Part shown: positions 1-64,000 of the stretch, one piece after another | Layout of the letters: each line of letters begins with the position of its first letter | Position numbering within the stretch: the first letter of the stretch is position 1 | Source of the DNA: an uncultured virus (IMG/VR IMGVR_UViG_3300046529_000479) | Lineage: Duplodnaviria; Heunggongvirae; Uroviricota; Caudoviricetes | Direction: 5' to 3' (one strand) | Length of the DNA stretch: 64,000 nucleotides | IMG/VR virus record: IMGVR_UViG_3300046529_000479 | The notes under the pieces: generated by a model | Database searches by the model: none | Told to the model about the DNA's origin: nothing | What the model saw: only the letters and a program-made list of their open reading frames with translations | Made by a program: the position numbers and the translations under genes

Positions 1-83
1 GGCATCGCGAAACGGGTGCGGATCGTCTAGGGTTCCCGTAGCGAGCTTCGCCGTTCGCATATCATCAATTTGGAGGGAGCGTC

Positions 84-1085
84 TTGCCCATTCCGCAACT
101 CAGAACATCAGAACGCACCACCTTTGAGCGTTGTCGATTCCTGTGGTACCAGAACTACTTTCTAGCACGTAGACCCAACATCGACCGACCGCCATTGCGC
201 TTCGGGACGCTCATACACGGCGCGCTGGCTGCCTACTACAAGCCGGGCAAGAAGCGCGGGCCGAACCCAGCATTGACCTTCGAGCGCCTGTACGAGGCAG
301 ACGCGAAGGTCGCTGGTGAGTTTGGCTTCAAAATCGAAGATGACGAAGTGTGGGCTAACGCTGCCGAGCTAGGCCCGGCAATGCTCACAAACTACGTCGA
401 TCACTACGGAGCAGACGATGAATGGGAGGTACTCGCGACCGAGTACCCGTTTCGCATCCGCATCAATCACGCAACCCCGTTCTACTACACCGGCGTCGTA
501 GATGGGGTCTGGCGACATCTGCCGACCAAGAAAGTCTGGATGCCGGATCACAAGACCACGAAAGGGATCGAGCGTCATCCGCGTTGGCTGCTCCTGGACG
601 AGCAGGCGGGATCGTATTGGACATTCGGACGTGAGGCCATCTATCGCGCGAAGCTGATCCCTCGCAGTACGCAGCTCTCTGGTCTGCTCTTCAACTTCTT
701 GCGCAAAGCGCCACCCGACCAGCGCCCGAGGGATAATGGTGGCAACTACCTCAACAAGGACGGCTCGATCTCAGCTAAGCAGCCAGCACCCTATTTCGAT
801 CGCAAGCCGGTATTCCGCGACGACAAAGACAGCGCGTCTGTCTACGATCGCGTTCAGAAGCAGTGGCAGCAGATCCACGACGCGAAGCAGAGCGCCTCCA
901 CGTTCCGCGAGAACAGCATTCTCATCTACAAGAACGCCACGAAGTGGACTTGTCAGGGATGTAGTATGTTCGACATCTGCGAGGCCCACGAGATCAAGTC
1001 CGACTGGGAGGAACTGATGGAAGCAACGACCCAGACCTGGGATCCATACGCGGAGCACGAAGTCATTGCCTCGGAGCAGAAGTGA
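84..1085 (+). CDS. Cas4/RecB-like PD-(D/E)XK exonuclease
   Basis: N-terminal Cys (FERCR), FGTLIH, GVVDGV...DHKT nuclease motif, C-terminal CxxC...C; adjacent to an AAA ATPase and an SSB-like gene, as in phage recombination modules. Confidence 0.8.
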   Translation: MPIPQLRTSERTTFERCRFLWYQNYFLARRPNIDRPPLRFGTLIHGALAAYYKPGKKRGPNPALTFERLYEADAKVAGEFGFKIEDDEVWANAAELGPAMLTNYVDHYGADDEWEVLATEYPFRIRINHATPFYYTGVVDGVWRHLPTKKVWMPDHKTTKGIERHPRWLLLDEQAGSYWTFGREAIYRAKLIPRSTQLSGLLFNFLRKAPPDQRPRDNGGNYLNKDGSISAKQPAPYFDRKPVFRDDKDSASVYDRVQKQWQQIHDAKQSASTFRENSILIYKNATKWTCQGCSMFDICEAHEIKSDWEELMEATTQTWDPYAEHEVIASEQK

Positions 1086-1282
1086 GCAGCAGCGAGGCTA
1101 AGACTGGGATCATTCCCACCCAGAAGCGCGCGAGCCTGCTCGACGATATGCGCGACCGGCCCGGCTCGCTGATCCTGTACGCGGCAGAGTGGGCAGGGAT
1201 CGCGCTGATAGTGATCGGTTTACTCTCGCTCGTATTTGTTCTCTGCGTCGGCGGCTACGAGCTAGTCCAGCAGGCATCGTGA
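1082..1282 (+). CDS. small membrane protein
   Basis: GTGA overlap with upstream stop; long hydrophobic segment. Confidence 0.55.
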   Translation: MSSSEAKTGIIPTQKRASLLDDMRDRPGSLILYAAEWAGIALIVIGLLSLVFVLCVGGYELVQQAS

Positions 1283-1446
1283 TGGGCGCAAAAGACCGCC
1301 GCATCGCCGAGTTGGAGGATGAACGGGACAGGCTGCTGGAAGTCATCCTCCGTGCTACCGCGTTCGTCGAGGAAACTCGTGCTGCTCTGGCTGGCGAGGA
1401 GAAGCCAACTTCCATCAGGGCGATGATGGACGGGGAGAAACCGTGA
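1282..1446 (+). CDS. hypothetical coiled-coil protein (MGAKDRRIAELEDERDRLL...)
   Basis: start overlaps upstream stop; heptad-like pattern. Confidence 0.5.
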   Translation: MGAKDRRIAELEDERDRLLEVILRATAFVEETRAALAGEEKPTSIRAMMDGEKP

Positions 1447-1610
1447 CGATCTACGTCGATTGCCCGAGCTGCGCGAAGCTGCGTCCCTGGGGCAGGCCCG
1501 AGCTAGTCATCAAGGGCGAGAAGCGATGTCGCTACTGTGCCGCGAAGCCGGTCAAGAAGACGCGCAGGAAATATTCTCGAATTGCTATAGGGCAAAAATC
1601 CAATTTTTAG
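1443..1610 (+). CDS. 55-aa zinc-ribbon protein (not in ORF track)
   Basis: my translation: VTIYVDCPSCAK...RCRYCAAK..., two CxxC; GTGA-coupled start. Confidence 0.5.
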   Translation: MTIYVDCPSCAKLRPWGRPELVIKGEKRCRYCAAKPVKKTRRKYSRIAIGQKSNF

Positions 1611-1620
1611 TTGCAGCGAT

Positions 1621-1779
1621 ATGACATTTCAAAATCATCCAGTCGTATGTATGGATTGCCGCCGACCGGCGCGGCTAAACCAGTCATTGATGATCTACTA
1701 CTGTCCGATCTGCAACAGGTCGGTGACTGCTGAAGAAGTCTACGAGCAGCTAGGGGAGGGGGTGATACATAATGGCTAA
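1621..1779 (+). CDS. 52-aa zinc-ribbon protein (not in ORF track)
   Basis: my translation: MTFQNHPVVCMDCRR...YCPICNR..., two CxxC. Confidence 0.5.
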   Translation: MTFQNHPVVCMDCRRPARLNQSLMIYYCPICNRSVTAEEVYEQLGEGVIHNG

Positions 1780-2572
1780 GCCAGCTGACATCCAATCAAT
1801 CAAGCCCAGCAAGCACTATCGCATACTGGTCTATGGTGATCCTGGATCGCGCAAGACGACGCTGGCTGGAAGCGGTGGATCGAACACGCTCATCGTTCAC
1901 CCCTACGTCGAGCACCTAGACGCGATCAAGAACTGCGGTGCTGACCATTGGTTGGTTAAGGATTGGTCTGGGATGAATGAAGTCCTAGCGTGGGCCAGAC
2001 ACGAGGGCAATTCATACGAGTGGATCTGGCTCGACTCGATCTCGTGTTGGCAGGATGTCGGCCTTGATGACATCTTTGACGTAGCCAAGCGACGCAACCC
2101 TAACCGCGCTAACGCTTGGTGGGACAAGGGCGACTACGGCGTCAACATGGGACGGATCGCGGAGTGGGTCAGATTCATGATGGGTTGCGATCTGTTCCAT
2201 CTTGGCATCACAGCCCACCAGTTCTGGATGGAAGTCCAGGAAGGTGAACCAGACGAAGAAATGGGGCCGCAATACATCGAACGCATGATGCCGTGGATCC
2301 AGGGCAAAGGTATGCCCCAGCGGATCTCGGGCTACATGCAGATGGTCGGCTACCAGACAGTTCACGACAGCGAGACGAGGAAGGGGGAACAATATACGAA
2401 GACTCGATTCAAAGGCAACACATCCTTCTACGGGAAGGATCAGTTCCATGCATTTCCGAATGGTCAGGTGATCGACCTGACTGTGCCGAAGCTAGAAGCA
2501 GCAATCAAGCAGGCGCGTGGAATCGCGCCCACCACTACCAGACGCAGGAGGAATAGAGTTGCCAGCGATTAG
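1772..2572 (+). CDS. AAA_24 / Sak4-like recombination ATPase
   Basis: ILVYGDPGSRKT Walker A, IWLDSIS Walker B, TAH; SD GGAGGGGG. Confidence 0.8.
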   Translation: MAKPADIQSIKPSKHYRILVYGDPGSRKTTLAGSGGSNTLIVHPYVEHLDAIKNCGADHWLVKDWSGMNEVLAWARHEGNSYEWIWLDSISCWQDVGLDDIFDVAKRRNPNRANAWWDKGDYGVNMGRIAEWVRFMMGCDLFHLGITAHQFWMEVQEGEPDEEMGPQYIERMMPWIQGKGMPQRISGYMQMVGYQTVHDSETRKGEQYTKTRFKGNTSFYGKDQFHAFPNGQVIDLTVPKLEAAIKQARGIAPTTTRRRRNRVASD

Positions 2573-3353
2573 ATATGACGTGAGCGATGTCGAGTCGGGT
2601 GCCGGCGAACAAGCACCGCCGAAAATCTACAAGGCCAAGATCATGACTGCCGAGCATCGGACAGAGAAGTCCGACGGCACCAAGATCGAAGGCAAGGGTG
2701 ACTTCCATATCACCGTCTCGGTCGGTGACAAGTTTGCTCCGCTCCACTCATACATCGGTCTGTACGACGCAACGGCATGGAAGCTGCGTGAGTTCACGGA
2801 CGCGCTCGGGATGCCCGCGAAGGGCTCGCTCGATCCCAAGAAGCTCATCGGCAAGGAGTGCCGTGTACAGGTCACGAAGGACGAGTATGACGGAGCGTAC
2901 AAGGCCCGTCTGAAGACTTGGCTCGCCGCCAAGGATGAGGATGAGGGCGACGACGCCGACGCCGATGAAGTCGATGAAGAGGAGGAAGCAGAAGACGAGG
3001 ACGAGGTTGACGAGGAGGAGGAGGTTGAAGAAGACGAAGAAGCAGAAGAGGAGGAGGACGAGGAGCCAGAAGAGGAAGAAGCAGATGACCCTCTCGCTGA
3101 ACTCGATCGCTCTGAACTCAAGAAGTACATCAAGGACAACGAGCTAGAGGTCAAGGTCACCACCAAAATGTCGGACGACGACATCCGTGCTGCGATCGTG
3201 GATGCCGAGGGCGACGACTACGATGACTGGTCGCTCGGTGATCTGAAGGAGGAGTTCAACAAGCGGGATCTCTCGCTCAAGAAGGGAGCCAAGTCCACGA
3301 AGGCAAACCTCATCGCCGCGCTCCGCGCCGACGACAACGAGGAGCCTTTCTAG
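2559..3353 (+). CDS. SSB-like (DUF669-type) protein with long acidic tract and two helical C-terminal repeats
   Basis: TTG start after AGGAGG; beta-rich N-half (LIGKECRVQV...EYDG); ~50-residue D/E tract; position after Sak4-like gene. Confidence 0.6.
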   Translation: MPAIRYDVSDVESGAGEQAPPKIYKAKIMTAEHRTEKSDGTKIEGKGDFHITVSVGDKFAPLHSYIGLYDATAWKLREFTDALGMPAKGSLDPKKLIGKECRVQVTKDEYDGAYKARLKTWLAAKDEDEGDDADADEVDEEEEAEDEDEVDEEEEVEEDEEAEEEEDEEPEEEEADDPLAELDRSELKKYIKDNELEVKVTTKMSDDDIRAAIVDAEGDDYDDWSLGDLKEEFNKRDLSLKKGAKSTKANLIAALRADDNEEPF

Positions 3354-3357
3354 CAAC

Positions 3358-6129
3358 ATGCCGATTAAGAACGGGCAGATAAGGCAACTCCGCGACTACT
3401 TCGTCACGGATGCGCCACGCGAAGATGGCGAGTGGTACTTACTGTGCCCTCTGCATGAGGACACGGTTCGCTCTGCCTCCATCAACGTGTACTCTGCTCA
3501 ATTCTTCTGCCAAGCGGGCTGCGGCGGCTGTACGGTGACGGATCTCATCAAGCAGAAGCCTCGATGGATCGCGCCGAACAGTCAAGCCGCAGTCCGCAGT
3601 CGCAGGAATGGTGGGCGACCGCGCCGCGCAAAGGAGGCGTTGTCGCCTGCCATGGCTGATGCCTGGGCACAGAACCTGATGGATGAGGAAACTGCGCTGG
3701 ACGAGATCGTAGGGCGTCGCGGGCTCACATCCGACACGCTCAAGCGGTTCAGGATCGGGTGGGACAAAGACAAGCACGTATACACGATCCCTGTCTACGG
3801 GCCGGACGGAGAGCTATGGAACATCCGTCAATACACGCCGCGTCCGAAAGGCGACACGAAGATCTGGGGCATGAGTGGGCACAACACGCCACGTCTCTAT
3901 CCAGCCGACCAGCTCGTTCATGACACACTCGTAGTCTGCGAAGGAGAATGGGATGCGCTCGCGACGATCCAAGCTGGCTATCCAGCTATCACCAAGACCG
4001 GATCGGCCAAGATCTGGAAGCAAGAGTGGAGTGAGGCTTTCAGGAACAAGTTGGTCTACCTCTGCCATGACCGCGATGATACTGGCGTGGATGCTAACCG
4101 GGTCGTGGCTCGTGCTCTCTCTCGCGTTTGTGACGTCCGTGTTGTTGTTCTACCGTACGAGCTGACTGAGAAACACGGCAAGGATCTGTCTGACTTCTGG
4201 ATGGAGCACGATCGTGAGGACTTCGAGCAGCTGCTCAGGGACGCCCAGCCCTGGCGAGCAAAGGAGTCGCATGAATCAGGGCCAGAGACTATCTCGGTGC
4301 TGGACAGTAGTGACGCGAAGAACATCGCGAAGCCTGTCAACCTAATTGTGACGATCAAGGGGAAGAAGGAGCCGGGTTACACCGTGCCACGCACTGCCCA
4401 GCTAACGTGTACGCGTGACGCTGGAGTCAAGTGCCAATTCTGCCCCATGAAGGCCACTGGCGCGGCCGAAGTCACGATAGGCGGCGACAGTCCGACGATA
4501 CTGGCCCTGATTGATGCGAACCAGCAGCAGCTATTCGATTCGATCAGGAAGGAATACGGGGCGGTCAAGTGCGGGAAGCTCATCATCGAACCGAAGGAAT
4601 ACCAATCAGTGGAGGTTCTATATGCCCGCCCGTCCCTCGATCACTCTGACAGTCAGGAAGCAGGATCGTACAAAACTCTACGCATCATTAGTACTGGCCG
4701 ACACGATACACTTCCCAATAACACTGTCGTTGCGCTTGGGGCGCTTCACCCGAACCCAAGAGATCAACGAAACGAGTTTCTCTCTTGGGAACTCGCTCCC
4801 GTATCAACCTCTCTGGACAATTTTGAGCTGGATAGGACATCAGCTCGCGAACTACGTCGATTCCAAACAACCACCAAATCCCGGCCCGTCAAGAAGCTGA
4901 GACAGATCGCGGAGGCGATGGGTGAGCACGTGACCCGCATTACCGGACGCTGGGAGATGCATGCTATCTTTGATCTCACGCTACATTCTGTTCTTTCGTT
5001 CAAGTTTAACGGCAAACTCATCCGACGCGGATGGCTCCAATGTTGTGTATACGGTGACACTCGAACTGGTAAATCCGAAGCGGCAAGGCAGCTCCTCCGT
5101 CACTATGGTGCAGGTGAGATCGTCGGTGGAGAATCTGCGTCTTATGCAGGACTTGTTGGCGGTCTGCAGCAGCTTGGCGGAAAGGAATGGGTTGTCACAT
5201 GGGGTGTCATTCCGCTCAACGACCGTCGAGCGGTTGTGATCGATGAGATCTCCGCGCTCTCGTACGAGGACATCGGCCACATGTCCGACCTGCGCCACGA
5301 CGGAGTAGTGCGCATCTCCAAGATCCAGCAGGAGGCGACGCACGCCCGGACGCGCATGATTTGGTTAGCGAACCCCCGCAATGGAGGAAACATGGGCCAG
5401 TTCACGTACGGGGTAGACGCGCTACGCCCGCTGATCGGCGCGATGGAAGACATAGCCCGCTTCGACATGGCGATGGCCGTGACGATGCACGACGTTCCGG
5501 TCGAGCAGTACAACGTTCGGTTCGAGCCAAGTGAGAACCGATTCACGGCTAGTCTATGCCACAAGCTACTGCTATGGTGCTGGACGAGGAGGCCCGATCA
5601 AATTGTCTGGACTTCACCTGCCGAGAAAGCAGCAATGGCAGCAGCGACGATCGTGGGCAAGGCTTACATCGAAGATCCTCCCCTCGTACAAGCAGCCGAC
5701 ATCCGCGAGAAGATTGCTCGCATCTCTACCGCGCTCGCAGCTAGGACGTTCAGCACGGACGACGCCTGCGAAAAGGTAATTGTTAAGCCGGAGCACGTCC
5801 ACGACGCCGTGGCATTCCTCCATCATCTCTATGCGATGCCGACGTTCGGCTACCGCGACCGCTCTGATGAGATCTTCGAGGATCGGCGCGAGGCAGAGAA
5901 CAACCGTACGATGATGCGCAAGTACCTGCTAGAGAACCGCGACCTAGCCAAGTTCCTCCGTTCCAACTCTACTTTCAGGAGGCAGGATCTGGAGGAGATA
6001 CTGAACATCGAACGATCGGAGGCCAACGCGAAGATAAACAAACTGTGGGGCGCGCGGATGGTGCGCAAGGACGGCGGCGACATCCGGGTGGAGCCGACAA
6101 TGCACGTGATTCTAAGAGAGGTCAAATGA
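3358..6129 (+). CDS. primase-helicase: zinc finger + TOPRIM + MCM-like AAA+ helicase
   Basis: CPLHED...C-C Zn finger; VCEGEWD...DRD TOPRIM; GDTRTGKS, VVIDE, ANP, RFD motifs typical of MCM-family AAA+. Confidence 0.8.
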   Translation: MPIKNGQIRQLRDYFVTDAPREDGEWYLLCPLHEDTVRSASINVYSAQFFCQAGCGGCTVTDLIKQKPRWIAPNSQAAVRSRRNGGRPRRAKEALSPAMADAWAQNLMDEETALDEIVGRRGLTSDTLKRFRIGWDKDKHVYTIPVYGPDGELWNIRQYTPRPKGDTKIWGMSGHNTPRLYPADQLVHDTLVVCEGEWDALATIQAGYPAITKTGSAKIWKQEWSEAFRNKLVYLCHDRDDTGVDANRVVARALSRVCDVRVVVLPYELTEKHGKDLSDFWMEHDREDFEQLLRDAQPWRAKESHESGPETISVLDSSDAKNIAKPVNLIVTIKGKKEPGYTVPRTAQLTCTRDAGVKCQFCPMKATGAAEVTIGGDSPTILALIDANQQQLFDSIRKEYGAVKCGKLIIEPKEYQSVEVLYARPSLDHSDSQEAGSYKTLRIISTGRHDTLPNNTVVALGALHPNPRDQRNEFLSWELAPVSTSLDNFELDRTSARELRRFQTTTKSRPVKKLRQIAEAMGEHVTRITGRWEMHAIFDLTLHSVLSFKFNGKLIRRGWLQCCVYGDTRTGKSEAARQLLRHYGAGEIVGGESASYAGLVGGLQQLGGKEWVVTWGVIPLNDRRAVVIDEISALSYEDIGHMSDLRHDGVVRISKIQQEATHARTRMIWLANPRNGGNMGQFTYGVDALRPLIGAMEDIARFDMAMAVTMHDVPVEQYNVRFEPSENRFTASLCHKLLLWCWTRRPDQIVWTSPAEKAAMAAATIVGKAYIEDPPLVQAADIREKIARISTALAARTFSTDDACEKVIVKPEHVHDAVAFLHHLYAMPTFGYRDRSDEIFEDRREAENNRTMMRKYLLENRDLAKFLRSNSTFRRQDLEEILNIERSEANAKINKLWGARMVRKDGGDIRVEPTMHVILREVK

Positions 6130-6398
6130 TCAACGCGGAATCCCTAGCGCGAGCAGAGACGGTGCTCCAGGTGGCGTACGCCGGTGCGCCGGACTACGGG
6201 CGACAGCTCGCGACTCTGGAAGTCGAGCGCGAGGCGTTCGACAATCTGCTCCAGCGTCGGGTGGGTCACGTCAAGCGGGAGTACCCAGCCTGGAAGACGA
6301 TGGATCCGAAGATCGAGCCCGCAATCAACACGCTGTTCATGCACTTCTTCCTGGTCGGACTTATCGCGGGGAGACATCAAGCAAGGGAGCTGGTATGA
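6126..6398 (+). CDS. hypothetical protein
   Basis: ATGA-coupled ORF in operon. Confidence 0.55.
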   Translation: MINAESLARAETVLQVAYAGAPDYGRQLATLEVEREAFDNLLQRRVGHVKREYPAWKTMDPKIEPAINTLFMHFFLVGLIAGRHQARELV

Positions 6399-6715
6399 CA
6401 AAGAAAGGAACTGGCAGGATTATTCACGAGACGGATCAAGAGGAAGCAATGGCCAACCAGATCTTCGAACAGATTGAGGCGTCGTTCAAGTTCGTCGGGC
6501 CAGGCAAGGCAATCCAGTCCTGCCAGGTATTCGACAACGTAGGCTGGCAGCGTCGCGCCATCCTGATCCGATTCACGGACGGCACGAGCCTGCGCATCTC
6601 CGGTGAGAACATGGAGATCGAGGAGCTAGACGCGAGCCAGCGCCCTGAGCAGTTCGAGTCGCCCCCGGAGGAGCAGCAGAAGCTGTTGCATCCTGGCGAG
6701 GGGGAGAGCGAATGA
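6395..6715 (+). CDS. hypothetical protein
   Basis: ATGA-coupled ORF in operon. Confidence 0.55.
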   Translation: MTKKGTGRIIHETDQEEAMANQIFEQIEASFKFVGPGKAIQSCQVFDNVGWQRRAILIRFTDGTSLRISGENMEIEELDASQRPEQFESPPEEQQKLLHPGEGESE

Positions 6716-7470
6716 AGGTCGCCATCGTAGGGTGTGGGCCGTCCGGGTTACTTGCAGCGCACGCTGCTAGCCAGCTGCGGGCGGAGGTCAGGATCTTCAC
6801 GGATAAGAAGCGCAAGTCAATGTTGACCGGCGCGATGTATCTCCATACCAACATCCCCGGGCTGACGCGAGAGCGACCCGAGAGCACGATCCTGATCAAG
6901 AAGTTCGGTACCAAAGAGGGCTACGCTCGCAAGGTGTACGGTAGCGATGATCATCCCGTGAGCTGGGATCATTTCGAGGAGGGCACTTTCGGAATGTGGT
7001 CGCTGCGCAAGGCGTACGACCGGGCTTGGGAGATCTACCACGATCGGATTGTCAAGGAATCCATTGACAGGCAAGGTTTGCTCGACCTGTCTCGCGCGTT
7101 CGACTTGACCGTTTGCACCGCTCCCAAGCCCGCGTTCTGCCTCCAGACTGATCTGCACTCGTTCAACCGGCAGAACATCTGGGTCAGGATGTACCAGCCG
7201 GGCAACGACAGCGAAGCCACCACCATGGTCTACTCCGGCGATCCGAAACATCCTTGGTATCGCTACAGTCGAATCGACGACATGCTCAGCTACGAGTACG
7301 CGACTGAGCCTCCATTTAACGGGCTTCGTCCGGGACGTAAGCCAACAGGGAACGACTGCGACTGCTGGCCCACCGTTCTCTGGGCTGGCAGGTTCGGTGC
7401 GTGGCGTAAGGGAGTTCTCACCCACCATGTTTTCCAGGAGACGTTCGATGCTGTGCACTCAATGCTCTGA
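6712..7470 (+). CDS. FAD-dependent oxidoreductase (UDP-galactopyranose mutase/protoporphyrinogen oxidase-like fold)
   Basis: VAIVGCGPSGL Rossmann motif; C-terminal AGRFGAW. Confidence 0.7.
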   Translation: MKVAIVGCGPSGLLAAHAASQLRAEVRIFTDKKRKSMLTGAMYLHTNIPGLTRERPESTILIKKFGTKEGYARKVYGSDDHPVSWDHFEEGTFGMWSLRKAYDRAWEIYHDRIVKESIDRQGLLDLSRAFDLTVCTAPKPAFCLQTDLHSFNRQNIWVRMYQPGNDSEATTMVYSGDPKHPWYRYSRIDDMLSYEYATEPPFNGLRPGRKPTGNDCDCWPTVLWAGRFGAWRKGVLTHHVFQETFDAVHSML

Positions 7471-8110
7471 AGTGATCAAGCCAGTTGTCGCGTTCGACAT
7501 CGATGGGACGATGGGGGACTATCATAGTCACCTGCTCTACTTCGCTGCCGAATATCTGGGCACGATGGGCATCGAGGACTGGCGCTACGCCGGACACGAG
7601 ACGTTCAACTCATGGTTCTGCCGCGTCTTCGAGTGCGACTATCGAACATGGCAGGACATTAAGCTGGCCTACCGCCAGGGAGCGCAGAAGCGATCTATGT
7701 CTCCATTCAAAGACATGGTAAGAGTAGCGCAGACATCCGAGCGGCTAGGGTGCGAAGTCTGGGTGACAACTACGCGCCCGTACCAACGACTCGACGGGAT
7801 AGATCCAGACACGCGTGAGTGGCTCAGACGGAACCGAGTACCGTATGAGGGGCTCATCTACTCCGAGGACAAATATGATGACCTCGCAGAGCGAATCGAA
7901 CCCGATCGAGTCATCGCCATCTTCGACGATCTTGTCGAGATGTACGACCGAGCCGAGGAATTGTTCGGCCCGAGCGTTCCGTTCCTGTTCCGATCCGTCT
8001 GGAACCGGGCCAGGTCACGACCCAATCGAGGAGACTCAGGAGGGGCGATGAGGCATCTCAAGGATAGATTCGCGACGTGGAAGGAGCACCATGAAGCATC
8101 AGCTGCATGA
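7448..8110 (+). CDS. HAD-family phosphatase / nucleotidase
   Basis: FDIDGT motif I, TTR motif II, K, FDD motif IV; AGGAG SD before ATG 7448. Confidence 0.75.
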   Translation: MLCTQCSEVIKPVVAFDIDGTMGDYHSHLLYFAAEYLGTMGIEDWRYAGHETFNSWFCRVFECDYRTWQDIKLAYRQGAQKRSMSPFKDMVRVAQTSERLGCEVWVTTTRPYQRLDGIDPDTREWLRRNRVPYEGLIYSEDKYDDLAERIEPDRVIAIFDDLVEMYDRAEELFGPSVPFLFRSVWNRARSRPNRGDSGGAMRHLKDRFATWKEHHEASAA

Positions 8111-8882
8111 CAAGTATGTAGAAGCACAATTGAATGCGCACGATGTATCATATCCCGAGATCCGCCACGGCGCGATCATCGGAATCTCGCCTGGCAATAT
8201 CGGCGAGGCGATCGCAGAGCGTCTGTTCGCTCGCGAGGAATGGCTCAGCGTTGCTGGCACCAACAAGAAAGCCCACAACTGCTGGTTTCCGGATCAGTGT
8301 ATCGACTTCCTCACCGAAGCGGGGCAGGGCGATCCCGGAGTGATCGACACGTTGATTGTCTGCGCCGCGACTACTCACCTGGACTGGTTCGAGAACTACA
8401 TGCTCGACGATCAAGTAGAAGTCCTCCACGATACGCTCCTCTGCCCAATGGTGGCGACGCAGCAGTTTGTTCGGACTACGCTCCATACGCCGTGGGTGAA
8501 GCACATCGCCTACATCGGCTCGATGGCATACACAAAGGTACTGAACGCCTCTGCCCCATACTGCGCCGCCAAGGCAGGGCTGGCGCACTTCGCCCGTTGT
8601 ATGGCTTGGGAGCTAGGGCCGAAGGGTTACCGCGTCTTCATCGTCCACCCAGGCAACGTCCTCGATTCTCCGATGACCAAGGTCACTGTCGAGGGAATCG
8701 CGCGCTACCGGGACATCGGCATGGAAGACGCCTACGCCTACTGGGCGAGCGCAGAGCCACCGATGGGCTTTCTATCCAGGCACGAGATCGCAGCGGTGGT
8801 CGAGAGCCTGGTCACGGACGAGAATGAGAACTGGGCCCACGCCGTCGGCTCGCAGATCGAGCTGGCCGGAGGTATGCGATGA
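8091..8882 (+). CDS. short-chain dehydrogenase/reductase (SDR)
   Basis: GNIG dinucleotide-binding region, catalytic GS...YCAAK, VHPG. Confidence 0.8.
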   Translation: MKHQLHDKYVEAQLNAHDVSYPEIRHGAIIGISPGNIGEAIAERLFAREEWLSVAGTNKKAHNCWFPDQCIDFLTEAGQGDPGVIDTLIVCAATTHLDWFENYMLDDQVEVLHDTLLCPMVATQQFVRTTLHTPWVKHIAYIGSMAYTKVLNASAPYCAAKAGLAHFARCMAWELGPKGYRVFIVHPGNVLDSPMTKVTVEGIARYRDIGMEDAYAYWASAEPPMGFLSRHEIAAVVESLVTDENENWAHAVGSQIELAGGMR

Positions 8883-9157
8883 CCGACAACGAGTGGAACG
8901 ACGTCATGAATGCTTGCCGACAGATCATGAACGAGCGACAGAAAAAGCGCAAGGATGTCTGGCGCCGGTCGGGAGCACGCGGAATGGTCAGTCACGTATT
9001 CGCCAAAGCTGAGCGGGCGTTCGCTCTCCTCATGGAGCGCAGCCCGGATCTCGCAGAAGCGGAAGCCGAGCTAGTGGACGTCATCAACTATTCAGCTTTC
9101 TGTCTCATTCAGCTACGCAATCAGAACCTAAACGGAGAATGGCCATGGGTGCGATAG
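8879..9157 (+). CDS. all-alpha nucleotide-modification-associated / dNTP pyrophosphatase-like protein
   Basis: K..D.W...G...K.ER...ELVDVINY pattern like DUF1599/Nmad1-type proteins. Confidence 0.5.
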   Translation: MTDNEWNDVMNACRQIMNERQKKRKDVWRRSGARGMVSHVFAKAERAFALLMERSPDLAEAEAELVDVINYSAFCLIQLRNQNLNGEWPWVR

Positions 9158-9684
9158 AGACTAAATGGCACCCGATCCCGCGCGACCTGCTAGAGCTGTT
9201 CTCTGTCGGCATGGATCGCAGAGCACCTGGCTACGAGCCGACGCTGCTCGGCAAGTACAAGGTTCTCAACCTCGGCTCTGGGTACAAGAACTTGAACGGT
9301 GCCGACAACCTAAGCTGGGAGAATGGGTGGCGCGCTCCGATGTTGTCCGACTACGACACTGGATCCGTAGACACGGTGTTCGCTCTACATTTCTTGGAGC
9401 ATCTGGATAGAGAGACGCTGATGTTCATGCTCGATGAGATCGAGCGCGTCCTTCGCCCGCAGGGAGTGCTCAACGTAGTCGTGCCCTGGTATGGGTCGCA
9501 GCTCGCCTATCAGGATCTCGACCACAAAACGTTCTGGACAGTCGAGACGTGGAAGAACCTACTGGACAACTCCTACTACGATGGCTCGATGCCGAGGCAT
9601 CTCAGATTGGAAGAGAACTTCAGCATGATCATGGGTCTGAGCGATCGCAACCTCGTCGTCGTGAGTCAGTTGACGCGACTATGA
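9139..9684 (+). CDS. class I SAM-dependent methyltransferase
   Basis: VLNLGSG, SVD.V, HFLEH, RVLRPQG...VP, DLDH. Confidence 0.75.
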   Translation: MAMGAIETKWHPIPRDLLELFSVGMDRRAPGYEPTLLGKYKVLNLGSGYKNLNGADNLSWENGWRAPMLSDYDTGSVDTVFALHFLEHLDRETLMFMLDEIERVLRPQGVLNVVVPWYGSQLAYQDLDHKTFWTVETWKNLLDNSYYDGSMPRHLRLEENFSMIMGLSDRNLVVVSQLTRL

Positions 9685-9974
9685 ACAAGAAAGGATACAG
9701 GCAGTCCGTCCTACTCCACGGGATGATTACGTTCAATCGGCCGGTAAAGATCCTGGCTGAGCGGTTCATCCCGATAGAGCACGAGGGCCGGACAACCGTA
9801 GCCATTTTTATCTATCAGCCAGAGGATCTCGTTACCAAGGATGAGGACGAATTCACGGGCAAGACGAAGTGGTACCGATCGGGCCAGATCCGTTACATGG
9901 TCGCAATCGATGGGCGTCAGAACACCGACGGCATCGTAGACCATTGGGGAGGATTCGAGGATGGCGAAGCGTAA
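9681..9974 (+). CDS. hypothetical protein
   Basis: ATGA-coupled ORF. Confidence 0.5.
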   Translation: MNKKGYRQSVLLHGMITFNRPVKILAERFIPIEHEGRTTVAIFIYQPEDLVTKDEDEFTGKTKWYRSGQIRYMVAIDGRQNTDGIVDHWGGFEDGEA

Positions 9975-12900
9975 GACAGGGGTCATCAGGAGAGATTTCA
10001 AGAAGTCGCTCAGCGACTCGGGGATCAGCGCGTTCAGCGGACGCGATCGACACAAGGAGGAATGTTCCAATGGCGAACAACCAGCATTGGTTCGGAAGGA
10101 GAAAAGGACAGCTCGCGTGCCTGTTCGCGTGCGAGACATGCGGTTCCGAAGCCTTCATCACCACTCTACTTATTCCTTCCTTGACGGATATGCGCTGCCC
10201 GAGGCGCACGTGCGCAGGGCGAATGAGCTTGGTATGGGCTCTCTCGCCCTCACAGAGCACGGAAATGTTTTCAGTCATGCGAAGTTTGAGCAAGCTGCGC
10301 GTAAGGAGGGGATCCAGTCCATCTTCGGGTGCGAGTTCTACTGCGGGCCCATAGATGATGAAAACAGGAAGCAAAGTAAGAACCATCTCACGGTCTTGGC
10401 TGAGACGCAGGAGGGGTATCGAAACCTCCTACGCCTTGTCTCAGAGGCCAATGCCGAAGGGTTCTATCACAACCCAACTGTTTCTGGACAGATGCTATCC
10501 GCTAAGAAACGCGGACTCATTGTACTTAGTGGATGCCAAAGTTCGCTTCTCTTCACTAGCCTCATGGGAGGGAAAGGCATTGATGTTGCGGATGCTTCCT
10601 ACGGGAGAGCTAGAAGCCTGGCTCGTAAGTTTCAATCCACCTTCGGAGACTCGTATTACATCGAGATTCAGGCATTTCCTGAACTCAAGGAAACGTGCCT
10701 GGCTAATGAAGCTCTAGCTCGCATCTCTCGGGAGACAGACATCCCGCTCGTTGTAACGCTCGACTGCCACTACACCGTGCCGACCGAGAAGGAGCTACAA
10801 CAGATCCTTCACAACGTCCGGCCGGGCAAGCAGCAGACGCTGGAGGAGCAGATCCGTGGCTGGGGCTACAACGCCGATCTCTGCGTGGCTCCTAACGACA
10901 ACACGATCCTGCGCAAACTCGTAGCTACGGGTGTGCCTCGCAAGCAAGCAATCGACGCCATCCTCAACACGGAGCAGATAGCGCAGCGGTGTCAGGTCGA
11001 GCTGCCGAAGCTGCCGATGGTAAGGTTTCCAACCAAGGACTCGATAGCTACCTGGCGCGAGTGGCTGAGGCAGGGATGGCGAGAGCGCGAGTGCCACAAG
11101 CTGCCTCGTCCCGAGCGCGAGCGGTACGCGGAAAGGCTGCGCTATGAGATGGGAATCATCGAGGAGAAGGACTTTGTTGACTACTTTCTTATTGTCAGCG
11201 ACTCTCTACGCTGGGCGAAAGACAAAGGAATTGCGGTTGGCCCGGCTCGGGGATCTGCCGCCGCCTCACTGGCGTGTTGGATACTCCGCATCACTGAGGT
11301 CAATCCAATGCTCTTTGACCATCTTGTGTTTGAAAGGTTCATCGACATCTCCCGGCAGGATCTACCTGACATCGACGTGGACTTCGAGGCAGAGAGACGT
11401 CATGAAGTTGTGGACTACCTCATCTACCGCTACGGTCGCGACTGTGTCAGCGATGTTGGTACCTTTACGATGTACAAGTCCAGACTGGCGCTCGACGACA
11501 CGGCGCGCGTCTATGGTATCCCAATCTACGAAGTTGAGAAGGTGAAAGATGTCCTCATCGAACGAAGTAGCGGTGATCTTCGCGCCTCGGCGACCATCGA
11601 GGATACTTTTGAGCAGTTCGAACAAGCCTCGAAGGTTCTCACGGATTTTCCGAACCTGGCGACGGCAACCAGATTGGAGGGCAATGCCAAAGGGTTCGGA
11701 GTCCACGCTGCTGGTGTGGTTGTGTCGAACGGCCCCATTACCGATGTGTGCTCCGTCATCACCCGAGTCGTCAAGGATCGAGTCAGAAAGGTCGTTGGTA
11801 TTGATAAGTACGACGCCGAGTATCTGGGTCTGCTCAAACTAGACTACCTGCGCTTGAACGCGCTCGATCGTCTGGCAGGCTGCTGTCGGGACATAGGAGA
11901 GCCGGTCAGCTATCTCTACAACATACCGACGGAGGACGATGAAGTCATTGCGCTATTCAAAGAGAACGACGTCACGGGGATCTTCCAGTTCGAGGGGCGA
12001 GCAGTGCGATCCATCAACGGAGCCCTTCACCCTGACACTTTCCGAGAGGTTTGCGACATTACAGCACTTGCTCGACCAGGGCCTCTCCATAATGGATCGG
12101 CCCAGAGCTACATCGACATCAAGCGAGGCATCATCAAGCCGACGGTTTCGCATCCTGCGCTGGCGGCGATCACGGCCGGCACCTACTTCCAGATAATCTA
12201 CCAGGAGCAGATCCTGCGCATCGTGCGCGAAATCGGCAACTTCGACTGGACACACGCTGCGCACATCCGTCGCATCATCAGCAAGAAACTCGGCGACCAG
12301 GAGTTTAACCGACAATGGGAACGATTCTGGGAAGGAGCGAGTACAGCACATGAACGTATGGACGTACCTGAAATCTCTGAGGGGGTCGCGAAAGCAATCT
12401 GGGGAGACTGCATCACCGCAGGCTCCTACGCCTTCAACGCCGCCCACACAATCTCCTACGGAACGATCGCCTGGTGGGACGGGCACTTCAAAGCGCACCA
12501 CCAAGGGGTCTGGTACAAGTGGCTCCTGAGAGGCGTATCAGCGCGATCGTCGGCTAACTCGTCCGGCTCTCGCGGGAACACGAAAGCCTCGGCTGTCTCC
12601 AAGGCCAAGATTGACCCCGAGACGGTCGCGCTCCGAGATGTGGTCAGGCACGGCTTCCTAGTGGAGGCTCCACGCTTCGACCAGACGGAGCTAACCTGGA
12701 CGTACAACAACCATACTCGGACGCTCCATGGTGGGCTGCTCCAGATCCCCGGCATCGGCGAGAAGAAGGCAGCTGCGCTGATCGAGGGACGGGACTCCAT
12801 GAGCCTCACCGAGTGGGGCGAGATCGAGCGCATATCAGGATTCGGGCCGAAGACAGCGGCCATGATACAAGATTGGGTCAGCCAACCGGACGTATTCGGA

Positions 12901-13332
12901 ATCTACACCCTGGACAATTTGATCCAGAAGGTCAAGACCGAACTGCCCAACTTGGGCGTACCGGAGCCGACCCATACCGCGCTGGAAGTGCCGTACGAGC
13001 GCGGGCGGGACACGGAGGTTACGTGGATAGGGGTCATAGTCCAAAGGAACCTTCGTGACATCTGGGAAATCAACAAGGCCCGTGGAGTCGAAGTTGACCC
13101 AGAGACGATCGACCGGCCTGATCTTAACGAGTGGATGATCATGGCCGGGTACGACGGCACGGAGCTAGTGTCGGTACGTGTAGACCGCTACAAGTATCCG
13201 GGTTTCCGAAAGGCTCTGTGGGGCCTGCGCCTGAACAAGGACGTTGTAGTAGTCCAGGGCGTGAAGCGCGGATTCAGAGCTGCGCGCGAGGTCAAGGCAA
13301 GCAAGATGTGGGTGATTGACCCCGATGCGTAG
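9961..13332 (+). CDS. dnaE: DNA polymerase III alpha subunit
   Basis: PHP motif HHHSTYSFLDG, TEHG, RGSAA, PDIDVDF, HAAGVV, YQEQ, YAFNAAH; true start could be 10138. Confidence 0.93.
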   Translation: MAKRKTGVIRRDFKKSLSDSGISAFSGRDRHKEECSNGEQPALVRKEKRTARVPVRVRDMRFRSLHHHSTYSFLDGYALPEAHVRRANELGMGSLALTEHGNVFSHAKFEQAARKEGIQSIFGCEFYCGPIDDENRKQSKNHLTVLAETQEGYRNLLRLVSEANAEGFYHNPTVSGQMLSAKKRGLIVLSGCQSSLLFTSLMGGKGIDVADASYGRARSLARKFQSTFGDSYYIEIQAFPELKETCLANEALARISRETDIPLVVTLDCHYTVPTEKELQQILHNVRPGKQQTLEEQIRGWGYNADLCVAPNDNTILRKLVATGVPRKQAIDAILNTEQIAQRCQVELPKLPMVRFPTKDSIATWREWLRQGWRERECHKLPRPERERYAERLRYEMGIIEEKDFVDYFLIVSDSLRWAKDKGIAVGPARGSAAASLACWILRITEVNPMLFDHLVFERFIDISRQDLPDIDVDFEAERRHEVVDYLIYRYGRDCVSDVGTFTMYKSRLALDDTARVYGIPIYEVEKVKDVLIERSSGDLRASATIEDTFEQFEQASKVLTDFPNLATATRLEGNAKGFGVHAAGVVVSNGPITDVCSVITRVVKDRVRKVVGIDKYDAEYLGLLKLDYLRLNALDRLAGCCRDIGEPVSYLYNIPTEDDEVIALFKENDVTGIFQFEGRAVRSINGALHPDTFREVCDITALARPGPLHNGSAQSYIDIKRGIIKPTVSHPALAAITAGTYFQIIYQEQILRIVREIGNFDWTHAAHIRRIISKKLGDQEFNRQWERFWEGASTAHERMDVPEISEGVAKAIWGDCITAGSYAFNAAHTISYGTIAWWDGHFKAHHQGVWYKWLLRGVSARSSANSSGSRGNTKASAVSKAKIDPETVALRDVVRHGFLVEAPRFDQTELTWTYNNHTRTLHGGLLQIPGIGEKKAAALIEGRDSMSLTEWGEIERISGFGPKTAAMIQDWVSQPDVFGIYTLDNLIQKVKTELPNLGVPEPTHTALEVPYERGRDTEVTWIGVIVQRNLRDIWEINKARGVEVDPETIDRPDLNEWMIMAGYDGTELVSVRVDRYKYPGFRKALWGLRLNKDVVVVQGVKRGFRAAREVKASKMWVIDPDA

Positions 13333-13355
13333 ACACCCCCAAACACTGGAGGTTA

Positions 13356-13700
13356 ATGAGGCGACTCGCCGCCATGATCATCGTGGGGTTCGCCCTCACG
13401 ACAGTCGCAACAGCGAGCACGTTCAGCATCCCCCAGCGTCCGCGATGGCTGCCGAAGTTGTACTGGGCCGTCGGGATGTGCGAGACGCAGCTGAACTGGA
13501 GGCACAACAGTGGAACGTATCAAGGTGCCTTCGGGTTCTACTACGGAGCATGGGATCAGTACAAGTATCCCGGCTACCCATCAGAAGCGTACAACGCCAC
13601 ACCATGGCAGCAATATCGCGTCATCCGGCGCATCGGTCTAGGAGGGAATGGCTGCTATACGAACGGCGGCTATCTCTACTGGATGGGCCGGGCACCTTAA
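13356..13700 (+). CDS. secreted Rpf-like lytic transglycosylase
   Basis: signal peptide; CET..NW..N.G.YQGAFGF...W...A..ATP.QQ matches the Rpf/transglycosylase pattern; GGAGG SD. Confidence 0.7.
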   Translation: MRRLAAMIIVGFALTTVATASTFSIPQRPRWLPKLYWAVGMCETQLNWRHNSGTYQGAFGFYYGAWDQYKYPGYPSEAYNATPWQQYRVIRRIGLGGNGCYTNGGYLYWMGRAP

Positions 13701-13721
13701 AAGCAACGAGAAGGGAGCAAA

Positions 13722-14120
13722 GTGCTGTCTAAGACAGAGCTGGCACAAGCCGTCGAGGAGCTGACCGGCGTCAAGCCGGGGTTGTCCAAGAGCGTAATGG
13801 ATGCGCTCGCGCAGATCGCAGAAGAGGAGATCTCCGACGGCTACGACTTCAGCCTACCGGGAATCTGCAAGATCTCTTGGCGGTACACCGCGCCCCGCGT
13901 CAAGGGGCAGATGTACAAGAAGGGCGAGACGTACATCGGCTTCGGTGGCGTCGAGCAGACGGCAGCAGTGGACAGCAAAGCACGCAAGGCTGCTGTCCGA
14001 CTCATGGCCACGCCTGCAACAGCAATCAAGAGGGTCGCGCCCAAGAAGCTCGATCCGAAAGGGCAATCTGCTTTCCTAAAGTCGAAGGCAGGCAAGAACA
14101 TCGTCAGCCAGAAGGGTTAG
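13722..14120 (+). CDS. HU/IHF-like DNA-binding protein
   Basis: MLSKTELAQAV...G...LPGICK, typical HU N-terminus; long arm. Confidence 0.75.
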   Translation: MLSKTELAQAVEELTGVKPGLSKSVMDALAQIAEEEISDGYDFSLPGICKISWRYTAPRVKGQMYKKGETYIGFGGVEQTAAVDSKARKAAVRLMATPATAIKRVAPKKLDPKGQSAFLKSKAGKNIVSQKG

Positions 14121-14122
14121 CG

Positions 14123-15031
14123 ATGGATCCGCATCTCATCTATATCGAGACAGTTGACCAGGAGTACGCCTACTACCATCCGAGCCGGGCGTCGATGGAC
14201 TACCACGAGACTCCTCTGGGCAGGGACGTGGCATTCAACCGCCACTCCAAGAACAGGGAAGGGACTCACAACAGTCCGTTCGACAACGGTCGTATCTCGG
14301 TCGGCGTAGACGACATCCAGGTGCGTCTCGTGCAAGGGATCAACGAGGAAGACTTCCGTGCTGTTCAGAGCCGTGCGCTCAGGGCGACCACGGGGCTCGA
14401 CATCGACAATCCTGGTGAGATGGCGGACTGGGACGAAATGCTCAAGGGAGGTCTACAAGCCTCCCTTGAGACCCAGGTTGTCGTCTTTGAGATCACTGGC
14501 GTGTCCCGATGCTGTACTCACCAGCTCGTACGGACGCGCAAGGCTGGGTTCCACCAACAGAGCCAGCGAGCTACGTGGTACGGGACGCAGCCCCAGGCCC
14601 GGATGCCAGAGTCAATCTGGCGAGCGCCTATCCCTGTCCGTGACGCCTACCTGAAGGCACTCGCGGCGGCGCATGAGGCGTATCGGGTCGCCTGTATCCA
14701 CGACGTGAGCTATCAGGACGCTCGCTATATCCTGCCGGAAGGCACCACTAACTACATCCAGTGCGAGTATCCGCTTCGGGAGTTCATTGCCACCTACGCC
14801 TACCGGGCGTGTACGATGTTCCAGCACGAAATCGTGTACTGCTTCCGGGAGATGGGTAGGCTGCTAGTCGAGGCCCACCCCTGGCTGGAGCCCTACATCA
14901 AGATCACCTGCGAGAAGACCAAGATGTGCGAGTTCCAGGGCTGGGAGCAGGTCGAGGGTCAATGCGACTTCCCCTACGCGATCGAGGAGAACCGGCGCTT
15001 CAAGCCCAAGAAGGAGCTGCGCATCCTGTGA
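14123..15031 (+). CDS. thyX: FAD-dependent thymidylate synthase-like protein (non-canonical motif)
   Basis: SLE..VFEITGVSR..THQLVRTR.......SQR, DARYILP, QHEI; likely start ATG 14123. Confidence 0.75.
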   Translation: MDPHLIYIETVDQEYAYYHPSRASMDYHETPLGRDVAFNRHSKNREGTHNSPFDNGRISVGVDDIQVRLVQGINEEDFRAVQSRALRATTGLDIDNPGEMADWDEMLKGGLQASLETQVVVFEITGVSRCCTHQLVRTRKAGFHQQSQRATWYGTQPQARMPESIWRAPIPVRDAYLKALAAAHEAYRVACIHDVSYQDARYILPEGTTNYIQCEYPLREFIATYAYRACTMFQHEIVYCFREMGRLLVEAHPWLEPYIKITCEKTKMCEFQGWEQVEGQCDFPYAIEENRRFKPKKELRIL

Positions 15032-15465
15032 GCGAGGACGGGTACAAGCACGGGTCTGCTTACTACCACCGCGTCCGACGTATTCGGCAGCAGCTGGAGG
15101 CTGGGTGGGAGCCCAACTATACCCAGTCCGATCCTCAGGTTGTCCCGACGGAGGAGCTAGCATCAGTCCTCCGTCGGGTCGCCGACGAGTGGGATGCTTA
15201 CCACATTGATGAGTACAGCCACAGAGCGCAGTATTCCTTCACGTCAGTCGTTGCCGAGCTAGCAGGGATCGATGACAGAATCGTTCGCAGGATCTTGATG
15301 AGCCAGTTCAGGTGCACGAACCTGAGTATTGCCGACAAGATCCTGACGGCATTGGACATGTCGTACGTGCTCGGGAACGAGATCCACGTGATCCCGAATC
15401 CCACCTGGTCGCAGGAGCGGTGGCAGGCCTGGATGTCCTACCGGGGCTGCGGAGCGGAGGAATAG
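15028..15465 (+). CDS. hypothetical protein, possible HTH
   Basis: GTGA-coupled; VAELAGIDDRIVRRIL...LSIADKILTAL resembles an HTH. Confidence 0.45.
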   Translation: MSEDGYKHGSAYYHRVRRIRQQLEAGWEPNYTQSDPQVVPTEELASVLRRVADEWDAYHIDEYSHRAQYSFTSVVAELAGIDDRIVRRILMSQFRCTNLSIADKILTALDMSYVLGNEIHVIPNPTWSQERWQAWMSYRGCGAEE

Positions 15466-15551
15466 TCGGTGCGCCCCCGGCTTTGCTGCATGGCCATGCA
15501 ATCCCTCGTAGGTGCTAACCCAGGTCGGAGTTCATCCTATCCCTCGAAGGA

Positions 15552-16031
15552 TTGCAGGAGGCTGCAGCAATGTTCCTAGAGACGTGGTTCGAGCCGGGCC
15601 TAGACGTAGACACCGATCTCAATAGCGATTCCTTCGCGAGCGAGGAGATCGCGCGGATCCAGACGGCTGCCTGTCGCATCTTGGTGGCTTTCGACATCCC
15701 CCGCCGACTGGGCGGTGACGCAACGTCCGACGAGCTAGCGGCAGACAAGCGCCGGTGCAAGCGGACAATCCACGTCCTGCGACAATCCCTGGCCGGGTGG
15801 AGCGCGAAGGACTCAAGTAAGGTAGGCTGGCGGCCGATCACCGATGAGGACAAGGTGGAGGGCGCGAGCCTGATCTGGGACAAGTGGTGGGAGGAACAGG
15901 AGAGCTATCTGTCGGCTCGCCGCATCTACATCGCCACTTGGGGACTCAAGAAACCCGACACCGCGTACGCCAAATCGGCAGTCACTCGACTCTCGAATGA
16001 GCTGACCCAAATGGCGTACGCGATGCGATAA
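15552..16031 (+). CDS. hypothetical protein
   Basis: last + strand ORF of the replication block. Confidence 0.5.
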   Translation: MQEAAAMFLETWFEPGLDVDTDLNSDSFASEEIARIQTAACRILVAFDIPRRLGGDATSDELAADKRRCKRTIHVLRQSLAGWSAKDSSKVGWRPITDEDKVEGASLIWDKWWEEQESYLSARRIYIATWGLKKPDTAYAKSAVTRLSNELTQMAYAMR

Positions 16032-16277
16032 CTATTTGCTGTCTCCGTTTGCACCGCGCCAGAGCTTGACCGCTATTCCTCGGATACCGTTCCTTCCAAG
16101 AGCGGCTGCTAGAATAATAATGAAGGTTGTCAGCGTCGCTGCCGCAGCTGGCGGAAGCTCAGCACCAAACAGAGACGCGATCCAGACGACTAGGATGCCA
16201 ATTCCACCACCACTAGCCGCGTCAGCTGCACGCTCTGCCCTGTTGGGGTTATCCTCGGGCGGTTGAACGTCGTTCAC
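16032..16277 (-). CDS. holin-like two-TM protein
   Basis: two hydrophobic helices, basic C-tail, last gene of late operon; GTGA-coupled start at 16277 (ORF track start 16307). Confidence 0.55.
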   Translation of the reverse strand: MNDVQPPEDNPNRAERAADAASGGGIGILVVWIASLFGAELPPAAAATLTTFIIILAAALGRNGIRGIAVKLWRGANGDSK

Positions 16278-17488
16278 GAGAGCCTCATGGGGAACGCCTT
16301 CAGCCAAGCCTTAATGACGTTGACGGGGCTGCTGGGGTCATTGTTGGCACCGTAGGCGAATGTGGCAGCCGACTGTGCAGTGGCGGCCGGGGCGTAATCG
16401 TTCGCAACTTCAACTGTCTGCGCTGTATGGCCATTGGTCGCGTCCAGCCAGCCCTCACCGCCGATTCCCTGGACTCCACCGATGCCGGTGTAGAGATTGA
16501 GATGTGTTCCGCCTACTGCCGATGCCGGCCGATCGAATACACCACCTGCTTCTAGCCGGTACTCGCCTGAGCGCGGCAGCTGAACCTGACATACCGCCGC
16601 AGGACTAGCAGGTAGAGGGATAGCACCAGATGCGTTTGCGTACATTGGCTCCTGACGACCGATGCACTTCCACTTGTACTGGCTGGGCTCAGCCGCGTCG
16701 TAGCGGACGTGCCAGATGGTACGCTGGTCTATGATGATATAGACTTCCTGCCCGTCTGTCGATCCAGCCGGAGGAAAGTTGGCGATGGGCAAGTACGACG
16801 GCCCCTGAATCGCAGCCTGATGGATACGGATCCATATTGTGCTGTTTGAGATGTAGAAGTCGCCGGTGTCCGTCTCGTACCAGGTTAGGCTTGGTGCTGT
16901 TGTTGGATCGCGCAGCACTCTCTGGTTCTTTGTACCGAACAAATTGACGAGCGTGTAGTCGATCGGGGACACGCCGCCGTTGAAGGATGGCCGATGGTAC
17001 GTCGCGTGCTGTCCCGGAGCGGCTAGGCCCGCATCCGAGCCGAGAGCGCGCAGCGCCTCAGTCGAGGCAGCAGCGCCACCTGACGGCTTCAAGCTTGTGT
17101 GAACCTTTGGGCCGGTGACGGAATTGTCGAGCGGAGTCCGCTGGTCGCTCAGCCGGGGATCGTCGCCTGCGCATGCCTGGTGACTGCCTGGGCCCATCGT
17201 GCGCAAGCTGGGAACGTCCGGGTCACCATCCACCGGCGCAGAGATCGTGACAGGGTCGTAACCTGTGCCATTGTCGCGGTAGAGAATTGCCTGGTCGGTA
17301 GCCCAGTAATAGCGTCCTTTGATGCCTGGCTGACCTGGCGTGCTGACCGGCCTCGCGCTGAACGCACCCTGATCATCGATGGCAGCCTTATCGAGTGCGA
17401 CCGCGAGCGCCTGGAACGCCGCTGGCCCGTCTGCCGTGTCAGTCAGCGCGGGGTAGGGCAGCTGGAGTCGAGTTGTAACTGATCCCAC
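16274..17488 (-). CDS. tail fibre protein
   Basis: N-terminal TTRLQLPYP typical of actinophage tail proteins; GDDPRLSD; follows baseplate genes. Confidence 0.65.
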   Translation of the reverse strand: MGSVTTRLQLPYPALTDTADGPAAFQALAVALDKAAIDDQGAFSARPVSTPGQPGIKGRYYWATDQAILYRDNGTGYDPVTISAPVDGDPDVPSLRTMGPGSHQACAGDDPRLSDQRTPLDNSVTGPKVHTSLKPSGGAAASTEALRALGSDAGLAAPGQHATYHRPSFNGGVSPIDYTLVNLFGTKNQRVLRDPTTAPSLTWYETDTGDFYISNSTIWIRIHQAAIQGPSYLPIANFPPAGSTDGQEVYIIIDQRTIWHVRYDAAEPSQYKWKCIGRQEPMYANASGAIPLPASPAAVCQVQLPRSGEYRLEAGGVFDRPASAVGGTHLNLYTGIGGVQGIGGEGWLDATNGHTAQTVEVANDYAPAATAQSAATFAYGANNDPSSPVNVIKAWLKAFPMRLS

Positions 17489-17496
17489 TGTCCCTC

Positions 17497-19059
17497 CTAG
17501 TAGTAGGTCACGTCACGGGCATGTTCCCAGTCGGCGTAATCCGACTTGGCAATCGCCCATGTCCGCGAGGTTGTTGGCGGATAATGATCTCGGAACCACA
17601 TCCAAATCTGTCCGGCTCTCGACAGCAGCGTCATCTGGAGCCCACCCGGCTTGGCTGCCGTCAGAGCCGCGAGGGTGCTGGCTGAGCTAGGCGTCTCACT
17701 CGCGTAGGTGATGAACGTAATGTGGTAGGCTCGATCCTGTCCGGGAAAGTTGGGGTCATACCGCTCATAGACAAACACGTTCTGGTTCCCTGTCAGCGTT
17801 GCCTGAGCGGCCTTGACCATGCGAGCGCGCGTTCCACGATGCCAGCCTGGAGCGTCGAGGATCTCGGCGCGCTTGACATCATTCGTCTGGTTGGTGAACG
17901 TGATCGTCGGAATCCCTACGAACTGCGCCAGCCAGTCCAGGAACTTCGATGGCACATTGTTGATGTCCACGACGAGCTGCCAGCCAGGATCGACGGCCAG
18001 CGCATACGGCTCATGGACGGTGTAAGCGATCGACTTGAAGAAGTTCAGCATTGGCCAGCCAAGACTCTCGTCGGCCCAGGCGAGCGGCAGCATCGCGTTG
18101 TACATGATGTACGTGAACGGCCCATCGAGTGCCGGCACGTCTCGCGGATCTGGCGGTGGCGGTGGTGGCGCAGGTGTCGGCGGCTTGATTGGCGGATAGA
18201 CTGGGATGACAGTCGATCCTGTTGCGACAGCCGATGTCGCCGTAGCCGTAGCGTACGTTGCGTTGACGACCATCTTGCTCTTTGCTGGCAACGCTCCCGC
18301 AGTCGAGGTAGCCGCCGCAGCTACCGGGGCCATCCTTGGACTAGCACTCGGTGACGCGGCCGTTGCAACAGCCGGGACAGCGATCCCTGAAAGAGATTTG
18401 AACGTCGTCGCCGGGATGGCCGACGCCGTAGCGACGGCTGGGGCTGCCTGCCCTCTGACGCCGAGCGAGCCACCACCAAAGTTGTCTAGGGCTACAGAAT
18501 AGCTCCCTGAGATCCTCAAACCAAAGTACTGATTACTGACGACACCCCAGTAGGTATCAGTGTAGTTGCATTGCAGAACCCAGGCACCAGTGGAGTTGTT
18601 CCATGCATAGCACCAGATCTGCATGCCGGTCGTACCGGACGGCTCGAAGTACACCCAGAGTCTCGTGCAGTTTGAGGTGCCTCCGTTGTTCGATGCGATC
18701 GTCGTGTCCGCTGAGGCGACCATTCGGTTCAGCCGGTAGATGTCATTCGCCTGATCACAGACGAAGCGCCATCCATTCCCTACCGAGGTAAGACCAAAGA
18801 TCAACTGGAAGTTGGCTCCTCCGGTGAAACTCGCTAGGTCTATGTAACACTCAGCGCCACCAGCAGCATTCAATAATGTGTTGTAGTAACTAGAGCAAGG
18901 AATGTTCTGCCCAATGTATCCTACAGCATTATTGCCACCGATCTTGAGGGAACTTTCTCCGCTCAGAGCAGGCGATGACCAAGCCGACCCGAGTGATCCC
19001 GAGTCAGCACGGTTGAAGGCATCGAGAATCGCTGTCTGTGGGGCTGCTCCAGGCGGCAT
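17497..19059 (-). CDS. baseplate wedge (P2 gpI-like C-domain) with N-terminal lectin-like domain
   Basis: FLDWLAQFVG...RGT motif; N-terminal DAFNRAD...DNFGGG domain. Confidence 0.65.
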   Translation of the reverse strand: MPPGAAPQTAILDAFNRADSGSLGSAWSSPALSGESSLKIGGNNAVGYIGQNIPCSSYYNTLLNAAGGAECYIDLASFTGGANFQLIFGLTSVGNGWRFVCDQANDIYRLNRMVASADTTIASNNGGTSNCTRLWVYFEPSGTTGMQIWCYAWNNSTGAWVLQCNYTDTYWGVVSNQYFGLRISGSYSVALDNFGGGSLGVRGQAAPAVATASAIPATTFKSLSGIAVPAVATAASPSASPRMAPVAAAATSTAGALPAKSKMVVNATYATATATSAVATGSTVIPVYPPIKPPTPAPPPPPPDPRDVPALDGPFTYIMYNAMLPLAWADESLGWPMLNFFKSIAYTVHEPYALAVDPGWQLVVDINNVPSKFLDWLAQFVGIPTITFTNQTNDVKRAEILDAPGWHRGTRARMVKAAQATLTGNQNVFVYERYDPNFPGQDRAYHITFITYASETPSSASTLAALTAAKPGGLQMTLLSRAGQIWMWFRDHYPPTTSRTWAIAKSDYADWEHARDVTYY

Positions 19060-20540
19060 TAGTCCACCGTCACCACGATCGAGCCAGCAGTCGGGAGGGC
19101 CACGTCGCCAGGCATAGCGATGTCTACGACGTTGGGCGATCCGTTATGGAGCGCCGTCGTTAGGTTGACGATGTAGTTGACACCGATCACGTTGTTGACG
19201 ACCTGGGCAACTTCCAGGAAGCGTAGGTGCGTATCGTTCAGCCACTCGGTGCTGTCGTTCAGGGGCACACCCCACTTGGATGGATCGAGATAACTCTGAA
19301 GAGCAGCGACAACAGCAGCCTGTAGCGCCACCTTGTCGGTGCCAGGATTCGCTACCACTTCGACCTGGACATCAAATTCCTGATACTTCGGATCCACCAC
19401 CGGGACTACGAAATTGACTTCACGCAGGCTGTCGAGATAGCTCGCTAGTGTCGTCCTGACGTTACCGGCGACTGGCTGCCCGAACTCGTCCACCGGGAAT
19501 ACAGACACATACCGCTCGACGTTGTACGCAGTCGCAACTCCAGCAGTCACCGTGGTCACTGTGGCAGTGTGAGTCGTTCCACCCGTCAGCAGCGTCCCGT
19601 TCGATGTCATCTGGGCAACGTTGGTTCCGGCTAGTGTGCCGATGAATGTGACGCTGTATGGTGTCGTCGCGCCTGCGTTCCCAGGCCCACCCGTTACCGC
19701 CACGTTGTTGGGGCCGATGCTGGATAGCGCCGCTAGTGCTGCCTGAAGAGCAGCCGCTGTGACGTTGAAGGCTAGCGCCGCTGTCGTCTGCCCGCCGAAG
19801 GTGAGTGTGAAAGTCCCTGCGGTAGCGTCTACAGCAACACGCTGGACTTCGTTAACTGAAGGCACCAGACCGTCGATCGCGACGGCTCGCCAGACACCAG
19901 CGATGTTCTTGGCCATGGCGGCGAAGTCCGGCGCGAGGATCGGACGCGGAGCCATCAACTGGAGCTGCTCAACTAGGTGGTCAAGGTATTCGTCGTCAGT
20001 CTGTCCATCCTGGCCGCCCATCGTCTGTCCCTCGACGGTCACACTAGCTACGAACGCGAGGATGTCCAGAAGCTCAGCATCGCCGGTGAGCCCGGAGCTA
20101 GCAGCGCCCTCGAAGACGGCCGTGATACCTACGGCAGCAGTGTCAGTGACGGTGTTGCCCGGAGCTACGATGTAGTCAACGTTGGTCTCGAATGGGTAGT
20201 AGTTGCCTGAGGCATCACGTATCTGGATCTGGGTTCCGGCAGGGATCGTGTAGCCAAGATCGTCAATCATCGTCCAGGTCGTGTAGCCGGTCGCGTTGCT
20301 CGCCTCGACAGGGACGATCCCCATCAAAGTCTGACCGAAGTATTTGAAGATGGCCGTAGGTACGAGGCTGGTGATGTCTCGGAGCTGCCCGATCATCCGG
20401 GCCATGCACTCGATCAACCAGACTTCAAAGTTGCCCTCGGCAGGGATCCAGCCAGGATACTCCGTTTGGAGGAAGTCGAAGCTGTCCTGCGCCAGGATCT
20501 GCGGGTCAGTCTCGATAGGCGGGCTGAGATAACTAGGCAC
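19059..20540 (-). CDS. baseplate J-like protein
   Basis: IPAGTQ, GG.DG.TDDEY, downstream of gp25-like gene; likely GTG start 20540. Confidence 0.8.
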   Translation of the reverse strand: MPSYLSPPIETDPQILAQDSFDFLQTEYPGWIPAEGNFEVWLIECMARMIGQLRDITSLVPTAIFKYFGQTLMGIVPVEASNATGYTTWTMIDDLGYTIPAGTQIQIRDASGNYYPFETNVDYIVAPGNTVTDTAAVGITAVFEGAASSGLTGDAELLDILAFVASVTVEGQTMGGQDGQTDDEYLDHLVEQLQLMAPRPILAPDFAAMAKNIAGVWRAVAIDGLVPSVNEVQRVAVDATAGTFTLTFGGQTTAALAFNVTAAALQAALAALSSIGPNNVAVTGGPGNAGATTPYSVTFIGTLAGTNVAQMTSNGTLLTGGTTHTATVTTVTAGVATAYNVERYVSVFPVDEFGQPVAGNVRTTLASYLDSLREVNFVVPVVDPKYQEFDVQVEVVANPGTDKVALQAAVVAALQSYLDPSKWGVPLNDSTEWLNDTHLRFLEVAQVVNNVIGVNYIVNLTTALHNGSPNVVDIAMPGDVALPTAGSIVVTVD

Positions 20541-20886
20541 TGGAGCCTCCAGTCTGGATTCTAGCGACTCTCGCCTTGACGATGTCATCCAGCAATGTGA
20601 TCCCGCTCAGGGCCTGCTCGTAGAGAACTTCCGACCGAGGCTCCCAGACGCTCACTTTGTCGGCGATCTCGCCTAGGTCGATCTCGTTCTGCGTGAACGT
20701 CTGGTCGGCGATTCCGAACGCCATCAACTCCGGCCGCCAGTTCTCAGGGCAGCGGATGACCGCTTGTACGCAGTCGTAGACATCATCCAGCGTATCCTGC
20801 TCGTTCACGTCCACACCGCCGACTCCCCAGGCCAGCATCGTGAAGGGAATCGAGATGTGGGGAGTCAGTACGTCCTTACTTCTCAT
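20533..20886 (-). CDS. gp25/GPW-like baseplate protein
   Basis: RP..FG...WEPR motif. Confidence 0.7.
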   Translation of the reverse strand: MRSKDVLTPHISIPFTMLAWGVGGVDVNEQDTLDDVYDCVQAVIRCPENWRPELMAFGIADQTFTQNEIDLGEIADKVSVWEPRSEVLYEQALSGITLLDDIVKARVARIQTGGSSA

Positions 20887-21767
20887 AGATAGTCACTCCA
20901 TGGGAAACCTGTTCCCGGATCGGTGTGGTCGTTGTCAGGAACGTCAATATGCCCGAACCAGCCAGACTGCGCCCAGTTCTGCCCTCGGTTGGCTGGAGCG
21001 CCTCGGTACGTCATCGGGACGCCGACGCTGCCCATCAGCCCTTGCAGAGCAGATTTGATCGGGGTGAGCCAAGAGCGCCACTGACCTGTCGTGTAGTTCG
21101 CTGCTCCGCTCGGCGCGATGATCTCGATCTGACACATGATCTCGAAGTCGTGGGCTGCCGTCGCGTCGGATGAGACACCGACCGGCTCGAACTGAGTGAT
21201 GCGGACTTGTCCGTTGTCCGTCCCGATCGCGAAGTTGGGGAAGTATGCCGACGCCATGAAGTCTATCTGCCCATTGTAGTCGCCGGCACCCTCGGTGTCG
21301 TGGATGACTCCGCGCTGTACCGATGACGTGACTGGGACTCCAGCCCCGCCACCCTCGCCCGATCCCTTCTGGATTCTCTGCTCGACCGGGTGGCCGCCGA
21401 CCGACTTGAGAATCCCACTAGCCGGAGGAGCAGTGCTGGGAGGATACTTGGAGCTGGGGTTCGGAGGGCGCACCGCTGAGCTAGTGTTGTCGGTGAAAGG
21501 CCACCAGCATGGGATCCACATATTGCGTCGGTTGTCGTAGATCGCGAGCGCGAGATCTCCTTGGTGCGGCAGACTCTGCGCGTCGCGGCTCTGCCAGACG
21601 CATGGGCCCCAGACAAGAGTGTCACTGAAGTCAGGAATGAGTACCCACATTGGATCGCTAAAGTCCTGGACATCGACTGCAACTTCAGCGTACCAAGCAC
21701 CACTGAAGTCTATAGTCTCCTGGTTATCAGGCTTCAGTAGCTCGACGAGTTGTTGAGTCTGTGGCAT
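20883..21767 (-). CDS. baseplate spike with C-terminal N-acetylmuramoyl-L-alanine amidase-like domain
   Basis: N-terminal WGPC...LP..GD gpV-like; VIHDTEG, IEI, GHIDVPDNDHTDPG Zn-amidase motifs. Confidence 0.65.
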   Translation of the reverse strand: MPQTQQLVELLKPDNQETIDFSGAWYAEVAVDVQDFSDPMWVLIPDFSDTLVWGPCVWQSRDAQSLPHQGDLALAIYDNRRNMWIPCWWPFTDNTSSAVRPPNPSSKYPPSTAPPASGILKSVGGHPVEQRIQKGSGEGGGAGVPVTSSVQRGVIHDTEGAGDYNGQIDFMASAYFPNFAIGTDNGQVRITQFEPVGVSSDATAAHDFEIMCQIEIIAPSGAANYTTGQWRSWLTPIKSALQGLMGSVGVPMTYRGAPANRGQNWAQSGWFGHIDVPDNDHTDPGTGFPWSDYL

Positions 21768-23983
21768 TAGTCGATGTAGTTCTTGACGGTTGGTCTGGCA
21801 CTGTGATGGAGGATCTGCCAGTCGTTCTCGTCGCCGAAGGTAGTCTGGGATGGCCCTGGCGTGCTTCCACCATGACTAATCATCTTAGTCGCAGTCCCAT
21901 TCCAGTCTTCGATGAAGACAGCCGTGTGCTCGTGATCGCCTCCGACAGCAGGGCCGTTCGACCAGATGACCACGTCGGCCATCTGCGCCTGGCCCTGGGG
22001 GATCGTTCTGCCATTGGGATACATAGTCGCAGTGCTTCCTCCACCCCAGTTGTTCTGGCAGGGATCGTACTTCTCCTTGAGCTTGCTGCCCCAGCAGTAA
22101 CACTGGATGACAAACCCGGAACAGTCCATCCTCTCCGGCCAGAAACCGGGCTTCTTGTTGATGGGATCTGAAGGTGAGCGGTAGTATGGCGGTGGGCCCT
22201 TCGCCCCGCTGACCGCCCAAGCAGCGATCGAGTGACGAATGTCGTCGCCGACGATCGGGCTTGTGGCCGGTGGGACAACCTCGCCACCGGTGGTAGTGCC
22301 AGGCTGGAAGATATTGCTAGTGGTAGTCGGCTCGGGGAACTTCGGCTTGGGCTTGATGCAGGTAACGGTGACTTCATGGCTGAACAAGCTGCGCTCGTAC
22401 GCGCTCACCAGCCAGTCGCCATCCACGATGCCCATGTCTTCGAGCTTGATGACGTTACCAGGATCGACTGGCCATTCCTCGATCCGAGTGTGTATTGTGC
22501 ATGTAGCGTTCATCTTGTTGACATCGTAGTCGAAGTCGATGTAACTAACGCCCTGCTCAAACTCCTTGAAGGTAAAGTCCACCGGCTTGGCAAAGAGCCA
22601 ATCGCCCGGAGCGAACACGAGATAGTCACCCAACATGAAAGCGTACCAGTTGACCTCGCTCGCCATCCGCTGGATACATGTCCAGCTGTTCTCGTTCTCG
22701 AACCGGCGTACGCCCTTCTTTGATCGGGGCGCACCACGATGCCATTGAGAGTTAGTGCCTCCGCTGCTGCCGGCCGTCAGGAAGGTCGGAGGAATATCCG
22801 GCACCTTGCCGAATGGCTGCCCGCCTGCTCCAGCCGTGATGGCCGTACCACTCTTTGGCTGCTGGCTCTTGGGCAGCGTAGTCGTGATGTCGCCTCCCGA
22901 CCAGCCCCAGGCAGTAACAATGCGCTCGGCCTCGATGCGGAACTCGCCACCCCTACCAAAGAAGTCGTATCCGCTCACAACCTGCGTTCGGTTAGCCAGC
23001 TCGTTCACCGAGACATTCGGATACTGCTTGTCTACCGCGTTACACGCCGCGACCGCCCCCTTGTGCGTTCCATCACCGATCGCGTCCGTGCGCACATTGC
23101 CGCTCGCGGGCCAGTAGAACGGATCTTGCTGCCAGACTCCTCGATGCGGGTGTCCGGTCAGAATGCTCACGGGGCTCTGGGAAAACTCCAAATTGCGTAG
23201 AGTGGACTCGTGGATCCCGATCATGATGACGGTGACCGCGACCTTACGCCGGACGTTCATCGAGGAGCAGACATCCATGATCGTGTTGATGATGTCGATC
23301 TGTGCAGAGTTCGCCGGAACACCATCAACGTAGATGGTCTTCTTAGTCGCTGGCTTCACCGAGACGTATGGGTCACGGATGTAAGGTGAGCTAGGCGTCT
23401 GTAGTCCGAGAACAGAGTTGATCAATTTCTGTGGGATATTCTTTCCGGCGCATGGAGCCTCGTAGTTGAGACTCTTGTCGGTAGCGGCTGCTTCCAGAAC
23501 GAGGCGCCAGATGAACTGGCATCGGCTGCCCCAAGTCTTCGGGAGTAGGAGCAGCTTGCCGTACGTGCGCAGGTTGGCGGTGTGGGCATCCTCGAAAGTG
23601 AGATCGAGCTGGTCGCCATTCTTCGATCCCTGCACGAGCGTCCACCAGCGGCTCTGGAGAAAGACCTGCGACTTGTGGCGAATGATGTTCTTGCCTCGTA
23701 GGATCTTCCGGTCGTAGTCGTCCAGCGAGATTGTCACGGTATGCGCGCCGTCGATCGTGAGCTTGATCTTGGCTCCGTCGGCGATCACGCGCTCCCGGAT
23801 GTTCTCGACTTTGTTGCCCTCGACCCAGACCCAAAGATCACCGATGTCCGTCGCCATGCCCCAGCTATCGGCTGGCTTGTTTCCTGCGCCACGATCCACC
23901 GGCGAATTAGGGCTGAGAGGAACAGTCGTCTTGGGAGGCGCTGGCGTAGCACCGCCGCCACCTTTGGGAGGAGAGAAGGCCAT
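21767..23983 (-). CDS. baseplate hub with lysozyme-like and NlpC/P60 domains
   Basis: HES.L.N...GVWQQ lysozyme-like segment; DCSG...EHT NlpC/P60; position after LysM gene. Confidence 0.65.
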   Translation of the reverse strand: MAFSPPKGGGGATPAPPKTTVPLSPNSPVDRGAGNKPADSWGMATDIGDLWVWVEGNKVENIRERVIADGAKIKLTIDGAHTVTISLDDYDRKILRGKNIIRHKSQVFLQSRWWTLVQGSKNGDQLDLTFEDAHTANLRTYGKLLLLPKTWGSRCQFIWRLVLEAAATDKSLNYEAPCAGKNIPQKLINSVLGLQTPSSPYIRDPYVSVKPATKKTIYVDGVPANSAQIDIINTIMDVCSSMNVRRKVAVTVIMIGIHESTLRNLEFSQSPVSILTGHPHRGVWQQDPFYWPASGNVRTDAIGDGTHKGAVAACNAVDKQYPNVSVNELANRTQVVSGYDFFGRGGEFRIEAERIVTAWGWSGGDITTTLPKSQQPKSGTAITAGAGGQPFGKVPDIPPTFLTAGSSGGTNSQWHRGAPRSKKGVRRFENENSWTCIQRMASEVNWYAFMLGDYLVFAPGDWLFAKPVDFTFKEFEQGVSYIDFDYDVNKMNATCTIHTRIEEWPVDPGNVIKLEDMGIVDGDWLVSAYERSLFSHEVTVTCIKPKPKFPEPTTTSNIFQPGTTTGGEVVPPATSPIVGDDIRHSIAAWAVSGAKGPPPYYRSPSDPINKKPGFWPERMDCSGFVIQCYCWGSKLKEKYDPCQNNWGGGSTATMYPNGRTIPQGQAQMADVVIWSNGPAVGGDHEHTAVFIEDWNGTATKMISHGGSTPGPSQTTFGDENDWQILHHSARPTVKNYID

Positions 23984-24711
23984 TAGCTGATCGGCACCTT
24001 GAGCTTCTCTCCACCCTTGAATGGCGTGAATGGGTTAGTTAGATTGTTCAAGTCGGCGATCTCCGTCCATCGCTTGTAGTCGCCAAGCTGCTTCGCTGCG
24101 ATCGAGTTCAGGGTGTCGCCTGCCTTGGCGACGTAGAGAGTCGTGGCCACGGCAGTCGAGGTAGTTGAAGGACTGTAACCGTATGTCGTCCGGCTGTAGC
24201 TGCGCGTGGGCGTGCCCTTCGAGGCGGTGCTCTTGGCTTTGGACGATGCGCGAGTCTTACTAGCCAGAGACTTCACGATGATGTCCTCGGGCACATACTG
24301 CCAGAACATGATGGTCAACTTCTGCCGAACCAGGATGCCCTTCTCGTTCCTGTTGGTATCTCCCCAGGTGATGGTGTCGATAACCCATGTCAGATCTGTA
24401 TGTGGTACGAACCCAGCGAGGGTGACATGTGGAGGAGCGAGTGTCCCGTCGATCGGCAGAGCCATGCTCTCTAGCGTCTTGACTTGACCAGACACATCCT
24501 TGTCGGCAGCGAAGCCATCGAACACAATGCCAATCTGCATCTTGAGCGCGTTCTTCCCCGGCCAATCAACGTAGGCTGTCCGGCGAGCGCGCTGGACTTC
24601 CTGCCAGCCACCATAACCGTCCGTGACCGTTGGCGTCGTGTCATCGAGCAGAGCCGAGACGGAGCCGCTCGCGGATCGGATCGTAATGTACTGTTGCGGA
24701 GACGCCATCAT
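23983..24711 (-). CDS. LysM-domain tail tube initiator
   Basis: YVAKAGDTLNSIA...W..IADLNNL...GEKLKVP LysM. Confidence 0.8.
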   Translation of the reverse strand: MMASPQQYITIRSASGSVSALLDDTTPTVTDGYGGWQEVQRARRTAYVDWPGKNALKMQIGIVFDGFAADKDVSGQVKTLESMALPIDGTLAPPHVTLAGFVPHTDLTWVIDTITWGDTNRNEKGILVRQKLTIMFWQYVPEDIIVKSLASKTRASSKAKSTASKGTPTRSYSRTTYGYSPSTTSTAVATTLYVAKAGDTLNSIAAKQLGDYKRWTEIADLNNLTNPFTPFKGGEKLKVPIS

Positions 24712-26915
24712 GCCCTCGCCATCTGGTCGAGCATCAGCTTGGCTGTCGAGTTAGCGAGAACTCCACTATCGAGCATGACTGGAACGTGAACCGTCAGCTG
24801 TCTCGGGCCACCGCCTGCCTGGAGCTGCTGGGTGCCAGCCGCCGCCGGCATCGGCGCGAGTGGGCGGACATTTGCTCCTCCGGGCAACCAGACCAGTTCC
24901 GGGCCACGCTCGCCCACAACTGCATATCCGTGTTGCTTGGTTACGCCACCCTCAGCCCAGAACCCAGCGAATGGAAGTTTGATCAAGTCAGTCCAACTGA
25001 AGCCCACGTGGCCCTTGCCACCGACTAGAGATCCGAGTCCGAATGGGATCCAGTTTCGAGGATCGAGCGCGCCCTGGGCTTGGCTCTTGATCCAGTTGAA
25101 CAGGTCGGTGAAGATCCCCTTCATCCAGTTGACGGCATCGCTGAGCCCGTTCTTGATTGGATCCCAGAAGTGGTAGAGGATATTGCCGAGCCCTCCAGTG
25201 GCGAAGAACAGAAGCAGATCGAGCCAGTGACTCTTCACGAAATTGACTAGATCGAAGAATGCGGCCTTCAACTTCCCGAAATAGCCGATGATGAGCAGGA
25301 CTGTGCCGACGACTGCCAATGGCCCCAGGAACAGCATGATGAAGCCACCGTAGTGCAGCATGAAGTCTCGGAACGCCTTGGACTTGACCATGAAGTAGGC
25401 GAAGGCAGCGTAGAGAGCGAGCACGGCTAGGATGATGACGACGACCCAGCCACCTGCGATAATCTCGGCGAGAGTCAGTCCTCTGAGAGCAGTGATGAGT
25501 CGCCAGGTCTGCGCCTCCAGATACTTGTACGCCGTATTCCACCTGGTGCCGGCCGTGGTGTTCAGGATCGCCATGCGCCAGCCTACCCTCTCCACCAGGT
25601 TGAGGAAAACAGTAGCGCGTGCGAGTGCGCGCTTGACCAGGATCAATCTGCCCAGGATCCAGTAGTAGGTGCTCAACGCGATGTTCAGCAGGAGCACCGC
25701 TCCCTTATACGTCGTCGTCACGATGTAGGCGTACGTCGTCCAGATGACGTAGCGGACAAGCAGCACGAACACGATCGGGTAGAGAATGACCTTGAGAGGC
25801 AGCAGCGCATGCTGAGTCAACCACAACACGATTACCGCAAGCGCGTAAATAGGTGCGAATGCAGCTACGAAAATGTATCTCATGCTCCACATGACGGGGA
25901 AGACCAGCTTGAGAATATTCCAGAGACTCTTGAACACCATGACAAGGAAATTGATCCCACCAACAAGTCCTCCGCCTGCACCCAGCATACTGTCTAGCTG
26001 CTGGAGCGTCGCGCCAAACCCCTTGGTCTTGGATGTCTCGATTAGCTTCGCCATGGCATCGTTAATGACGCCGAGTCGAGCCAGCATGGAGTTGAACGGC
26101 CCCTGGATCAGTCCGCCGATGAGCATCTGTGTGTAGTCCTTGAGAGTTGTCCAGCGACCAGTCCAGGTCTTGCTGAATCGCTGCATGCCGTCGCCGAAGT
26201 TCTTGTTCATGTAGTTGAGCAAAGCCTGGATACCGATGTCGGACGGGATCTTCAGCTTGCCAGCCATGAACTGCTGAACCTGGAGATCGGTCAAGTGCAG
26301 CTCCTTGCGCAGAGCCGGGAAGACAGGGATGCCGGCGACGACTAGCTGCCTCACCTGGCGCATCATCAAGTATCCGCTCTGGTAGATCTTGCCGAATGTC
26401 GCCGAGACGTTCTCCAGATCAGCTCCGGTCTTGCCGAAATAGGCGAGCGCGTTTGCGCTCGACATGACTACGGCGTTGGTCTGCTTCAAGTTCATCCCGA
26501 ACGCCAGCAGCAGTCGAGCGGACTGTGTCAGGTTCTGGAACAGGAACGGCGAGTGTGCCGCCGTCTGGAACAACAAGTCGAGTTCTTGCTTCGCCAGGCT
26601 CGTCGAATGTAGCAAGCCGCTGAACGCGAGCTGCGAAGACTGCATCATGACGTCGAACTTGAACCCCATATCGAGCAGTCCGATCGCCGTAGCGCCTACC
26701 GCGAGCGAGAATCCGTACAAGACGCGGCGAGCGGTGAAGAGAGTCTGCATGAGCAGGAAGCTCTTTTTCTGAGACGCTCCTACTCCCGCCGCAGTCTTGA
26801 GACTCTGCAGCTCCAGTGCCTTCATCTCTGCGACTTCGGCCGCGAGAGTAGAAACGACCTTATCGCCGCCAACGATGATCTGCTCGATCAACATCTGGTC
26901 AGTAGTACCGGCCAT
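24708..26915 (-). CDS. tape measure protein
   Basis: tape-measure domain (A..SPF...L...A..LLAFG), hydrophobic middle, GERGPE; after tail chaperone. Confidence 0.85.
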   Translation of the reverse strand: MAGTTDQMLIEQIIVGGDKVVSTLAAEVAEMKALELQSLKTAAGVGASQKKSFLLMQTLFTARRVLYGFSLAVGATAIGLLDMGFKFDVMMQSSQLAFSGLLHSTSLAKQELDLLFQTAAHSPFLFQNLTQSARLLLAFGMNLKQTNAVVMSSANALAYFGKTGADLENVSATFGKIYQSGYLMMRQVRQLVVAGIPVFPALRKELHLTDLQVQQFMAGKLKIPSDIGIQALLNYMNKNFGDGMQRFSKTWTGRWTTLKDYTQMLIGGLIQGPFNSMLARLGVINDAMAKLIETSKTKGFGATLQQLDSMLGAGGGLVGGINFLVMVFKSLWNILKLVFPVMWSMRYIFVAAFAPIYALAVIVLWLTQHALLPLKVILYPIVFVLLVRYVIWTTYAYIVTTTYKGAVLLLNIALSTYYWILGRLILVKRALARATVFLNLVERVGWRMAILNTTAGTRWNTAYKYLEAQTWRLITALRGLTLAEIIAGGWVVVIILAVLALYAAFAYFMVKSKAFRDFMLHYGGFIMLFLGPLAVVGTVLLIIGYFGKLKAAFFDLVNFVKSHWLDLLLFFATGGLGNILYHFWDPIKNGLSDAVNWMKGIFTDLFNWIKSQAQGALDPRNWIPFGLGSLVGGKGHVGFSWTDLIKLPFAGFWAEGGVTKQHGYAVVGERGPELVWLPGGANVRPLAPMPAAAGTQQLQAGGGPRQLTVHVPVMLDSGVLANSTAKLMLDQMARA

Positions 26916-26917
26916 GA

Positions 26918-27130
26918 TTACCTCTTGAACAACTTACTCACGTTGGCTGCGATTCGACGTGCGAGATCCTCGTACATGACCTCGCGCTGCATCTCGACTG
27001 CCTTGATAGCGACTTGATACATTATGTTCGTCTCGAAGGCATCTTCGCTGTTGAGCCACCGCAGAGGATCTCCGCCAGCGAGGAGTATGTGTGCGGCTTG
27101 CGTGATCTCGTCGCTGGCACCTATTCCCCC
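26918..27130 (-). CDS. -1 frameshift extension of tail assembly chaperone
   Basis: slippery GGGGGAA (27130-27124) just before TAG; -1 frame open (GIGASDEITQAAHILLAGG...KLFKR) to TAA 26918-26920, 2 nt before the tape measure ATG. Confidence 0.75.
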   Translation of the reverse strand, partial: GGIGASDEITQAAHILLAGGDPLRWLNSEDAFETNIMYQVAIKAVEMQREVMYEDLARRIAANVSKLFKR

Positions 27131-27687
27131 AGGAACCCCTCATCGACATCTTTCGACGTATCCTCGTACCAACGACTCAGTTTCATGCCGTGGGCGAGGA
27201 TGCTCGGCTCTTGGTTGCGAAAGATCCCGAACAAACAGACCCTTGCACTCGGAGCTTCACCCAGTCGGAAGTAATTGGCAGTGCGAGGGTCGGTGTAGGT
27301 GAGAGGATAGCCGGACTCATCCGGGTCAATCGGAGTCAGTCCATCGTCGTCCTCGACGTAGTACAGACCTCGACAGGCAGAGATGAGTACATCGATGAGC
27401 CCGTGTAGCTGACGATCGGCGTTGTCCTTGAACTGCCGCTCGACCTTCTTGCCCATCTGGCTCATCTCTCTCGCCGGCAGGACACTGTACTCTGCTTTCA
27501 GCAGGCCATTGTAACCAGGGACGGTGATGAAGCAAGTGATGCCTTCTGTCTGCTCATCGCGGACAGCGCGCAGCTTGTCCATGATGTTCCGCTGCACGCC
27601 GTCCGAGACAAGTCCGTTCTCTGGCTCCAGCTCTTGCTCCGACTCCACAATGGGCTGGATCCTCGTTTCGTCTTCTGGCATTGGCAT
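27121..27687 (-). CDS. tail assembly chaperone
   Basis: between tube and tape measure; ends at slippery site. Confidence 0.7.
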   Translation of the reverse strand: MPMPEDETRIQPIVESEQELEPENGLVSDGVQRNIMDKLRAVRDEQTEGITCFITVPGYNGLLKAEYSVLPAREMSQMGKKVERQFKDNADRQLHGLIDVLISACRGLYYVEDDDGLTPIDPDESGYPLTYTDPRTANYFRLGEAPSARVCLFGIFRNQEPSILAHGMKLSRWYEDTSKDVDEGFLGE

Positions 27688-27709
27688 GGCGCTCCCTCCC
27701 TGTTCTCGT

Positions 27710-28153
27710 TTAGCCGCCGACGTGCGGGTTGCCCGCCGGTGTCATCTCTAGTTCAAGCAGACCTGGATCGCTGGACTCCGAATCGACCTCAGGCACGGTG
27801 ACTCGCTTGAGGATGCCGTTCCAGACGATCGGCGACCCGTACGGGTTGGCGTCGATGTCCAGAGGCTGCCTCAGAACGCGCATCGTGACCTTGCCAACCC
27901 CGTTCAGGAGTCGCTGCAAGTTGGTGTGATCTCGGTTCAGACGATACAACCGAGACACGACCACGTTGCTGGGGTTGACCTTGCCGCCCAGAGAGATCGG
28001 CTGCACCATGCCGCCGGGGTAATACTTGAACTCGTCTGAGTCCAAATCCCCGCCTGTCATCTTGTCGAACGGCTCCAGCAGCGTGATGCCATCCACGATG
28101 ACGGTGACGACATAGGTGTCCTTCCTGGTCGGCCCGCCTTGCGATGTTGCCAT
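27710..28153 (-). CDS. tail tube protein
   Basis: 147 aa directly after sheath; beta-rich. Confidence 0.7.
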   Translation of the reverse strand: MATSQGGPTRKDTYVVTVIVDGITLLEPFDKMTGGDLDSDEFKYYPGGMVQPISLGGKVNPSNVVVSRLYRLNRDHTNLQRLLNGVGKVTMRVLRQPLDIDANPYGSPIVWNGILKRVTVPEVDSESSDPGLLELEMTPAGNPHVGG

Positions 28154-28165
28154 TTACTTCACCCC

Positions 28166-29614
28166 CTAGACGGCTTCGGTTACGAGCTTCTTGACGATGT
28201 CGATGTGAACCAGTTCTCCGAACGGGCTCATCTTGACGGAGATCACTGCATGGATCTCCAGGTTGGAGATCGTGCTCGGCGTGTTCACCGTGTCGCCGGT
28301 GTCCACGTAGAAGGCAGCGTCTGGTGTGCTGCCGTACAGCGAGCCCTCGTTGAAGTACGTCATCATCATGCCCGAGAGATCGCCGCCGAACTGCTTGAAG
28401 GTGAGACCTTTGCCGTCGATCTGTGCGAACACGTACTGCTCGGCGATGGCGTCCGCATCGGCGACGATCGCCATGAAGAGGCGACTGTTGCTGAACGGCA
28501 CCCAGTTCGGATCGCCGCCAGGATTGACGAGAGAACGGAACCCGTATGCCATGATTCCGTTGAACAGCGCCCGGACGACGTTGACCGACGAGGCGTTGAG
28601 ATCCTGACGGTCGGCGTCGATCCACGGCGGCTGGCTGAGTCCGATCGCGTAGACGCTCTGACCGTTCGCCAGACCAGCTGCTGCGATGTTCGGGCTCATG
28701 CTTGCGTCGTTACGCGAGATGATGCCGGCCTCGATAGCCGACCACGGAACGATGCGGGTAGTGCCGGCGACGATGCCCGGAACGATCGCCCACGGAGCGA
28801 ACAGAGCTGCGTGACGATTCCCTGGCACCGCGCCCTGTAGCGCGGCAGCTGCCGACTTCAGAGTTGCCTTCGATCCCGAGTCGATGGCGTCCACGAGCGC
28901 AACTCGGTTGTTGGCGTCTGCGTGAGCGAGCAGAGCCGTCTGTCCCGCCTGCGTCGTGTGGCCTGGAGCTGCGACCTGGCCTGGCCCCAGACCCTTGTCG
29001 AACAGGGTGTAAGCCGTCGTCCAGTTGTTCTCGACGATGTTCGTGTTGTCGTCCGTTCCGCCGACAAGCGCAGTCGCTGCGACGACGGCTGGATCCAGCG
29101 TGCTGGCCGCGATGTCCGTGATGATGACGTACTCGGACGACTGCGACCAGTTGACGGCATCCGTGCCGGCAAGGAGATCCGGCGAGAGTTCTACAAGCAA
29201 ACCGTTGTAGAACACGTTGACCACGAATGTACCACCAACCGAACCGGCAGTGATCTGGACGGTGATGTTGTTGCCCCAGACTCCAGGGCTGTTCGCCGTG
29301 ACCGTCATCGTATCGGCGTTCGATGCGTCCTTGAAGTTGTGAGTGGCGTTGATCGGAGCAGGCCCGACGACGCGGCTGATGTACGCTCGACTTCCGCCCT
29401 CCCTGAAATAGCAGTCCATCGCATCCCACAGATAGCTGTAGGTCATGCGATCGCCGTAGATGGACTCGAACTCAGACATGCTGCGGAGGAAAGCTGCAGC
29501 ATTGGTCGGCCCTTTTTGTGCTGGGCCAACCGCAAAGAAGACGCCCGTGTCGATTGGAGGAGTCCTTGCGGGCGGCTCTTCCAACAGGGCAATCTCGACT
29601 CCCGGCCTGCTCAT
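28166..29614 (-). CDS. tail sheath protein
   Basis: MSRPGV, GPA.KGP, YF.EGG, SPG.WGN, R.LF, P.ELVHI. Confidence 0.9.
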   Translation of the reverse strand: MSRPGVEIALLEEPPARTPPIDTGVFFAVGPAQKGPTNAAAFLRSMSEFESIYGDRMTYSYLWDAMDCYFREGGSRAYISRVVGPAPINATHNFKDASNADTMTVTANSPGVWGNNITVQITAGSVGGTFVVNVFYNGLLVELSPDLLAGTDAVNWSQSSEYVIITDIAASTLDPAVVAATALVGGTDDNTNIVENNWTTAYTLFDKGLGPGQVAAPGHTTQAGQTALLAHADANNRVALVDAIDSGSKATLKSAAAALQGAVPGNRHAALFAPWAIVPGIVAGTTRIVPWSAIEAGIISRNDASMSPNIAAAGLANGQSVYAIGLSQPPWIDADRQDLNASSVNVVRALFNGIMAYGFRSLVNPGGDPNWVPFSNSRLFMAIVADADAIAEQYVFAQIDGKGLTFKQFGGDLSGMMMTYFNEGSLYGSTPDAAFYVDTGDTVNTPSTISNLEIHAVISVKMSPFGELVHIDIVKKLVTEAV

Positions 29615-29796
29615 TTGTCACCACCCTTCTTGCTCTTAGGCTCCTCGGAAACGACCATGATGCGTCCTTCCTCGATCAACTGCTGGTTGAACGGGTCGCC
29701 CAGCGACTTCGCTGTGACGTCCTTTGTCTCTCCTGGCGCCAGGATGCTTCCATCGGCCAGGTCAGTCAGAGCGCCGACGTTCTTGACTGTCGTCAT
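29611..29796 (-). CDS. small tail-associated protein
   Basis: ATGA-coupled, GGAGGGG SD, just upstream of sheath. Confidence 0.5.
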   Translation of the reverse strand: MTTVKNVGALTDLADGSILAPGETKDVTAKSLGDPFNQQLIEEGRIMVVSEEPKSKKGGDK

Positions 29797-30437
29797 GCCA
29801 CCCCTTCCTTCTCTACATCGACATCGACTTCCTGCGCCTCTGGCCACTGGCTGCCAGGCTGATGCACCGGGTCGGGCGGATCGGCGGATGGATAGGTACG
29901 CGGGCCTCCCATCTTGTTGACTACATTCTCTACCATCACGTCGAACTCTCCAACACCGACAGCGAATGTCCGTTCACCTTCGGACGATCCGAGATCGTCA
30001 TAGCTCTCGTTTCGCCAGACAACATGAACGGCAAACCCACCGAGACTAGGCTTCTGTACCATGATGCTCCGCACAGCAGCCGCGTACATTTTTGCCAACG
30101 TATTCGTAGATGCTTGATCCATGGCTGAAACTATGACAGCAATACTAATATTCCAGACGGCCGTGTAGGTGCCGTTGCCCTCCATCTTCGGAGCGCCATT
30201 GAGCCCAGGAGAGTACACCACGACTCCGGGCAGCTGCTGCTCATCGAAGTGATCGAGGCGGCTGAACGTTGTGTACGATCGCACAGCTGGTAGATGCTTG
30301 TCAGCAGGCCAACCGCGCTGGATCTCTAGCTCGCGCAGATAGACAGGCATCCAGGCAGCGAGCTGCTCAGTGACGGCCTCCTCAACCTGCGTCCCATCCT
30401 TGATGGGTAGAAAGATATCAACCGAAGACAAAGCCAC
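29793..30437 (-). CDS. tail terminator / completion protein
   Basis: synteny; LPGVVV, PSLGG. Confidence 0.55.
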   Translation of the reverse strand: MALSSVDIFLPIKDGTQVEEAVTEQLAAWMPVYLRELEIQRGWPADKHLPAVRSYTTFSRLDHFDEQQLPGVVVYSPGLNGAPKMEGNGTYTAVWNISIAVIVSAMDQASTNTLAKMYAAAVRSIMVQKPSLGGFAVHVVWRNESYDDLGSSEGERTFAVGVGEFDVMVENVVNKMGGPRTYPSADPPDPVHQPGSQWPEAQEVDVDVEKEGVA

Positions 30438-31062
30438 CCAGTCCCTTGGGCCGTCGCTGACCGCCGATCGTTACCTGGAATATGTAAGTCTCCAGAATCC
30501 TCAGCATCTCGATCCTGTCCTGCTCGTCCACCATCATGTAGTCACGAGCCGGGATCTTGTTGCCCCCACCGAATCGCTGAACCTTTGCGTACGGGATTCC
30601 TTCGACTCCAACCAGCGCCTTGTTATGCAGCGTCTGCCGGACTGTCTCGGAGGACTTCCCACTCGCAGCGTTGAACAATCTGTCCGTTAGGCGCACAGGC
30701 TCGTATACATGGATGGCACCTTGCGCAGGCCTGAACACACCTTTGACGCCACTCGATCCTTTGGGCCGGATGAAGAACCCTCCACCGAACGCATACCCGC
30801 CTTGGAGTCTATGCCCTCCACCTGCACCTACCAGCCTTAGCTTCTTCTTGATCGTTGCTTGTTTCAGAGCTGGCCAAGATCCACCCTTGCGCCTGCCCCA
30901 CGACTCAAAGTTCTTCTCGAAGATCAACTGGAGATAGTCTGCGATCAGATCCATAGCCGGAGTCGTGTCGGCGACCTTCTCACCGATCTTGGTGTACTTG
31001 GCAGCAATCGCTGCGATCTCTGTCTTTGAGGCGGAGAACCTGCTGTAGGTGAGTGCGCTCAC
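30418..31062 (-). CDS. Mu gpG-like virion morphogenesis protein
   Basis: WPALK..T, YA..QRFGG..IPARDY motifs. Confidence 0.7.
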   Translation of the reverse strand: MSALTYSRFSASKTEIAAIAAKYTKIGEKVADTTPAMDLIADYLQLIFEKNFESWGRRKGGSWPALKQATIKKKLRLVGAGGGHRLQGGYAFGGGFFIRPKGSSGVKGVFRPAQGAIHVYEPVRLTDRLFNAASGKSSETVRQTLHNKALVGVEGIPYAKVQRFGGGNKIPARDYMMVDEQDRIEMLRILETYIFQVTIGGQRRPKGLGGFVFG

Positions 31063-31790
31063 CAGCGGATGCTCCCTGCGCAAGGCCCGGGCGGGAAGGA
31101 GTAGACAGCCATTCCTGGACTGCCAGTGTCCTCACCAGAGATTGCTTCTTCGCGCTCTCGACTGACGGCGCTTTCTAGGTTGATGAAGAAAGCGTTGAAC
31201 AGATCCGAGTATTGGGGATAGGGCGAGCGGCCGGTGTTGATCTGCTCCGGCCAGTAACCCAGCTCGACTAGCATCGCTGTGCGGTAGATGATCGCTTGCT
31301 TGGCGTAGCGGTACGCGCCCGCAGGGATGTCGGTGTCGATCGCAGTCGTCACGTCGTCGGATGCCTGGAGGATAAGGCGGTTGACTTCGTCTCCAGTCGG
31401 TCGCGTGTTATTGTTGAAGGTGGCGATCTCTTTCCCAGTCGTGTCGAGCGTCCTAGCGTGCATGAGCGCACCGATGTCTGCCAAGGTTGGCAGATAGGGC
31501 ATCGTATCAACAGGAACATTCTGGATCGGAGTCGTGGGAACTGCCGTGGACGCGGCGGCATCGTGGAAGATGATCTGATACCAGCCAGCGATGAGCGTCG
31601 CGTTGTCCGTGGTGAAGGCACGCGCCATCGGTTCCGTTGGATCGGAGTCGAGTGGAACGATGGGCTGCACATCGATCTCAGTCCACGGCCCAGTCGTAAC
31701 TGGCGCCTCCTCAATGTGGATCTCAGTCCATGGCAGCCCATCGAACTTCGGTGGCGGGGTGTAGTCCTCGAATGTGATCGAGTAAGGCAT
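31059..31790 (-). CDS. head-tail adaptor
   Basis: synteny; TRPT..EV..LI, LVELGYWPEQ. Confidence 0.6.
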   Translation of the reverse strand: MPYSITFEDYTPPPKFDGLPWTEIHIEEAPVTTGPWTEIDVQPIVPLDSDPTEPMARAFTTDNATLIAGWYQIIFHDAAASTAVPTTPIQNVPVDTMPYLPTLADIGALMHARTLDTTGKEIATFNNNTRPTGDEVNRLILQASDDVTTAIDTDIPAGAYRYAKQAIIYRTAMLVELGYWPEQINTGRSPYPQYSDLFNAFFINLESAVSREREEAISGEDTGSPGMAVYSFPPGPCAGSIRW

Positions 31791-34546
31791 CAGAACCTCT
31801 CGTATGTTTGAACGATCCGTCCGGTCTGAGGCTGCATCGCATCGCCGCTAGTCATCGAGTGCTGCCAGATGGATCCCGGAGTATACGTGAACTCCGTGCC
31901 GACGCTGACGCCGATGATCAATGGTGCTACTGATCGGAAAGTCGCCTTGCCGATCGGTGCGATCACGAACTGGAACACGCCGCCCGTCGGAGCAGTTGAG
32001 GTGTATGCAACAACCCCTGCCGGGGCAGCCAGCCGGATGGCGACTTGGGGGGTAGCCGAAGTCGCCTGCCAAGCACCGGCTGGAGCCCCGACAATTGTTC
32101 CGGTATTGATCACCGGAGAGACTATCACGAAAGTTGATGCCCCCGCCGGAACTGTGACGGACTCGCCAATGCCTGGGGATGGGATAGGCGCTGACATCGT
32201 CAGCAATGCCGGCGGGACTGTAACACCGCCAGGGATAACGACGATCGGCGCAGCGGCAGCGTAGCTAGCCGTAGCAGCCGGTACAACGACGATAGTCCCT
32301 GACCCAGCGATAACTCCCGGAGCGGCACTCGTGAACGTTGCGAGGGCCGGAGGCGCAGGATAGAACGAGTGTATGAAGATGAACGGCCCGACGCCAGTCG
32401 CCGTCCAGATCGCTGCCTGCGGAGTTAGAATGGCCCCCTGCCCAGCGAGCAGAGTCGGAGCGACCGCAGCCATGGTAACGGTCAGAGCTGCGATAGTGAC
32501 ACTCGCTCCAAAAGCGATAGCCGGAGGAGTGCTAACAGTCGTCATCGTGGCGAATGGCACCGGGATTGTGAGCGAGGGATTCCCAGCAATCACCACCGCA
32601 GTAAAGACTCCTGCTGGTACAGTAGCAATCCGGCTGAGAGACGGGGCTACGACTGTCGCAGTCCAGACTGCTGGAGGGACGGCCACTGCCCCTGCCCCAC
32701 TCGGAACCGGAGGAACTGCTGTAGCCGAGAATATTGCGACCGGAGAGACTATCGTGTTTGGGACTTGAAGAATCGGCGCCACTGAACTGAATGTCGTCGT
32801 TGCCGCGTTGGGCACAACTCCACCACCAAGTGAAAGCCCAGCAGAAATGGCAGTGAACGTAGCTACCGCCGGTGAGGCCGTTATGGTGCTGGGGAAGTTG
32901 ATAGCTGGTGCGACGGATGAGAACGTCACCAGTGCAGGAGTAGCTTGTACAGCAACAGCAACCGATAGTGTTGGTGCTATCGATGCAAACACGTTCTGTG
33001 CAACAGAAACATCATCGATGTTGACCGAGATGACTCCTTGCCCCACTTGGACAATCGTGAAGTTCGTGAGGCCACTCGCTGTTGGCGTCCAGGCGAACGT
33101 ATACATCGTCCAAGCTGGAGTCAAAGTAATGGTAGGGCCTGCCACCGGCGTGAAGCCTCCACCACCTGCGGCTAGTTTAACTTGTCCTGTCCCCTTTAGC
33201 CAAGCTGAGAACAAGTATGTTACTCCAGCAGCAATATTTATGCTGAAACGACACCCTTCAGAAGCGGAGACTCCATCCGTGGTCATTAGCATAGATGCGA
33301 CGCCGGAATGTGCTGTCGTTGCATCGCGTGCTAAGGTCGCTCCTGAATTGTTGAAGTAACCACCTGCGGTAGTCCACCCGGATACGTCTGTCTCGAATGT
33401 TCCGTTCGAGATTGTCAGCCAAGTTGTCGTCACGGTGTTGCCGATTACCGGAGCTACAGCCGTCGCTGTCCAAATCCCTGCTGGCGGCGTAATGATCCGC
33501 GACTGCCCCAGGAACGGCGAGACGGACGACGCTGAGAAAGTCGCCGGTGGTGCTGAAATTGTCAGTGACACCGTGGGGATCGGCGCGACTGATGTGAAGC
33601 TAGTTGTCGCTGGCGAGGCCGATACGTTCCCCGATCCTGAAACTGGTGGCGCAACAGCCGTGCTTGTGAAGATCGCGGGTGGGGCTATGACTAGTCCCGT
33701 GCGCGAGACAAGTGGCGCGACGGAGCTGGCGTTGAAGGTAGCGGCTGGAGCCGAGATCGTAACGCTGACGATCAGAGTCGGAGCAACTGCACTACCAGTG
33801 AACGTCGCCGGTGGAGCTACGACCGTGTTGCTAGTCCCGATGAATAGAGTAGGGCCGACAGAACTCCCCGTGAAGGCTGCCGCTGGTGCCGCAACTTGCC
33901 AGTCGGCTGATACGCCTGGAGCGACGGATCTAGCAGTGAATGCCGCTGCTGGAGACACCACTGTGTTGGAAACAACGCTGAGCGGGTAGTCCGCCGCCGT
34001 CTGAGACGCCTGTACATCATCGCAGTTAAGGGTGACGAACACCGAGAACCCAGTTGTGTGCCCGAGATAGATCGCGTTGACTGTTGAGGCAGCAACGGCA
34101 TAGGTGATCTGTGTCTGGGGAACGCCGTCAATCTGGTAGTCTATCACCCACGGATTCGCGGACTGATTGACGCGGAACTCCAAGAGATACCATTGTCCAG
34201 CTACCGGCGTAACAGCAGACAGGCGATCCATCACTTGTGCTGTTCCATTGATCCATCCGAACTTGTTTGAAGCTATGTCGTAACCGAAACGAGGGCCACC
34301 GTTCAAAGTCATCAATTCAATGCCCTGACTCGGAATGGATGCAAGGCGGATCCAAGCTTTGAATACAGTGATGGGGCCAGAAGCCCAGGTGTGGAGCCCG
34401 TAACCCGGATCACCAGAGAACTTGCCCGATTTGGCCCCAGTTTTGAAGACAACGGTGTCGATCGAGGCATTCCCGCCAGAAAAGATTGTGCCAATCGCGT
34501 TCGTCTCGAAATCTTCGTTCCAGATTAGTGTTGCCACATCGGCCAC
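31790..34546 (-). CDS. large Ala/Val/Pro/Thr-rich virion fibre protein with carbohydrate-binding-like domains
   Basis: degenerate V.APPA.FT.T.VAP repeats; NGTFETDVSGW...AHSG CBM4/9-like insert. Confidence 0.55.
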   Translation of the reverse strand: MADVATLIWNEDFETNAIGTIFSGGNASIDTVVFKTGAKSGKFSGDPGYGLHTWASGPITVFKAWIRLASIPSQGIELMTLNGGPRFGYDIASNKFGWINGTAQVMDRLSAVTPVAGQWYLLEFRVNQSANPWVIDYQIDGVPQTQITYAVAASTVNAIYLGHTTGFSVFVTLNCDDVQASQTAADYPLSVVSNTVVSPAAAFTARSVAPGVSADWQVAAPAAAFTGSSVGPTLFIGTSNTVVAPPATFTGSAVAPTLIVSVTISAPAATFNASSVAPLVSRTGLVIAPPAIFTSTAVAPPVSGSGNVSASPATTSFTSVAPIPTVSLTISAPPATFSASSVSPFLGQSRIITPPAGIWTATAVAPVIGNTVTTTWLTISNGTFETDVSGWTTAGGYFNNSGATLARDATTAHSGVASMLMTTDGVSASEGCRFSINIAAGVTYLFSAWLKGTGQVKLAAGGGGFTPVAGPTITLTPAWTMYTFAWTPTASGLTNFTIVQVGQGVISVNIDDVSVAQNVFASIAPTLSVAVAVQATPALVTFSSVAPAINFPSTITASPAVATFTAISAGLSLGGGVVPNAATTTFSSVAPILQVPNTIVSPVAIFSATAVPPVPSGAGAVAVPPAVWTATVVAPSLSRIATVPAGVFTAVVIAGNPSLTIPVPFATMTTVSTPPAIAFGASVTIAALTVTMAAVAPTLLAGQGAILTPQAAIWTATGVGPFIFIHSFYPAPPALATFTSAAPGVIAGSGTIVVVPAATASYAAAAPIVVIPGGVTVPPALLTMSAPIPSPGIGESVTVPAGASTFVIVSPVINTGTIVGAPAGAWQATSATPQVAIRLAAPAGVVAYTSTAPTGGVFQFVIAPIGKATFRSVAPLIIGVSVGTEFTYTPGSIWQHSMTSGDAMQPQTGRIVQTYERF

Positions 34547-36720
34547 GCATTCGACTCGACAACTTCACCAGGCACATACGTGTAAACTGCTTGCGTGCTC
34601 TCCTGTACCAGACCTGGCTCAACACACAGGAAGGTAGCGATGGCGGGAACAGCAATGGTGCCCCGCCCGATCTGGGGATTCTGCGGCGAACCGACCCAGA
34701 TCGGTGCGGGACTCGTCAAACTGATTGATGGCGTCGGTGCCTGTGTAGAAGTAGTCCAGCGGGCCACATCCGCAAAGACCTTCTTCTCGATGTCCATCGA
34801 AATGGGCATCACAGGCATCGTTAGAATGCCGGCCAGAGTGGACACTTGAACTGCGAGCTGGGGAGAGCTAGCATCAGCAGTCCAGACTCCGACCGGCAAC
34901 TGTACGACCATCGCCACAGAGGCCGCGCTCGTGAACGTCGTCTTGATCGCCAGCGGAAGTGATGCAATCTCGAACCGAACAGTCGATATGACAGCACTGA
35001 ACATCGCAGGAGTAATCGCCTGTGCGTTGCCAGGGATCGGAGTCGCCGCGCTCGCCGTGAAGACAGCTGCGGTTGAGCCAATCCCGGTCAGAATGCCCGG
35101 CGCGTTTGCGCGCATCGTGACAACAGACACCGGCCCAGAAACGATCGGGTTAAGAGTAACGAGTGGAGCCGAACTATTCATCGACACGATTGCGGCAGTG
35201 GAGACCAAAGCGTTGATGAGAGTCGGAGCTGCACCGACTGACATAAACTGAGCAACAGGCACAACGACATACACCGATGTAGAGATAGCACCAGAAACTG
35301 CCGAGAACATCGCGGGTGGAACGGCAAGCGACTGCCCCGAGCCCGCAACGAAGGAGGGGGTCGATGACAAGTACGTCTCCAGCGCGGATGTCGCGGGCAG
35401 AACGATCGCGAGCGCAGGTGCAACGATCGGAAATGTCACTAGAGCTGCATTCGGGATCAACGTCTTGATCAAGAGAGGCGTAGCGATCGTTGCCGTCCAA
35501 GTCGCGGCGGGAATCGTCAGCACCTGAACGATGATCAAAGATGGAGTAACGCCTTGGGCCGTGAACATCATAGCGTTGGGGAACGAGAACAAGCCTTGGA
35601 TGACGGTCGGGGCCACGGAACTGACTGTGAAGATTGGAGCAGTTGGCAGAACCGACACCACCGTCACCGGCGTAGCGATAGCTGCCGTCCATGTCCCAGC
35701 ATTCGGAGCTACCGTGCTGCCGGTTCCAGGGGCAGTTGCCGTAGTGGTGAAGATCCCGGCTGAGCTAATGATCTGTCGTCCTATCCCTGGCGCGACGACT
35801 GTAGCCGTCCATGTTGCTGCGCCAGGGAGCACAAGCGGAGACAACACCGAGATCGGAGCGACGGCCAGACTATTGAAGAGCGCGGGTGGACTGATAACTA
35901 CAGCAGTGCCCGAGATGGCAGGAGCTACCGACTGCGAGCTAAAACTCGCAAACGGAGCTACAACTGTCTTCGGGATCGAGACCAGCGGTGCGACAGACTG
36001 CGCATTGACAGTAGCTGGTGGGGATACAACTGTATCGTCTATCCGAGACACAGGTGCTACTGATCTCATCGTTACGCTCGCTGGCGGAGCTACGACGGTG
36101 TTAGATACTGCGGTCGCGCCACCGCCGAAATTGTCGATGAAGGAGTTAAATGTTTGACTAGATGCCAAACGGACACCGACGTAGCCAGAAGTCCTGAGCA
36201 AGTTGGTGTCCGTGTAAACGGGCCAGGCTTGCGTCCACGCCCCGGCATGGGAATTGCGGTACATGCAGTACATGTCGAGCCCTGGGCCGCTCGGGGTCGG
36301 CTCGACCCACATCCACATTTGTCCGCCACCAGATACGTTTACGCCATCAGTCTGATGAACATTGGTATCAGCCCCGGCCTGACATACAACTAGGCGCAGT
36401 CTATTGTTTACTGCATCGCTGACGAAGCGGTAATGGTATCCGACAGCATACATGTAGCCAATAACCTGTATGCCGTACGCTGCTGATACGACAATATCCA
36501 GATAGCTCTCGACAGGGCCAGCAGTGAAGTCGAATACCTGCGCGTTCCAATAATCGGATGAGGGCTGCAACTGAGACCCCATCTGATTGCCGGAAATTGC
36601 ACAACCGATGTCAGCCGACACCGCAGCCGGAAAACTCCAGTTCGGGCCCATGGCGCCATTGGCCCTGTTGAAAGCATCCAGGACTGGGGTGCTAGGGCCG
36701 GTGGTCAGATTCGGTGGCAT
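34525..36720 (-). CDS. large Ala/Val/Pro/Thr-rich virion fibre protein
   Basis: same repeat type; N-terminal DAFNRAN...DNFGGG domain; likely ATG 36720. Confidence 0.55.
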   Translation of the reverse strand: MPPNLTTGPSTPVLDAFNRANGAMGPNWSFPAAVSADIGCAISGNQMGSQLQPSSDYWNAQVFDFTAGPVESYLDIVVSAAYGIQVIGYMYAVGYHYRFVSDAVNNRLRLVVCQAGADTNVHQTDGVNVSGGGQMWMWVEPTPSGPGLDMYCMYRNSHAGAWTQAWPVYTDTNLLRTSGYVGVRLASSQTFNSFIDNFGGGATAVSNTVVAPPASVTMRSVAPVSRIDDTVVSPPATVNAQSVAPLVSIPKTVVAPFASFSSQSVAPAISGTAVVISPPALFNSLAVAPISVLSPLVLPGAATWTATVVAPGIGRQIISSAGIFTTTATAPGTGSTVAPNAGTWTAAIATPVTVVSVLPTAPIFTVSSVAPTVIQGLFSFPNAMMFTAQGVTPSLIIVQVLTIPAATWTATIATPLLIKTLIPNAALVTFPIVAPALAIVLPATSALETYLSSTPSFVAGSGQSLAVPPAMFSAVSGAISTSVYVVVPVAQFMSVGAAPTLINALVSTAAIVSMNSSAPLVTLNPIVSGPVSVVTMRANAPGILTGIGSTAAVFTASAATPIPGNAQAITPAMFSAVISTVRFEIASLPLAIKTTFTSAASVAMVVQLPVGVWTADASSPQLAVQVSTLAGILTMPVMPISMDIEKKVFADVARWTTSTQAPTPSISLTSPAPIWVGSPQNPQIGRGTIAVPAIATFLCVEPGLVQESTQAVYTYVPGEVVESNAWPMWQH

Positions 36721-36757
36721 CCCACCGGCCCCATCTCCGTTGCGGACGCACGCAGCA

Positions 36758-37090
36758 TTACTCGGCCGCTGCCGGCTCCTCAGCTGCTGCCGGGGCTGCT
36801 GCTGCTCCGGCCTGCTGGATGGACTGGACGACCCACTGACTGGACAAAACCGCATCCATCTGCTCGTCCTGCTGCTCGTCCGTGAAGCCACCTTTCTCGG
36901 CAACTTCTTGCGTCGCGATGTCGAACGCATTTCGCTCGCAGATGACGCGAGCTGCGTTCTCGGTGCTGGCGTTGAGCTTGTAGACGCGGATCATCGGGCG
37001 TTCGATCTCCGACCCATCCGCGTCGTTGGTGTCCTTGAACGTCTGGGGCTGCCCCTCGGGCGGCGCCATGGTGACTTCGTACTCCGCCAA
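36758..37090 (-). CDS. hypothetical protein
   Basis: TTG start after GGAGGG. Confidence 0.5.
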   Translation of the reverse strand: MAEYEVTMAPPEGQPQTFKDTNDADGSEIERPMIRVYKLNASTENAARVICERNAFDIATQEVAEKGGFTDEQQDEQMDAVLSSQWVVQSIQQAGAAAAPAAAEEPAAAE

Positions 37091-37091
37091 C

Positions 37092-37499
37092 TTACCCTCC
37101 GATCCTGATGTCGGGTGACTTCTCCAGGTATCTGCCGTAGACAGGGCCAACATTCCCGTCCTGCCACTCGGCAATCTGGATCTCGGAACCACTGAGCTTC
37201 TTGTAGAGATCTCGTCCGATAGAGACAACGTCTTCACCAGTGTGCTGCTCTATCACGTACATACAGCAGATACAGAAGCGCGTGATCGTTTGGGCCGCGA
37301 TCTTCTGCAACTCCAGCTCCTGCTTTATTCGGAGCAACTCTGCTGCCTGCATCTTGATGATGTCTTCTGGCGTCAGCTCGGATGCATCTTTGAGTCCGAC
37401 ATTATGCTGAGGCCAGATCGCAGCAGGAGCGAAGATCCTGAGATCCCGCCCCTGCTTTTCGACGCGACCGCGTTGGCTGGGTGCTCCGGCCCGAGCCAT
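37092..37499 (-). CDS. hypothetical protein
   Basis: ATG 37499 immediately after upstream stop. Confidence 0.5.
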   Translation of the reverse strand: MARAGAPSQRGRVEKQGRDLRIFAPAAIWPQHNVGLKDASELTPEDIIKMQAAELLRIKQELELQKIAAQTITRFCICCMYVIEQHTGEDVVSIGRDLYKKLSGSEIQIAEWQDGNVGPVYGRYLEKSPDIRIGG

Positions 37500-37501
37500 C
37501 G

Positions 37502-37942
37502 CTACGCTGCGACTCCCTTGAGCACGCCGGTGGCGTCCCACTGGATGGTGAACGTACCGGACGAGACTGACTGGTCTGCGCCCATGTCCACGTAGCCCAT
37601 GACCGGCGACGTGCCGGCAACGCCCGTGGACTTGTAGATGCATCCGATGCGGCACGTGAAGGTCGCCGACGCCCATGATGCGTTCCCTGCGATCAATCGC
37701 GCCTCGTTGGTCGGTGCATCGTACGACACCGACTTGCCTCCGAGTGTGGCTCCGCCAGCCGTGTAGCCACCAGCCGTCGCCAACTCTGCCGACGTAGCGG
37801 CGAAGAACTCGTCCACGTCCTGGTTAGGCACGTAGGTGTTAGCGTGAAGCGACACCTTGATTGTGTCTCCTGTCCAGTTAACTGGGGATGAACCCCACTG
37901 ATCCAGGACATTCTTGCCGTACCACTTGGCCGTTACAGCCAT
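37502..37942 (-). CDS. virion structural protein, paralog B
   Basis: AKWY, DTIKVSLH, ELAT..GYTAGG, MGADQS shared with 37959-38408. Confidence 0.6.
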   Translation of the reverse strand: MAVTAKWYGKNVLDQWGSSPVNWTGDTIKVSLHANTYVPNQDVDEFFAATSAELATAGGYTAGGATLGGKSVSYDAPTNEARLIAGNASWASATFTCRIGCIYKSTGVAGTSPVMGYVDMGADQSVSSGTFTIQWDATGVLKGVAA

Positions 37943-37958
37943 GTTGCCTCCTCGTTAA

Positions 37959-38408
37959 TCATGACACAATGTCCTTCAGCCAACCAGTTGGGTCTCCTAC
38001 CAGGGTGTACGTTCCGCCCGAGATCGACTGGTCGGCCCCCATGTCTCCGTATCCCAGCAATGGAGCCGTGGATGGTGTGCCTGTATCCTTCCTGATCACG
38101 TAGATGCGGAACGTAAACGTTGCCGCCGTCCACTGTGGAGCATCCGAGTTGAGACGGACTTCCTTGGAAGGAGCGTCGTAGGAGAGCGTCTTGTTGACCA
38201 GTGTGTAGCCGCCAGCTGTGTATCCCGAACCGGTGGCCAGTTCGTTGCTCAGGTCGGAGTAGTACGTGTTCGTGGCCTGGTTGTAGGCGTACGCAGAAGT
38301 GTGGAGCGACACCTTGATAGTGTCGTTCACCCAGTCGAACCGACGAGCGGCCGTCGCGCTGAATACGCCCAGGATCGCGTTATTGTACCATTTCGCTGAG
38401 GCTGCCAT
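37959..38408 (-). CDS. virion structural protein, paralog A
   Basis: tandem paralog of 37502-37942. Confidence 0.6.
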   Translation of the reverse strand: MAASAKWYNNAILGVFSATAARRFDWVNDTIKVSLHTSAYAYNQATNTYYSDLSNELATGSGYTAGGYTLVNKTLSYDAPSKEVRLNSDAPQWTAATFTFRIYVIRKDTGTPSTAPLLGYGDMGADQSISGGTYTLVGDPTGWLKDIVS

Positions 38409-38426
38409 CGGCTTCTCCTAGCAGGA

Positions 38427-38462
38427 GTGGATGAGGGCGGGCGTGAACCCGCCCATCTCCAC
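38427..38462 (-). terminator. GC-rich stem-loop after the capsid cluster (terminator or processing site)
   Basis: GTGGA-GAT-GGGCGGG-TTCACG-CCCGCCC-TCA-TCCAC on minus strand; no U-tract. Confidence 0.35.
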
Positions 38463-38464
38463 CA

Positions 38465-38989
38465 CTACGAGGCATCTCCGATGACCGCCGTCAGGCCCTT
38501 GGTGACACCGGAGCGTGGATCTCCACCTGTCGCTTCATCTTCGGCCTCCAAGACTCGCTTGGCGGCTTCAGGATCGCCCTGGGCGAGGGCGATCGTGTCG
38601 TCCACGTTGGGCTTGTTGGTCTCGATGTACTGAACCAGCTCCGGCACGCCCCACTCCGAAGTATTGCTGGCTGTCTCGCCGACCGCAGCGGCTTCCGCTG
38701 TGGCTGGCCCGGCCAGCTCTGCGTCAGTGTAGAACGAGCCCAGCCGCTCACCACGCTCCAGGGCAAGCGGGCCTAGCTCCTCGATCGAGACGACTTCGCC
38801 TTGAACTCCAACGCGCTCCTTCAGCACATTGGGCCCATCGGCATGAGCCGTGTTTGGTGCCTCGACCAGCCAGGGGAACATGAGATGCTTGATCGTCCGA
38901 CTGTCTGCCTGCTCCGCGTAGTCTTCCGAGCCGGTGTAGTCGGCGATATTGTCCTGGTGTGGATCCTTGCCATAGACAGATTCCGACAT
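38465..38989 (-). CDS. hypothetical acidic head-associated protein
   Basis: directly after major capsid gene. Confidence 0.5.
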   Translation of the reverse strand: MSESVYGKDPHQDNIADYTGSEDYAEQADSRTIKHLMFPWLVEAPNTAHADGPNVLKERVGVQGEVVSIEELGPLALERGERLGSFYTDAELAGPATAEAAAVGETASNTSEWGVPELVQYIETNKPNVDDTIALAQGDPEAAKRVLEAEDEATGGDPRSGVTKGLTAVIGDAS

Positions 38990-39005
38990 CTAGTTCACCC
39001 CCTTT

Positions 39006-39962
39006 CTAGGTTAGGCCCGTGACCTGGAGGATCGCATACGGTTGATCGACGAACCACAGCGGCCGAACACTTGACTGTGTCCAGAACCGCTGCGTCTCCT
39101 CCTCGTACCAAGACTCGGTCAACAGCGGCTGCTCGACCCGCATCTCTCCGACGTTGCCACTGGAGATCGCGTAGGCCGAGCCAGCTGCGACACGGTTGGT
39201 GACGAAGATGTCGAACCCCGTCGAAGCGAGCAGGTCGTTGAGGAAGTTGCCGTAGATCGTGGCGAGGTTGAAATACTCTGTGGGGTTCATGATCCACAGA
39301 TCGAAGTCGTATCCCAACTCCGTCTGCTCCGCCAGCTGCGTGACGCGAGCGAAGTCACGAGCAGGCCACAACGGAGCGTTCGATGCGCTGGAGCCGGTGG
39401 TGACCACCGTAGACCAGCTGTTCCCAGTCGTGGTACGAGTGTAGGCCGTGATCGCAGCGTTCAGCGTGTCCACGGCCCGTTGGTTGATCTTGCGGACGAG
39501 CGTGTTGGCCATCTGACGGATCTGCTTGGTGTAGACGGAGATCTGGTTGCGGTCTCTGGCTTCCACCGTGGTGTAGAACTTGGCGCCCCACTTCTCGACT
39601 TGAGCGACTCTCGGCGCGACTCGCTGAGATGTCACGATCGGGAACTCTGCTCCCGGCGCGATCATCTCGAAGTCACGCTGAAGGTACAGCTCGTTGACGA
39701 GTAGCAGGTCGTAGATGACCGCGCCACCGGTGACCCCACCCGCGTTGGTGAAGACGCGATCAGCGAAGAACCGCTGCAGAGTGAGATCCATGAGCGACTG
39801 GGTCACCCGTGTAGGGTTGTTCAGCGCCCAGTCCACCGTGTAGGTCGTTCCCGACAGAGTCGGCGGGCCAAGAGGGTGGACAGTCGGATTGGGGAAGTAG
39901 CTGGCCTCGATCTCCTCCTCGATAAGCAGCACTGCCCCGTTCGGAAGTACCTGGTGCTTCAT
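39006..39962 (-). CDS. major capsid protein
   Basis: 318 aa after protease/decoration genes; APGAEFP, KWG, VDQP.A...TGL ending. Confidence 0.8.
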   Translation of the reverse strand: MKHQVLPNGAVLLIEEEIEASYFPNPTVHPLGPPTLSGTTYTVDWALNNPTRVTQSLMDLTLQRFFADRVFTNAGGVTGGAVIYDLLLVNELYLQRDFEMIAPGAEFPIVTSQRVAPRVAQVEKWGAKFYTTVEARDRNQISVYTKQIRQMANTLVRKINQRAVDTLNAAITAYTRTTTGNSWSTVVTTGSSASNAPLWPARDFARVTQLAEQTELGYDFDLWIMNPTEYFNLATIYGNFLNDLLASTGFDIFVTNRVAAGSAYAISSGNVGEMRVEQPLLTESWYEEETQRFWTQSSVRPLWFVDQPYAILQVTGLT

Positions 39963-39979
39963 GCCTGTTTCACCCCCTC

Positions 39980-40447
39980 CTAGCTGTTGTAGAGCAGGAT
40001 CTCAGCGTCTGCTCCGACCGTCGCCTGCGTATCCATGGCGAGGCCGACAGCGATACCCGCTGCGATGTTGATGACACGACCAGAAGCGTCGATCTCGACT
40101 TCGCTCCCTGCCGTGATGGCAGCTCCGCACGTGATGGGCAGGATGCCCTCGCGGAGAACGGTGAACATGCCTCCCAGCGGAGCGTCGAAAGCCGCCACGC
40201 CAAGAGCCCGCTTGGCTGCCTGGCCCGCCCCGACGTTCTGGGCCTTGTAGACAGCAGACTTGTCTACAGTCGCGTCGGCCACGAGGCCAGCCCCTTGCTG
40301 GCCCGCCGGCACGTTGCCGGTTGCACCGATGCCACCCGACGTACGAGCACCGGAGATGTAGACGAACCGCTTACCTGTGACGGCCGCTGTGGCCTCACAA
40401 GTAATGGCATCGCCTTCTTCCTTGACTTTGATGCAGTCGTTGGCCAT
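39980..40447 (-). CDS. capsid decoration/cement protein (DUF2190-like)
   Basis: LGVA..DA, GAAITAG.EVE.DA.GR, AVGLA. Confidence 0.7.
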   Translation of the reverse strand: MANDCIKVKEEGDAITCEATAAVTGKRFVYISGARTSGGIGATGNVPAGQQGAGLVADATVDKSAVYKAQNVGAGQAAKRALGVAAFDAPLGGMFTVLREGILPITCGAAITAGSEVEIDASGRVINIAAGIAVGLAMDTQATVGADAEILLYNS

Positions 40448-41976
40448 CAGTTGACCCCTGCCTTGAGCGCCCCACCGTTGCGAGCGTACCGTCCGTCGGA
40501 CTGGACGCTACCTTCGGCATCGGCCTGGGCCATCCGCGCTGCGCGAGCGTGCTCACGCGAGAACCACGGCAGCCCCTCATTGACTTCGTTCTCGACTTCG
40601 TCACCAGCGGCGCTGGATCCCTTGGCCGAGACAGGCACGACTCCTTCCGCGCACTCGCCGATCCACTTGATGGCCGAATCGCGAGTGGCGGGGTTGTCGA
40701 GCTGCATCCGAACCGCTGCAGCGACGGCCGGGGCGAACTTGCCCTTGGCGACCGCATCCCTCATGATGAGGTCGTTCTTGTCCTTGATGTTCTGCTCGTG
40801 CATCGCGCGCGCGAGCTTCGCATCCGCCTGCATCTGCCTGAATGCGCCCGCCTCGACTGTGACAGTCTCCGGCAGAGCTGACTCAGCAGTGGTCTCCTCC
40901 TCCGTGGACTCCTCCTCGCTGGAGTCGTCGTCCTCGGTGTCGTCGTCCTCCTCGGGCTGCTCCTCCTCGCCCGTGGAGGCCTGGAGGATGTCCGTCTCAC
41001 GTAGCTTCGCCTGGATGGCGGCGTTGTCCGCATCCTCGGCGAGGCCCAGCGAGGCACAGAGCTGCTTGCGCTGCTCTGGTGTCATCTGTCCTCCTTCGTT
41101 GGACTCTGGGCGGGAATCCGCCCTACTTGCGAACAAGACACAAGTGTCTTGCCCCTGGCGGCCACCGAGCAGCAAGCCCTCGGTGTAGATCCCAGCCGCC
41201 ACTGACGCGGGAACGTCCTTGTAGTCCACGACCACCGGGACTGGCTCCCCGAACTCGACATTGACACCATCCGCCACCGTGAACGGAACACGGAACAGAT
41301 GACCGCTGTCGTCGTCCACGACCAGCTCATTGGGCTCCAAGCGCATCCCTCGGATCCACCACCAGTAGGTGTCGCCACCCTCGGCTTCCAAGTAGTCGTA
41401 GTACGCAGAACGAACGTCCTCGATATTCATGGCAGCCTCGATCTCTTGCTTGATGGTCACCCCCTCGCCGGTAGACAACAGTTCCAAGTCTTCCAGCGTG
41501 GAGCAACCCGGCCAGACGACGCCGAGTAGAGCTACGCCCGTCAGCACCATCCGGTATTTCTTGCCGGTGACAGTCTCGTGATTCTCGACAAACATAGGCT
41601 GTACGCCGGCACCTGCTTCGACGGAACGGTTGGGGTAGGCGAGAGGGATCAGATTGGCCAGCCAGTCGAAGGTGACATAGTCACCATAGATAGTCTGTCC
41701 GTTGTTGCCAAGTGACATGTTCTCGATCCTGCCCACTGCCGGCTCGCCGTCAAAATCGGGGCTGTCGAAGCGATCATCGCTGTGCCCCAGCTTCATGCGG
41801 GGATCAACAATGGCTGGATCGTCAGTGGCCGCTACCGCATCCGCCAGCATCTCCTCCGAGATCGTGAATCCCTCGGGATGTGTCGAGATGGCATAGTCGA
41901 TCCCTGTACCCACCAACGGCACGCCCTTGAGGCGCGTGTAGGGCGTGCCCTCGATCTTCTCCAGCACCCAGGTCAT
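40447..41976 (-). CDS. prohead protease + scaffold (Mu gpI-like)
   Basis: LGH, PAVG.I, YP.RSVE, LTGVALLG..PG; acidic scaffold-like C-half. Confidence 0.75.
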   Translation of the reverse strand: MTWVLEKIEGTPYTRLKGVPLVGTGIDYAISTHPEGFTISEEMLADAVAATDDPAIVDPRMKLGHSDDRFDSPDFDGEPAVGRIENMSLGNNGQTIYGDYVTFDWLANLIPLAYPNRSVEAGAGVQPMFVENHETVTGKKYRMVLTGVALLGVVWPGCSTLEDLELLSTGEGVTIKQEIEAAMNIEDVRSAYYDYLEAEGGDTYWWWIRGMRLEPNELVVDDDSGHLFRVPFTVADGVNVEFGEPVPVVVDYKDVPASVAAGIYTEGLLLGGRQGQDTCVLFASRADSRPESNEGGQMTPEQRKQLCASLGLAEDADNAAIQAKLRETDILQASTGEEEQPEEDDDTEDDDSSEEESTEEETTAESALPETVTVEAGAFRQMQADAKLARAMHEQNIKDKNDLIMRDAVAKGKFAPAVAAAVRMQLDNPATRDSAIKWIGECAEGVVPVSAKGSSAAGDEVENEVNEGLPWFSREHARAARMAQADAEGSVQSDGRYARNGGALKAGVN

Positions 41977-42171
41977 CTACGGAACCTTCAGTCCCGTGCC
42001 TTTGGACTTCTGCAGCTCCGCATGAAGCATGGCGCCCTCGCGCCCCTTCGTCTCGGGCGGGCCACCCGTCTCTGGGCTATTGGTCTCCCACCTAGCGGTA
42101 GGAATCCTCTGGGAGTTGCCCTTCACTCCCGCCATGTTGCCCGTTGCTCCTTCGATCTTCCCAGCCATCAA
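41977..42171 (-). CDS. small hypothetical protein
   Basis: GAAGGAGG SD. Confidence 0.45.
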   Translation of the reverse strand: MMAGKIEGATGNMAGVKGNSQRIPTARWETNSPETGGPPETKGREGAMLHAELQKSKGTGLKVP

Positions 42172-42253
42172 ACCTCCTTCGGGTTGCTGGGACTAATGGG
42201 CAGAGTCGCTGAGAGCAGCCGGGAGGGAGCGCCCCCGACCGAGTGAACCGCCC

Positions 42254-43669
42254 TCATTGACCCTGCCCACCTTCTGGCTTTGTGCCACTTCCCGGGGCAT
42301 CCTGACCCGATCCCGAACCAAATCCACCACTACCAGGAGGAGGAGTAAGTTCTGATGCTGGAACCGGGTCAGGAGCACCCGCAGCTTTCGGAGGCAGGCC
42401 CGTCTCTCTACGCAAGGCATCCTCCAGATCCCTGTCTACCACGATCGCTCCAGCCGTGATCAGACCGGAGATCTCCGACAGAGCCAGGTCGATGTCCGGT
42501 TTGAAGCCGAGCAGCGGAACCTGCTCGACATCTTCGCCGTAGTTCCAATCCACCCAATCCTCGACCACGTGGCAGTTGAACACGCTCGTGAACCACTGCG
42601 CGATCGAGTCTTGACCTTGAGCAAAGAAGTCATGGAACGTCCGGCCGAGCGCGCGCGACCCGCTTGTGGTCATTCCGAGCTGCATCATCATCAGCAGCCA
42701 GTTACGCGCCATCGACTCGTCGTGATACTTGATCGACTCCACTACGTTCGTATTGCCAGCGCGAGCGATGTTCAGCGCAGCTCCGAACGGAACGGCTCCA
42801 CCTGCCGCCTCGCCGATCTTGAAGTCGCGCGCCATATTGTGGAGCTGCTCGATCTCGCCTGTCGTCGCTCCCGGCTGCGCAGTCACGTACGGCACGCCGC
42901 CGGCACGCTCGTGGTTGATAGCGTCGATCCTGATCAGACGATCCTTCACGACCCAGTTCTTGTAGCAGTCGCGCAACATGCTGCGACCTACCCACGAGCC
43001 GTCTTCCTGCTCCCAGACGTAGCCGACGAGGCGATCAATTGGGATCTCCGGTGCCTGGAGATAACCACCACCAGTCAGATCGAGGCGGCGAATGTTCTGC
43101 CGGATCGAGATCAAGCCACCGTCGTCCGAGACGAGGAACTGATCAATAGTCTTCTGCGGGCGCTCCGCCAGCTTTCGGAGTTGCCACCGCCCATCGGGCA
43201 GACCATCGGTGGGGGAGATCGTACCTAGCTGCTCGAAGTAGGCGAAACCGAACAGAAGCGCCCGCATTGCCAGGCGCTGATGCTCCATGAAGATGAAGCG
43301 ATTCTTGGAGCGACCGCGCAGAGGCTGTTCCAGAAGTTTCTCACCTTCCACAGGCAGGTTGAGATCCTTCTGAAGTTCACGCACCATAGATTCGTCGGCC
43401 CCGTTCGGGACAATAAACCAGTCCCAACGACGGATGGGAAGGGTCGTGCCCTTGTACAGGGCCGACAACTGTGCGTCCGTTCGCATCTGGTTGTAGACGC
43501 CGATCGACATGGGCCACTTCAGCTCTGGAACGTACTCGGACGTGTCGTACCACTGCGTCCACGGCGCCATCCCCGAAGGACTCAGCGTGCCCTGAAGGAC
43601 TACACCAAGAGGATCGGTCGGCGGCGGGCCGATCCGATCTCCGAGCTTCGTTGGTATCGAGTACGACAT
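42254..43669 (-). CDS. portal protein (DUF935 / Mu gp29-like)
   Basis: M..D.Q, GFAYFE, G.S.LR..Y..W..K, GSRALG. Confidence 0.85.
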   Translation of the reverse strand: MSYSIPTKLGDRIGPPPTDPLGVVLQGTLSPSGMAPWTQWYDTSEYVPELKWPMSIGVYNQMRTDAQLSALYKGTTLPIRRWDWFIVPNGADESMVRELQKDLNLPVEGEKLLEQPLRGRSKNRFIFMEHQRLAMRALLFGFAYFEQLGTISPTDGLPDGRWQLRKLAERPQKTIDQFLVSDDGGLISIRQNIRRLDLTGGGYLQAPEIPIDRLVGYVWEQEDGSWVGRSMLRDCYKNWVVKDRLIRIDAINHERAGGVPYVTAQPGATTGEIEQLHNMARDFKIGEAAGGAVPFGAALNIARAGNTNVVESIKYHDESMARNWLLMMMQLGMTTSGSRALGRTFHDFFAQGQDSIAQWFTSVFNCHVVEDWVDWNYGEDVEQVPLLGFKPDIDLALSEISGLITAGAIVVDRDLEDALRRETGLPPKAAGAPDPVPASELTPPPGSGGFGSGSGQDAPGSGTKPEGGQGQ

Positions 43670-43863
43670 TACAACAGCCCTTTCTGAAGTGCGATCCAGA
43701 TGGCGTTGACTGTGTTCTTCGCTCCGAGCTTACGTCTCGCCGATCGAAGCAGACTCTTGACGGTGTCCTCCGGCCAGCCGGTTGCTCGACCGATTTCCTT
43801 GGCTGTGTGTCCGTTTGCAGTCAAGAACAAGACCTGGTACTCGGCTGGTTCGAGCAAGGGCAT
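43669..43863 (-). CDS. stand-alone LuxR/GerE-type HTH protein
   Basis: L...E.QVL.L.A.G.T.KEI......TVK......RKLG..N......A...GLL. Confidence 0.8.
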   Translation of the reverse strand: MPLLEPAEYQVLFLTANGHTAKEIGRATGWPEDTVKSLLRSARRKLGAKNTVNAIWIALQKGLL

Positions 43864-43867
43864 CGCA

Positions 43868-44689
43868 TCACAAGACTGAGTAGGCTCGAATCCCTGCGAT
43901 CGCTCCCGGGCCACGATGAATTGAGCTCCACCACTCGGGGGCCTGTTCGCTGCCCATCGAGGCCACCTGCGTCGGAGACTTGATGGCCGAGATGTGATGC
44001 GTGCTCCAGACGCTGCTGCCGTAGATGACGCCCAGATAGTGCGTTAGCATGTACTGTGGGATCTGCGACTCCGAGATCGGGATGCCGCAGCGGATGAGGG
44101 AGTCCGTATTGCCGTAGCCGCTGAAACCGTAGGCGATGTCGGGCGACTTCGCACCACCGAGGAACGCGCAGTAGATGAATGTCGATGAGCAGTCTTCGTA
44201 GTACGGCAGCAACGGAGGCTCGTGCTTCGCCGCTAGCTGTCCCATCGGTCGAGTCTGCGCGTAATGGATCGAACCCTTGTGCGCGATCATCCACTGCCAC
44301 CATTTCCAGACGTCAGCGACGATCGCTTTCTGCTTGTCCACGACGTTGCTGGTGCTGGCGCCGCTGTAGAGCACCTGGGCATGTCCATCCCAGATGTACT
44401 CGCCAGCATGTAGTTGTCCGCCCGGCACCTTGAAGGGCAGAGACTTGGAGTGTGTGACAGGCCCGTACACACCGTCGGCGTTGATCTTGAGTAGACGCTG
44501 TAGGCCCTTGATCCCGCTCGTGTTCTTCGTCTTGCCCCGGCCGTTCATGAATTCCTTGTGGGCTATGTTGTCGAACTCTGCCCAGGGCCAGCATCCTGCG
44601 CGACTAGCACAGATCTTGAGGGCGATGACGTCGTTCCCCTTCATGCCCTCTTTGACCATCCTGTTGAACTTGACGTTTGGTACTGCCAC
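43868..44689 (-). CDS. endolysin candidate: peptidoglycan-binding domain + NlpC/P60-like peptidase
   Basis: LQRLL...ADGVYGPVT; DCSS...HHI catalytic Cys/His. Confidence 0.65.
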   Translation of the reverse strand: MAVPNVKFNRMVKEGMKGNDVIALKICASRAGCWPWAEFDNIAHKEFMNGRGKTKNTSGIKGLQRLLKINADGVYGPVTHSKSLPFKVPGGQLHAGEYIWDGHAQVLYSGASTSNVVDKQKAIVADVWKWWQWMIAHKGSIHYAQTRPMGQLAAKHEPPLLPYYEDCSSTFIYCAFLGGAKSPDIAYGFSGYGNTDSLIRCGIPISESQIPQYMLTHYLGVIYGSSVWSTHHISAIKSPTQVASMGSEQAPEWWSSIHRGPGAIAGIRAYSVL

Positions 44690-44698
44690 GCTCCCTCC

Positions 44699-46192
44699 CT
44701 ACATCGCCTTGGCCAGCAACGTGCCGGCGATAGTCTCAGTGTTCATGCGTAGGATCGTGCTTGCCTCGACGGTGCACATCGCTGCCGCATCCGCCCGGTT
44801 AGGTGAGGACACCCCGCGCTTCTTGGCGTCCTCCTTGGTCTCGATACAAATGCGCCCCGAGAGGTCGATGAACCACTTGACGGTCTGCAGCTCGTCAGAT
44901 AGCTGCGTGTCGAGCGGGTCTAGGTCGATCAACCCTTCTTCCATCAAGTTGCGGAATGTCCACCACATCTCGGAGCGACGGTTGTTGAACTTCTGCGGAT
45001 TCAGGGCGCGACCCGATCCCTCGAAGTTACCCACCTCACAGCCGCGCTGACGCAGCCGGTCGTAGACGCCGGCACCCAGGCCGATCCCGTCCACGTTCAT
45101 GGGCACCATCAGAGGGAAGTGGCGGCTCAGGTATTTGAATGCCCGATCGGCACTCTGCATCGTGTCTTGCTTCGCCCAGCTGTCTACGTGCCGCACCTGA
45201 CCGCCACGATTGCGATAGATCGCTGTCATGTCGTCGCCCATACGGGCTACGTCCATCCCGTAACGCCCGTGAGCGAATCCGGGCAGGTCGATGGCGTGGG
45301 CGCGCACAAGCATCGACGGCGTGATCAGGTAGTCATCACTGACGTCGGGGAACTCGCCCTCCACCTTGGAGATCCACAGATTACTGCCTTCACCCCAGTC
45401 GCGACGGCGCTCGTCCACCCACGCTGGACTGGTTAGCTGGGACATGACCTCCTGCGGACAAGCCTCGCCGGTGAAGGCAGGTGTGTCGAACGCCGATATG
45501 CGGACTACGTTCCAGTCCGTCCCGGGCTTGCAGTTCATTGCGAACTCCGAGCCCGGGTCGTCTGGGTTGCCGATCGCGAGAACACGACACTCGTCGTTGG
45601 TCACGATCGACTTCACGGCGTCCCAGAGAGCTTTAGGAATGCCACACGCCTCGTCCATGATGACTAGAACGTATTGCGCATGGATCCCTTGGAACGCCTG
45701 CTCATCGTAGTCCTGCGGCTTGCGGCCCATGGCCACAATCTCTTCACCCGATCGGCCCTCGCCCATGTGCCACATACATTCCAGCGTGATCCTCCCAAAC
45801 AGGTTAGCCTGTCTGTGAGTGCGGCGTATCTCACGCCATAGAATGGTCTGCACCTGTGGCCACGAGGGCGCAGTTGTGACTACAAAGGCGGAACCGAGCG
45901 GGTGAACAGATGGGTCGAGCCACCAAGACGCGATCTTGCCAGCGATGTAACTCTTGCCCGGGCCGTGGCAAGCTTTCACGGCCGTATACTTGTTGGCTAC
46001 CGTCGATACACAGATCTCCTCCTGCTTGCTCCAGACATGAGCCCCACAGCGGTCGCGGATCCACGCTGCCGCATTCGAGCGGTAGATGCTTGGCTTCGGG
46101 TACATGTAGCGCAGCACCGCGTCTGCGGTGCCGGCTGGAAGCGAGATCCTACCGAGATCGGCAGGGTTGAGGAGTTCATTCAGGCTACTAAT
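44699..46192 (-). CDS. terL: terminase large subunit (probable ATT start at 46192; ORF track starts at 46117)
   Basis: HGPGKS Walker A, VIMDEA Walker B, GNP, GMDVAR RNase H domain, SPNRADA. Confidence 0.92.
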   Translation of the reverse strand: MSSLNELLNPADLGRISLPAGTADAVLRYMYPKPSIYRSNAAAWIRDRCGAHVWSKQEEICVSTVANKYTAVKACHGPGKSYIAGKIASWWLDPSVHPLGSAFVVTTAPSWPQVQTILWREIRRTHRQANLFGRITLECMWHMGEGRSGEEIVAMGRKPQDYDEQAFQGIHAQYVLVIMDEACGIPKALWDAVKSIVTNDECRVLAIGNPDDPGSEFAMNCKPGTDWNVVRISAFDTPAFTGEACPQEVMSQLTSPAWVDERRRDWGEGSNLWISKVEGEFPDVSDDYLITPSMLVRAHAIDLPGFAHGRYGMDVARMGDDMTAIYRNRGGQVRHVDSWAKQDTMQSADRAFKYLSRHFPLMVPMNVDGIGLGAGVYDRLRQRGCEVGNFEGSGRALNPQKFNNRRSEMWWTFRNLMEEGLIDLDPLDTQLSDELQTVKWFIDLSGRICIETKEDAKKRGVSSPNRADAAAMCTVEASTILRMNTETIAGTLLAKAM

Positions 46193-46965
46193 TGTTTTAC
46201 CTCCTCAGCCTGCCCCTCGATCGTCAAGCGCGCTAGCTCGTCACCGATCGGCTTGTTGCCTTCCAGAGCGACTAGATGCTTGCGCACTATCCCGGGCGCT
46301 CGCTGCAGTTGGTCGTCTGTCAGTTTCAGGTCGTCAAGGACTCCCATGATGAACCTCGACAGGGCGACACCGTACATCTCGGCCATCTTGATGGCGCGTT
46401 CCGCCAGACCGAGTTTGATCGCATCATTCCCCATCTTGTAGAGCAGACCCACGCGATCTCGCCGCTCCCGCACGTAAAGGTGCATTTGCTTGCCGAGCAC
46501 GGTGTTTTCGTGCCAGTCCTTCTCATCGATCTCGGCTATCTGCTCCGAGAGCCATTTGACCTCCCCTGCCGTGATCCTGATCGACCAGATGATGGCCTCG
46601 ACCGGGTTCATGTCGATCGGAGCGCCCATGAGCCGAGCGCGCTCCACGATCACACTTCTGTGGTGGGCAGGAGAGTTACCACCATGATACTTACATCGCC
46701 CGATCTGCGGGTGGTCGGTTCCATATCCCGCCGGCAGCGAACAGCGGCCCACCCCGTCCCTTTTCTTGGCGTCACACTTACCACCAAGGGCATGAGCAGC
46801 TTGAACCTCGAAGCCTGGCTGCTTGCCGTCGGCTAGCCGCCTGCGCTTCTTCCTCAGCTTGGTGTCGAGGCCGCCATTAGCGACAGCTTTGGTTGCTCCC
46901 TTCCGAGGACGAGAGCCGGGGCCGCGTCGCGGCTCGGGTGGTGGATTGTGGCCGCCTCTCGGCAT
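46180..46965 (-). CDS. terS: terminase small subunit
   Basis: C.AK.R.G..C...G.GRCKYHGG motif, immediately upstream of terL. Confidence 0.7.
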   Translation of the reverse strand: MPRGGHNPPPEPRRGPGSRPRKGATKAVANGGLDTKLRKKRRRLADGKQPGFEVQAAHALGGKCDAKKRDGVGRCSLPAGYGTDHPQIGRCKYHGGNSPAHHRSVIVERARLMGAPIDMNPVEAIIWSIRITAGEVKWLSEQIAEIDEKDWHENTVLGKQMHLYVRERRDRVGLLYKMGNDAIKLGLAERAIKMAEMYGVALSRFIMGVLDDLKLTDDQLQRAPGIVRKHLVALEGNKPIGDELARLTIEGQAEEVKQLVA

Positions 46966-47224
46966 CAGATCGGCCTCTCTGGCGGACGAGCCTGGTACTT
47001 GATATCACTGGTATGGAGGAAATCGTGCCACCAGTCCAAGTCGGGCGTCCACTCGTACGTGCCTGTTGGCGAGTACGCCTGCTCGACGCCGACGGCAATG
47101 GGCTCGTAGTCCGGTGGACGCACGACCACGGGCGGGTGAGGCATGACGGTGATACCTGGGTAGTACACGAGCGCGATCCTACCCTGGATCGCGGCTGGTC
47201 GTCGTAAACGGCTTGGATGCTGGG

Positions 47225-47803
47225 CTAGCGGGCGGTCGCGCGTGCGCGCGTACGCGCGAGGGAGCGCCGGGAGTCCATCAACAGTGCTACCCTCAATGCG
47301 ACATGCTTCCAAGCCGAACGCTCGTGTTGATGGCCTCGACTCCAGACGCCCCAATCCTTGAGACGCTCCTTCCGGGCAAAGCTGGAGGCTTGAGCGGGTG
47401 TTTGCCACCAGACGGAGACGGGCGGAACCAGGCCACAGTTCCAGCGCTCGTGCTCATGAGCCGATCCGAGCCGGTAATAGTAGATTCCTTGGCCAATAGT
47501 GGCTGCAAGTAGCGGTTCTCTGCCCGGAGGCGTGTTTGGGCCCAAAATGAAGTCCTCTATCACCATATAGCACTTCTCTGGCGGGATTCCCAGCCCGTTC
47601 ACCCACGTATGGTAGGTTCGGCGCCAGAGTCTGGCAATATCGACCACTTGCTGCCTCGGAGCACCAGTATACGTCCTCTGCCCCGCTGCCCACTTGCCGT
47701 CAATGGCCTCTTTCACTGTTTTGGCTTCTTCGTGGAACACTGCCCAGGCTACGCCGGTGGATCCGCCCGGATCAATGGCCATTATCGCATAAAGTCCGTC
47801 CAT
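47225..47803 (-). CDS. RuvC-like Holliday junction resolvase
   Basis: MAIDPGGSTG, VIEDF, H.RSA..H. Confidence 0.6.
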   Translation of the reverse strand: MDGLYAIMAIDPGGSTGVAWAVFHEEAKTVKEAIDGKWAAGQRTYTGAPRQQVVDIARLWRRTYHTWVNGLGIPPEKCYMVIEDFILGPNTPPGREPLLAATIGQGIYYYRLGSAHEHERWNCGLVPPVSVWWQTPAQASSFARKERLKDWGVWSRGHQHERSAWKHVALRVALLMDSRRSLARTRARATAR

Positions 47804-47818
47804 GGGACGCTCCTCCCA

Positions 47819-48100
47819 CTATTTGCTGATGCCTATGACCTCGAACTCGAATGGCAATCCTGGAACGCGAGTCGGTCGGATGCCGAACTCCGACATGATG
47901 CAACCCGCATCCACCAAGATCAGTAGCTCGTACTCGGCCAAATGGGGGTTTTCAGGATGAACATGTTTCTGCCCGCAGACGCAGAGCGGCAACTCATTCA
48001 CGATCTCGACAGCAACGCGGATCGTCTCGCGCTGATATCTGGTCAGGTGATCTATCATCATAGCCGGACGGGCGGTGACAGCTCCCGAATCTGCCGCCAC
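47819..48100 (-). CDS. hypothetical protein
   Basis: ORF in operon orientation; CVCG..H.H. Confidence 0.4.
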   Translation of the reverse strand: MAADSGAVTARPAMMIDHLTRYQRETIRVAVEIVNELPLCVCGQKHVHPENPHLAEYELLILVDAGCIMSEFGIRPTRVPGLPFEFEVIGISK

Positions 48101-48168
48101 CGCCCGCGTGGAGGGTCAAGCGTTTCGGACTCTACCTGAATCCATCCTCCGAGGCTTGCTGACTTCTG

Positions 48169-48858
48169 CTACTGCTGGACGACGACCTCGATCGTGAAGT
48201 CGTTTTGGTGGCAAGTCGCTGGCGGCGACATCTTCATTGTACCGCTCGACTTGTTCACGCAGAACTTGACTTCGCCGTTGCCGAGATCCTTGTCATCCTT
48301 GTCCCCCGGGCCTGGCGGGCCTGTTGGGCCTCGTGGGCCTGTTGGCCCCTTGGGCCCTGTCGGGCCTTTCATGCCAGTCGGGCCTTTGGGCCCAGTAGCA
48401 CCCTTCGGGCCAGGAGCCCCTGTTGGGCCTTTTGGCCCCGGATCGCCCTTGTCACCCTTGAGGCCGGTTGGCCCCTTGGGGCCTGTTGCCCCCTTCGGGC
48501 CTGGAGCGCCAGTAGCACCCTTCGGCCCTGGTGGCCCAGTTGGGCCCTTGGGCCCAGTCGTACCCTTGGGGCCTTTCGGGCCAGTGGGGCCTGGCTTACC
48601 AGTTGGCCCTGTTGCTCCCTTGGGGCCAGTCGGGCCGGTGGGCCCTGTCTGGTTCCACGAGACTGGCGCCTCATAAAAGCGGCACAACTCGCCAACGTCG
48701 AAGTTGACCAGACGCAAGACGCCCTTGTCTGTCGTCTCGTTGTGCAGCGCGTAGCAGCCATGGAACACGCCGTTGCTGCTCGGGATACTGGCGTTGACTG
48801 TGGTCGCGATCCCGAATGTAGCACCGGCCACGGCTAAAGCCACAATTATCTTTCGCAT
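48169..48858 (-). CDS. secreted collagen-like protein
   Basis: signal peptide after AAAGGAGG; long uninterrupted Gly-X-Y run (GPT/GPK/GAT); Cys-containing flanking domains. Confidence 0.8.
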
Positions 48859-48875
48859 CCGTCCTCCTTTCATTG

Positions 48876-49937
48876 TCAGATACTAGCGAATACGCCCCAC
48901 TCGCCATTGGCCTCCACCAGCTCGCCGTCCCAGACACCATAATGCGGCGTGTAGTCTCGGAGCCAAGCACGGTGAGCCTCTAGCGGCGGGCACGTCTCGG
49001 CGTTCGGCATGACCACCGGAATGTGCCAGCGTCCCTTCGCCTCGGGCAGATGCCTGAACCCGCTGCTGACCTTGGCAGTTGAACGCCAATAGACGAAGTT
49101 CTCGCCGGTGTCCGGCGTCATCGGGTTGTCGGCTTTGTGGTAGTCCTGCCCCACGAAGTCGAAGTGGTCACCCCACCTTTGCGCAACTGCCGGTGGTGAG
49201 AGGCCGTCGAGGGACTGGTCAATTGCTCCGGTGGCAATCACCCCCAGTGGTAGATTGGGAAACTCCTTGACGAGCTTCTCGGGCAGCATCTGATCCTGGC
49301 ATCGACCCTCGATATCAGCCAGAATCCCGTCCATTGGCAGAACTGACTTGACCATGGCCTGGACAGTGGCCCAGTTAACGTAGTCCATCCGGCCCCAGGC
49401 CCCAATTCGCAGACCTGCCGCTTTGCCTGCCTTGTAGAGGGCTCGGGCGTTCTCTGCCCAGTCTGGGTCAGGTGTATCTCCGCCAATCTGGCAGATAATC
49501 GCCTGGCATTTTGCTCCTTTGGCCCTGGCGATCAGCTGGTCGATCGTCCAGACGCCGTCGTCCTTGCGCAGTCCATGGCTGGTATGGACGTGCTTGACCA
49601 CCCACGGCGTGTTCTTCCACTTGGACGGTGGCAGAGTAGGCTGGATTGGTGGCTTCTGCGGTGGTGGCGTGCTGTGCAACTTGATGTACTGGGTGAGTAC
49701 GTCCCAATACATCTTGTCAGGCACAGATTTCCAGATGTCCTTCGGGCGCGTCTGCGGATTCTTGCCAGCAGCGATCCACAACGCCCATTTCTGGAACTTG
49801 TTCAGCTCCCTGTCCACCGGACTGCCCGCCATGATGTGGGGCACGTCACTGGGACGTTTTCTCAATCCGAGCTTCAACTCCAGAGCTTCCTTGCGGAGTC
49901 TCCTGTCGGCCCACCACTTGGGCATGACAGTGGCCAT
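48876..49937 (-). CDS. putative glycoside hydrolase-like (TIM barrel) protein
   Basis: basic N-domain, Pro linker, A..AGL.IGAWG...GILADIE pattern. Confidence 0.35.
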
Positions 49938-49940
49938 TGC

Positions 49941-50063
49941 CTACTTCCGCTTTCTTGATCGGGCTGGCAAGCGCCCTTTGTTGTTGAAATGGTGCTTCTT
50001 CGCCCACTTGGCGCCCTTGACGCCATAAGCCCAGCGACGCTGGGCCTGGGATCGAGCTGGCAT
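49941..50063 (-). CDS. 40-aa basic peptide (MPARSQAQRRWAY...)
   Basis: AAGGAGG SD; very basic. Confidence 0.55.
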   Translation of the reverse strand: MPARSQAQRRWAYGVKGAKWAKKHHFNNKGRLPARSRKRK

Positions 50064-50146
50064 GATGCCTCCTTGAGGTTTGCGGGGGCGCGCATTCCCC
50101 TCCCGCCATATCGCGCGCCCCCACATTTGTGACAGTTGTGCTGCGC

Positions 50147-50491
50147 CTACAGAGGGTTGACCTCCGGCGCGTTGGGGTCGGTCGCCGGGTCGGCCGGAGC
50201 TGCCGGCGGGTTCAGCACGGCGTCGGCTGCCTCCTTGCTGGCTTCGAGGGACGCGGAGGCGTCCTTGACGGCCTGGATCTCGTCGGACAGATCCGCCGTC
50301 ACGCCCACGGCGTCGATCTTGGCGATGAGAGCCGTGACAGCATCTGCGTTTGCTGTCGCGTCGGCGACAAGGTTCTGGATCGCGGTGTTGAGTTCGTCCA
50401 TCTGTGTGCTCATATTGTGCATATCCTTCCTGATTTGGCGGAGCTGTCGCTCGATGGAGTCGAGCCCGTCGATGTGAGTATGCCAATGCAT
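50147..50491 (-). CDS. hypothetical coiled-coil protein
   Basis: Ala/Asp-rich heptads. Confidence 0.55.
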   Translation of the reverse strand: MHWHTHIDGLDSIERQLRQIRKDMHNMSTQMDELNTAIQNLVADATANADAVTALIAKIDAVGVTADLSDEIQAVKDASASLEASKEAADAVLNPPAAPADPATDPNAPEVNPL

Positions 50492-50546
50492 TCTGTCGAG
50501 GACTCTCGTGTCTACTCCTTTCCTGGGAGGGGGCGGGGATCGGAGC

Positions 50547-50756
50547 TTAGCGTATCCCGTTCCCGTTCGCTTGCCGAGTGTTGTACTGCTTCCGGCCGTT
50601 AATGGCGTTCAGCAATCGCAAGTCTGCTCCTAAGAGTTGGTCTCCATAGCTCCGTCTTTGGGTGGCGCGTGCGACTGCCTGGTTGATGGTGCGGCCACTC
50701 GGAAGGATTGTGGTGTTTTTGTCGGGAGTCTGGTTGTATCGGGGGTTGTAACCCAT
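50547..50756 (-). CDS. hypothetical protein
   Basis: ORF in late orientation. Confidence 0.4.
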   Translation of the reverse strand: MGYNPRYNQTPDKNTTILPSGRTINQAVARATQRRSYGDQLLGADLRLLNAINGRKQYNTRQANGNGIR

Positions 50757-50762
50757 TTGTGG

Positions 50763-50966
50763 TTAAACCCTATCCCGGGAGGCATTGACTTGCTTGATGC
50801 CGTCGTAGTAGCACTCGCATTGGAGCTTGGTGTGGCCCTTGGCCAGCTGGCAGAGATGATTCCCGTCTGGGCTGGCCGCTCCGGTGCATCCCGGCCCCCA
50901 GCGGAAGTCGCAAGTTCCTTTGACTGAGGCTGGAGTGGGATCTGCCTGGGATTGGGTGGTAGCCAA
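50763..50966 (-). CDS. small Cys/His-rich protein, first gene of leftward unit
   Basis: GAAAGGAG SD before TTG; C...C...H.C....H...C.C. Confidence 0.5.
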   Translation of the reverse strand: MATTQSQADPTPASVKGTCDFRWGPGCTGAASPDGNHLCQLAKGHTKLQCECYYDGIKQVNASRDRV

Positions 50967-50969
50967 TGT

Positions 50970-51500
50970 GTCTCCTTTCGTGTGTGGCGGGTTTGTGCGT
51001 GAGTATAGCTGGCTGGTGCAGCTCGCGCCCGGCCTCGCGCGCGTGCACGCGCCCGCGCACTAAAGACTTATATCCATGGTTGTGAATTGGGGTGCCTCGT
51101 ACGCGCGCGCGCGCAAAGAGCTTTTACTACTGAATAATGAGTTTTGAATGCAACGCGCGCCCCCGGCCCCGCGCGAGGCCCGGTGAAAAAACCTTCGCCT
51201 AGGCGCACGTACGCGCGTAAGCGAGAAAATCTGCATAGAGAGGTTTGGGTCGCGGGCGTACGGGTACGCGACTGCATGTGTTTTTCAGTTTTCTAAATAG
51301 GCTACTGCACGAAAAGCCTGCTAAAATGTGGTTTTTTGTCAATGTTGTGGTTTTTGCCTGGAATATTCTGTGTAATTTTGTGTAATTTTGTGGGGTGTTG
51401 GGTTTTTGTGTCAATTATGTTGTTTAGGGGTCAATTCTGGGTTTCAACGGTCAAGACCGCTTCCGTGCCGGGACTCCGGTTTCTACATTTTTCCCACGGT
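50970..51500. other. non-coding divergence region, candidate genome terminus/pac site or origin
   Basis: transcription switches direction; AT-rich, T/G-skewed 51270-51450; tandem TGTAATTTTG x2 (51371-51390). Confidence 0.45.
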
Positions 51501-51944
51501 GATCGGCGGGTCGGCGAGTCGAGAGCTCGCGCCTCGATTACCCCGATTAGCAGGGATTTTCCGCGCTTCCCCCGCTCCCGCCCGCCCCGAGGCGTAGCCC
51601 GTCTAGGCGACGTTTACCGTTTAGGCTACGGATCTCGGTTCGGAGTTAGGCGATCCCCTCCCCGCCCCCGCGCGTACCGTTCTTCGAGCCGGAGACGGGC
51701 GCCGACGTTATCCCTCGATCGTTCGAGGCGAGAGGCGGGCGGTATTAGTCGGAGGAGCCGCGCGATCGCTACGCGCGGGCTTCGCGGGGGCGGTCTACGG
51801 CTTCCCTCGCCTCGCCCGCCTTATAGCCGCCCGGGGGACTCGATCGGACGCGCGTAGGGTCGCCGTCCCCCGTAGGTAGGGGCGGCTCCCGGGCTTTAGA
51901 GCGTAGGCGCGCGAGCCGTAGACCTTCCTTCCTTCGGCGGGCGG

Positions 51945-52068
51945 TCGGAGCCTCTTAGAGAGGCTCCGAGCGTCCCGCGAGAGGCGCGCAGGGATCGACG
52001 GGGGTCGAGAGATTCGAGGCGTTCGATTCTCTCGACCCCGCTCGATCGCGCGCGCCTCGCGCGGGACG
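51945..52068 (+). ncRNA. structured leader: 25-nt hairpin followed by ~98-nt hairpin
   Basis: TCGGAGCCTCT/AGAGGCTCCGA; CGTCCCGCG/CGCGGGACG, GAGGCGCGC/GCGCGCCTC, GATCGA/TCGATC, GGGGTCGAGAGA/TCTCTCGACCCC. Confidence 0.5.
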
Positions 52069-52106
52069 GGGAATCCTCCCCGCCCCGACGAACGAAGGAG
52101 AGAAAA

Positions 52107-52514
52107 GTGTCCGTATCTAAGAAAGACGCCGCGAAAATCTCGAAGCTCGCGGCCGAAGGTAAGTCCGACGCCGCGATCGACGCGGCCGTCTATCCCGGGG
52201 AGACGGGAAAGTGGAGTACGCGGGAGATCTCCTACGCGGCGCGGCGCGACGCCTACGCGGCTTCGCTCTCGCCGAACGGCCCGAAGTACGACGGGCCGAT
52301 CGTCCCTTCGCGCCTCGGCGCGTTCGAGACGATCGAGAGCGTTCGAGCGTCCGACGTCGCGGCGGTACTCGCCGAGTCGCCGAAGCTACGCGCCTACGCG
52401 CTTCCGATCGTCTTCGGCTTCCGCCCGACTCGGGCGAACGTCGATAGGCTCGGCGGCTTCGCGGTCGCGCGGAAACGCCCCGGGCGGCTCGCCTCGGGCG
52501 CCTCGCGCGCCTAG
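52107..52514 (+). CDS. first early protein, unknown function
   Basis: ACGAAGGAG SD, GTG start; no His/Gln/Cys/internal Met. Confidence 0.7.
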   Translation: MSVSKKDAAKISKLAAEGKSDAAIDAAVYPGETGKWSTREISYAARRDAYAASLSPNGPKYDGPIVPSRLGAFETIESVRASDVAAVLAESPKLRAYALPIVFGFRPTRANVDRLGGFAVARKRPGRLASGASRA

Positions 52515-52719
52515 CAGGGATCGAGCGGGGGAAGGGGAGAGGCTCGCGCCTCGCCCCTTCGCCCCGGTCGCGTCCCGCGACCGAACGCGGAAGGAAGGAC
52601 GCAAAGCCTCGCGATCGCGAAGCCGCGCGTCCGGTTTCCGCACGCCCTCGATTCGGAAGGGTAAGCGCAAAAGAGGAAGCTACAAAAAGTTTCCTCAAAA
52701 ACGAAGGAGGGTCACGAAA

Positions 52720-53058
52720 GTGGCAAAACGGAAAAAGCCGGCAAAAAGCAGAGGGCCGGTATCATCGAAGTCCGCAAGAAGTCCGGGACAAAGCCGCGAC
52801 TCAAAGATAAGCGCGGCAACCGGAACGCCCGCAATCGACCTCGAACTAGCAAGGGCCGAAGCGTGCGACGCATTCGTCGGGAACACAAACGTAGTGTTCT
52901 TCAAGAAGAAGCGCACTAAGCGTACAAAGCTCGGGCCTGCCGGATCATGGTACAATGGCCGAGCTGAGAGCGGCGAAAAGTGCGGAGCACTCGCGATAAT
53001 GTCCAGATACAAAGACGGTAAGCGAGTTCACCGCTGCGCGAATCACATCGCGTCGTAA
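52720..53058 (+). CDS. basic early protein with Cys/His cluster
   Basis: ACGAAGGAGGGTCA SD; K/R-rich; C...C...HRC..H. Confidence 0.65.
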   Translation: MAKRKKPAKSRGPVSSKSARSPGQSRDSKISAATGTPAIDLELARAEACDAFVGNTNVVFFKKKRTKRTKLGPAGSWYNGRAESGEKCGALAIMSRYKDGKRVHRCANHIAS

Positions 53059-53071
53059 CGACAAAGACGCG

Positions 53072-53113
53072 CGTTGAAGGTCGAGCGACGGACAACCCGC
53101 TCGGCCTTGAACG
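53072..53113 (+). repeat. G.G hairpin element 1 (GGACAAC loop)
   Basis: CGTT-G-AAGGTCGAGCG acggacaacc CGCTCGGCCTT-G-AACG. Confidence 0.8.
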
Positions 53114-53137
53114 ACAAACGAAGGAGGGTACAAACAG

Positions 53138-53299
53138 ATGACATACGCGATCCAGTCGTCAGGCAGCGGGCAGCCGCCCGTAATGACGAACATCATCGCT
53201 GAGTTCGCGACGGAAGCAGAAGCCGTCACGACACTCGCTCGACTATTCAAGTCGAGTCCAGTTCGCAAGAACTACCTCAGCATCGTGAAAGTCAAGTAG
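53138..53299 (+). CDS. 53-aa hypothetical protein (not in ORF track)
   Basis: SD GAAGGAGGG; MTYAIQSSG...SIVKVK. Confidence 0.6.
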   Translation: MTYAIQSSGSGQPPVMTNIIAEFATEAEAVTTLARLFKSSPVRKNYLSIVKVK

Positions 53300-53343
53300 C
53301 GAGCTGAAGATCGGGCAAGGACAACTGCCCGGTCTTGAGCACG
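53300..53343 (+). repeat. G.G hairpin element 2 (GGACAAC loop)
   Basis: GCT-G-AAGATCGGGCA aggacaac TGCCCGGTCTT-G-AGC. Confidence 0.8.
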
Positions 53344-53369
53344 ATACCGATACACGAAAGGAGGGTACA

Positions 53370-53468
53370 GTGTACAAATGGAAAGACGCTTGGCCGACAT
53401 ACATCACTGCTCTGCCAATCGTCGTAATCGCATGTGCGCTCATTGGGCGCGCGATCTCACATCTGTAG
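53370..53468 (+). CDS. 32-aa membrane peptide (not in ORF track)
   Basis: SD AAAGGAGGG; MYKWKDAWPTYITALPIVVIACALIGRAISHL. Confidence 0.55.
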   Translation: MYKWKDAWPTYITALPIVVIACALIGRAISHL

Positions 53469-53511
53469 CAGAAGCTGCGTCGTGGACAACCGACGCGGCT
53501 TGTACTACAGA
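53462..53511 (+). repeat. G.G hairpin element 3 (GGACAAC loop)
   Basis: TCTGTAGCA-G-AAGCTGCGTCG tggacaac CGACGCGGCTT-G-TACTACAGA. Confidence 0.85.
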
Positions 53512-53530
53512 CAACAAACGAAGGAGGGTC

Positions 53531-53860
53531 ATGAAGCCAGAGTTCATAGAGAAAGTCTGGACAGCAACTGACCGCGAAGTCAAAGCTGACTGGATCGCCA
53601 ATCAGTATGAAGGCGAATATGTCAGCCCTCACTGGACAGTGGCTGGCGTCCAAGGTGATCAGATCATCTTCTACTGTTACGCAGAGCAACTCGGATATGA
53701 AATCTGTGTCTGGATCAGTGATTTCGATCCTAGCAACCGCTATGGCGGCGGCGAAGGGCTTGAAAGCAGACCGACATTGCGAGGAATCGTAATGTGTATT
53801 GAAGGCGAATGCGGCTGGATCAGCATCAAGGATCACAGTATCGTCAACAACTGCAACTGA
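53531..53860 (+). CDS. hypothetical protein
   Basis: ATG directly after ACGAAGGAGGGTC. Confidence 0.65.
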   Translation: MKPEFIEKVWTATDREVKADWIANQYEGEYVSPHWTVAGVQGDQIIFYCYAEQLGYEICVWISDFDPSNRYGGGEGLESRPTLRGIVMCIEGECGWISIKDHSIVNNCN

Positions 53861-53902
53861 TAGAAGCTGCTACTCAGGACAACGAGTAGCGGCTTGTGTC
53901 AG
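53857..53902 (+). repeat. G.G hairpin element 4 (GGACAAC loop)
   Basis: CTGATA-G-AAGCTGCTACTC aggacaac GAGTAGCGGCTT-G-TGTCAG. Confidence 0.85.
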
Positions 53903-53948
53903 AAGACATGACACAGTACCACAAAATGAAAAATCGAAGGAGGGTCAA

Positions 53949-54272
53949 ATGAAAGGCGCATTCATCACCATACTGCTACTCGGCAGTCTCTTTGTCGGGG
54001 GCGGAGCATTCGCACTTCACGGGATCACCGCCGCGAGCGACAAGTCAAGTGCTCAGGTCGATCCCAACACTTTCGCAGTCCTGCCAATCGGCGTCAGCGA
54101 AAGCTACGTGAGAAGTTCATTCGGAACTCCTCAGAGCAGCGACGACACAACTGTCGGCGGCTACGGCAGCACGTTGAACAGCCGTTGTATCTACTACGGC
54201 ATCCTCAGCCAGAACGGCAGTTATCAGTTCTGCTTCGACAACGGCAAGCTCGTCTCGAAAAGCAGGTATTGA
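53949..54272 (+). CDS. exported SmpA/BamE-like small domain protein
   Basis: N-terminal TM/signal; IG.S...V...FG.P...Y.....F.F.NGKL..K. Confidence 0.55.
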   Translation: MKGAFITILLLGSLFVGGGAFALHGITAASDKSSAQVDPNTFAVLPIGVSESYVRSSFGTPQSSDDTTVGGYGSTLNSRCIYYGILSQNGSYQFCFDNGKLVSKSRY

Positions 54273-54318
54273 GTAGCAGCTCTGTCAGATAGAATCCGAC
54301 AGGGCTGGTGTTCAATAC
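54266..54318 (+). repeat. G.G hairpin element 5
   Basis: GTATTGAGTA-G-CAGCTCTGTC...GACAGGGCTG-G-TGTTCAATAC. Confidence 0.85.
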
Positions 54319-54339
54319 AAACGAAGGAGGGTCAGCACG

Positions 54340-54627
54340 ATGGAAGCCAAGAAAGGCGAAGTCTGCGTGGTGTCCAGCATTCCTAATTGTGATTTCTGCA
54401 ATCAGGAGGGCACGAAGACGCCAGGCCCGTACGACTTCAAGACGCGGTTTGGCCCGTGGGCTCACGGATGTGAGGATCACTGGAAGCTGTACCGTGCGTT
54501 CGACAGCCTCGGTGTTGGGCAGGCTCAGATCTGGATCACGAAAGATGAGGAGCCGAAGCACGCGCCAGGTACACTAGGCGCGATCATGTCCAGCAAGACG
54601 AACAGGTTGAACAAAGAACTGGGGTAG
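54340..54627 (+). CDS. hypothetical zinc-binding protein
   Basis: CDFC...YD.KT..GPWA..C..H...LG.G. Confidence 0.6.
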   Translation: MEAKKGEVCVVSSIPNCDFCNQEGTKTPGPYDFKTRFGPWAHGCEDHWKLYRAFDSLGVGQAQIWITKDEEPKHAPGTLGAIMSSKTNRLNKELG

Positions 54628-54685
54628 TGACCAGTGGCTCCGTCATGGAGATCAGGGACGTTCGACATGGCGGGGCCGGTGTTCA
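54628..54685 (+). repeat. G.G hairpin element 6
   Basis: TGACCA-G-TGGCTCCGTCATG...CATGGCGGGGCCG-G-TGTTCA. Confidence 0.85.
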
Positions 54686-54705
54686 TCACCAACAGAAGGA
54701 GGGTC

Positions 54706-55059
54706 ATGAACGAGGAGCAAGCAGATTTCCTTGTGAAGTTCCGCAAGGAGAATCCGCCACAACCAGTACCAGGACGAGAAATGACTGAGGAGCAGTTTCG
54801 TGCTGATCTCAATGGCGTAGCAGAACGAACAGCCAAAGACATCGGTGGCGACTATCCTCACATCGACACAGGCTTCGAGTGCTACGTGTACAAGATTGAC
54901 GGCAGATTCGTCGGCTACATCTACATGGGTGAAGCTGGCGAGTGGGCCCTCATCGACAAGTTCGATCAGTTCGACACCTGTGACGAACCGGACACACAGC
55001 TTCACGACGCACCCGAGTATCTCCAACGCGTCAAAGCGCTGTCGCCATACAAACGGTGA
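54706..55059 (+). CDS. hypothetical protein
   Basis: ATG after AGAAGGAGGGTC. Confidence 0.65.
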   Translation: MNEEQADFLVKFRKENPPQPVPGREMTEEQFRADLNGVAERTAKDIGGDYPHIDTGFECYVYKIDGRFVGYIYMGEAGEWALIDKFDQFDTCDEPDTQLHDAPEYLQRVKALSPYKR

Positions 55060-55102
55060 CCAGCGGCGGGCCGGGAGTTGTCCCCCGGCCTGTCGGTGTT
55101 CA
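55057..55102 (+). repeat. G.G hairpin element 7 (loop GTTGTCC)
   Basis: TGACCA-G-CGGCGGGCCGGG agttgtcc CCCGGCCTGTCG-G-TGTTCA. Confidence 0.85.
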
Positions 55103-55120
55103 TCAAACGAAGGAGGGAAC

Positions 55121-55489
55121 ATGGCAATTGTAAGCTGTTTCGACTGCCCACAGTCCATGATGACGACAGGTGTCGCAGGCGACGATGTCAGAACGTGGAT
55201 CTGCTCGGAGTGCGCTCACGAGCGCGGGCTCACGCCTAAGCTCGCAGAGCGTGTTGCGATCGAAGACGCCAAGTGGGGCAACCCATGCTGCATCTGGGAA
55301 GCATGTCCCAAGGACGTCATGAAGCAGATCCTGATTCCGATCACAGACAACATCGAGATCGAGGCAGAGAACGCCGGCATCGAAGAAGACAATCCCAACC
55401 GCGACTCATGGATGGCACACAAGATCTCTCATCGACTCGTCGGCGTCATGAACCACATCTGGTTCGGCCCGGAGGTATTGCTCCGATGA
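55121..55489 (+). CDS. hypothetical protein with zinc ribbon
   Basis: SD ACGAAGGAGGG; CFDC...CSEC. Confidence 0.6.
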   Translation: MAIVSCFDCPQSMMTTGVAGDDVRTWICSECAHERGLTPKLAERVAIEDAKWGNPCCIWEACPKDVMKQILIPITDNIEIEAENAGIEEDNPNRDSWMAHKISHRLVGVMNHIWFGPEVLLR

Positions 55490-55728
55490 CAGTAGGCAAG
55501 TTCGAGATCAGAACGTGGTACGACGGCAGAACCCACAACCAGTTCCGCAAAGTAGCGGAAGTCGAAGCACCGACCGCACTTCATGCCCTGCGTGCTTACG
55601 CGGGGAACAGGCAAGCGATCATTCGACAGCGCAAAACGGACTACAGTGACGCCAAAGACTGGACAGCCACGATCCTAAACAAGAACGGAAAGCTGCGCGA
55701 CTACATCGCTGTTCGGGTACGCAACTGA
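55486..55728 (+). CDS. hypothetical protein
   Basis: ATGA-coupled (MTVGKFEIR...). Confidence 0.55.
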   Translation: MTVGKFEIRTWYDGRTHNQFRKVAEVEAPTALHALRAYAGNRQAIIRQRKTDYSDAKDWTATILNKNGKLRDYIAVRVRN

Positions 55729-55769
55729 TCAGCCGCTGGCACATCGCAGAGTGTGTTGGCGGGTGCTCA
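55726..55769 (+). repeat. G.G hairpin element 8
   Basis: TGATCA-G-CCGCTGGCACA...TGTTGGCGG-G-TGCTCA. Confidence 0.85.
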
Positions 55770-55828
55770 TCCGAGCATCATCCGAAGGAGGGTCAAATGA
55801 TACGACTGGGGAACAGAACCGATCGAAG

Positions 55829-56053
55829 GTGAGTGTCGTGAAGTTCATCTTCATCGACATTCCCGGCTCGATTCTCATACTGTGTTTCATTCTCGGCTGG
55901 TGGTCGAGACATAACAAGGTAGTCAAGACCGTGTTCTTTGACGGGAACGAACCAGTGAAGTCGAAGCCGATTACGCCCAAGCGGATTCCAGTTCCCAAGG
56001 CTTCAAAGCCGAAGCTGTACATCGTTCGAGATCAACCAGGTAGTGAAGAGTGA
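55829..56053 (+). CDS. small membrane protein, preceded by an 11-codon mini-ORF (55797-55832)
   Basis: hydrophobic N-terminus; GTGA overlap with the mini-ORF stop. Confidence 0.5.
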   Translation: MSVVKFIFIDIPGSILILCFILGWWSRHNKVVKTVFFDGNEPVKSKPITPKRIPVPKASKPKLYIVRDQPGSEE

Positions 56054-56098
56054 ATAGCGGCTCCACAGGTCAGCTACGATCTGTGGGGCCGGTGTTCA
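56051..56098 (+). repeat. G.G hairpin element 9
   Basis: TGAATA-G-CGGCTCCACAGGTC agctac GATCTGTGGGGCCG-G-TGTTCA. Confidence 0.85.
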
Positions 56099-56126
56099 TA
56101 AGACGCCACGAAGGAGGGCCAGCAAA

Positions 56127-56510
56127 ATGCCACTCAACATCTATGTGGAGCGAAAAGGCAAGCGTCGCAAGGATCTCATCTGGGATCAGCAGATGCTTGA
56201 CTTCTGCTACACCGTGGCCTACATGGACGAAGATGCTGACCGGGAATATCAGACTGGCAAGAAGTTCGCTGACCTCGGCACCTGGACATTCGATCCAGAC
56301 AACAAGCTCGGATCGAAGTGGTCAGGGCAAGAGTTCGAGCACTATGTCACTTTCCAATTCGGTGTGTACTACATCGAGGGTGATTGTGGCCTGGTGGAGA
56401 AGGGCGAGCAAGTTGTTAAGCACAAGCATCGCTTCCTTCATTCACAGATGGAAAAGCCAGTCGTGTTCATGCCCGGAGACAGAATCGTCGCATGGAGGTC
56501 ACACAAGTGA
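56127..56510 (+). CDS. hypothetical protein
   Basis: SD ACGAAGGAGGG. Confidence 0.6.
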   Translation: MPLNIYVERKGKRRKDLIWDQQMLDFCYTVAYMDEDADREYQTGKKFADLGTWTFDPDNKLGSKWSGQEFEHYVTFQFGVYYIEGDCGLVEKGEQVVKHKHRFLHSQMEKPVVFMPGDRIVAWRSHK

Positions 56511-56728
56511 TCAAGGTCAAGATGACGCAAGAGGCATTCAACACCATGACGACTGCACAGAAGCACAGCATTGATGTTATCCTGAACAATCCGAAACTTG
56601 AAAACGTGGTTGTTCAGAAAGGCGGACTCGATCTGCCAGACAACTATCTGTGCTTCACGATGCACTGGACGGATCATGGCCAGCCGATTTATGGCGGCAT
56701 CTCGCCCCAAGGCCAGGTGTCGACATGA
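56507..56728 (+). CDS. hypothetical protein
   Basis: GTGA-coupled, GGAGG SD. Confidence 0.55.
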   Translation: MIKVKMTQEAFNTMTTAQKHSIDVILNNPKLENVVVQKGGLDLPDNYLCFTMHWTDHGQPIYGGISPQGQVST

Positions 56729-56961
56729 TCACGTTGGAGCAAGCAAAAAGCCTGAAGCGTGGCCAGATCCTTCACCACGACATCAACAGGAACAGCGATG
56801 GCACTTGCCAACGCTGGAAGGTGAATGGTCAAGTGCAGACATGGAAGCGTGAGCCCAACCGGGTTCGCGTGCCCATTAAACACGGGCTGAGGCACTACGA
56901 TGCTCTTGATAGCCAAGGTGATCTCGATCTCGTTCATCTCGAAAGCGAGTGCCCGGGATGA
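56725..56961 (+). CDS. hypothetical protein (MITLEQAK...WKVNG.V.TWK..P..V.VP.KHGL)
   Basis: ATGA-coupled. Confidence 0.55.
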   Translation: MITLEQAKSLKRGQILHHDINRNSDGTCQRWKVNGQVQTWKREPNRVRVPIKHGLRHYDALDSQGDLDLVHLESECPG

Positions 56962-57101
56962 GACTCGTTGGCTACTGCACCGTTTGCCACAAGATCAAGT
57001 ACGTCCAAGTCACCGGCCACGACCTGGCCATGGCTCAGGCTCGTGGTAGCAACGTCGTGTCTGGAATCTGCGACGACTGCGAGAAAGAGCAAAGGAAGTG
57101 A
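56958..57101 (+). CDS. 47-aa zinc-ribbon protein (not in ORF track)
   Basis: MRLVGYCTVCHK...GICDDCEK; ATGA-coupled; its stop begins element 10. Confidence 0.55.
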   Translation: MRLVGYCTVCHKIKYVQVTGHDLAMAQARGSNVVSGICDDCEKEQRK

Positions 57102-57147
57102 GTAGCGAGTCTGTCCGTCCGATGGATCGGATAGGCTCGGTGCTCAC
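57098..57147 (+). repeat. G.G hairpin element 10
   Basis: GTGAGTA-G-CGAGTCTGTCCG...CGGATAGGCTCG-G-TGCTCAC. Confidence 0.85.
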
Positions 57148-57179
57148 CAGGCACCAGTAACAACAACCGAAGGAGGGTT

Positions 57180-57869
57180 ATGCCACCATTGATCGAGACG
57201 TCACCGGGCGTGCTGGAGTTCGCACTCGATCGTGTGGGTGATGACGCAGTTGAGATCCTGGAGCTGTCGTACAACGACATCCCCTGGAGCTGGATCTGCG
57301 GCACGCTCACGCGAGCCTGTGTGCTCAACGGGCATAAGAAGCCCGAGGGCTGCGCTCTCGGCCTGATCGGCATGAACGGCGGTCTGGCTAGCTTCTCTAC
57401 CAGAGTAGTGAGGCTGTGGGACAACGAGATCGGCAAGGACGTGCCGACTGGACAGTACGAAGTCCAGGGCATCTTCGAGCAGAGCGATCTGTACGCGACT
57501 TCAACGACAGCAGAGGCGATCGTATGCCTCGCGCTGGCGATCCCGAAAGAGATCACCGTCAGTAAGGCTGGCTGGTACAACGAAGTCGATGAGGCGTACG
57601 ACAAGTGGGCGGATAACATCCCTCACGACGTTTCAGGAGCTGCCGACTGCGTTGTCGCCTACAACGACGACGACATCACGAGAGGCGATGCAGCGTCGTG
57701 GTTCTGCAACGCCATCGGCATCGCACGTCTGCGCCGATCCGCCGGCAAGCAGGCCTCGACGTGGATGCAGGACGAGGACGGCTGTGAAGATCCGTCTTGT
57801 CAGCAGTGCTACCCGACCAACAGCGACACCGAAGACGCTTTGGTCGAGATGTACGAGGGCGACGCCTGA
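57180..57869 (+). CDS. hypothetical protein, paralog of 60576-61088
   Basis: W.CG.L....NG.KKP.GCA.GL, LALAIP, YND.....A..WF. Confidence 0.65.
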   Translation: MPPLIETSPGVLEFALDRVGDDAVEILELSYNDIPWSWICGTLTRACVLNGHKKPEGCALGLIGMNGGLASFSTRVVRLWDNEIGKDVPTGQYEVQGIFEQSDLYATSTTAEAIVCLALAIPKEITVSKAGWYNEVDEAYDKWADNIPHDVSGAADCVVAYNDDDITRGDAASWFCNAIGIARLRRSAGKQASTWMQDEDGCEDPSCQQCYPTNSDTEDALVEMYEGDA

Positions 57870-57909
57870 CCAGCGAGTCCATCCCAACAAGGATGGGCTC
57901 GGTGTTCAG
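57866..57909 (+). repeat. G.G hairpin element 11
   Basis: CTGACCA-G-CGAGTCCATCC caacaa GGATGGGCTCG-G-TGTTCAG. Confidence 0.85.
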
Positions 57910-57932
57910 ACAGAACACCAGAAGGAGGGTCA

Positions 57933-58208
57933 ATGGACGAAGTCAGATCAGACAAGTTCACGGTCAACGACGATCTTGAGACGATCTCGTTTCACGACGA
58001 AGCGCAGCCGACGCTCATGCTGGCATGGATCAGCGACGATGCGAAGAGCGATCGCGGCTCGTTCTTCATCGCGGATTCAGAGAGCGAAAAGATCTTCAAG
58101 GTCACCCCGAGTCTTCACGACGATGGCATCAGAGTGATCCTGAAAGTCGATTCGCTCCACCGAGACGGCGTTGTGGAAGACAGCGCCATGATCATCAGCG
58201 TGTTCTGA
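57933..58208 (+). CDS. hypothetical acidic protein
   Basis: SD AGAAGGAGGGTCA. Confidence 0.6.
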   Translation: MDEVRSDKFTVNDDLETISFHDEAQPTLMLAWISDDAKSDRGSFFIADSESEKIFKVTPSLHDDGIRVILKVDSLHRDGVVEDSAMIISVF

Positions 58209-58411
58209 TGCCACAGATAGTTACTCTCCATCAGGACGAGTCAGAGATCATCGTTGCTGACACCAAGGGCAACCCGATGTTCAAGCTCAAGTTCGATAAC
58301 ACGGACGCGGGCTGCGAGCTGATGGTTGACATCTGGTACCCGAAGCTGCTCAGCCCCGACAAGTGGGTGGGCAACTTCGGAGACGAACCATTCATCTACG
58401 AGCCAACCTGA
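58208..58411 (+). CDS. hypothetical protein
   Basis: TGATG-coupled (MPQIVTLHQD...). Confidence 0.55.
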   Translation: MPQIVTLHQDESEIIVADTKGNPMFKLKFDNTDAGCELMVDIWYPKLLSPDKWVGNFGDEPFIYEPT

Positions 58412-58457
58412 TCAGCGAGTCTGTCCGTCCGACACGACGGGTAGGCTCGGTGCTCAG
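58408..58457 (+). repeat. G.G hairpin element 12
   Basis: CTGATCA-G-CGAGTCTGTCCGTC cgacac GACGGGTAGGCTCG-G-TGCTCAG. Confidence 0.85.
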
Positions 58458-58485
58458 CCGAGCATCAACCACGAAGGAGGGGAGT

Positions 58486-59016
58486 ATGGCAACGACAGCC
58501 TGGACAGAGGATCCAGCATCGGAGAGCCAGCTAGAGTTCATCCACGACCTCTCACAGAAACACGAGATGTCGGATGAGCAGGCTGAGTTCATTGCCCGAG
58601 TCCATCTCGGTGGACGGAAGCTCACCAAGGGTGAGGCCAGTCGAATCATCGACGGGCTAAAGGCATGTCCCAAGAAGCAGGTCAGTAGAGATTGGCCTGA
58701 TGTCCCGGCCGGCAGGTATGCCGTGGTCGATCCGATGGACGATGTCCTGAAGTTCTACCACGTAGACAAGCCGACTGAGGGCAAGTGGGCAGGCTACACC
58801 TTCCTGAACGTCCGTGCTTCGGATGAGCGTTATCCGATCAAAAACACGGAGCACAAGAAGTCCATCATGACCGAGATCTCCAAGAATCCGGCAGAAGCCA
58901 GCATGCGCTACGGGCGTGAGCTGGGCAAGTGCGGGATTTGCGGACGGACTCTCACCGATGAGCAGAGTCGAGCAAGAGGCATCGGCCCGATCTGCGCAGC
59001 GAAAGAGGGTTGGTGA
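58486..59016 (+). CDS. DUF6011-like zinc-finger protein
   Basis: CGICGRTLTD..S..RGIGP.C; N-terminal AS..Q..FI..L...LTK.EAS.II. Confidence 0.65.
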   Translation: MATTAWTEDPASESQLEFIHDLSQKHEMSDEQAEFIARVHLGGRKLTKGEASRIIDGLKACPKKQVSRDWPDVPAGRYAVVDPMDDVLKFYHVDKPTEGKWAGYTFLNVRASDERYPIKNTEHKKSIMTEISKNPAEASMRYGRELGKCGICGRTLTDEQSRARGIGPICAAKEGW

Positions 59017-59219
59017 TGGCGCAAGTGAACATCAGCGTGACTCGTGTCGGACACGTCGTGACGGTGAAGACCGCCAGCAACAAGGAGATCTTCAGCGTTG
59101 AGTACAAGAACCGAGGAGAGATCATCGATTACTGTCTCTGGCTCGCTCGTACTGGCAACGTCAACGCCGACCGCCAGACGATCGTGGATCTGCTGAAGGC
59201 CAACAAGGTGATCACATGA
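59016..59219 (+). CDS. hypothetical protein
   Basis: TGATG-coupled. Confidence 0.5.
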   Translation: MAQVNISVTRVGHVVTVKTASNKEIFSVEYKNRGEIIDYCLWLARTGNVNADRQTIVDLLKANKVIT

Positions 59220-59350
59220 ACGAGTTTCGCTGGTATCTGCGGCGACTCTCGCTCGATGAGATCCTCGGCCTAGTCAGAACAGGGAACGTGCCCAAAACGT
59301 TCATGCCTGCGATCCTCTCTGAGTTGAAGAGAAGGAAGTACGCATCATGA
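59216..59350 (+). CDS. 44-aa hypothetical protein (not in ORF track)
   Basis: ATGA-coupled at both ends; MNEFRWYLRRLSLDE... Confidence 0.5.
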   Translation: MNEFRWYLRRLSLDEILGLVRTGNVPKTFMPAILSELKRRKYAS

Positions 59351-59544
59351 GCTACACGTTCACTCACTGGAGCGATCGCTTCGGCGATCAAGTCAGCAAG
59401 ATGCGCGAGGCTGAAACGGGTGAAATCTACCTGACCATGCGCGACGAGTGCGACGAAGATCTGTTGCACGACTGGTACATGGTGGGGATGAAGCCAAAGG
59501 AAGCAGCCAAGCGGTTCATGGCCGGGGAAGCGCGTGCGAAATGA
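59347..59544 (+). CDS. hypothetical protein
   Basis: ATGA-coupled. Confidence 0.5.
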   Translation: MSYTFTHWSDRFGDQVSKMREAETGEIYLTMRDECDEDLLHDWYMVGMKPKEAAKRFMAGEARAK

Positions 59545-59620
59545 GACACGTGTATCTTCTGCTGTTCGAGATCCTCGTTCTGCTTCATCATGTCAAGGAC
59601 GCGATCGAGCTGGTGACGCC

Positions 59621-59845
59621 ATGAGTACACCAAGGCCGATTCCAGTTCCTCATTCCAGCAATGTCAAGTCGATCTCTTGGGACAGTGACAAGAGCATCAT
59701 GTACGTCACGTACAAGAGCGACAAGACGTACGCCTACACAGGCGTGCCATACCAACGTGCCGTTGTGGCTGCTAACGCTCGAAGCGTCGGCAGCTATATC
59801 AACAAGCACATCAAGCCGCACTACCCCGTACAGCAGGTCGGGTAG
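59621..59845 (+). CDS. KTSC-domain protein
   Basis: SSNVKSI.WD.....YVTYKS..TYAY.GVP......A.SVGSY.N.HIK..Y. Confidence 0.8.
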   Translation: MSTPRPIPVPHSSNVKSISWDSDKSIMYVTYKSDKTYAYTGVPYQRAVVAANARSVGSYINKHIKPHYPVQQVG

Positions 59846-59894
59846 TTGCAGCTCCCGGTGTCTCTGCGGTCACCGGGGGCTGGAGTCACCCGAC
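59837..59894 (+). repeat. G.G hairpin element 13
   Basis: GTCGGGTAGTT-G-CAGCTCCCGGTG...CACCGGGGGCTG-G-AGTCACCCGAC. Confidence 0.85.
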
Positions 59895-59925
59895 TCCGAG
59901 TACAGCGAAGGAGGGTCATGCTGAA

Positions 59926-60174
59926 GTGACGAATCCGCCGAAGCTCCTCAAGATCAAAGTCGTTCCGTATGATGAGGCTGATGTCACAGCTGCGATCCAG
60001 CTTCCGGTGTTACCAGAAATGATGGATTGGGAGCACGACCTCATCTTCAAGATCGACAACCGTGTGATCTTCGGCTTATTCATCCATCGCCACGAGAGCG
60101 GTGACATCGGAGTCGAATTGTTCGACCCGGATAGCACCGAGCCCGTGGCGACTCACCAGTTCACGGAGGCATAA
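59926..60174 (+). CDS. hypothetical protein, preceded by a 3-codon mini-ORF (59918-59929)
   Basis: ATG CTG AAG TGA overlaps the GTG start. Confidence 0.55.
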   Translation: MTNPPKLLKIKVVPYDEADVTAAIQLPVLPEMMDWEHDLIFKIDNRVIFGLFIHRHESGDIGVELFDPDSTEPVATHQFTEA

Positions 60175-60434
60175 TGGTCGTACAGCAGGAACAGGAGAAC
60201 GTCGTCTTGTACAACATCGAGGCGATCGTGGTCGAGGAAGCAGGCGACAACGCCATCTATTCGATCGCCAAAATGAGACCTACAACCGGCACTGACCGAT
60301 TCAAGCCCGTCGAGTTCTTCAACGACGAGCATGAGAATCGTTGGGTGAAGTTCTGGCCCAAGAACGGCCCTGCAAAGGGCAAGCAGGCCAGCATCCCGAT
60401 CGAACGCCTGGTCATGGTGGTGCACAGCAAGTGA
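60174..60434 (+). CDS. hypothetical protein
   Basis: TAATG-coupled, GGAGG SD. Confidence 0.55.
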   Translation: MVVQQEQENVVLYNIEAIVVEEAGDNAIYSIAKMRPTTGTDRFKPVEFFNDEHENRWVKFWPKNGPAKGKQASIPIERLVMVVHSK

Positions 60435-60507
60435 CACAACCGCCAATCTTCCTATCGCCGCGTTGGTTCCGCATAATGTGGCTAATTATTCGGGAGCGTT
60501 GGCGAAA

Positions 60508-60549
60508 GTGATCAGCGGGTCTGTCCTTCGGGGCAGGCCCGGTGCTCAT
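60508..60549 (+). repeat. G.G hairpin element 14 (cUUCGg loop)
   Basis: GTGATCA-G-CGGGTCTGTCC ttcg GGGCAGGCCCG-G-TGCTCAT. Confidence 0.85.
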
Positions 60550-60575
60550 GAGAGTACCGTAACGAAGGAGGGTCA

Positions 60576-61088
60576 ATGCCGAGAATGACAGCCAAGGTCG
60601 TCCTGGAGGAGTCCATCCTGGACATCAGGGCCGGACACTGGCTCTGTGGCGAGCTGATGCAGGAAGCAGAAGCCAACGGAAACAAGAAGCCAGATGGTTG
60701 TGCCGTCGGCCTCGCGGTCATCAACTCGAAGCTCGCGCGTGTCGTCATCGCGAAGTCTGACGACTACGATTCGGGTTTGATGGCATACTGCCCGTCGATC
60801 AACAACCCGTCGGTCTACTTCAGAGGCGACCAGAACTACCCCAAGGCCAGATTGAAGGCACTGGAGAAGTCGCTGCTTGCACTCGCGTTGGCGATCCCTG
60901 TCGATGCTCGACCCGTGACGACAGAATACAGAGGCGACGAGTACGAAGACCAACATATCAGCAACGATGACATCAAGGGCTACAGCATCGAGCAGCTGGA
61001 GTCGCTCATCATCGAGTACAACGACTCCAGCCTCGACACGGGCACGGCGATGAACTGGTTCAAGGCAGCGTACAGCAGCCTCAAGTGA
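60576..61088 (+). CDS. hypothetical protein, paralog of 57180-57869
   Basis: shared motifs NG.KKP.GCA.GL, LALAIP, YND, WF. Confidence 0.65.
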   Translation: MPRMTAKVVLEESILDIRAGHWLCGELMQEAEANGNKKPDGCAVGLAVINSKLARVVIAKSDDYDSGLMAYCPSINNPSVYFRGDQNYPKARLKALEKSLLALALAIPVDARPVTTEYRGDEYEDQHISNDDIKGYSIEQLESLIIEYNDSSLDTGTAMNWFKAAYSSLK

Positions 61089-61126
61089 GCTGCGAGTCTA
61101 CCCACTAGGGTAGGCTCGGAGTTCAT
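61085..61126 (+). repeat. G.G hairpin element 15
   Basis: GTGAGCT-G-CGAGTCTACCC acta GGGTAGGCTCG-G-AGTTCAT. Confidence 0.85.
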
Positions 61127-61148
61127 CAGAACTCCAGAAGGAGGGTCA

Positions 61149-61481
61149 ATGCTCAAGGAAGAAGCTGGCTGGGTTCAGTCATTCGAGTTTCCAGGGCTCA
61201 AGGTCGTGCAGATGAAGCTATGTGAGGCCTGCAAGATCAAGTTCGATACTCACAACCAGGCCTGCATCCATGTCGCCAAGGAACACCCGAAGCTGCTCCA
61301 GATCGACAACGGCGATCTCACGGTTGTCCGTCTCGCACAAGAGCCGTACAACCAGCGCGAGCGAACGCTCACGACTCGCCAGTACCTGCTCTACAAGGGC
61401 GAGCCGGTCGTGGCAGCAGGCTACCAGGTCGAGAGCTTCGCTGAAGGCGCAGCATGGGCGCTCAAGGAGTTGTCGAGATAA
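61149..61481 (+). CDS. hypothetical protein
   Basis: SD AGAAGGAGGGTCA; CEAC...H..C.H. Confidence 0.6.
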   Translation: MLKEEAGWVQSFEFPGLKVVQMKLCEACKIKFDTHNQACIHVAKEHPKLLQIDNGDLTVVRLAQEPYNQRERTLTTRQYLLYKGEPVVAAGYQVESFAEGAAWALKELSR

Positions 61482-61532
61482 CCATGCCGGTCGAAACCCC
61501 TGGTAATCAAAGGGTTTCGGCCGGGATGGTTG
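61479..61532 (+). repeat. G.G hairpin element 16
   Basis: TAACCAT-G-CCGGTCGAAACCC...GGGTTTCGGCCGG-G-ATGGTTG. Confidence 0.8.
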
Positions 61533-61603
61533 GCTAGCCATCCCGCCACTTGTATAGTATCATACTAAGTGGCTGAAATCCACCACTACCGAAGGAGGGA
61601 TCC

Positions 61604-62119
61604 ATGGCCAGGATCGCAGCAGAGCTGGAGCCAGCTCTGGTCACGAAAGCGGTGAAGATCGTCAAGCCGCTGAGAGACGCCAAGGACAGCGCCAAGTTCG
61701 ACGCGCTGCAGTCGGCTCTCAAGGTCGCGAGGCCGATGGCGGCCCGGTATCTCTACGTTGCCGAGGCGGTGATCGACCCAGCTCTGAAGTTCAAGCTCAC
61801 AGCCGCTAACATCAACAAGGCTCGTGATCGTGGACTGCGCTGGGAGCGCATCGCGGCCTACACCGGCTCCACAGTGCCGGAAGTTCAGGCAATGTTCGTG
61901 GAGAACGGTGGGGACATGTCCAAGTCCTACACGGGCAGGGGCAAGCGTCCCGACGGCGTGCCGGCCGACGGCAAGCCTGCCAGGAAGCCGACTGCCAAGG
62001 AGACCAAGGCAGCGGCCGCAGCGGCGAAGCGTGGCCCCGGTCGTCCCAAGGGCAGCAAGAATCGGCCCAAGCCGGATGTCAAGGTGCGTCGGAGGTCGTC
62101 TCTCCCAACGCGCCCTTAG
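61604..62119 (+). CDS. basic DNA-binding protein with HTH-like segment and AT-hook
   Basis: GLRWERIAAYTG.TV.EV; KRGPGRPKGS. Confidence 0.55.
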   Translation: MARIAAELEPALVTKAVKIVKPLRDAKDSAKFDALQSALKVARPMAARYLYVAEAVIDPALKFKLTAANINKARDRGLRWERIAAYTGSTVPEVQAMFVENGGDMSKSYTGRGKRPDGVPADGKPARKPTAKETKAAAAAAKRGPGRPKGSKNRPKPDVKVRRRSSLPTRP

Positions 62120-62151
62120 TTCACATCGACATCGATGATGAGCTGAAGGCG

Positions 62152-62523
62152 TTGCTAGAAGGCAGGAGCGTGCGTACTCGGAGCGAACTCATGAACATTG
62201 ATGAAGAAACTTCCATCACGTTCAATAACGAAGTGTTCTGCGCCAAGTACATACGCTTCCTGCCTGCTGGCCAGACGTCATCAGGCTTCCGAAAGCAGCC
62301 ACTCGTCCAGTTTTACTCTGACCGAATGGTGGATCGAGGACGTGAGATCCACACGAACATGCGAACGGTTGGGCTGGAGGATGTGGTCGGGATCAAAGGA
62401 CTTACTGACGCTCAGATAAAAGCGATCGTTCAGGACGTTCGGAACAACAGACTGCCCGAGCAACCACGCTCTGGCGTCAAAGTTGTATCCAAGACCCGGC
62501 GACGGAGCCAAATCAGGAAGTGA
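62152..62523 (+). CDS. hypothetical protein
   Basis: ORF in operon orientation; start uncertain. Confidence 0.45.
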   Translation: MLEGRSVRTRSELMNIDEETSITFNNEVFCAKYIRFLPAGQTSSGFRKQPLVQFYSDRMVDRGREIHTNMRTVGLEDVVGIKGLTDAQIKAIVQDVRNNRLPEQPRSGVKVVSKTRRRSQIRK

Positions 62524-62555
62524 GCAGTGGGCGGGCTTCGGCCCGCCCTATGCTC

Positions 62556-62655
62556 CTGCTGCACGAGGCGGGAGGGGATGGGCAATACGGCCGTAACGGG
62601 CACTGCCTGAGGACACTCTAGGTGAACCCGTGTCCCACCCCGCCTCGTGGAGCAG
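62556..62655 (+). repeat. G.G hairpin element 17 with large structured insert
   Basis: CTGCT-G-CACGAGGCGGG ...~65 nt... CCCGCCTCGTG-G-AGCAG. Confidence 0.65.
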
Positions 62656-62680
62656 AAGCTCCAATGAGAAGGAGGGTCAG

Positions 62681-64000
62681 GTGAGTAAAATCACCGCTGA
62701 ACTCTCGCCAGATGGGAAACGTATCTGGCTCCGGTTCAGCTATGAAGTCCGTATCAAGGACACCATCAAGTTCAAGGTGCCCAACAGCCGGTTCGTTCCA
62801 CCTGAGAAAGGTGGCCCGGCTTGGACAGTGCCTCTCGATCTGCCGACTGGCCGCATCCTGCGTCATCTGTTCCAGCAACAGCTCGTGCTGGGCCCGAACC
62901 TGCTCCAGTGGGGCAGGGACGAGGTTCAACGTGAGCGGAACCTGTCGGGCCTCGCGCTCGCAGAGGATGCGGAGCTGGTGTACTGTCCGGTCACAGTTCC
63001 TGGTATCGTTGAGCTAATCGCAGGCGACGGGACTGAGAACTGGCCCGATCGACCGTACCAGCGGGCAGACATCGCGTTCCTGGCGGCGACTAACGCCGGC
63101 AACCTGAACCAGATGGGCCTCGGGAAAACCATCGAAGTCATCGGTGCGATCCACGAGGCTCAGATGGAACGCGGAGAGCACTTGATCATTGCACCGAAGA
63201 CTGCTCTGGAGACTGTCTGGCGACTTGAACTGGAGCGGTTCACCGAGATCCCGGTGTTCACGCTCTACAGCGAGACATCTGCGAAGGAGCGCAACGCGCT
63301 GCCTGAGCAGATCATGGAAGCCATGGGAGTCTATGGAGGATACGCTTTCGTCACGACCGCGAGCATGCTACGCTCGAAGTCGTGGCGAGACGTGTTCATG
63401 GAAGCTAACTGGACGAGCATCACCATCGACGAGTACCACAAGACGGGACTCTGCGAGGGCTCGTCTCAGTTCTCCAAGCTAGCAAAAGCCATGATACGGC
63501 CTAACGGCCAGAAACGCATACCTATGAGCGGTACGCCCATGGGTGGCAAGCCAATTAAGCTCTGGTCGGCGCTGAACTTCATCGACCCCGACAGGTTTAG
63601 CTCGAAGTGGAAGTGGGCTGAACAGTGGCTGGTGATCGAGGAGGGTTTCAGGAACCACAAGATCATCATGGGCCTGAAGCCCGGCATTGAAGAGGCTTTC
63701 TATGCTTTTCATGCGCCATACCTCGTGCGCCGTCTCAAGTCGGAAGTCGCGAGCCAGCTGCCTCCGAAGCAGCAGGTGGAAGTCATGTGTGATATGACCC
63801 CGAAGCAGAACAAGCAGTATCGCGAATTTGCGCGAGCTGCCGAAATCCGCATCGAGGATCTGCACCTGTCTGCCACCAACATCCTGACGGAGTACCTGCG
63901 GTTGAAGCAGTTCGCCAACGCAGTCTGTCTCGTCCACGAGTACGAGGTAGCATGCAAGCACAAGAAGAATGAGGGCATGCTACACGGATGCGAAGACTGC
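62681..64000 (+). CDS. SNF2-family helicase (truncated by window end; absent from ORF track)
   Basis: GTG after AGAAGGAGGGTCA; my translation shows RPYQ, MGLGKT, IIAPK, IDEYHK, SGTP, VRRLK. Confidence 0.85.
   Translation, partial: MSKITAELSPDGKRIWLRFSYEVRIKDTIKFKVPNSRFVPPEKGGPAWTVPLDLPTGRILRHLFQQQLVLGPNLLQWGRDEVQRERNLSGLALAEDAELVYCPVTVPGIVELIAGDGTENWPDRPYQRADIAFLAATNAGNLNQMGLGKTIEVIGAIHEAQMERGEHLIIAPKTALETVWRLELERFTEIPVFTLYSETSAKERNALPEQIMEAMGVYGGYAFVTTASMLRSKSWRDVFMEANWTSITIDEYHKTGLCEGSSQFSKLAKAMIRPNGQKRIPMSGTPMGGKPIKLWSALNFIDPDRFSSKWKWAEQWLVIEEGFRNHKIIMGLKPGIEEAFYAFHAPYLVRRLKSEVASQLPPKQQVEVMCDMTPKQNKQYREFARAAEIRIEDLHLSATNILTEYLRLKQFANAVCLVHEYEVACKHKKNEGMLHGCEDC

Follow-up and report, generated by a model that had tools for sequence, protein, structure and literature searches.

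Several systems are known in which a nucleic acid is kept free of a short word. Vertebrate viruses suppress CpG against ZAP and UpA against RNase L, and mRNAs lacking ACA are resistant to MazF. What these cases share with the locus described here is a two- to three-letter word avoided because an immune or toxin nuclease reads it, or might; they differ in that avoidance occurs at the RNA level, is genome- or gene-wide and usually amounts to a few-fold, whereas the loss of CA and TG that we describe is strand-symmetric, local and nearly total. The locus lies in a 64,000-nt stretch of DNA (hereafter, the window) from an uncultured virus of the Caudoviricetes (IMG/VR record IMGVR_UViG_3300046529_000479). 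Restriction-site avoidance in phage genomes offers a second parallel, since there too selection rids DNA of short words that enzymes would recognise; here, however, one full dinucleotide step is purged, from a single unit of ~1 kb, and palindromes that contain neither CA nor TG are in excess. The first-step-transfer (FST, pre-early) region, part of the terminal repeat of phage T5, reportedly lacks EcoRI sites. If the purged zone enters the cell first, it would resemble the T5 FST region in being a terminal block of earliest genes acting before the remaining genome arrives (annotation of NC_005859). The T5 region, however, is 10 kb long with many genes and is normal for CA and TG (observed/expected 0.97 and 0.91), and staged entry has been demonstrated in T5 whereas the phage in the window is known from sequence alone.

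A weaker version of the feature is found in Wifcevirus, a genus of E. coli phages. The terminal repeat of phage Ro157lw is 3533 bp long, and a CA/TG-poor zone runs from position 1800 to 3380 of it, stopping ~150 bp short of the end, with observed/expected ratios of 0.32 for CA and 0.35 for TG against 1.17 elsewhere. In both phages CA and TG are lost jointly while CG and TA double (reaching 2.18 and 1.30 in the Ro157lw zone). The small zone proteins do without Met, Cys, His and Trp in Ro157lw and without Met, Cys, His and Gln in the window; in Ro157lw ORFs 2113-2415 and 2523-2813, Met, Cys, His and Gln total 0 and 1 (one Gln). The Ro157lw zone lies ~5-6 kb upstream of the terminase gene, and the two phages have in common a PolIII-alpha-type polymerase (30% over 932 residues), ThyX, an SDR and a distant TerL. 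On the other hand, depletion is 3-4-fold in Ro157lw and 20-fold or more here; the Ro157lw zone measures ~1.6-2 kb, covers several genes on both strands, is not enriched in GC, lacks the GGGACTCC motif and encodes proteins dissimilar in sequence. Its location in a terminal repeat is documented, whereas the zone in the window is known from assembled contigs only. Full-text literature searches, with passages of PMC11990801, PMC6563267 and bioRxiv 10.64898/2026.10.21.760668, turned up no account of a CA/TG-free phage region.

The features of the zone and its surroundings are listed in Table 1. The original prediction that 1.1 kb of this DNA is nearly free of CA and TG proved correct in its counts and positions. 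The three CA sites are at 51551, 51989 and 52515; the TG sites, at 52108 and 52212, are the GTG start and the sole Trp codon of ORF 52107-52514 (ORF135), as had been claimed. The left edge is sharp, with the final CA/TG sites at 51495 and 51500, and the right edge is gradual: CA returns at 52602, the next TG is the start codon at 52721 followed by one at 52864, and CCA reappears on the + strand at 53003, all in agreement with the prediction.

Table 1. Features of the CA/TG-free zone and adjoining DNA (positions in the window; copies A and B are the two zone copies described in the text).
Feature	Position	Strand	Remarks
T/G-rich repeats left of zone: three TTTTGTGTAATTT-type and GTCAAT repeats	51330..51445	.	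From sequence; repeat family D5
Boundary motif GGGACTCC (other strand GGAGTCCC)	51470..51477	.	One copy at zone edge in 10/10 genomes compared
CA/TG-free zone	51502..52601	.	3 CA and 2 TG in 1100 bp; GC 70%
Conserved motif ATTAGCAGGGATTTTCC	51546..51562	+	Carries first retained CA; repeat family D1
Non-coding block of 260 bp	51686..51945	.	~94% identical between copies A and B; flanks barely align
54 nt missing from G001	51976..52029	.	Both ends of the G001 record fall here
GCAGGGAT copies	51986-51999, 52512-52525		Carry the other two zone CAs; repeat family D1
Ribosome-binding site AAGGAG	52095..52100	+	6 nt 5' of the GTG start; from sequence
ORF135	52107..52514	+	First gene of rightward early block; no Met (after start), Cys, His or Gln; one Trp
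Gradual right edge	52602..52863	+	CA returned; sole + strand TG is the GTG start of ORF 52720-53058

The five CA/TG sites of the zone compare with a mean of 148.9 (sd 10.6, minimum 125) in 607 other 1100-nt windows (z -13.5), and with a mean of 115.9 and a minimum of 87 in 5000 mononucleotide shuffles of the zone itself. The dinucleotide odds ratios that had been proposed as a check gave observed/expected values of 0.05 for CA, 0.03 for TG, 1.54 for CG and 1.44 for TA in the zone, against 1.07, 1.12, 1.08 and 0.61, respectively, in the whole window, where GC content is 58%. Of the ten strand-symmetric dinucleotide classes, CA/TG alone drops as low as 3-5% of its mean in any 500-nt window of records G001, G004 and G005, the floor for the remaining abundant classes being 0.47 of their own mean. 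These data confirm that the depletion is real and far beyond chance. The zone does not show the under-representation of specific 4-6-bp palindromes that characterizes restriction-site avoidance. GATC (13 versus 3.0 expected), TCGA (19 versus 3.0) and CGCG (43 versus 16.3) are in excess and GCGC is also over-represented; the scarce palindromes are CATG and TGCA (0 each, by definition), CCGG (6) and GGCC (4, versus 16.3 expected). The suggestion that the purge evades several defence systems at once is thus weak as originally put, since removal of CA/TG excludes, by simple arithmetic, only about half of random 6-mers, and GATC, TCGA and CGCG abound.

In all ten genomes compared, TG abounds in the 200-300 nt to the left of the boundary motif, and a sigma-70-like promoter directed leftward (51414 to 51385) lies within the T/G-rich repeat region of the window. 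It was the single promoter-like site found by a promoter/terminator scan of 50800-53200, which returned zero terminators in the zone. Motif ATTAGCAGGGATTTTCC is also present in copy B (G001 ~65503 and ~64587) and in G002 (~63425). The ACGAAGGAG context of the ribosome-binding site is repeated before ORFs 52720 and 53138 (families D16 and D18). The exact runs common to both copies of the 260-bp block are 54, 46 and 39 nt long, and this block is probably the crossover of the co-assembly. Folding revealed no RNA structure in it on either strand (z -0.21 and -0.22), and a search against Rfam yielded just two miRNA-hairpin rows, far below gathering scores; neither a known RNA family nor an unusually stable fold was thus found. 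An inverted repeat with 25-nt arms (51993-52047) overlaps the 54 nt missing from G001, and a Logan contig of run X5 spans 51913-52380.

In the window and in record G001, two related ~65-kb phage genomes, 78-87% identical, are joined head to tail, and the join lies within the zone. The original prediction had named a chimeric or misassembled segment as a possible refutation. The join is there; the second junction, however, carries a 74%-identical copy of the zone (copy B) that is equally CA/TG-free and has a right edge patterned like that of the window, and the single-genome relatives G004 and G005 contain exactly one zone each, with minima of 1 and 0 CA/TG per 300 nt (background means 37-39, sd 6.6). 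The depletion is therefore real despite the join. Normal CA/TG in relatives had been named as a further refutation, and here the outcome was mixed. G002, a close relative, is only partly depleted (ORF139 has 28 CA/TG versus 46.6 expected), its zone-homologous region being nonetheless the lowest in CA/TG of its genome. Yet near-total depletion is found in 25 distinct lineages more distant than G002: all loci with an ORF160-type gene (7/7 viral and 24/24 metagenome, or 31/31, forming 25 clusters at 95% nucleotide identity) are CA/TG-free, their zones containing 3 CA and 31 TG in the sense strand of 8739 nt. The zone has a constant place, where the late and early gene blocks face away from each other, 3.3-5.4 kb upstream of the terminase gene; in the ORF160-type loci the distance is 3.3-4.5 kb. 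The 10 kb preceding the terminase gene contained no zone in a group with 50-56% TerL identity (3/3 loci), and none was found in positions 1-8000 and 54001-65764 of PB1 (19.8 of 65.8 kb). As read from these sequences, the depletion marks one piece the size of a transcription unit, at a fixed genome position, in 25 or more lineages. It stands at the head of the early genes. We infer that the unit is immediate-early; by analogy, it may be at or near the first-entering end.

The depletion goes against the coding convenience of the genes it covers. Synonymous recoding with amino acids fixed and the codon usage of the window (2000 trials) placed 33-51 CA/TG in each zone ORF, with trial minima of 19-34, compared to 1-4 observed; the depletion thus exceeds what the proteins require. 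In the six zone ORFs, CTG or TTG is used for none of 65 Leu codons, GTG for none of 66 Val codons and GCA for one of 183 Ala codons; CCA (0/47), ACA (0/49) and TCA (0/68) are likewise absent among Pro, Thr and Ser codons. CA or TG occurs at two codon junctions in total, the genome-wide rate being 0.186 per codon. All six ORFs lack Met, Cys, His and Gln, of which 11-17 would be expected per ORF. The alignment of copies A and B, over 863 bases, has 212 mismatches. When 212 substitutions were placed at random, a mean of 58.8 CA/TG arose (minimum 39 in 2000 trials), as opposed to the 7 observed, indicating that the depletion is actively maintained. Altogether, these data show selection on the nucleotide sequence that holds the depletion in place at the expense of protein coding. 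Codon or tRNA effects were ruled out by reasoning, because the purge extends to non-coding DNA and across codon junctions. Avoidance of sigma-70 promoters, of Chi and of PAMs was dismissed on reasoning alone (we know of no CA/TG PAM), as was that of primase sites, TG being normal in the terminal ~150 bp of Ro157lw.

The zone proteins are only 31-65% identical across lineages. Neither ORF135 nor the ORF160-type protein matched Pfam or PHROGs; ORF135 had three matches, itself included, among 5.8 billion proteins, single-protein searches of viral contigs with ORF135 and ORF 53378-53860 found no relatives, and blastn of window positions 50500-54500 against 50,697 phage records gave zero matches. 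Profile comparison did not establish homology between ORF135 and the ORF160 family (probability 0.56, E 0.1). A C-terminal YSGRG stretch is common to the G002 zone protein and ORF160. The predicted structures of ORF135 and ORF160 are small and all-helical, with weak leads of the HTH type. Foldseek against PDB found nothing below E 0.6, the top rows being paired, Tc3 and SETMAR domains (E 0.6-4.7). The best Z in a wide VIA-align search was 3.2 for ORF135 and 6.6 for ORF160, a range that the tool terms common, with winged-helix rows at Z 5-6; in Atlas, HTH clusters scored 0.78-0.81, within scores of up to 0.84 that are leads only.

Since CA and its reverse complement TG are lost equally, we infer that selection acts on the CA:TG step of the duplex rather than on RNA. 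The explanation we favour, at somewhat less than even confidence, is that the zone is a "stealth" cassette, maintained by selection, which keeps the earliest-expressed DNA refractory to a CA:TG-reading activity at the onset of infection. In it, the CA:TG base-pair step has been purged from a stretch of duplex and its small gene, at the head of the early genes, which would be exposed before the remaining genome is in the cell or protected. The activity could be a nuclease or other DNA-targeting function of the host; alternatively, it might come from the phage itself and be aimed at host DNA. That CA/TG is the only class affected, and symmetrically on the two strands, speaks for this reading, as do the constant genome position, the single zone per genome and the counterpart in Ro157lw, a phage with known ends. 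As the rest of the genome is normal in CA/TG, the model needs either staged entry or later protection. The partial depletion of G002 and the absence of a zone in the TerL 50-56% group and in the examined parts of PB1 weigh against it. So does the continuation of contigs through the boundary motif, where no pile-up of contig ends was seen, metagenome contigs extending 54-2299 nt beyond.

A purge that overrides amino-acid choice and, in some lineages, the ATG start, and that recurs across lineages and in an E. coli genus, points to an agent that exerts strong selection on each site as infection begins; to our knowledge, no agent fitting this description has been described, nor do we know of an enzyme that reads only CA:TG. 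Conceivably, though we hold this more loosely than the cassette itself, bacteria or these phages deploy a nucleic-acid-targeting activity specific to the CA:TG step, against which phages of unrelated hosts (soil bacteria and E. coli) evolved dinucleotide-free immediate-early cassettes. Such an activity, if real, would parallel, in prokaryotes, the sensing of dinucleotides by ZAP or RNase L, and escape from it would distort protein composition and even sacrifice the AUG start codon. The purge may also help explain the resistance of Wifcevirus isolates to nearly all restriction systems tested. It provides a simple sequence mark by which the earliest-acting cassette could be located in uncultured phages, and reintroducing CA/TG would be an experimental handle on a host or phage function that could reveal a new defence or takeover mechanism.

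The leading alternative, which we regard as unlikely, is a constraint at the RNA level: the mRNA of the unit would have to be free of UG and CA, either to survive an early endoribonuclease (a host abortive-infection toxin or a phage host-shutoff RNase) or to exclude every NUG start, a TG-free sequence being one without any NTG start codon. The ORF160-type units are arranged as expected for a transcript. Their order is CAACTCA repeats, an ORF of 155-183 aa, a terminator and GGGACTC(C/A), the boundary motif after the terminator having the form GGGACTCC or GGGACTCA; the zone extends from just past the promoter-like CAACTCA repeats up to the terminator. About 10 of 23 rows have a 5' CCCCC-N4-GGGGG hairpin, and 18 of 24 a putative terminator (hairpin plus T-run). 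In 8 of 24, CA/TG resume 0-3 nt past the T-run. Because zone edges match predicted transcript edges at these loci, an RNA-level constraint fits them as well as a DNA-level one. To the right of copies A and B, moreover, sense TG remains depleted for ~300-700 nt after CA has recovered. Nevertheless, with an RNA reader the equal loss of two mutually reverse-complementary dinucleotides would need a coincidence, whereas a reader of duplex DNA explains it directly. In copies A and B, the purge is just as complete over the 600 bp of non-coding sequence, with no promoter identified upstream, and both dinucleotides are depleted in the divergent units of Ro157lw, on both strands. The start codons argue against the version in which the purge secures one unique start: in-frame NTG is absent from 8 of 24 loci (7 clusters) and from locus L026, where a Shine-Dalgarno sequence precedes ATA or ATC in place of the ATG of relatives. 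Eight lineages apparently start at ATA or ATC.

Less probable still is a phage that modifies CA/TG sites in its own genome but has to leave the unit unmodified, for example for transcription from the incoming genome. This would account for a purge at the dinucleotide level confined to one unit, and the window does encode ThyX, an SDR, a small methyltransferase and a borderline match (24.1 bits against a cut-off of 25) to the DUF1599 "nucleotide modification associated" domain. The zone, however, does not co-occur with three of these genes, though another enzyme might take their place: G004 and G005, which carry the zone, have no homologue of the SDR, the DUF1599-like gene or the methyltransferase (tblastn, E 1e-4), while the latter two are present in G002, where depletion is weakest. 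The proposed tie to the 6.7-9.7 kb gene cluster is therefore not supported. Of the cluster genes, Ro157lw matches only the SDR (26% over 124 residues); ThyX, shared with Ro157lw, lies outside the cluster. In addition, the methyltransferase is of a small-molecule type (Methyltransf_11), CA and TG are ordinary genome-wide, and the promoter-like motifs adjoining the zone contain CA.

About as improbable, or slightly more so, is a form of self-immunity, in which the HTH-like zone protein would be a DNA binder of very low specificity, a global roadblock or silencer nucleating at CA:TG, whose own gene is site-free. The property does travel with the gene in every ORF160-type locus, and both zone proteins are modelled as small and all-helical with weak HTH-type leads in Foldseek, VIA-align and Atlas. 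Every structural lead, however, is within the noise range stated by the tools, and HTH proteins usually recognise longer sites. Furthermore, 600 bp of the zone in copies A and B is non-coding, the Ro157lw zone covers several unrelated genes, and the G002 homologue of ORF135 lies in merely partly depleted DNA.

Neutral mutation or repair bias, such as biased gene conversion from T:G to C:G in a terminal repeat prone to recombination, is very improbable. It would agree with the raised GC content, with the enrichment of CG and TA (the transition products of CA/TG) and with a sharp left and gradual right edge, but no single mutational route explains the losses. Escapes are not limited to transitions: Leu is encoded by CTC, a transversion from CTG, in 60 of 65 zone codons, and C<->G transversions are the commonest difference between copies A and B (58/212). 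CTG and GTG, whose transition product changes the amino acid, are absent instead of retained, and GC is not enriched in the Ro157lw zone.

Finally, that the zone is an assembly artefact or a foreign chimeric insert can be practically discarded: the join of two ~65-kb genomes and the G001 contig ends do fall inside it, but both junction copies are depleted over their full length, independent contigs (G004, G005 and 24 from metagenomes) carry the zone at an equal relative position, and 13 public runs contain at least half of the sampled words of the stretch. The Logan contigs, from four runs, end at blocks common to both copies.

The zone, a segment of the window almost free of CA and TG, contains three CA and two TG, as the original prediction had counted, the TGs being the GTG start and the sole Trp codon of a gene designated ORF135 (coordinates in the table below). 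Across the 607 other 1100-nt windows, CA+TG averages 148.9 ± 10.6 and never falls below 125 (z = -13.5 for the zone); shuffling the zone sequence 5000 times gives 115.9 on average, with a minimum of 87. When the ten strand-symmetric dinucleotide classes were compared in G001 (the IMG/VR record matching the window) and in the related virus records G004 and G005, CA/TG was the only class ever to drop to 3-5% of its own mean. Within the zone CG and TA are raised (observed/expected 1.54 and 1.44, the latter vs 0.61 in the window) and GC content is 70% vs 58%. Among tetranucleotides, CCGG (6) and GGCC (4) lie 3-4-fold under the expected 16.3, while GATC, TCGA and CGCG exceed expectation 3-6-fold. 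All three CAs fall inside a conserved (T)AGCAGGGAT motif, found again in the second zone of G001 (copy B), in the related record G002 and, as AGCAGGGG, in locus L018 of a relative; the motif may mark where transcription units start, as a promoter or binding site.

Features of the window in and around the CA/TG-free zone and of genes discussed in the text
Feature	Coordinates	Strand	Remarks
FAD-type oxidoreductase, HAD-like protein, SDR, borderline DUF1599 domain, small methyltransferase	6712-9684		gene cluster
SDR	8091-8882		matched in Ro157lw
PolIII-alpha-type polymerase	9961-13332		matched in Ro157lw
ThyX	13877-15031		~180-aa N-terminal extension; matched in Ro157lw
TerL	44699-46117	-	
Collagen-like protein	48169-48873	-	between zone and terminase gene; Gly-Pro-Thr/Lys repeat, signal-like N-terminus
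CA/TG-free zone	51502-52601		
(T)AGCAGGGAT motif	51546-51562		CA at 51551
Block shared by copies A and B	51686-51945		260 bp, ~94% identical; exact runs of 54, 46 and 39 nt
(T)AGCAGGGAT motif	51986-51999		CA at 51989
ORF135	52107-52514	+	TG at 52108 (GTG start) and 52212 (Trp codon)
(T)AGCAGGGAT motif	52512-52525		CA at 52515
First CA right of zone	52602		
First TG right of zone	52721		next start codon; then 52864
CCA resumes	53003		
DUF6011 protein	58363-59016		

The window phage is a myovirus of ~65 kb with genes for sheath, tube, portal and major head protein; it also encodes a PolIII-alpha-type polymerase, a primase-helicase and ThyX. Late genes point leftwards from ~50966 and the small early genes rightwards from ORF135, so the control region that the zone fills is divergent; it lies 5.4 kb upstream of the terminase gene. 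A good ribosome-binding site precedes ORF135, whose aligned homologues are conserved at 79%, 58% and 43% identity. By TerL, the closest isolates are Arthrobacter and Streptomyces phages (~40% identity); sequencing runs containing the window sequence are soil and rhizosphere metagenomes.

Relatives were surveyed through 23 TerL-related viral loci; in 8, the sequence reaches 6.5 kb or more upstream of the terminase gene. A zone is present in the five whose TerL is 57-62% identical: it measures 648-746 bp, or more in L022, and has a GC content of 69-75% (59% over the longer span of L022). In the other three, with a TerL identity of 50-56%, no zone lies within 10 kb upstream. The five zones carry another gene, of 155-183 aa and on the terminase strand (ORF160-type), for which homology to ORF135 is not demonstrable. 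Searching with this gene added 2 viral and 24 metagenome loci. All 31 ORF160-type loci (25 clusters at 95% nucleotide identity) are CA/TG-free: stretches of 141-468 matched nt contain 0-2 CA/TG, compared with a density of 0.10-0.19 per nt outside; summed, they hold 3 sense CA and 31 sense TG in 8739 nt (the coordinates of L026 in these counts were placed by eye). A single zone is present in each of G004 and G005. The depletion is only partial in G002 (TerL 82% identical), whose ORF135 homologue contains Met, Cys, His and Gln at normal levels, and whose zone-equivalent region is still the most CA/TG-poor stretch of its genome.

Read 5'→3' in the sense of the ORF, the ORF160-type loci begin with a CAACTCA-type repeat array, which in about 10 of the 23 rows lies directly against the zone. 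A CCCCC-N4-GGGGG hairpin often follows, and then the ORF, preceded by its Shine-Dalgarno sequence. Of 24 rows, 18 continue with a hairpin and T-run, and in the remaining 6 the boundary motif itself makes the hairpin. After a gap of 5-8 nt stands this motif, GGGACTCC (GGGACTCA in 4 loci), and finally a conserved promoter-like stretch directed at the late genes. In eight of the 24 rows, CA/TG resumes 0-3 nt past the T-run. Eight of the 24 loci (7 clusters), and L026 as well, lack any NTG in the open frame, having ATA or ATC after the Shine-Dalgarno sequence where relatives have ATG. To judge from the sequences, ATA/ATC apparently serve as start codons in these nine loci. The loci are L026, L048, L051, L054, L057, L058, L060, L065 and L067, with a GGAAAGGAAG-type Shine-Dalgarno, and their 'IAT...' N-termini line up with the 'M...' of relatives. 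The 0-600 nt past the zone in relatives (e.g. L018 3800-4600, L026 5300-5970, locus coordinates) hold ~8-15 CAACTCA(A)...TAAGC-type repeats directed at early genes, together with a few in the opposite orientation (TTGAGTTG), towards the zone gene. Such arrays, which could be phage-specific promoters or iterons, are absent in this form from the window.

CA and its reverse complement TG are lost equally, which points to the duplex being read; the strictness at each site, by which even ATG is lost, points to a reader of the CA:TG step itself, every site being costly; and confinement to a single early unit points to a time at which this piece alone must function. For these reasons we tentatively propose, at somewhat less than an even chance, that the zone is a stealth immediate-early cassette that would escape a DNA-targeting activity reading CA:TG, probably aided by early or terminal entry. 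A constraint on the zone transcript at the RNA level would account for the coincidence of zone and predicted transcript and for the TG-only tail right of the zone in A and B; we consider it unlikely. Modification by the phage of its own DNA, which the original prediction had tied to the gene cluster at 6.7-9.7 kb, is a distinctly poor candidate: by tblastn (E 1e-4), neither G004 nor G005, both of which bear a zone, has a homologue of the SDR, of the DUF1599-like gene or of the methyltransferase. Self-immunity to a putative HTH-like product of the cassette, suggested by weak structural leads only, is improbable.

Selection, rather than ancestry or biased mutation, keeps the depletion in place. 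After synonymous recoding, 33-51 CA/TG would be expected in each zone ORF; 1-4 are observed. These ORFs are devoid of Met, Cys, His and Gln and of CTG, TTG, GTG, CCA, ACA and TCA codons, Leu being CTC in 60 of 65 cases, and just 2 CA/TG in total span their codon junctions (genome-wide rate, ~0.19 per codon). Placed at random, the 212 substitutions separating copies A and B would create ~59 CA/TG (minimum 39); 7 are found. The most frequent A/B change is the C<->G transversion. Mutation bias as the cause is very improbable.

The window is 99.95% identical to G001 (129,757 bp). In reverse complement, window positions 1-51975 correspond to G001 51972-1 and positions 52030-64000 to G001 129757-117787; both G001 ends therefore lie inside the zone, with 54 nt absent between them. 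Because G001 consists of two collinear ~65 kb halves (78-87% identical to each other) and relatives assembled singly (G002, G004, G005) measure 59-64 kb, with overlapping contig ends in G002 and G005, window and G001 are most likely a head-to-tail co-assembly of two co-occurring relatives, A and B, not a 130-kb genome. The crossover probably lies in their shared block. Across the 130 kb, CA/TG-poor sequence is confined to the two junctions; copy B (G001 ~65440-64500) shows 74% aligned identity to copy A and has 6-7 CA/TG. Co-assembly leaves the depletion finding intact. The worry that the segment is a chimeric insert was right about a join inside the zone, yet the second copy is equally depleted and zones occur in the single-unit G004 and G005, leaving an artefact next to no probability.

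Full-text literature searches and the Wifcevirus papers gave no account of a CA/TG-free zone of this kind. New here are the near-total form of the depletion, in an uncultured soil phage clade; its anatomy at unit level, with a conserved boundary motif; the apparent non-NTG start codons; and the evidence of ongoing selection at population scale. CA/TG depletion was not found in the first-step-transfer region of T5, nor in the parts of PB1 examined. The E. coli Wifcevirus Ro157lw (MH051335) has a CA/TG-poor zone at about 1800-3380, inside its 3533-bp terminal repeat, with observed/expected values of 0.32/0.35 for CA/TG (1.17 elsewhere), 2.18 for CG and 1.30 for TA. It ends ~150 bp short of the repeat's end, 5.9 kb upstream of TerL, and two small proteins encoded in it lack Met, Cys, His and Trp. 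The repeat (MH051335.1 1-3533) has no EcoRI or EcoRV sites and has EcoP1I sites in both orientations. Other Wifcevirus isolates are described as resistant to all restriction systems tested but EcoP1_I (PMC11990801); across different isolates, this loosely fits a model in which first-entering DNA decides. Ro157lw and the window phage have in common the PolIII-alpha-type polymerase (30% over 932 aa), ThyX, an SDR and a distant TerL. A DUF6011 protein is annotated in PB1 too, and a deep link of the soil phage clade to the PB1/Wifcevirus group is hinted at.

Follow-up and report, generated by a model that had tools for sequence, protein, structure and literature searches.

RNase III sites are found in the early polycistronic mRNA of phage T7 (R0.3, R0.5, R1, R1.1 and R1.3), where the helix is interrupted by larger asymmetric internal loops and not by a 1x1 G.G mismatch. 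REP-type or intercistronic stabiliser hairpins and the intergenic CUUCGG hairpins of phage T4 lie after stop codons and can protect the upstream RNA from 3' exonucleases; to our knowledge, neither group has stems of constant length or a signature of G.G plus wobble at set positions. Integron attC sites are imperfect hairpins that lie just after the stop codon of each cassette. The SAS (start-associated sequence) and ESAS (extended SAS) motifs are known from Cluster K mycobacteriophages (PMC3203893) and Cluster EF Microbacterium phages (PMC7302621), and the arms of ESAS are conserved in sequence, with departures that, as the authors state, do not support RNA pairing.

In an uncultured soil phage and its relatives, a conserved RNA hairpin with a fixed G-G mismatch separates small early genes. 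Like the T7 signals, these hairpins stand between the cistrons of a putative early operon, form a two-storey helix of about two turns with an irregularity between the lower and the upper stem, have at least 11 bp from that irregularity to the loop and a conserved U.G wobble, and would be expected to leave a protective 3' hairpin on the upstream message. They differ from the T7 signals in that the irregularity is a 1x1 G.G and not an asymmetric internal loop, the lower stem incorporates the stop codon in a constant register, and 17 copies occur within 10 kb compared to five in T7; there is also no sequence relation. Similar to the REP-type and T4 hairpins, the elements are stable and come after stop codons within putative operons, and cUUCGg loops, as in T4, occur in one element and in a neighbouring hairpin; however, no RAYT-type transposase is present here. 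The SAS/ESAS of actinophages are a close organisational analogue: an over-conserved motif marks the ribosome-binding sites of some of the non-structural genes, its ~10-19 copies share one orientation and are preceded in larger-than-usual gaps by an inverted repeat with a variable spacer, and it is conserved across subclusters beside unrelated genes. The SAS/ESAS consensus is nevertheless different (GGGATAGGAGCCC has 2 matches in the window at two or fewer mismatches, compared to 1.67 expected), and the arms of the present element vary between copies and covary, whereas those of ESAS are conserved in sequence.

Hairpins and ribosome-binding sites of the early region

The window, that is, the whole 64-kb stretch of DNA analysed, had been described in a first-pass annotation as carrying 17 intergenic hairpins with an invariant G.G mismatch and a U.G wobble at the fifth pair above it. 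All 17 hairpins were located on the + strand between 53.07 and 62.65 kb (Table 1), and the G.G mismatch is present in every one (17/17), as claimed. The fifth pair is U.G in 15/17, with G.U in element 7 and A-U in element 17; in the homologue of hairpin 7 in the near relative L171 the pair is U.G, and the wobble has thus been kept by a two-sided change. Minimum free energy (MFE) folds recover the hairpins at -23.6 to -37.0 kcal/mol, and element 17 at -64.9 kcal/mol. The described adjacency to stop codons was also seen, as 15/17 elements have a stop codon 2-6 nt ahead of the 5' G, and 10 have it at exactly 3 nt, the distance of 17 nt at hairpin 1 being atypical within the set.

A strict motif scan (G, four pairs, T.G and at least five more pairs) of both strands of the window returned 18 matches on the + strand, of which 15 are elements and three are strays, and two matches on the - strand. 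A model-free census was also performed, in which any mismatch with 10 contiguous pairs above and two below was counted. This census gave 17 matches on the + strand of the early region (10.1 kb), 16 of them G.G; the remaining + strand (52.6 kb) gave 48 matches with five G.G, and the entire - strand gave 41 matches with two G.G.

The elements sit between cistrons without room for promoters, in 17 gaps on one strand, and are missing where genes overlap; this placement appears to match that of the sites in phage T7. A promoter-like TTGGCT-17-TATAGT is seen downstream of hairpin 16. An over-conserved ribosome-binding site, GAAGGAGGGTCA, lies at a median of ~24 nt after the hairpin 3' G; its 13 copies at one mismatch or fewer compare to 0.48 expected by chance. 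GAAGGAGGG occurs in 18 copies on the + strand, 17 of them within 52703-62668. Hairpin and GAAGGAGGGTCA form one intergenic module.

Table 1. Coordinates of the hairpins, the ribosome-binding motif and the leading reading frame of the array, in window positions.
Feature	Position	Strand	Details
Hairpin 1	53069..53116	+	G.G 53076/53109; U.G at +5; loop ACGGACAACC
Hairpin 2	53299..53344	+	G.G 53306/53337; U.G at +5
Hairpin 3	53464..53509	+	G.G 53471/53502; U.G at +5
Hairpin 4	53856..53903	+	G.G 53863/53896; U.G at +5; second small hairpin after it
Hairpin 5	54266..54318	+	G.G 54276/54308; U.G at +5; 10-bp basal stem including TGA
Hairpin 6	54627..54686	+	G.G 54634/54679; U.G at +5
Hairpin 7	55056..55103	+	G.G 55063/55096; G.U at +5
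Hairpin 8	55725..55770	+	G.G 55732/55763; U.G at +5
Hairpin 9	56050..56099	+	G.G 56057/56092; U.G at +5
Hairpin 10	57098..57147	+	G.G 57105/57140; U.G at +5; L171 homology ends within 5' arm
Hairpin 11	57866..57909	+	G.G 57873/57902; U.G at +5
Hairpin 12	58408..58457	+	G.G 58415/58450; U.G at +5; L171 homology restarts within 3' arm
Hairpin 13	59841..59890	+	G.G 59848/59883; U.G at +5
Hairpin 14	60508..60549	+	G.G 60515/60542; U.G at +5; cUUCGg loop
Hairpin 15	61085..61126	+	G.G 61092/61119; U.G at +5
Hairpin 16	61479..61532	+	G.G 61486/61525; U.G at +5
Hairpin 17	62554..62657	+	G.G 62561/62650; A-U at +5; long branched apex
Ribosome-binding motif GAAGGAGGGTCA, start-associated	52703..62679	+	13 copies at one mismatch or fewer (11 exact)
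112-aa ORF at head of hairpin array	52720..53058	+	basic protein; invariant C49, C88, C106, H109

Covariation, geometry and distribution of the element

In a first covariation set of 16 window copies and 12 copies from one relative, 87.4% of cells were paired, compared to 56.3% when shuffled and 31-43% with slid partners, and changes on both sides were found at 18/18 pairs. With 63 distinct copies from seven genomes, 91.6% of 1131 cells were paired, compared to 57.6% shuffled and 32-43% slid. Furthermore, 11 syntenic hairpins compared between the window and a 75-95%-identical relative showed 27 double compensatory changes and 6 breaks over 207 pair positions, bearing out the earlier claim that compensatory changes keep the pairing. 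G.U/U.G pairs number 138 against 31 A.C/C.A, and covariance-model scores collapse on the minus strand. The hairpin structure is selected as RNA, in line with the proposal of a structure-encoded signal on the + strand.

The helix has a fixed layout of ~7 bp including the stop codon, the G.G, 11-12 bp and a variable loop. Among 64 model matches from seven genomes, 39 have an upper stem of 11 or 12 levels and 57 one of 10-14 levels; the modal lower stem is 7 levels long, and loop size ranges over 2-28 nt. Upper and lower stems together make about two helical turns. The pair directly below the G.G is A-U or U-A in 62/63 copies and G-C in none, the pair above it is C-G in 47/63, the +5 pair has G on its 3' side in 62/63, and the +6 pair is C-G in 51/63. 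In the lower stem a conserved UCA is the pairing partner of the stop codon, most often UGA, and the stop-to-G distance peaks sharply at 3 nt (22/60 by automatic call, plus up to 7 ambiguous TGAGTAG cases), while in a minority of copies the stop codon lies 6-18 nt from the 5' G.

The covariance model, which does not match hairpin 17, detected the element only in six genomes of related uncultured phages, there only in the early region and consistently on a single strand; relatives further removed, a set of unrelated viral loci and five actinophages in culture gave no element. The G.G is kept throughout this clade; the family counts come from model matches and are partly circular because the model expects G at both mismatch positions, and the fairer figure is that of the model-free census over the genomes, in which G.G accounts for 81/131 matches in early regions compared to 18/214 in controls. 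The U.G wobble, in contrast, is clade-specific and not an invariant of the family, holding only in the window phage and its nearest relative: the +5 pair in the 63 distinct copies is U.G in 45, C-G in 16, G.U in one and another pair in one. Elsewhere it is replaced by C-G, U.U or a bulged U; this second irregularity varies in form among the relatives (U.G, U.U, bulged U) but stays 4-5 steps above the G.G. The Rfam search gave no match to the element, in agreement with the earlier opinion that it is not a described motif. These data demonstrate the structure of the element, its covariation, strand and geometry, and its restriction to the early regions of one phage clade. The closest phages in culture have actinobacterial hosts and protein identity below 42%, and the portal protein has a single cellular match, on a 6.4-kb contig assigned to a Chloroflexi MAG. 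No RNA run containing the phage was found.

Proposed RNase III processing and alternative explanations

We tentatively favour, at somewhat short of even probability, a function resembling that of T7 R1.1, in which the hairpin would be a signal for RNase III processing and 3'-end protection. The elements would act as RNA signals within a single long early transcript, each cistron or block of overlapping cistrons terminating in a two-storey hairpin. A host double-strand-specific endoribonuclease (RNase III or an equivalent) would bind the two-turn helix, the irregularities would set its register, and the cut would fall close to the mismatch and would probably be restricted to the 3' side; the upstream message would retain a protective 3' hairpin, and the downstream message would begin ~20 nt ahead of a strong ribosome-binding site. 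The early region yielded no recognisable phage gene for a nuclease or recombinase, as would suit a host enzyme, and the A-U or U-A pair below the G.G and the G on the 3' side of the +5 pair also favour this reading. Against it, we know of no property of RNase III that gives a reason for the mismatch being G.G, and a simple exonuclease barrier would need no conserved irregularities. Pertzev and Nicholson (2006; PMC1540722) describe E. coli RNase III substrates as typically two helical turns long, with internal loops or bulges confining the cut to one strand and leaving a protective 3' hairpin; by their account the distal box optimum is UA/UG, an A-U or U-A pair should adjoin the scissile bond, and binding is strongly inhibited when proximal-box position 2 is C-G or G-C. 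According to a preprint (10.1101/2023.03.12.532304), U-G wobble is more frequent in the distal box in E. coli as well as B. subtilis. The present elements do not follow the E. coli box rules in any register tried, a further point of difference from the T7 sites. The C-G pair above the G.G (47/63 copies) speaks against an RNase III reading, C-G at proximal-box position 2 being inhibitory for the E. coli enzyme (PMC1540722).

The sequence constraints on an otherwise free helix (G.G; Y-G at +5; C-G at +6 in 51/63; W-W at -1 in 62/63) would also suit a binding site for a dedicated regulatory protein, of phage or host, acting on every early cistron, which we regard as unlikely. Such a protein might be a processive antiterminator loading at many nut-like sites, or a translational activator or repressor timing the early-to-middle switch, and a basic peptide would fit a groove whose shape is set by the purine-purine mismatch together with the U wobble or bulge. 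The second irregularity, altering its form in relatives yet keeping its distance from the G.G, is consistent with this, although we know of no precedent among antitermination systems for an operon with 17 or more loading sites. Conservation of the ribosome-binding motif exceeds what 16S rRNA pairing requires, and the same argument has been made for SAS (PMC3203893). The basic C,C,C,H protein of ORF 52720-53058, upstream of which only ORF 52107-52514 precedes, is a candidate reader only: it occurs in 5/6 hairpin-bearing genomes and was not detected in the hairpin-free G009, but it was not detected in G004 either, and it has no family match and no significant fold match (best Foldseek E-value 1.5; model mean pLDDT 70). 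A KTSC-domain protein (59621-59845) and a basic protein (61604-62119) are each present in 6/6 genomes and absent from G009; however, all such co-occurrence is confounded by phylogeny, because the six genomes are one clade and a single complete outgroup was compared. A translation-linked device, insulating cistrons from their neighbours or coupling translation to the upstream cistron, is in our judgement improbable. With the stop codon in the lower stem 3 nt before the mismatch, a terminating ribosome would open the lower stem only, and the freed 3' strand could form a second small hairpin. The 3-nt peak (22/60 by automatic call; 10/17 in the window) fits this, as does hairpin 6, where the true stop is an upstream TAG, yet TGA is retained 3 nt before the 5' G. 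A second hairpin reusing the 3' basal strand, as downstream of hairpin 8, is possible after ~8/17 window elements, judged from sequences and folds, and in many copies from relatives; the MFE fold takes it outright in elements 8, 11 and 14, and for element 15 the ribosome-binding site becomes more accessible in the alternative fold (P unpaired from 0.22 to 0.60). When the ribosome-covered stretch was opened, however, mean site accessibility over the 17 modules was 0.48 free and 0.51 constrained, with shifts in both directions and no average gain. Stop codons 6-18 nt off in a minority of copies also argue against this device, which leaves the G.G identity and the 11-12 bp upper stem unexplained.

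Ordinary terminators were rejected, as no U-tract follows any of the 17 window hairpins and the terminator-like sites (10 found, 10.2 expected) include 0/17 of them. Non-canonical terminators or attenuators that lack a U-tract and grade transcription along the early operon would agree with stable, G+C-rich hairpins directly after stop codons, and a study of actinophage phiC31 is said to describe U-tract-less terminators in its early region. Termination of this kind is nonetheless very unlikely: 17 strong stops per 10 kb without promoter room would silence distal genes, the conserved mismatch would be unexplained, and mycobacterial RNA polymerase reportedly requires the U-tract (PMC3993855) that is missing here. 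Less probable still is a primary role at the DNA level, in which the elements would serve as joints for recombination and the early genes as cassettes open to exchange, either through a structure-specific recombinase as at attC or simply through shared linker homology. Like attC, the elements conserve structure over sequence, are strand-specific and have exchangeable neighbouring genes; unlike attC, they have a symmetric G.G and not extrahelical bases, and the wobble excess, strand bias and fixed ribosome-binding-site spacing point to RNA. No integron integrase, other integrase, transposase, HUH enzyme or other recombinase was found in the 77 ORFs scanned, and the stems differ among copies, lowering rather than promoting homologous recombination. 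Viable mosaic joints are expected in intergenic DNA anyway, and one relative carries an inserted HNH-type gene that is free-standing, joined through an ATGA overlap and not linked to any hairpin. The attC-like part of the first-pass suggestion is therefore weak. Gene gain, loss and replacement in related phages do break at the elements. Seven indels or replacements distinguish the window from L171, and in three of them both ends coincide with a hairpin or ribosome-binding-site module. These are gene 53138-53299 with hairpin 2, which lies downstream of it (L171 is without both), block 57113-58439, whose joints fall within hairpins 10 and 12, and an insert of 181 nt that has an element copy on either side. 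A further three adjoin a module at one end or extend across one (a replacement of gene 55833-56043, an HNH-type insertion beside hairpin 13 and a swap of the hairpin 17 region). In the relative L001, gene 60576-61088 with hairpin 15 stands at a different place and two tandem elements have no gene between them, and one element of L171 is a chimera of the hairpin 12 stem and the hairpin 15 flank.

Genome setting of the hairpin block

The window represents a nearly complete genome of an uncultured contractile-tailed phage. Its intergenic hairpins stand in a block of about 30 small ORFs that leads from a non-coding, repeat-rich region to an SNF2 helicase gene, and the only Pfam families found in this block were DUF6011, KTSC and SNF2; the block is termed early here on the strength of its position and content. 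The non-coding region could be a genome end, an origin or an early promoter region, and its A+T-rich patch holds two copies of GTGTAATTTT and several GTCAA motifs. Megablast of the window DNA gave no match among cultured phages, and the sole match in a distant DNA search of these phages was a stretch of 120-165 nt in the DUF6011 gene. DnaE and the portal were at best 37-42% identical to those of Arthrobacter, Microbacterium, Gordonia and Rhodococcus phages. A portal search of genome contigs returned one match, on a 6.4-kb contig of a Chloroflexi MAG, which is an insufficient basis for naming a host. Phage DNA was present in 24 sequencing runs, all of them DNA runs from soil and rhizosphere metagenomes, and among the runs found no RNA run containing the phage was on record. 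The nearest record, G001 (129,757 bases; loci L171 and L172), contains two related, different phage genomes head to tail: one is the window genome at 99.99% identity, and the other, 75-95% identical and with other early cassettes, is the near relative called L171 below. This 129.8-kb public record has the look of a chimera from assembly or binning rather than a 130-kb phage.

Features of the window and its relatives (L001 is a further hairpin-bearing relative)
Feature	Genome	Position	Strand	Remarks
Mu-type portal, capsid protein, sheath, baseplate J, tape measure	Window		-	
PD-(D/E)XK nuclease, Toprim-MCM primase-helicase, DnaE-type polymerase III alpha, ThyX	Window		+	
Collagen triple-helix repeat protein	Window	48169-48873	-	Amid structural genes
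Non-coding region	Window	51000-52100; 51240-51480		CGCG-rich palindromic runs beside A+T-rich short-repeat patch
Early block	Window	52.7-62.7 kb	+	Holds the hairpins
Cys3-His protein gene	Window	52720-53058		112 aa, basic
Mini-ORF	Window	55797-55832		11 codons; GTG of real gene at 55838
Paralogous early gene	Window	57180-57869		229 aa; starts MP; followed by its own hairpin
KTSC gene	Window	59621-59845		
Mini-ORF	Window	59918-59929		3 codons (ATG CTG AAG TGA); GTG of real gene at 59926
Terminator-like site	Window	60457-60482	+	Hairpin, then TAATTATT
Paralogous early gene	Window	60576-61088		170 aa; starts MP; followed by its own hairpin
Promoter-like sequence	Window	61530-61563		TTGGCT-17-TATAGT within small hairpin straight after hairpin 16
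Basic protein gene	Window	61604-62119		Basic C-terminal tail with GRPKG (AT-hook-like) stretch
G+C-rich hairpin	Window	62528-62547		cUUCGg loop; between stop of ORF 62152-62523 and hairpin 17
HNH-type homing-endonuclease-like gene	L171	9487-9816	reverse	Free-standing; not in window
Two complete elements in tandem	L001	5525-5558; 5580-5623		21 nt apart, no intervening gene

Anatomy and covariation of the hairpins

The first-pass annotation had described 17 hairpins between 53.07 and 62.65 kb, each with a basal stem, a G.G mismatch and an upper stem, and all of them were located. The mismatch recurred in 17/17 elements, and the fifth pair above it (+5) was, as had been reported, U.G in 15/17, G.U in element 7 and A-U in element 17. 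A strict motif scan of the window returned 15 elements and three strays on the + strand, and two matches on the - strand. When sequence upstream of ribosome-binding sites was folded (MFE), G.G 1x1 loops were present at 12/20, 11/16, 10/23 and 44/69 early sites, compared with 24/98 and 37/113 control sites; such loops are common by chance in this G-rich DNA, and because this test gave only about twofold enrichment, it was rejected as a measure and replaced by a stricter, model-free census that accepted any mismatch type beneath 10 contiguous pairs. By this census, the mismatch was G.G in 16/17 hairpins of the early block, compared with 5/48 in the rest of the + strand and 2/41 on the - strand, and in the early regions of all seven genomes G.G accounted for 81/131 mismatch-bearing hairpins, compared with 18/214 in controls.

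The hairpins have folding energies of -24 to -37 kcal/mol. The basal stem comprises 6-9 levels in most copies (mode 7). A conserved UCA of the 3' flank, GGUGYUCA, there base-pairs with the stop codon, which is usually UGA and ends 3 nt ahead of the 5' G; in element 6 the true stop is an upstream TAG, and UGA is nonetheless kept at the 3-nt position. Among 64 copies from the seven genomes, the upper stem has 11-12 levels in 39 and 10-14 levels in 57, and the loop varies from 2 to 28 nt. The pair directly below the mismatch (-1) is A-U or U-A in 62/63 distinct copies, the +5 pair has a G on its 3' side in 62/63 (U.G in 45, C-G in 16), the +6 pair is C-G in 51/63, and the pair directly above the mismatch (+1) is C-G in 47/63 copies. 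A second small hairpin, formed by the 3' basal strand and downstream sequence, can be predicted downstream of roughly 8 of the 17 copies in the window, and such an alternative also occurs in many copies of the relatives.

That compensatory changes preserve the pairing, as the first-pass annotation had claimed, was borne out in an alignment of 16 window and 12 L001 copies, in which 87.4% of cells were paired, compared with 56.3% after shuffling and 31-43% after sliding, and in which changes on both sides were seen at all 18 pairs. In 64 copies aligned to the model the figures were 91.6% and, after shuffling, 57.6%, this alignment being itself fitted to the model; realigning 24 copies with MAFFT gave a poorer alignment than the first, and the result was left out. 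The comparison with L171 is the cleanest test of selection for pairing. In 11 syntenic hairpins, 171 pair positions were unchanged and 27 had changes on both sides that left pairing intact, alongside three one-sided compatible changes and six breaks; some of the double changes may be whole-stem replacements instead of point changes. The G.U of element 7 is U.G in L171, and the wobble thus survives a double change. Furthermore, G.U or U.G pairs outnumbered A.C or C.A pairs by 138 to 31, and model scores collapsed on the minus strand; therefore, the folded molecule is the + strand, most simply the mRNA, which agrees with the strand originally proposed.

Distribution among phages and gene exchange

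A covariance model trained on 28 copies found no matches in the window beyond the known elements. Across 454 kb from seven genomes it gave 64 matches at E <=0.01, all in early regions and on one strand per genome, and with filters off it gave more, namely about 25 in G006, 11 in G004, 13 in G005 and four in the truncated start of G003, all hairpin-bearing relatives. Five relatives at a greater distance (38-49% portal identity; one genome complete) yielded no convincing match and one weak one (E 0.0065), no convincing match was seen in the five nearest cultured actinophages, and a negative control of 74 unrelated viral loci, each with the ribosome-binding 14-mer, gave 0 matches. The U.G at +5 holds in this phage and in L171, but it is not fixed across the other relatives: the second irregularity is frequently C-G in two of them, L001 and G006, and G004 and G005 have U.U or a bulged U there. 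Common to the relatives is a 5'-strand pyrimidine, mostly U, 4-5 steps above the G.G.

The hairpins match no Rfam family: over the window, no match reached the gathering score (Rfam 15). At E <=5 there were five weak matches, none scored on a hairpin; one spans the tract of hairpin 17 (E 3.6, with 15.4 bits where the gathering score is 218). In the literature searched, subscription journals lying outside its coverage, no G.G-marked intergenic hairpin family in phages was found, consistent with the view that the motif had not been described.

A ribosome-binding motif, GAAGGAGGGTCA, lies about 24 nt past the 3' G of the hairpins (14-38 nt in 52/58 copies), and hairpin and motif together are called a module here. 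The window holds 13 copies at <=1 mismatch, all on the + strand between 52703 and 62679, where 0.48 are expected. In the more distant relatives the motif reads AAGGAGGGTAC, and a pattern scan of viral contigs with AAGGAGGGTACATG returned mainly isolated chance matches. Among published genomic elements, the SAS/ESAS of Cluster K and EF actinophages are the nearest analogue and share the layout; an over-conserved ribosome-binding motif in one orientation on many non-structural genes is the SAS trait, and GAAGGAGGGTCA displays it. The 13-bp SAS consensus is GGGATAGGAGCCC in Cluster K (PMC3203893) and GGGAAAGGACCCC in EF (PMC7302621). The sequences differ, however: the Cluster K consensus had two matches in the window at <=2 mismatches (1.67 expected), none near an early-region start codon. 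ESAS are 17-bp inverted repeats conserved in sequence, and their authors find the arms not supportive of RNA pairing (PMC3203893), whereas the arms in the window vary between copies and covary.

The first-pass annotation had also raised the possibility that gene gain and loss are bounded by the elements, and this applies to some events and not to every one. Between the window and L171, three of seven indels or replacements have modules at both sides, three further events either span a module or have one at a single side, and two of the exchange joints fall within hairpins 10 and 12; in one replacement the hairpin is lost and overlapping genes stand instead. The 170-aa paralogue and hairpin 15 have moved together to another place in L001. 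In our reading, the exchange joints arise because intergenic modules are shared, and the modules do not exist to provide them. Since modules and joints coincide, the modules may help to account for the shuffling of early accessory genes with expression retained.

The relatives have one or the other of the two paralogues, at differing places. In L171 the HNH-type gene, an insertion that departs from the module pattern, lies between the KTSC gene and hairpin 13, joined through an ATGA overlap. The tandem elements of L001 may be what is left of a cassette since lost.

Readings of the hairpins

Our tentative preference, which we put a little short of an even chance, is that the hairpins are T7-type RNase III processing signals; the early RNase III sites of T7 are the closest functional model. 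The fit is architectural and not sequence-exact, and the identity of the G.G is unaccounted for by RNase III rules; therefore, the reading is not graded higher. T7 sites have internal loops far larger than a 1x1 mismatch, in contrast to the 1x1 G.G conserved here (17/17 in the window). According to Pertzev and Nicholson (2006; PMC1540722), E. coli RNase III substrates span about two helical turns, the minimum distance from cut to loop is 11 bp, irregularities in the helix confine the cut to a single strand and a protective 3' hairpin remains, the optimal distal box is UA/UG, and the pair beside the scissile bond is A-U or U-A; U-G is enriched in the distal box in B. subtilis too, as reported in a preprint (10.1101/2023.03.12.532304). 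The two-turn helix of T7-type signals is present here (7 lower levels, the mismatch and 11-12 upper levels), and the 10-14 levels of the upper stem fit the cut-to-loop spacing if the putative cut lies at the mismatch. The U.G at +5 and the A-U or U-A at -1 also fit the E. coli box rules, but the C-G at +1 and the G.G do not in the registers tried; the host enzyme may differ from that of E. coli. By analogy, the geometry has the look of a bacterial RNase III single-cut substrate, and cleavage is predicted.

We consider it unlikely that a dedicated protein reads the hairpin. The candidate readers would be the Cys3-His, KTSC and basic proteins. For the Cys3-His protein, which is conserved and encoded at the head of the hairpin array, searches found only close relatives and no Pfam family, and a fold search gave no significant match (best E 1.5). 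The basic protein is conserved in 6/6 hairpin-bearing genomes and was not detected in G009, a hairpin-free outgroup; no relative was confirmed among the viral contigs searched. Less probable still is a broader version, in which the G.G and the U irregularity 4-5 steps above it would form a private code through which the Cys3-His or KTSC protein controls all early cistrons by antitermination, translational timing or directed cleavage, with each ribosome-binding site, gene, stop and hairpin forming a portable, self-contained cassette shuffled by the clade. The fixed register of the stop codon would suit a translation-linked two-state device, which we nevertheless regard as improbable, a shade more so than the code: the probability that GGAGG is unpaired was flat across the 17 modules, at 0.48 when free and 0.51 when the ribosome-covered stretch was forced open, and sequestration of the ribosome-binding site was rejected as a general mechanism. 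The hairpins do not look like intrinsic (Rho-independent) terminators: 0/17 coincided with any of the 10 terminator-like sites identified, where 10.2 would be expected; a U-tract is absent and the 3' flank is GGUGYUCA, and we hold it very doubtful that they are terminators lacking a U-tract. Most improbable of these is a primary role as DNA-level joints, despite the joints within hairpins 10 and 12: the 77 ORFs scanned against Pfam included no integrase or recombinase family and thus no nearby integron integrase as at attC sites, and by eye the irregularity is a symmetric mismatch, in place of the extrahelical bases that attC has besides its R/L core sites.

Should the RNase III reading hold, T7-kind punctuation of early messages would not be a coliphage peculiarity, and soil phages would widely use it to arrange their small accessory genes in long operons, here with a signature that is simple to read: 7 bp with a stop codon, a G.G, and 11-12 bp that include a U wobble. 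The seven genomes offer over 100 natural variants as a ready mutational series, which could define what a host nuclease or phage protein recognises. As a natural intercistronic insulator, the module could serve operon design in high-G+C bacteria, and the finding may bear on the published, unexplained SAS/ESAS repeats of actinophages.

Several smaller features adjoin the modules. The terminator-like site is the only one on the + strand near an element; its tract begins with GGTTCCGCAT, which is found at the same place in L001. The two mini-ORFs follow ribosome-binding motifs, each overlapping or preceding the GTG of a real gene, and are possible leader peptides or reinitiation starts. The promoter-like sequence may drive separate transcription of the basic protein gene, and hairpins of the same layout occupy the equivalent place in L001 and L171. 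The stretch with the cUUCGg hairpin is swapped wholesale for a different hairpin in L171.

Follow-up and report, generated by a model that had tools for sequence, protein, structure and literature searches.

The window, which is the whole 64,000-nt stretch of DNA analysed, was read over 53500-64000 and 50500-53560. Repeated hairpins were found between its early genes, 17 elements in about 10 kb, and groups of overlapping genes are bounded by these elements. Each contains a long hairpin (H1) of about 18-26 bp, base included, around a single G.G mismatch, the base of which begins at, or adjoins, the stop codon of the upstream gene. The 3' side of the base is formed by a strand, here termed S and typically GGTGYTC or GGAGYTC, whose perfect complement, termed D, lies downstream in most elements. 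Pairing of S with D gives a second hairpin (H2), which lies directly against the upper H1 stem and ends 1-20 nt ahead of a very strong SD. Two states would thus be available to the RNA: state A, the long H1 hairpin with its base at or beside the upstream stop, and state B, in which the upper stem would be retained while S refolds onto D to form H2. The SD-containing motif GAAGGAGGG occurs in 18 copies versus 0.68 expected, 17 of them on the + strand at 52.7-62.7 kb, and conservation of the SD context GAAGGAGGGTCA goes further than rRNA pairing needs. At the SD at 52703 a different hairpin is found. The elements of the window are as follows:

53072..53113, + strand: element 1 H1; G.G 53076/53109; no H2 (p 1.0)
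53303..53340, + strand: element 2 H1; G.G 53306/53337; no H2 (p 1.0)
53466..53507, + strand: element 3 H1; G.G-flanked 11-bp stem, base interrupted; no H2
53857..53902, + strand: element 4 H1; G.G 53863/53896; base includes the stop TGA; loop with GGACAAC; MFE is the full H1
53895..53915, + strand: element 4 H2; TGTGTCA/TGACACA, 7 bp; p 0.007, -8.6 kcal/mol; SD 53936-53944
54266..54318, + strand: element 5 H1; G.G 54276/54308; no H2 (p 0.67)
54632..54681, + strand: element 6 H1; G.G 54634/54679; true stop TAG, then the element's in-frame TGA
54678..54690, + strand: element 6 H2; GGTG/CACC, only 4 bp, weak (p 0.09); SD 54695-54703
55061..55098, + strand: element 7 H1; G.G 55063/55096; no H2
55730..55765, + strand: element 8 H1; G.G 55732/55763; base reaches TGA at 55726
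55762..55779, + strand: element 8 H2; GGTGCTC/GAGCATC, 7 bp, one G.U; p 0.001; MFE is upper H1 plus H2; SD 55784-55792
56050..56099, + strand: element 9 H1; G.G 56057/56092
56091..56107, + strand: element 9 H2; GGTGTT/GACGCC, 6 bp, two U.G; p 0.02; SD 56110-56118
57098..57147, + strand: element 10 H1; G.G 57105/57140
57139..57155, + strand: element 10 H2; GGTGC(T)/(G)GCACC; p 0.022; SD 57169-57177
57871..57904, + strand: element 11 H1; G.G 57873/57902; base reaches TGA at 57867
57901..57919, + strand: element 11 H2; GGTGTTC/GAACACC, 7 bp; p 0.004; MFE is state B; SD 57921-57929
58413..58452, + strand: element 12 H1; G.G 58415/58450
58449..58466, + strand: element 12 H2; GGTGCTC/GAGCATC; p 0.012; MFE is state B; SD 58473-58481
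59845..59886, + strand: element 13 H1; G.G 59848/59883; GGAG type
59882..59897, + strand: element 13 H2; GGAGTC/GACTCC; p 0.004; SD 59907-59915
60513..60544, + strand: element 14 H1; G.G 60515/60542
60541..60558, + strand: element 14 H2; GGTGCTC/GAGTACC, one G.U; p 0.001; MFE is state B; SD 60564-60572
61085..61126, + strand: element 15 H1; G.G 61092/61119; GGAG type
61118..61135, + strand: element 15 H2; GGAGTTC/GAACTCC; p 0.001; SD 61137-61145
61479..61532, + strand: element 16 H1; G.G 61486/61525
61524..61543, + strand: element 16 H2; GGATGGTT/AGCCATCC, extendable to 10 bp; SD 61591-61599
62556..62655, + strand: element 17 H1, long and branched; G.G 62561/62650; stop 40 nt upstream, behind another hairpin
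62649..62662, + strand: element 17 H2; GGAGC/GCTCC; p 0.003; SD 62668-62676

The pairing of the H1 base is real. In-register base pairs number 182 of 231 versus 94.6 ± 6.9 in controls, and covariation analysis gave 86.7% paired versus 67.5% after shuffling (0 of 500 shuffles). Furthermore, the H1 arms covary, with 16 of 18 pairs altered on both sides. The G.G mismatch is present in 33 of 35 rows, and the fifth pair inward from it is U.G in 25 and C.G in 10 of the 35, with no other pair, while the remaining stem positions vary freely. A near-invariant mismatch together with a fixed U.G or C.G pair is the pattern expected of a recognition mark.

H2 is likewise real and selected. A sequence-only reading of this region had listed twelve pairings between the base strand and the segment before the SD; all twelve are present where it had placed them, and that of element 8 proved longer than listed. 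It had also stated that an H2 no more frequent than in shuffled controls would speak against the idea; H2 proved more frequent. In 1000 shuffles of the tail as far as the SD, the 8-nt strand common to both hairpins being left unchanged, p≤0.05 was obtained for 11 of the 16 G.G hairpins of the window and for 31 of the 39 elements over five related phage records. The summed H2 energy of the 39 elements was -404.0 versus -168.8 ± 12.6 for shuffled tails (lowest shuffle -212.6; z -18.6), and in four more distant records H2 beat shuffled tails in 18 of 20 rows. When tails were swapped among 35 elements, the own tails gave -359.6 versus -203.6 ± 13.9, a result reached in 0 of 5000 swaps. The H2 positions are 96.8% paired versus 78.9 ± 1.8% in shuffles (0/500), with a covariation score of 0.481 versus 0.211 and 27 distinct S/D combinations among 35 rows. 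H2 is absent in five of the 17 window elements, those with the SD at 53120, 53357, 53520, 54323 and 55109, and in the orthologue of element 7 in record L120 (SD 3534) a 7-bp pairing does not go beyond shuffles (p 0.11-0.13).

The shared strand S has two mutually exclusive partners, both of which are under selection. Three-way covariation with both partners was observed at S positions 0, 2 and 3. The earlier remark that the downstream partner co-varies with the GGTG and GGAG versions holds: the column 67/94 is UA in 15 rows, AU in 14 and UG in 5, and its pairing with the H1 5' strand is AU in 20 and UA in 14, with none unpaired. In fact, the inference of two states drawn from the sequence gains support from both helices covarying and from the predicted release of H2 once the 5' strand is masked. 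Folding predicts H2 to be latent, hardly forming at all unless the 5' base strand is kept from pairing: the median P(H2) is 0.03 in the intact RNA versus 1.0 with the 5' strand masked, and a P(H2) above 0.5 is reached by 4 of 31 elements when intact and by 29 of 31 when masked. In many elements little energy separates the states (median dG(B-A) +1.7 kcal/mol, range -3 to +8), and for 4 of 12 elements state B is the MFE. Predicted SD accessibility is unchanged between the states, the unpaired probability being 0.58 in state A, 0.59 in state B, 0.61 in RNA truncated at S and 0.53 under masking.

The family comprises about 55 natural variants from at least eight uncultured soil actinophage genomes. 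Every one of 41 model matches lies on the coding (sense) strand, and the ten in the window are all on the + strand within 54267-61138, the early small-gene block. Structured punctuation between cistrons has been described in T7, in T4-type phages and in Cluster K mycobacteriophages; the bistable module found here, repeated, backed by covariation and marked by a constant G.G/U.G signature, has no Rfam match. Curated Rfam families gave no match at gathering score over the whole window, and at E≤1 a single unrelated, sub-threshold and intragenic match was found over 52500-62750. No isolate-phage relative was found, nor any RNA run containing the sequence, and the literature search turned up no repeated bistable module with this signature. 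The biology of RNase E and RNase J in Actinobacteria is still being worked out, and the variants offer an unusually good system for how mRNA processing or translation history sets cistron stability there. They are also a possible source of compact insulator parts for polycistronic expression in Streptomyces-type hosts.

We propose, with somewhat less than even confidence, that the elements form a two-state intercistronic RNA module in the early polycistronic mRNA, the 5' strand of which may be lost by RNA processing or decay, and this is slightly favoured over a ribosome-operated switch. The 5' strand could be removed by an RNase III-type enzyme that cuts the helix marked by G.G/U.G, or by 5'-to-3' trimming halted at H1. 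A 3'-terminal hairpin would then remain on the upstream cistron, and the message of the downstream cistron would begin with a paired 5' end, H2, as a shield against 5'-end-dependent RNase E and RNase J, with the SD free. A terminating ribosome would flip most elements transiently, as a side effect rather than a selected function. The flat SD accessibility, including that of RNA truncated at S, is consistent with processing, as are the constancy of G.G and U.G/C.G as a recognition mark and the maintenance of H2 where the ribosome is out of reach. The last point comes from orthologues of the element 17 type in three genomes, which form one orthologous group. In these, H2 is kept though the stop lies 38-44 nt upstream, beyond ribosome reach, and with a ribosome footprint masked at the real stop P(H2) stays at about 0. 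Against processing stand the five window elements without H2, which would be expected to be processed alike, and the location of the stop inside the helix base in most elements, which processing does not need. Furthermore, no ribonuclease or RNA-binding domain was found among the proteins scanned (47 with Pfam, 37 with PHROGs).

A close precedent is coliphage T7, in which RNase III processing hairpins lie between early genes. The likeness is in interrupted hairpins that separate the cistrons of a polycistronic early mRNA and in the proposed outcome, an upstream message that keeps the hairpin at its 3' end and a downstream message set free. RNase III processing sites comprise about two helical turns with an unpaired interior spot; H1, base included, spans about 18-26 pairs around its one mismatch. 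The T7 sites carry internal loops, a far larger interruption than the single G.G mismatch found here; the present elements, in contrast, occur in 17 copies in 10 kb, and their cleavage is only proposed. To our knowledge, a latent second hairpin that uses the base strand is not part of the T7 sites, whereas here it is present and conserved.

The strongest rival is a latch worked by the ribosome, which we regard as possible though the less probable account. Termination on the stop in the H1 base would unwind the 5' strand so that S snaps onto D, and the G.G mismatch, met at the second branch-migration step, may slow re-invasion as a kinetic trap. H2 would then mark recently translated mRNA, making downstream translation or mRNA survival depend on translation of the upstream gene. 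In 27 of 39 elements, some stop assignments being automatic and uncertain, the stop codon precedes G.G by 3-12 nt; the commonest position is -6 (13 cases), and the stop generally pairs as TGA with TCA. With the stop this close to G.G, a terminating ribosome must open the H1 base, and a stop inside the helix base is required by a switch but not by processing alone. The in-frame TGA that element 6 retains straight after its real TAG points the same way, as do the nearness of the two states in energy, state B being the MFE in a third of the elements folded, and the release of H2 on masking. On the other side, the two states do not differ in predicted SD accessibility, the elements are not followed by a terminator, and H2 is present in 11 of 12 stop-far elements as well as in 20 of 27 stop-near ones. 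The suggestion of the sequence-only reading that a ribosome at the upstream stop could melt the G.G stem agrees with the stop position in most elements, but is not borne out by folding for the element 17 type, in which H2 is not freed by a footprint placed on the real stop. Its other suggestion, cleavage with a protective 5' hairpin, appears to fit the stop-far elements better. Among known systems, trp- and ermC-type leader attenuators and translational-coupling hairpins use alternative pairings, and share with the elements a strand that has a choice of two exclusive partners, the first of them occupied by a ribosome, as would apply to the 27 of 39 elements with a near stop; here, however, H2 neither is a terminator nor masks or unmasks the SD. 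An extended version seems unlikely, in which a termination-sensing latch stands at every early gene boundary and its slow-reverting flip serves as a memory of translation, gating a nuclease that reads G.G/U.G. If true, translation history would be coupled to the fate of the mRNA genome-wide and without a protein, at as many as 17 places in each genome.

Operation by a protein is less probable still. A phage or host RNA-binding protein would read the G.G/U.G helix or the freed 5' strand and shift the balance of the two states; it might, like RegA/RegB of T4, regulate the translation or stability of early-gene messages. The same near-invariant signature in an otherwise variable stem would suit such a reader, as would the confinement of the elements to the early small-gene block and the SD context kept beyond rRNA pairing. 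No candidate protein emerged, however, and the early proteins gave no informative Pfam or PHROGs match.

It is rather improbable that there is no switch, and that H1 and H2 are stable decay barriers or insulators at cassette borders with the S overlap as a by-product, and that the repeats serve mainly as recombination points shuffling early cassettes, like the T4-type PeSLs. The delimiting of overlapping-gene groups by the elements is in keeping with this. In comparison with a related strain (run X15), 4 of 14 listed joints fall at elements or SDs (53118>53371, 54702>56122, 56099>60563 and 57086>60536), but their sides are short (22-39 nt) and repeats can produce such joints. Both partners of S covary at the same columns, a pattern that a by-product would not maintain, and since H2 would nearly never form in intact RNA, it could not act as a static barrier. 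PeSLs are repeated stem-loops flanking small non-essential early ORFs, to which strain differences map, each combining a strong sigma-70 promoter with a terminator stem-loop (PMC2839356). The elements share the repeated stem-loops at early ORF borders with strain differences, but have no U-tract, a two-state fold and only a weak hint of recombination. The promoter-terminator combination was not found: promoter-like sites are not enriched (5 versus 3.7 ± 2.4 expected), and only element 16 holds one.

An identity as intrinsic terminators was rejected, as no U-tract follows the hairpins (the tails after S are 14% T) and none of the terminator-like sites (10 versus 9.9 ± 2.9 in shuffles) lies at an element. 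Poly-U-less terminators were reportedly found by Ingham et al. 1995 in the early region of actinophage phiC31, and the elements are similar in being U-tract-less intergenic hairpins in an actinophage early operon. Mycobacterial RNA polymerase is reported to require the U-tract (PMC3993855).

SAS/ESAS of Cluster K mycobacteriophages are described as a conserved SD-containing motif next to the start codons of some non-structural genes; ahead of about half of the copies lies an inverted repeat whose spacer varies (PMC3203893). They have a 13-bp SAS consensus and sequence-conserved, non-compensating 17-bp arms, and were later interpreted as SigA-like promoters with an operator-like repeat (PMC3203893, PMC11373665). 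A conserved SD motif at the starts of non-structural genes only is common to both, but the motif here differs in sequence, the arms vary and covary, and promoter-like sites are not enriched. The consensus, conserved arms and SigA-like promoter given in those texts as marking SAS/ESAS are thus not found in the elements.

A function in the DNA, with H2 as a palindromic operator for a dimeric protein or the elements as promoters or terminators, is highly improbable: several H2 sites do resemble 7-4-7 palindromes, but the H2 pairs comprise 167 Watson-Crick, 19 G.U and no other pairs (no A.C), the sense strand is more stable than its reverse complement in 30 of 31, and the many S/D versions also argue against an operator, which would have one conserved half-site and the same symmetry on either strand. 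Non-Watson-Crick pairs that are G.U only, together with matches on the sense strand only, indicate an RNA feature rather than a DNA palindrome. The one sigma-70-like site within an element (61530-61558), a point in favour of a DNA function, has its -35 overlapped by the H2 loop of element 16. In this element a third hairpin follows H2.

The stretch is a phage genome that has been read through its ends. The minus strand carries the structural genes, at about 16-50 kb. On the plus strand roughly 30 small ORFan genes form a block that begins near 52.7 kb, runs up to an SNF2-type helicase at 62681, and resumes at the window start with a nuclease, a primase-helicase, DNA polymerase III alpha and ThyX. 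The divergent late and early regions are separated at 51500-52700 by a block of 68-71% G+C, against 50-56% downstream; it contains one ORF (52107-52514) with no family match, and T-rich direct repeats, with TTGTGTAATTTTGTG present twice, are located upstream of it at 51340-51440.

The SD motif GAAGGAGGG was found in 18 copies against 0.68 expected, 17 of them in the 52.7-62.7 kb part of the plus strand, and each plus-strand copy is positioned a few bases 5' of a start codon. Eighteen plus-strand SD sites in the interval 52.0-62.7 kb were examined, and 16 of them have an upstream hairpin (H1) flanked by a G.G mismatch, detected as at least seven uninterrupted pairs, a flanking G opposite G, and then at least two more pairs. 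The 5' side of the H1 consensus consists of a stop codon (mostly TGA), two bases, A/T, G, C, the upper stem and the loop, and the 3' side of the upper stem followed by G, G, T/A, G, Y, T, C, A; the strands forming the base are termed X (5') and S (3'). Among 35 distinct rows aligned with a model, 33 carry G.G at the mismatch, one has G.A and one has U-A. Five pairs inside the mismatch, a U.G wobble occupies 24 of 39 elements, the sole position enriched for wobble, and the corresponding column of the 35 aligned rows holds 25 U.G, 10 C.G and no other pair. In one diverged relative (L293, and L299 on the reverse strand, record G008) two U.U mismatches were seen at the wobble position, so that this spot may need to be non-Watson-Crick rather than U.G specifically. 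The loops of the first four hairpins (el1-el4, 53072-53902) have the motif GGACAAC in common; in the related viral contig L120 the first element, at about 1330, carries the loop motif ACGGACAAA, and the loops of later elements are unrelated.

S can alternatively pair with a downstream segment, D, to form a second hairpin (H2) before the SD. All 12 second hairpins listed in the sequence-only reading were found. H2 starts at the G directly before the mismatched G, 4-10 bases of S pair with D, and the median gap from the end of D to the SD is 7 nt; when 8 upstream bases were added in a test of the start, those bases paired elsewhere once outside H1. H2 also stands out from shuffled controls: when S was kept and the sequence from S to the SD was shuffled 1000 times, p<=0.05 was obtained in 11 of 16 window elements (el6 0.09, four none), and in 31 of 39 elements in five related records. 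Five window elements are without H2. The summed H2 energy was -404.0 against -168.8 +/- 12.6 in shuffled tails. Elements with their own tails scored -359.6, against -203.6 +/- 13.9 with swapped tails (0/5000, 35 elements); most of the H2 energy is thus lost on swapping, and D therefore matches its own S.

A search of the window and related loci with a covariance model built from 22 elements gave 41 matches, of which 35 are distinct; all 41 are on the coding strand. The model alignment was fitted to H2 and to the upper stem, and hence leans towards H2. In it H2 is paired at 96.8%, against 78.9 +/- 1.8 when shuffled and no more than 56% when slid; both sides are altered in 6 of 7 H2 pairs. The model leaves X unpaired, so the X-S test is unaffected by the fit; X-S pairing amounts to 86.7% against 67.5 +/- 2.2 (0/500 shuffles). 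An independent count, with hairpins chosen only by longest stem, yielded 182 base pairs in register out of 231, against 94.6 +/- 6.9. At S positions 0, 2 and 3 the X partner and the D partner change together with S, and the proposed co-variation of D with S is borne out at position 2, where 20 rows have the triplet A-T-A or A-T-G and 14 have T-A-T. In two elements of related contigs (L122 2522-2579 and L144 856-913, minus strand) S position 1 has changed from G to A and D has followed from C to T, keeping H2, while the 5' strand retains G in one (G.A) and has T in the other (full pair). From these, H2 pairing seems to be kept more tightly than the identity of the mismatch.

The window helicase is about 32% identical to Streptomyces phage helicases and its terminase 38% identical to Arthrobacter phage terminases; no DNA-level relative was found among isolate phages by a near DNA search with 53000-63000 or a distant search with one element. 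Window DNA is present in soil and rhizosphere metagenomes, and no RNA run was listed as containing window sequence. The same element architecture with different sequences was observed in L120 (helicase 76% identical), the metagenome contig L121 (79%), L122 and further loci of its record (45%), a 59.9-kb contig found by pattern (L221/L274), and, at greater distance, three contigs together with a near copy of one of them. In the distant contigs a looser detector counted H2 at p<=0.05 in 18 of 20 G.G hairpins, or 15 of 17 distinct ones after removal of three duplicate rows, with new S/D versions such as CGTACGC/GCGTACG and AGTGGCC/GGTCACT. Of the helicase relatives at 37-42% identity (L123-L126), L123, L124 and L125 were examined and showed no elements. 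Two loose pattern scans of viral contigs returned mostly chance matches: in one, no stretch of 119 matched the pattern more than once, and motif counts pointed to no relative; in the second, a G.G hairpin occurred in 3 of 120, only one being a clear family member by eye. The element family spans at least eight uncultured soil actinophage genomes.

Two states can be compared, the full H1 (state A) and the upper H1 stem with H2 (state B). In constrained ensembles the energy of state B exceeds that of state A by a median 1.7 kcal/mol (range -3 to +8), and predicted folds of the 12 elements listed earlier were state A in eight and state B in four. Median equilibrium probabilities are 0.96 for the pair adjoining the mismatch and 0.03 for H2; the H2 probability exceeds 0.5 in 4 of 31 intact elements, and in 29 of 31 when X and the next six bases are held single-stranded. 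Strong covariation of H2 together with its predicted near-absence in intact naked RNA implies a state that recurs, with the 5' strand either occupied or absent. A covarying H2 that is latent in the predicted folds is the strongest support for the two-state idea of the sequence-only reading, and is compatible with both of its proposed triggers, a terminating ribosome or cleavage near the mismatch. The two states are supported, as both partners of S covary and H2 is predicted to form when the 5' strand is masked; control of the SD is not, its predicted accessibility being the same in A and B.

Given the evidence against the ribosome version, described below, we lean, tentatively, towards loss of the 5' strand by putative processing or decay. 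An RNase III-type cut at the marked helix could remove the 5' strand; alternatively, 5'-exonuclease trimming could do so and stall at H1. H2 would then provide a base-paired 5' end for the downstream cistron. Hairpins at the 5' terminus protect against RNase E and RNase J. Searches of Pfam and PHROGs found no ribonuclease-like phage gene, and the window elements lacking H2 count against putative processing.

A latch operated by the ribosome is only slightly less likely. In 27 of 39 elements the first base of the stop codon is located 3-12 nt 5' of the mismatch (mode -6, 13 cases). The codon is usually paired, TGA with TCA of S, so a terminating ribosome must open the base at most elements; in el6 the element's TGA follows straight after the real TAG stop. 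However, the SD is predicted to be unpaired with a probability of 0.58 in A and 0.59 in B, 0.53 when the 5' strand is masked and 0.61 upon truncation at S; no terminator was found after the elements; and H2 occurs in 20 of the 27 elements with a near stop and in 11 of the 12 with a far one, some of the automatically called stops being doubtful. Moreover, in el17-type elements (window, L120, and L274) a further hairpin separates the element from its stop, 38-44 nt upstream, and the H2 probability stays about 0 with the footprint masked at the real stop; a relay from the stop-proximal hairpin to H1 is not predicted. Masking of the SD by D was also rejected, as only GGAG-type D can pair with it (4 bp, el15), with no systematic accessibility shift. 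In a further idea S is an SD-like decoy and D an anti-SD mimic, but S versions such as TGTGTCA, CGTACGC, AGTGGCC and GGTAGC are not SD-like. That the element is operated by a protein is unlikely, and that it is a static barrier or cassette border still more so.

A DNA-level feature is highly improbable: the 27 scored H2 helices contain 167 Watson-Crick pairs, 19 G.U, no other pair and one bulge, the aligned rows hold 27 distinct S/D versions, and the sense strand folds better than the reverse complement in 30 of 31 (mean 2.8 kcal/mol). A hidden promoter or terminator was rejected, promoter-like and terminator-like sites not being enriched, and no Rfam match was found. At el16 a sigma-70-like site (TTGGCT, 17 nt, TATAGT) overlaps the H2 loop in the region 61530-61590. 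A third hairpin follows it, as in both relatives with differing sequence (L120 8840-8900, L121 3640-3680), and the gene behind encodes a conserved protein with a lysine/arginine-rich tail.

The family is a new variant of intercistronic RNA punctuation, to which T7 RNase III sites and the poly-U-less terminators of phiC31 are functional analogies. In actinobacteriophages the nearest described system is that of the SAS/ESAS repeats in Cluster K mycobacteriophages. There, the starts of non-structural genes carry a conserved motif that contains the SD, half of them with an inverted repeat upstream, whose arms depart in ways that, per the authors, do not support RNA pairing (PMC3203893); ESAS were later interpreted as SigA-like promoters (PMC11373665). 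By those descriptions the window elements differ on both counts, having neither non-pairing arms nor SigA-like promoters. PeSL cassettes of T4-type phages are described as a promoter joined to a terminator that mediates cassette shuffling (PMC2839356), whereas the window elements have no promoter and no U-tract. In sequencing run X15, contigs of a related strain join the window across whole gene cassettes (53118-60563), with breakpoints at elements or SDs (53118>53371, 54702>56122, 56099>60563, and 57086>60536), and the letters inserted at the joints resemble further H1/H2 elements. The sides of these joints are short, and they give a weak hint of cassette shuffling.

At 55797-55840 and 59918-59929 the first ATG after a strong SD opens only a mini-ORF (11 codons in one, 3 in the other), whose stop overlaps or just precedes the GTG starting the real gene, which looks like a leader-peptide coupling arrangement. 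The early proteins encoded at 57180-57869 and 60576-61088 are paralogues (27% identity, 159 residues, E 1e-13), neither with an informative Pfam or PHROGs match, and both genes are preceded by an element.
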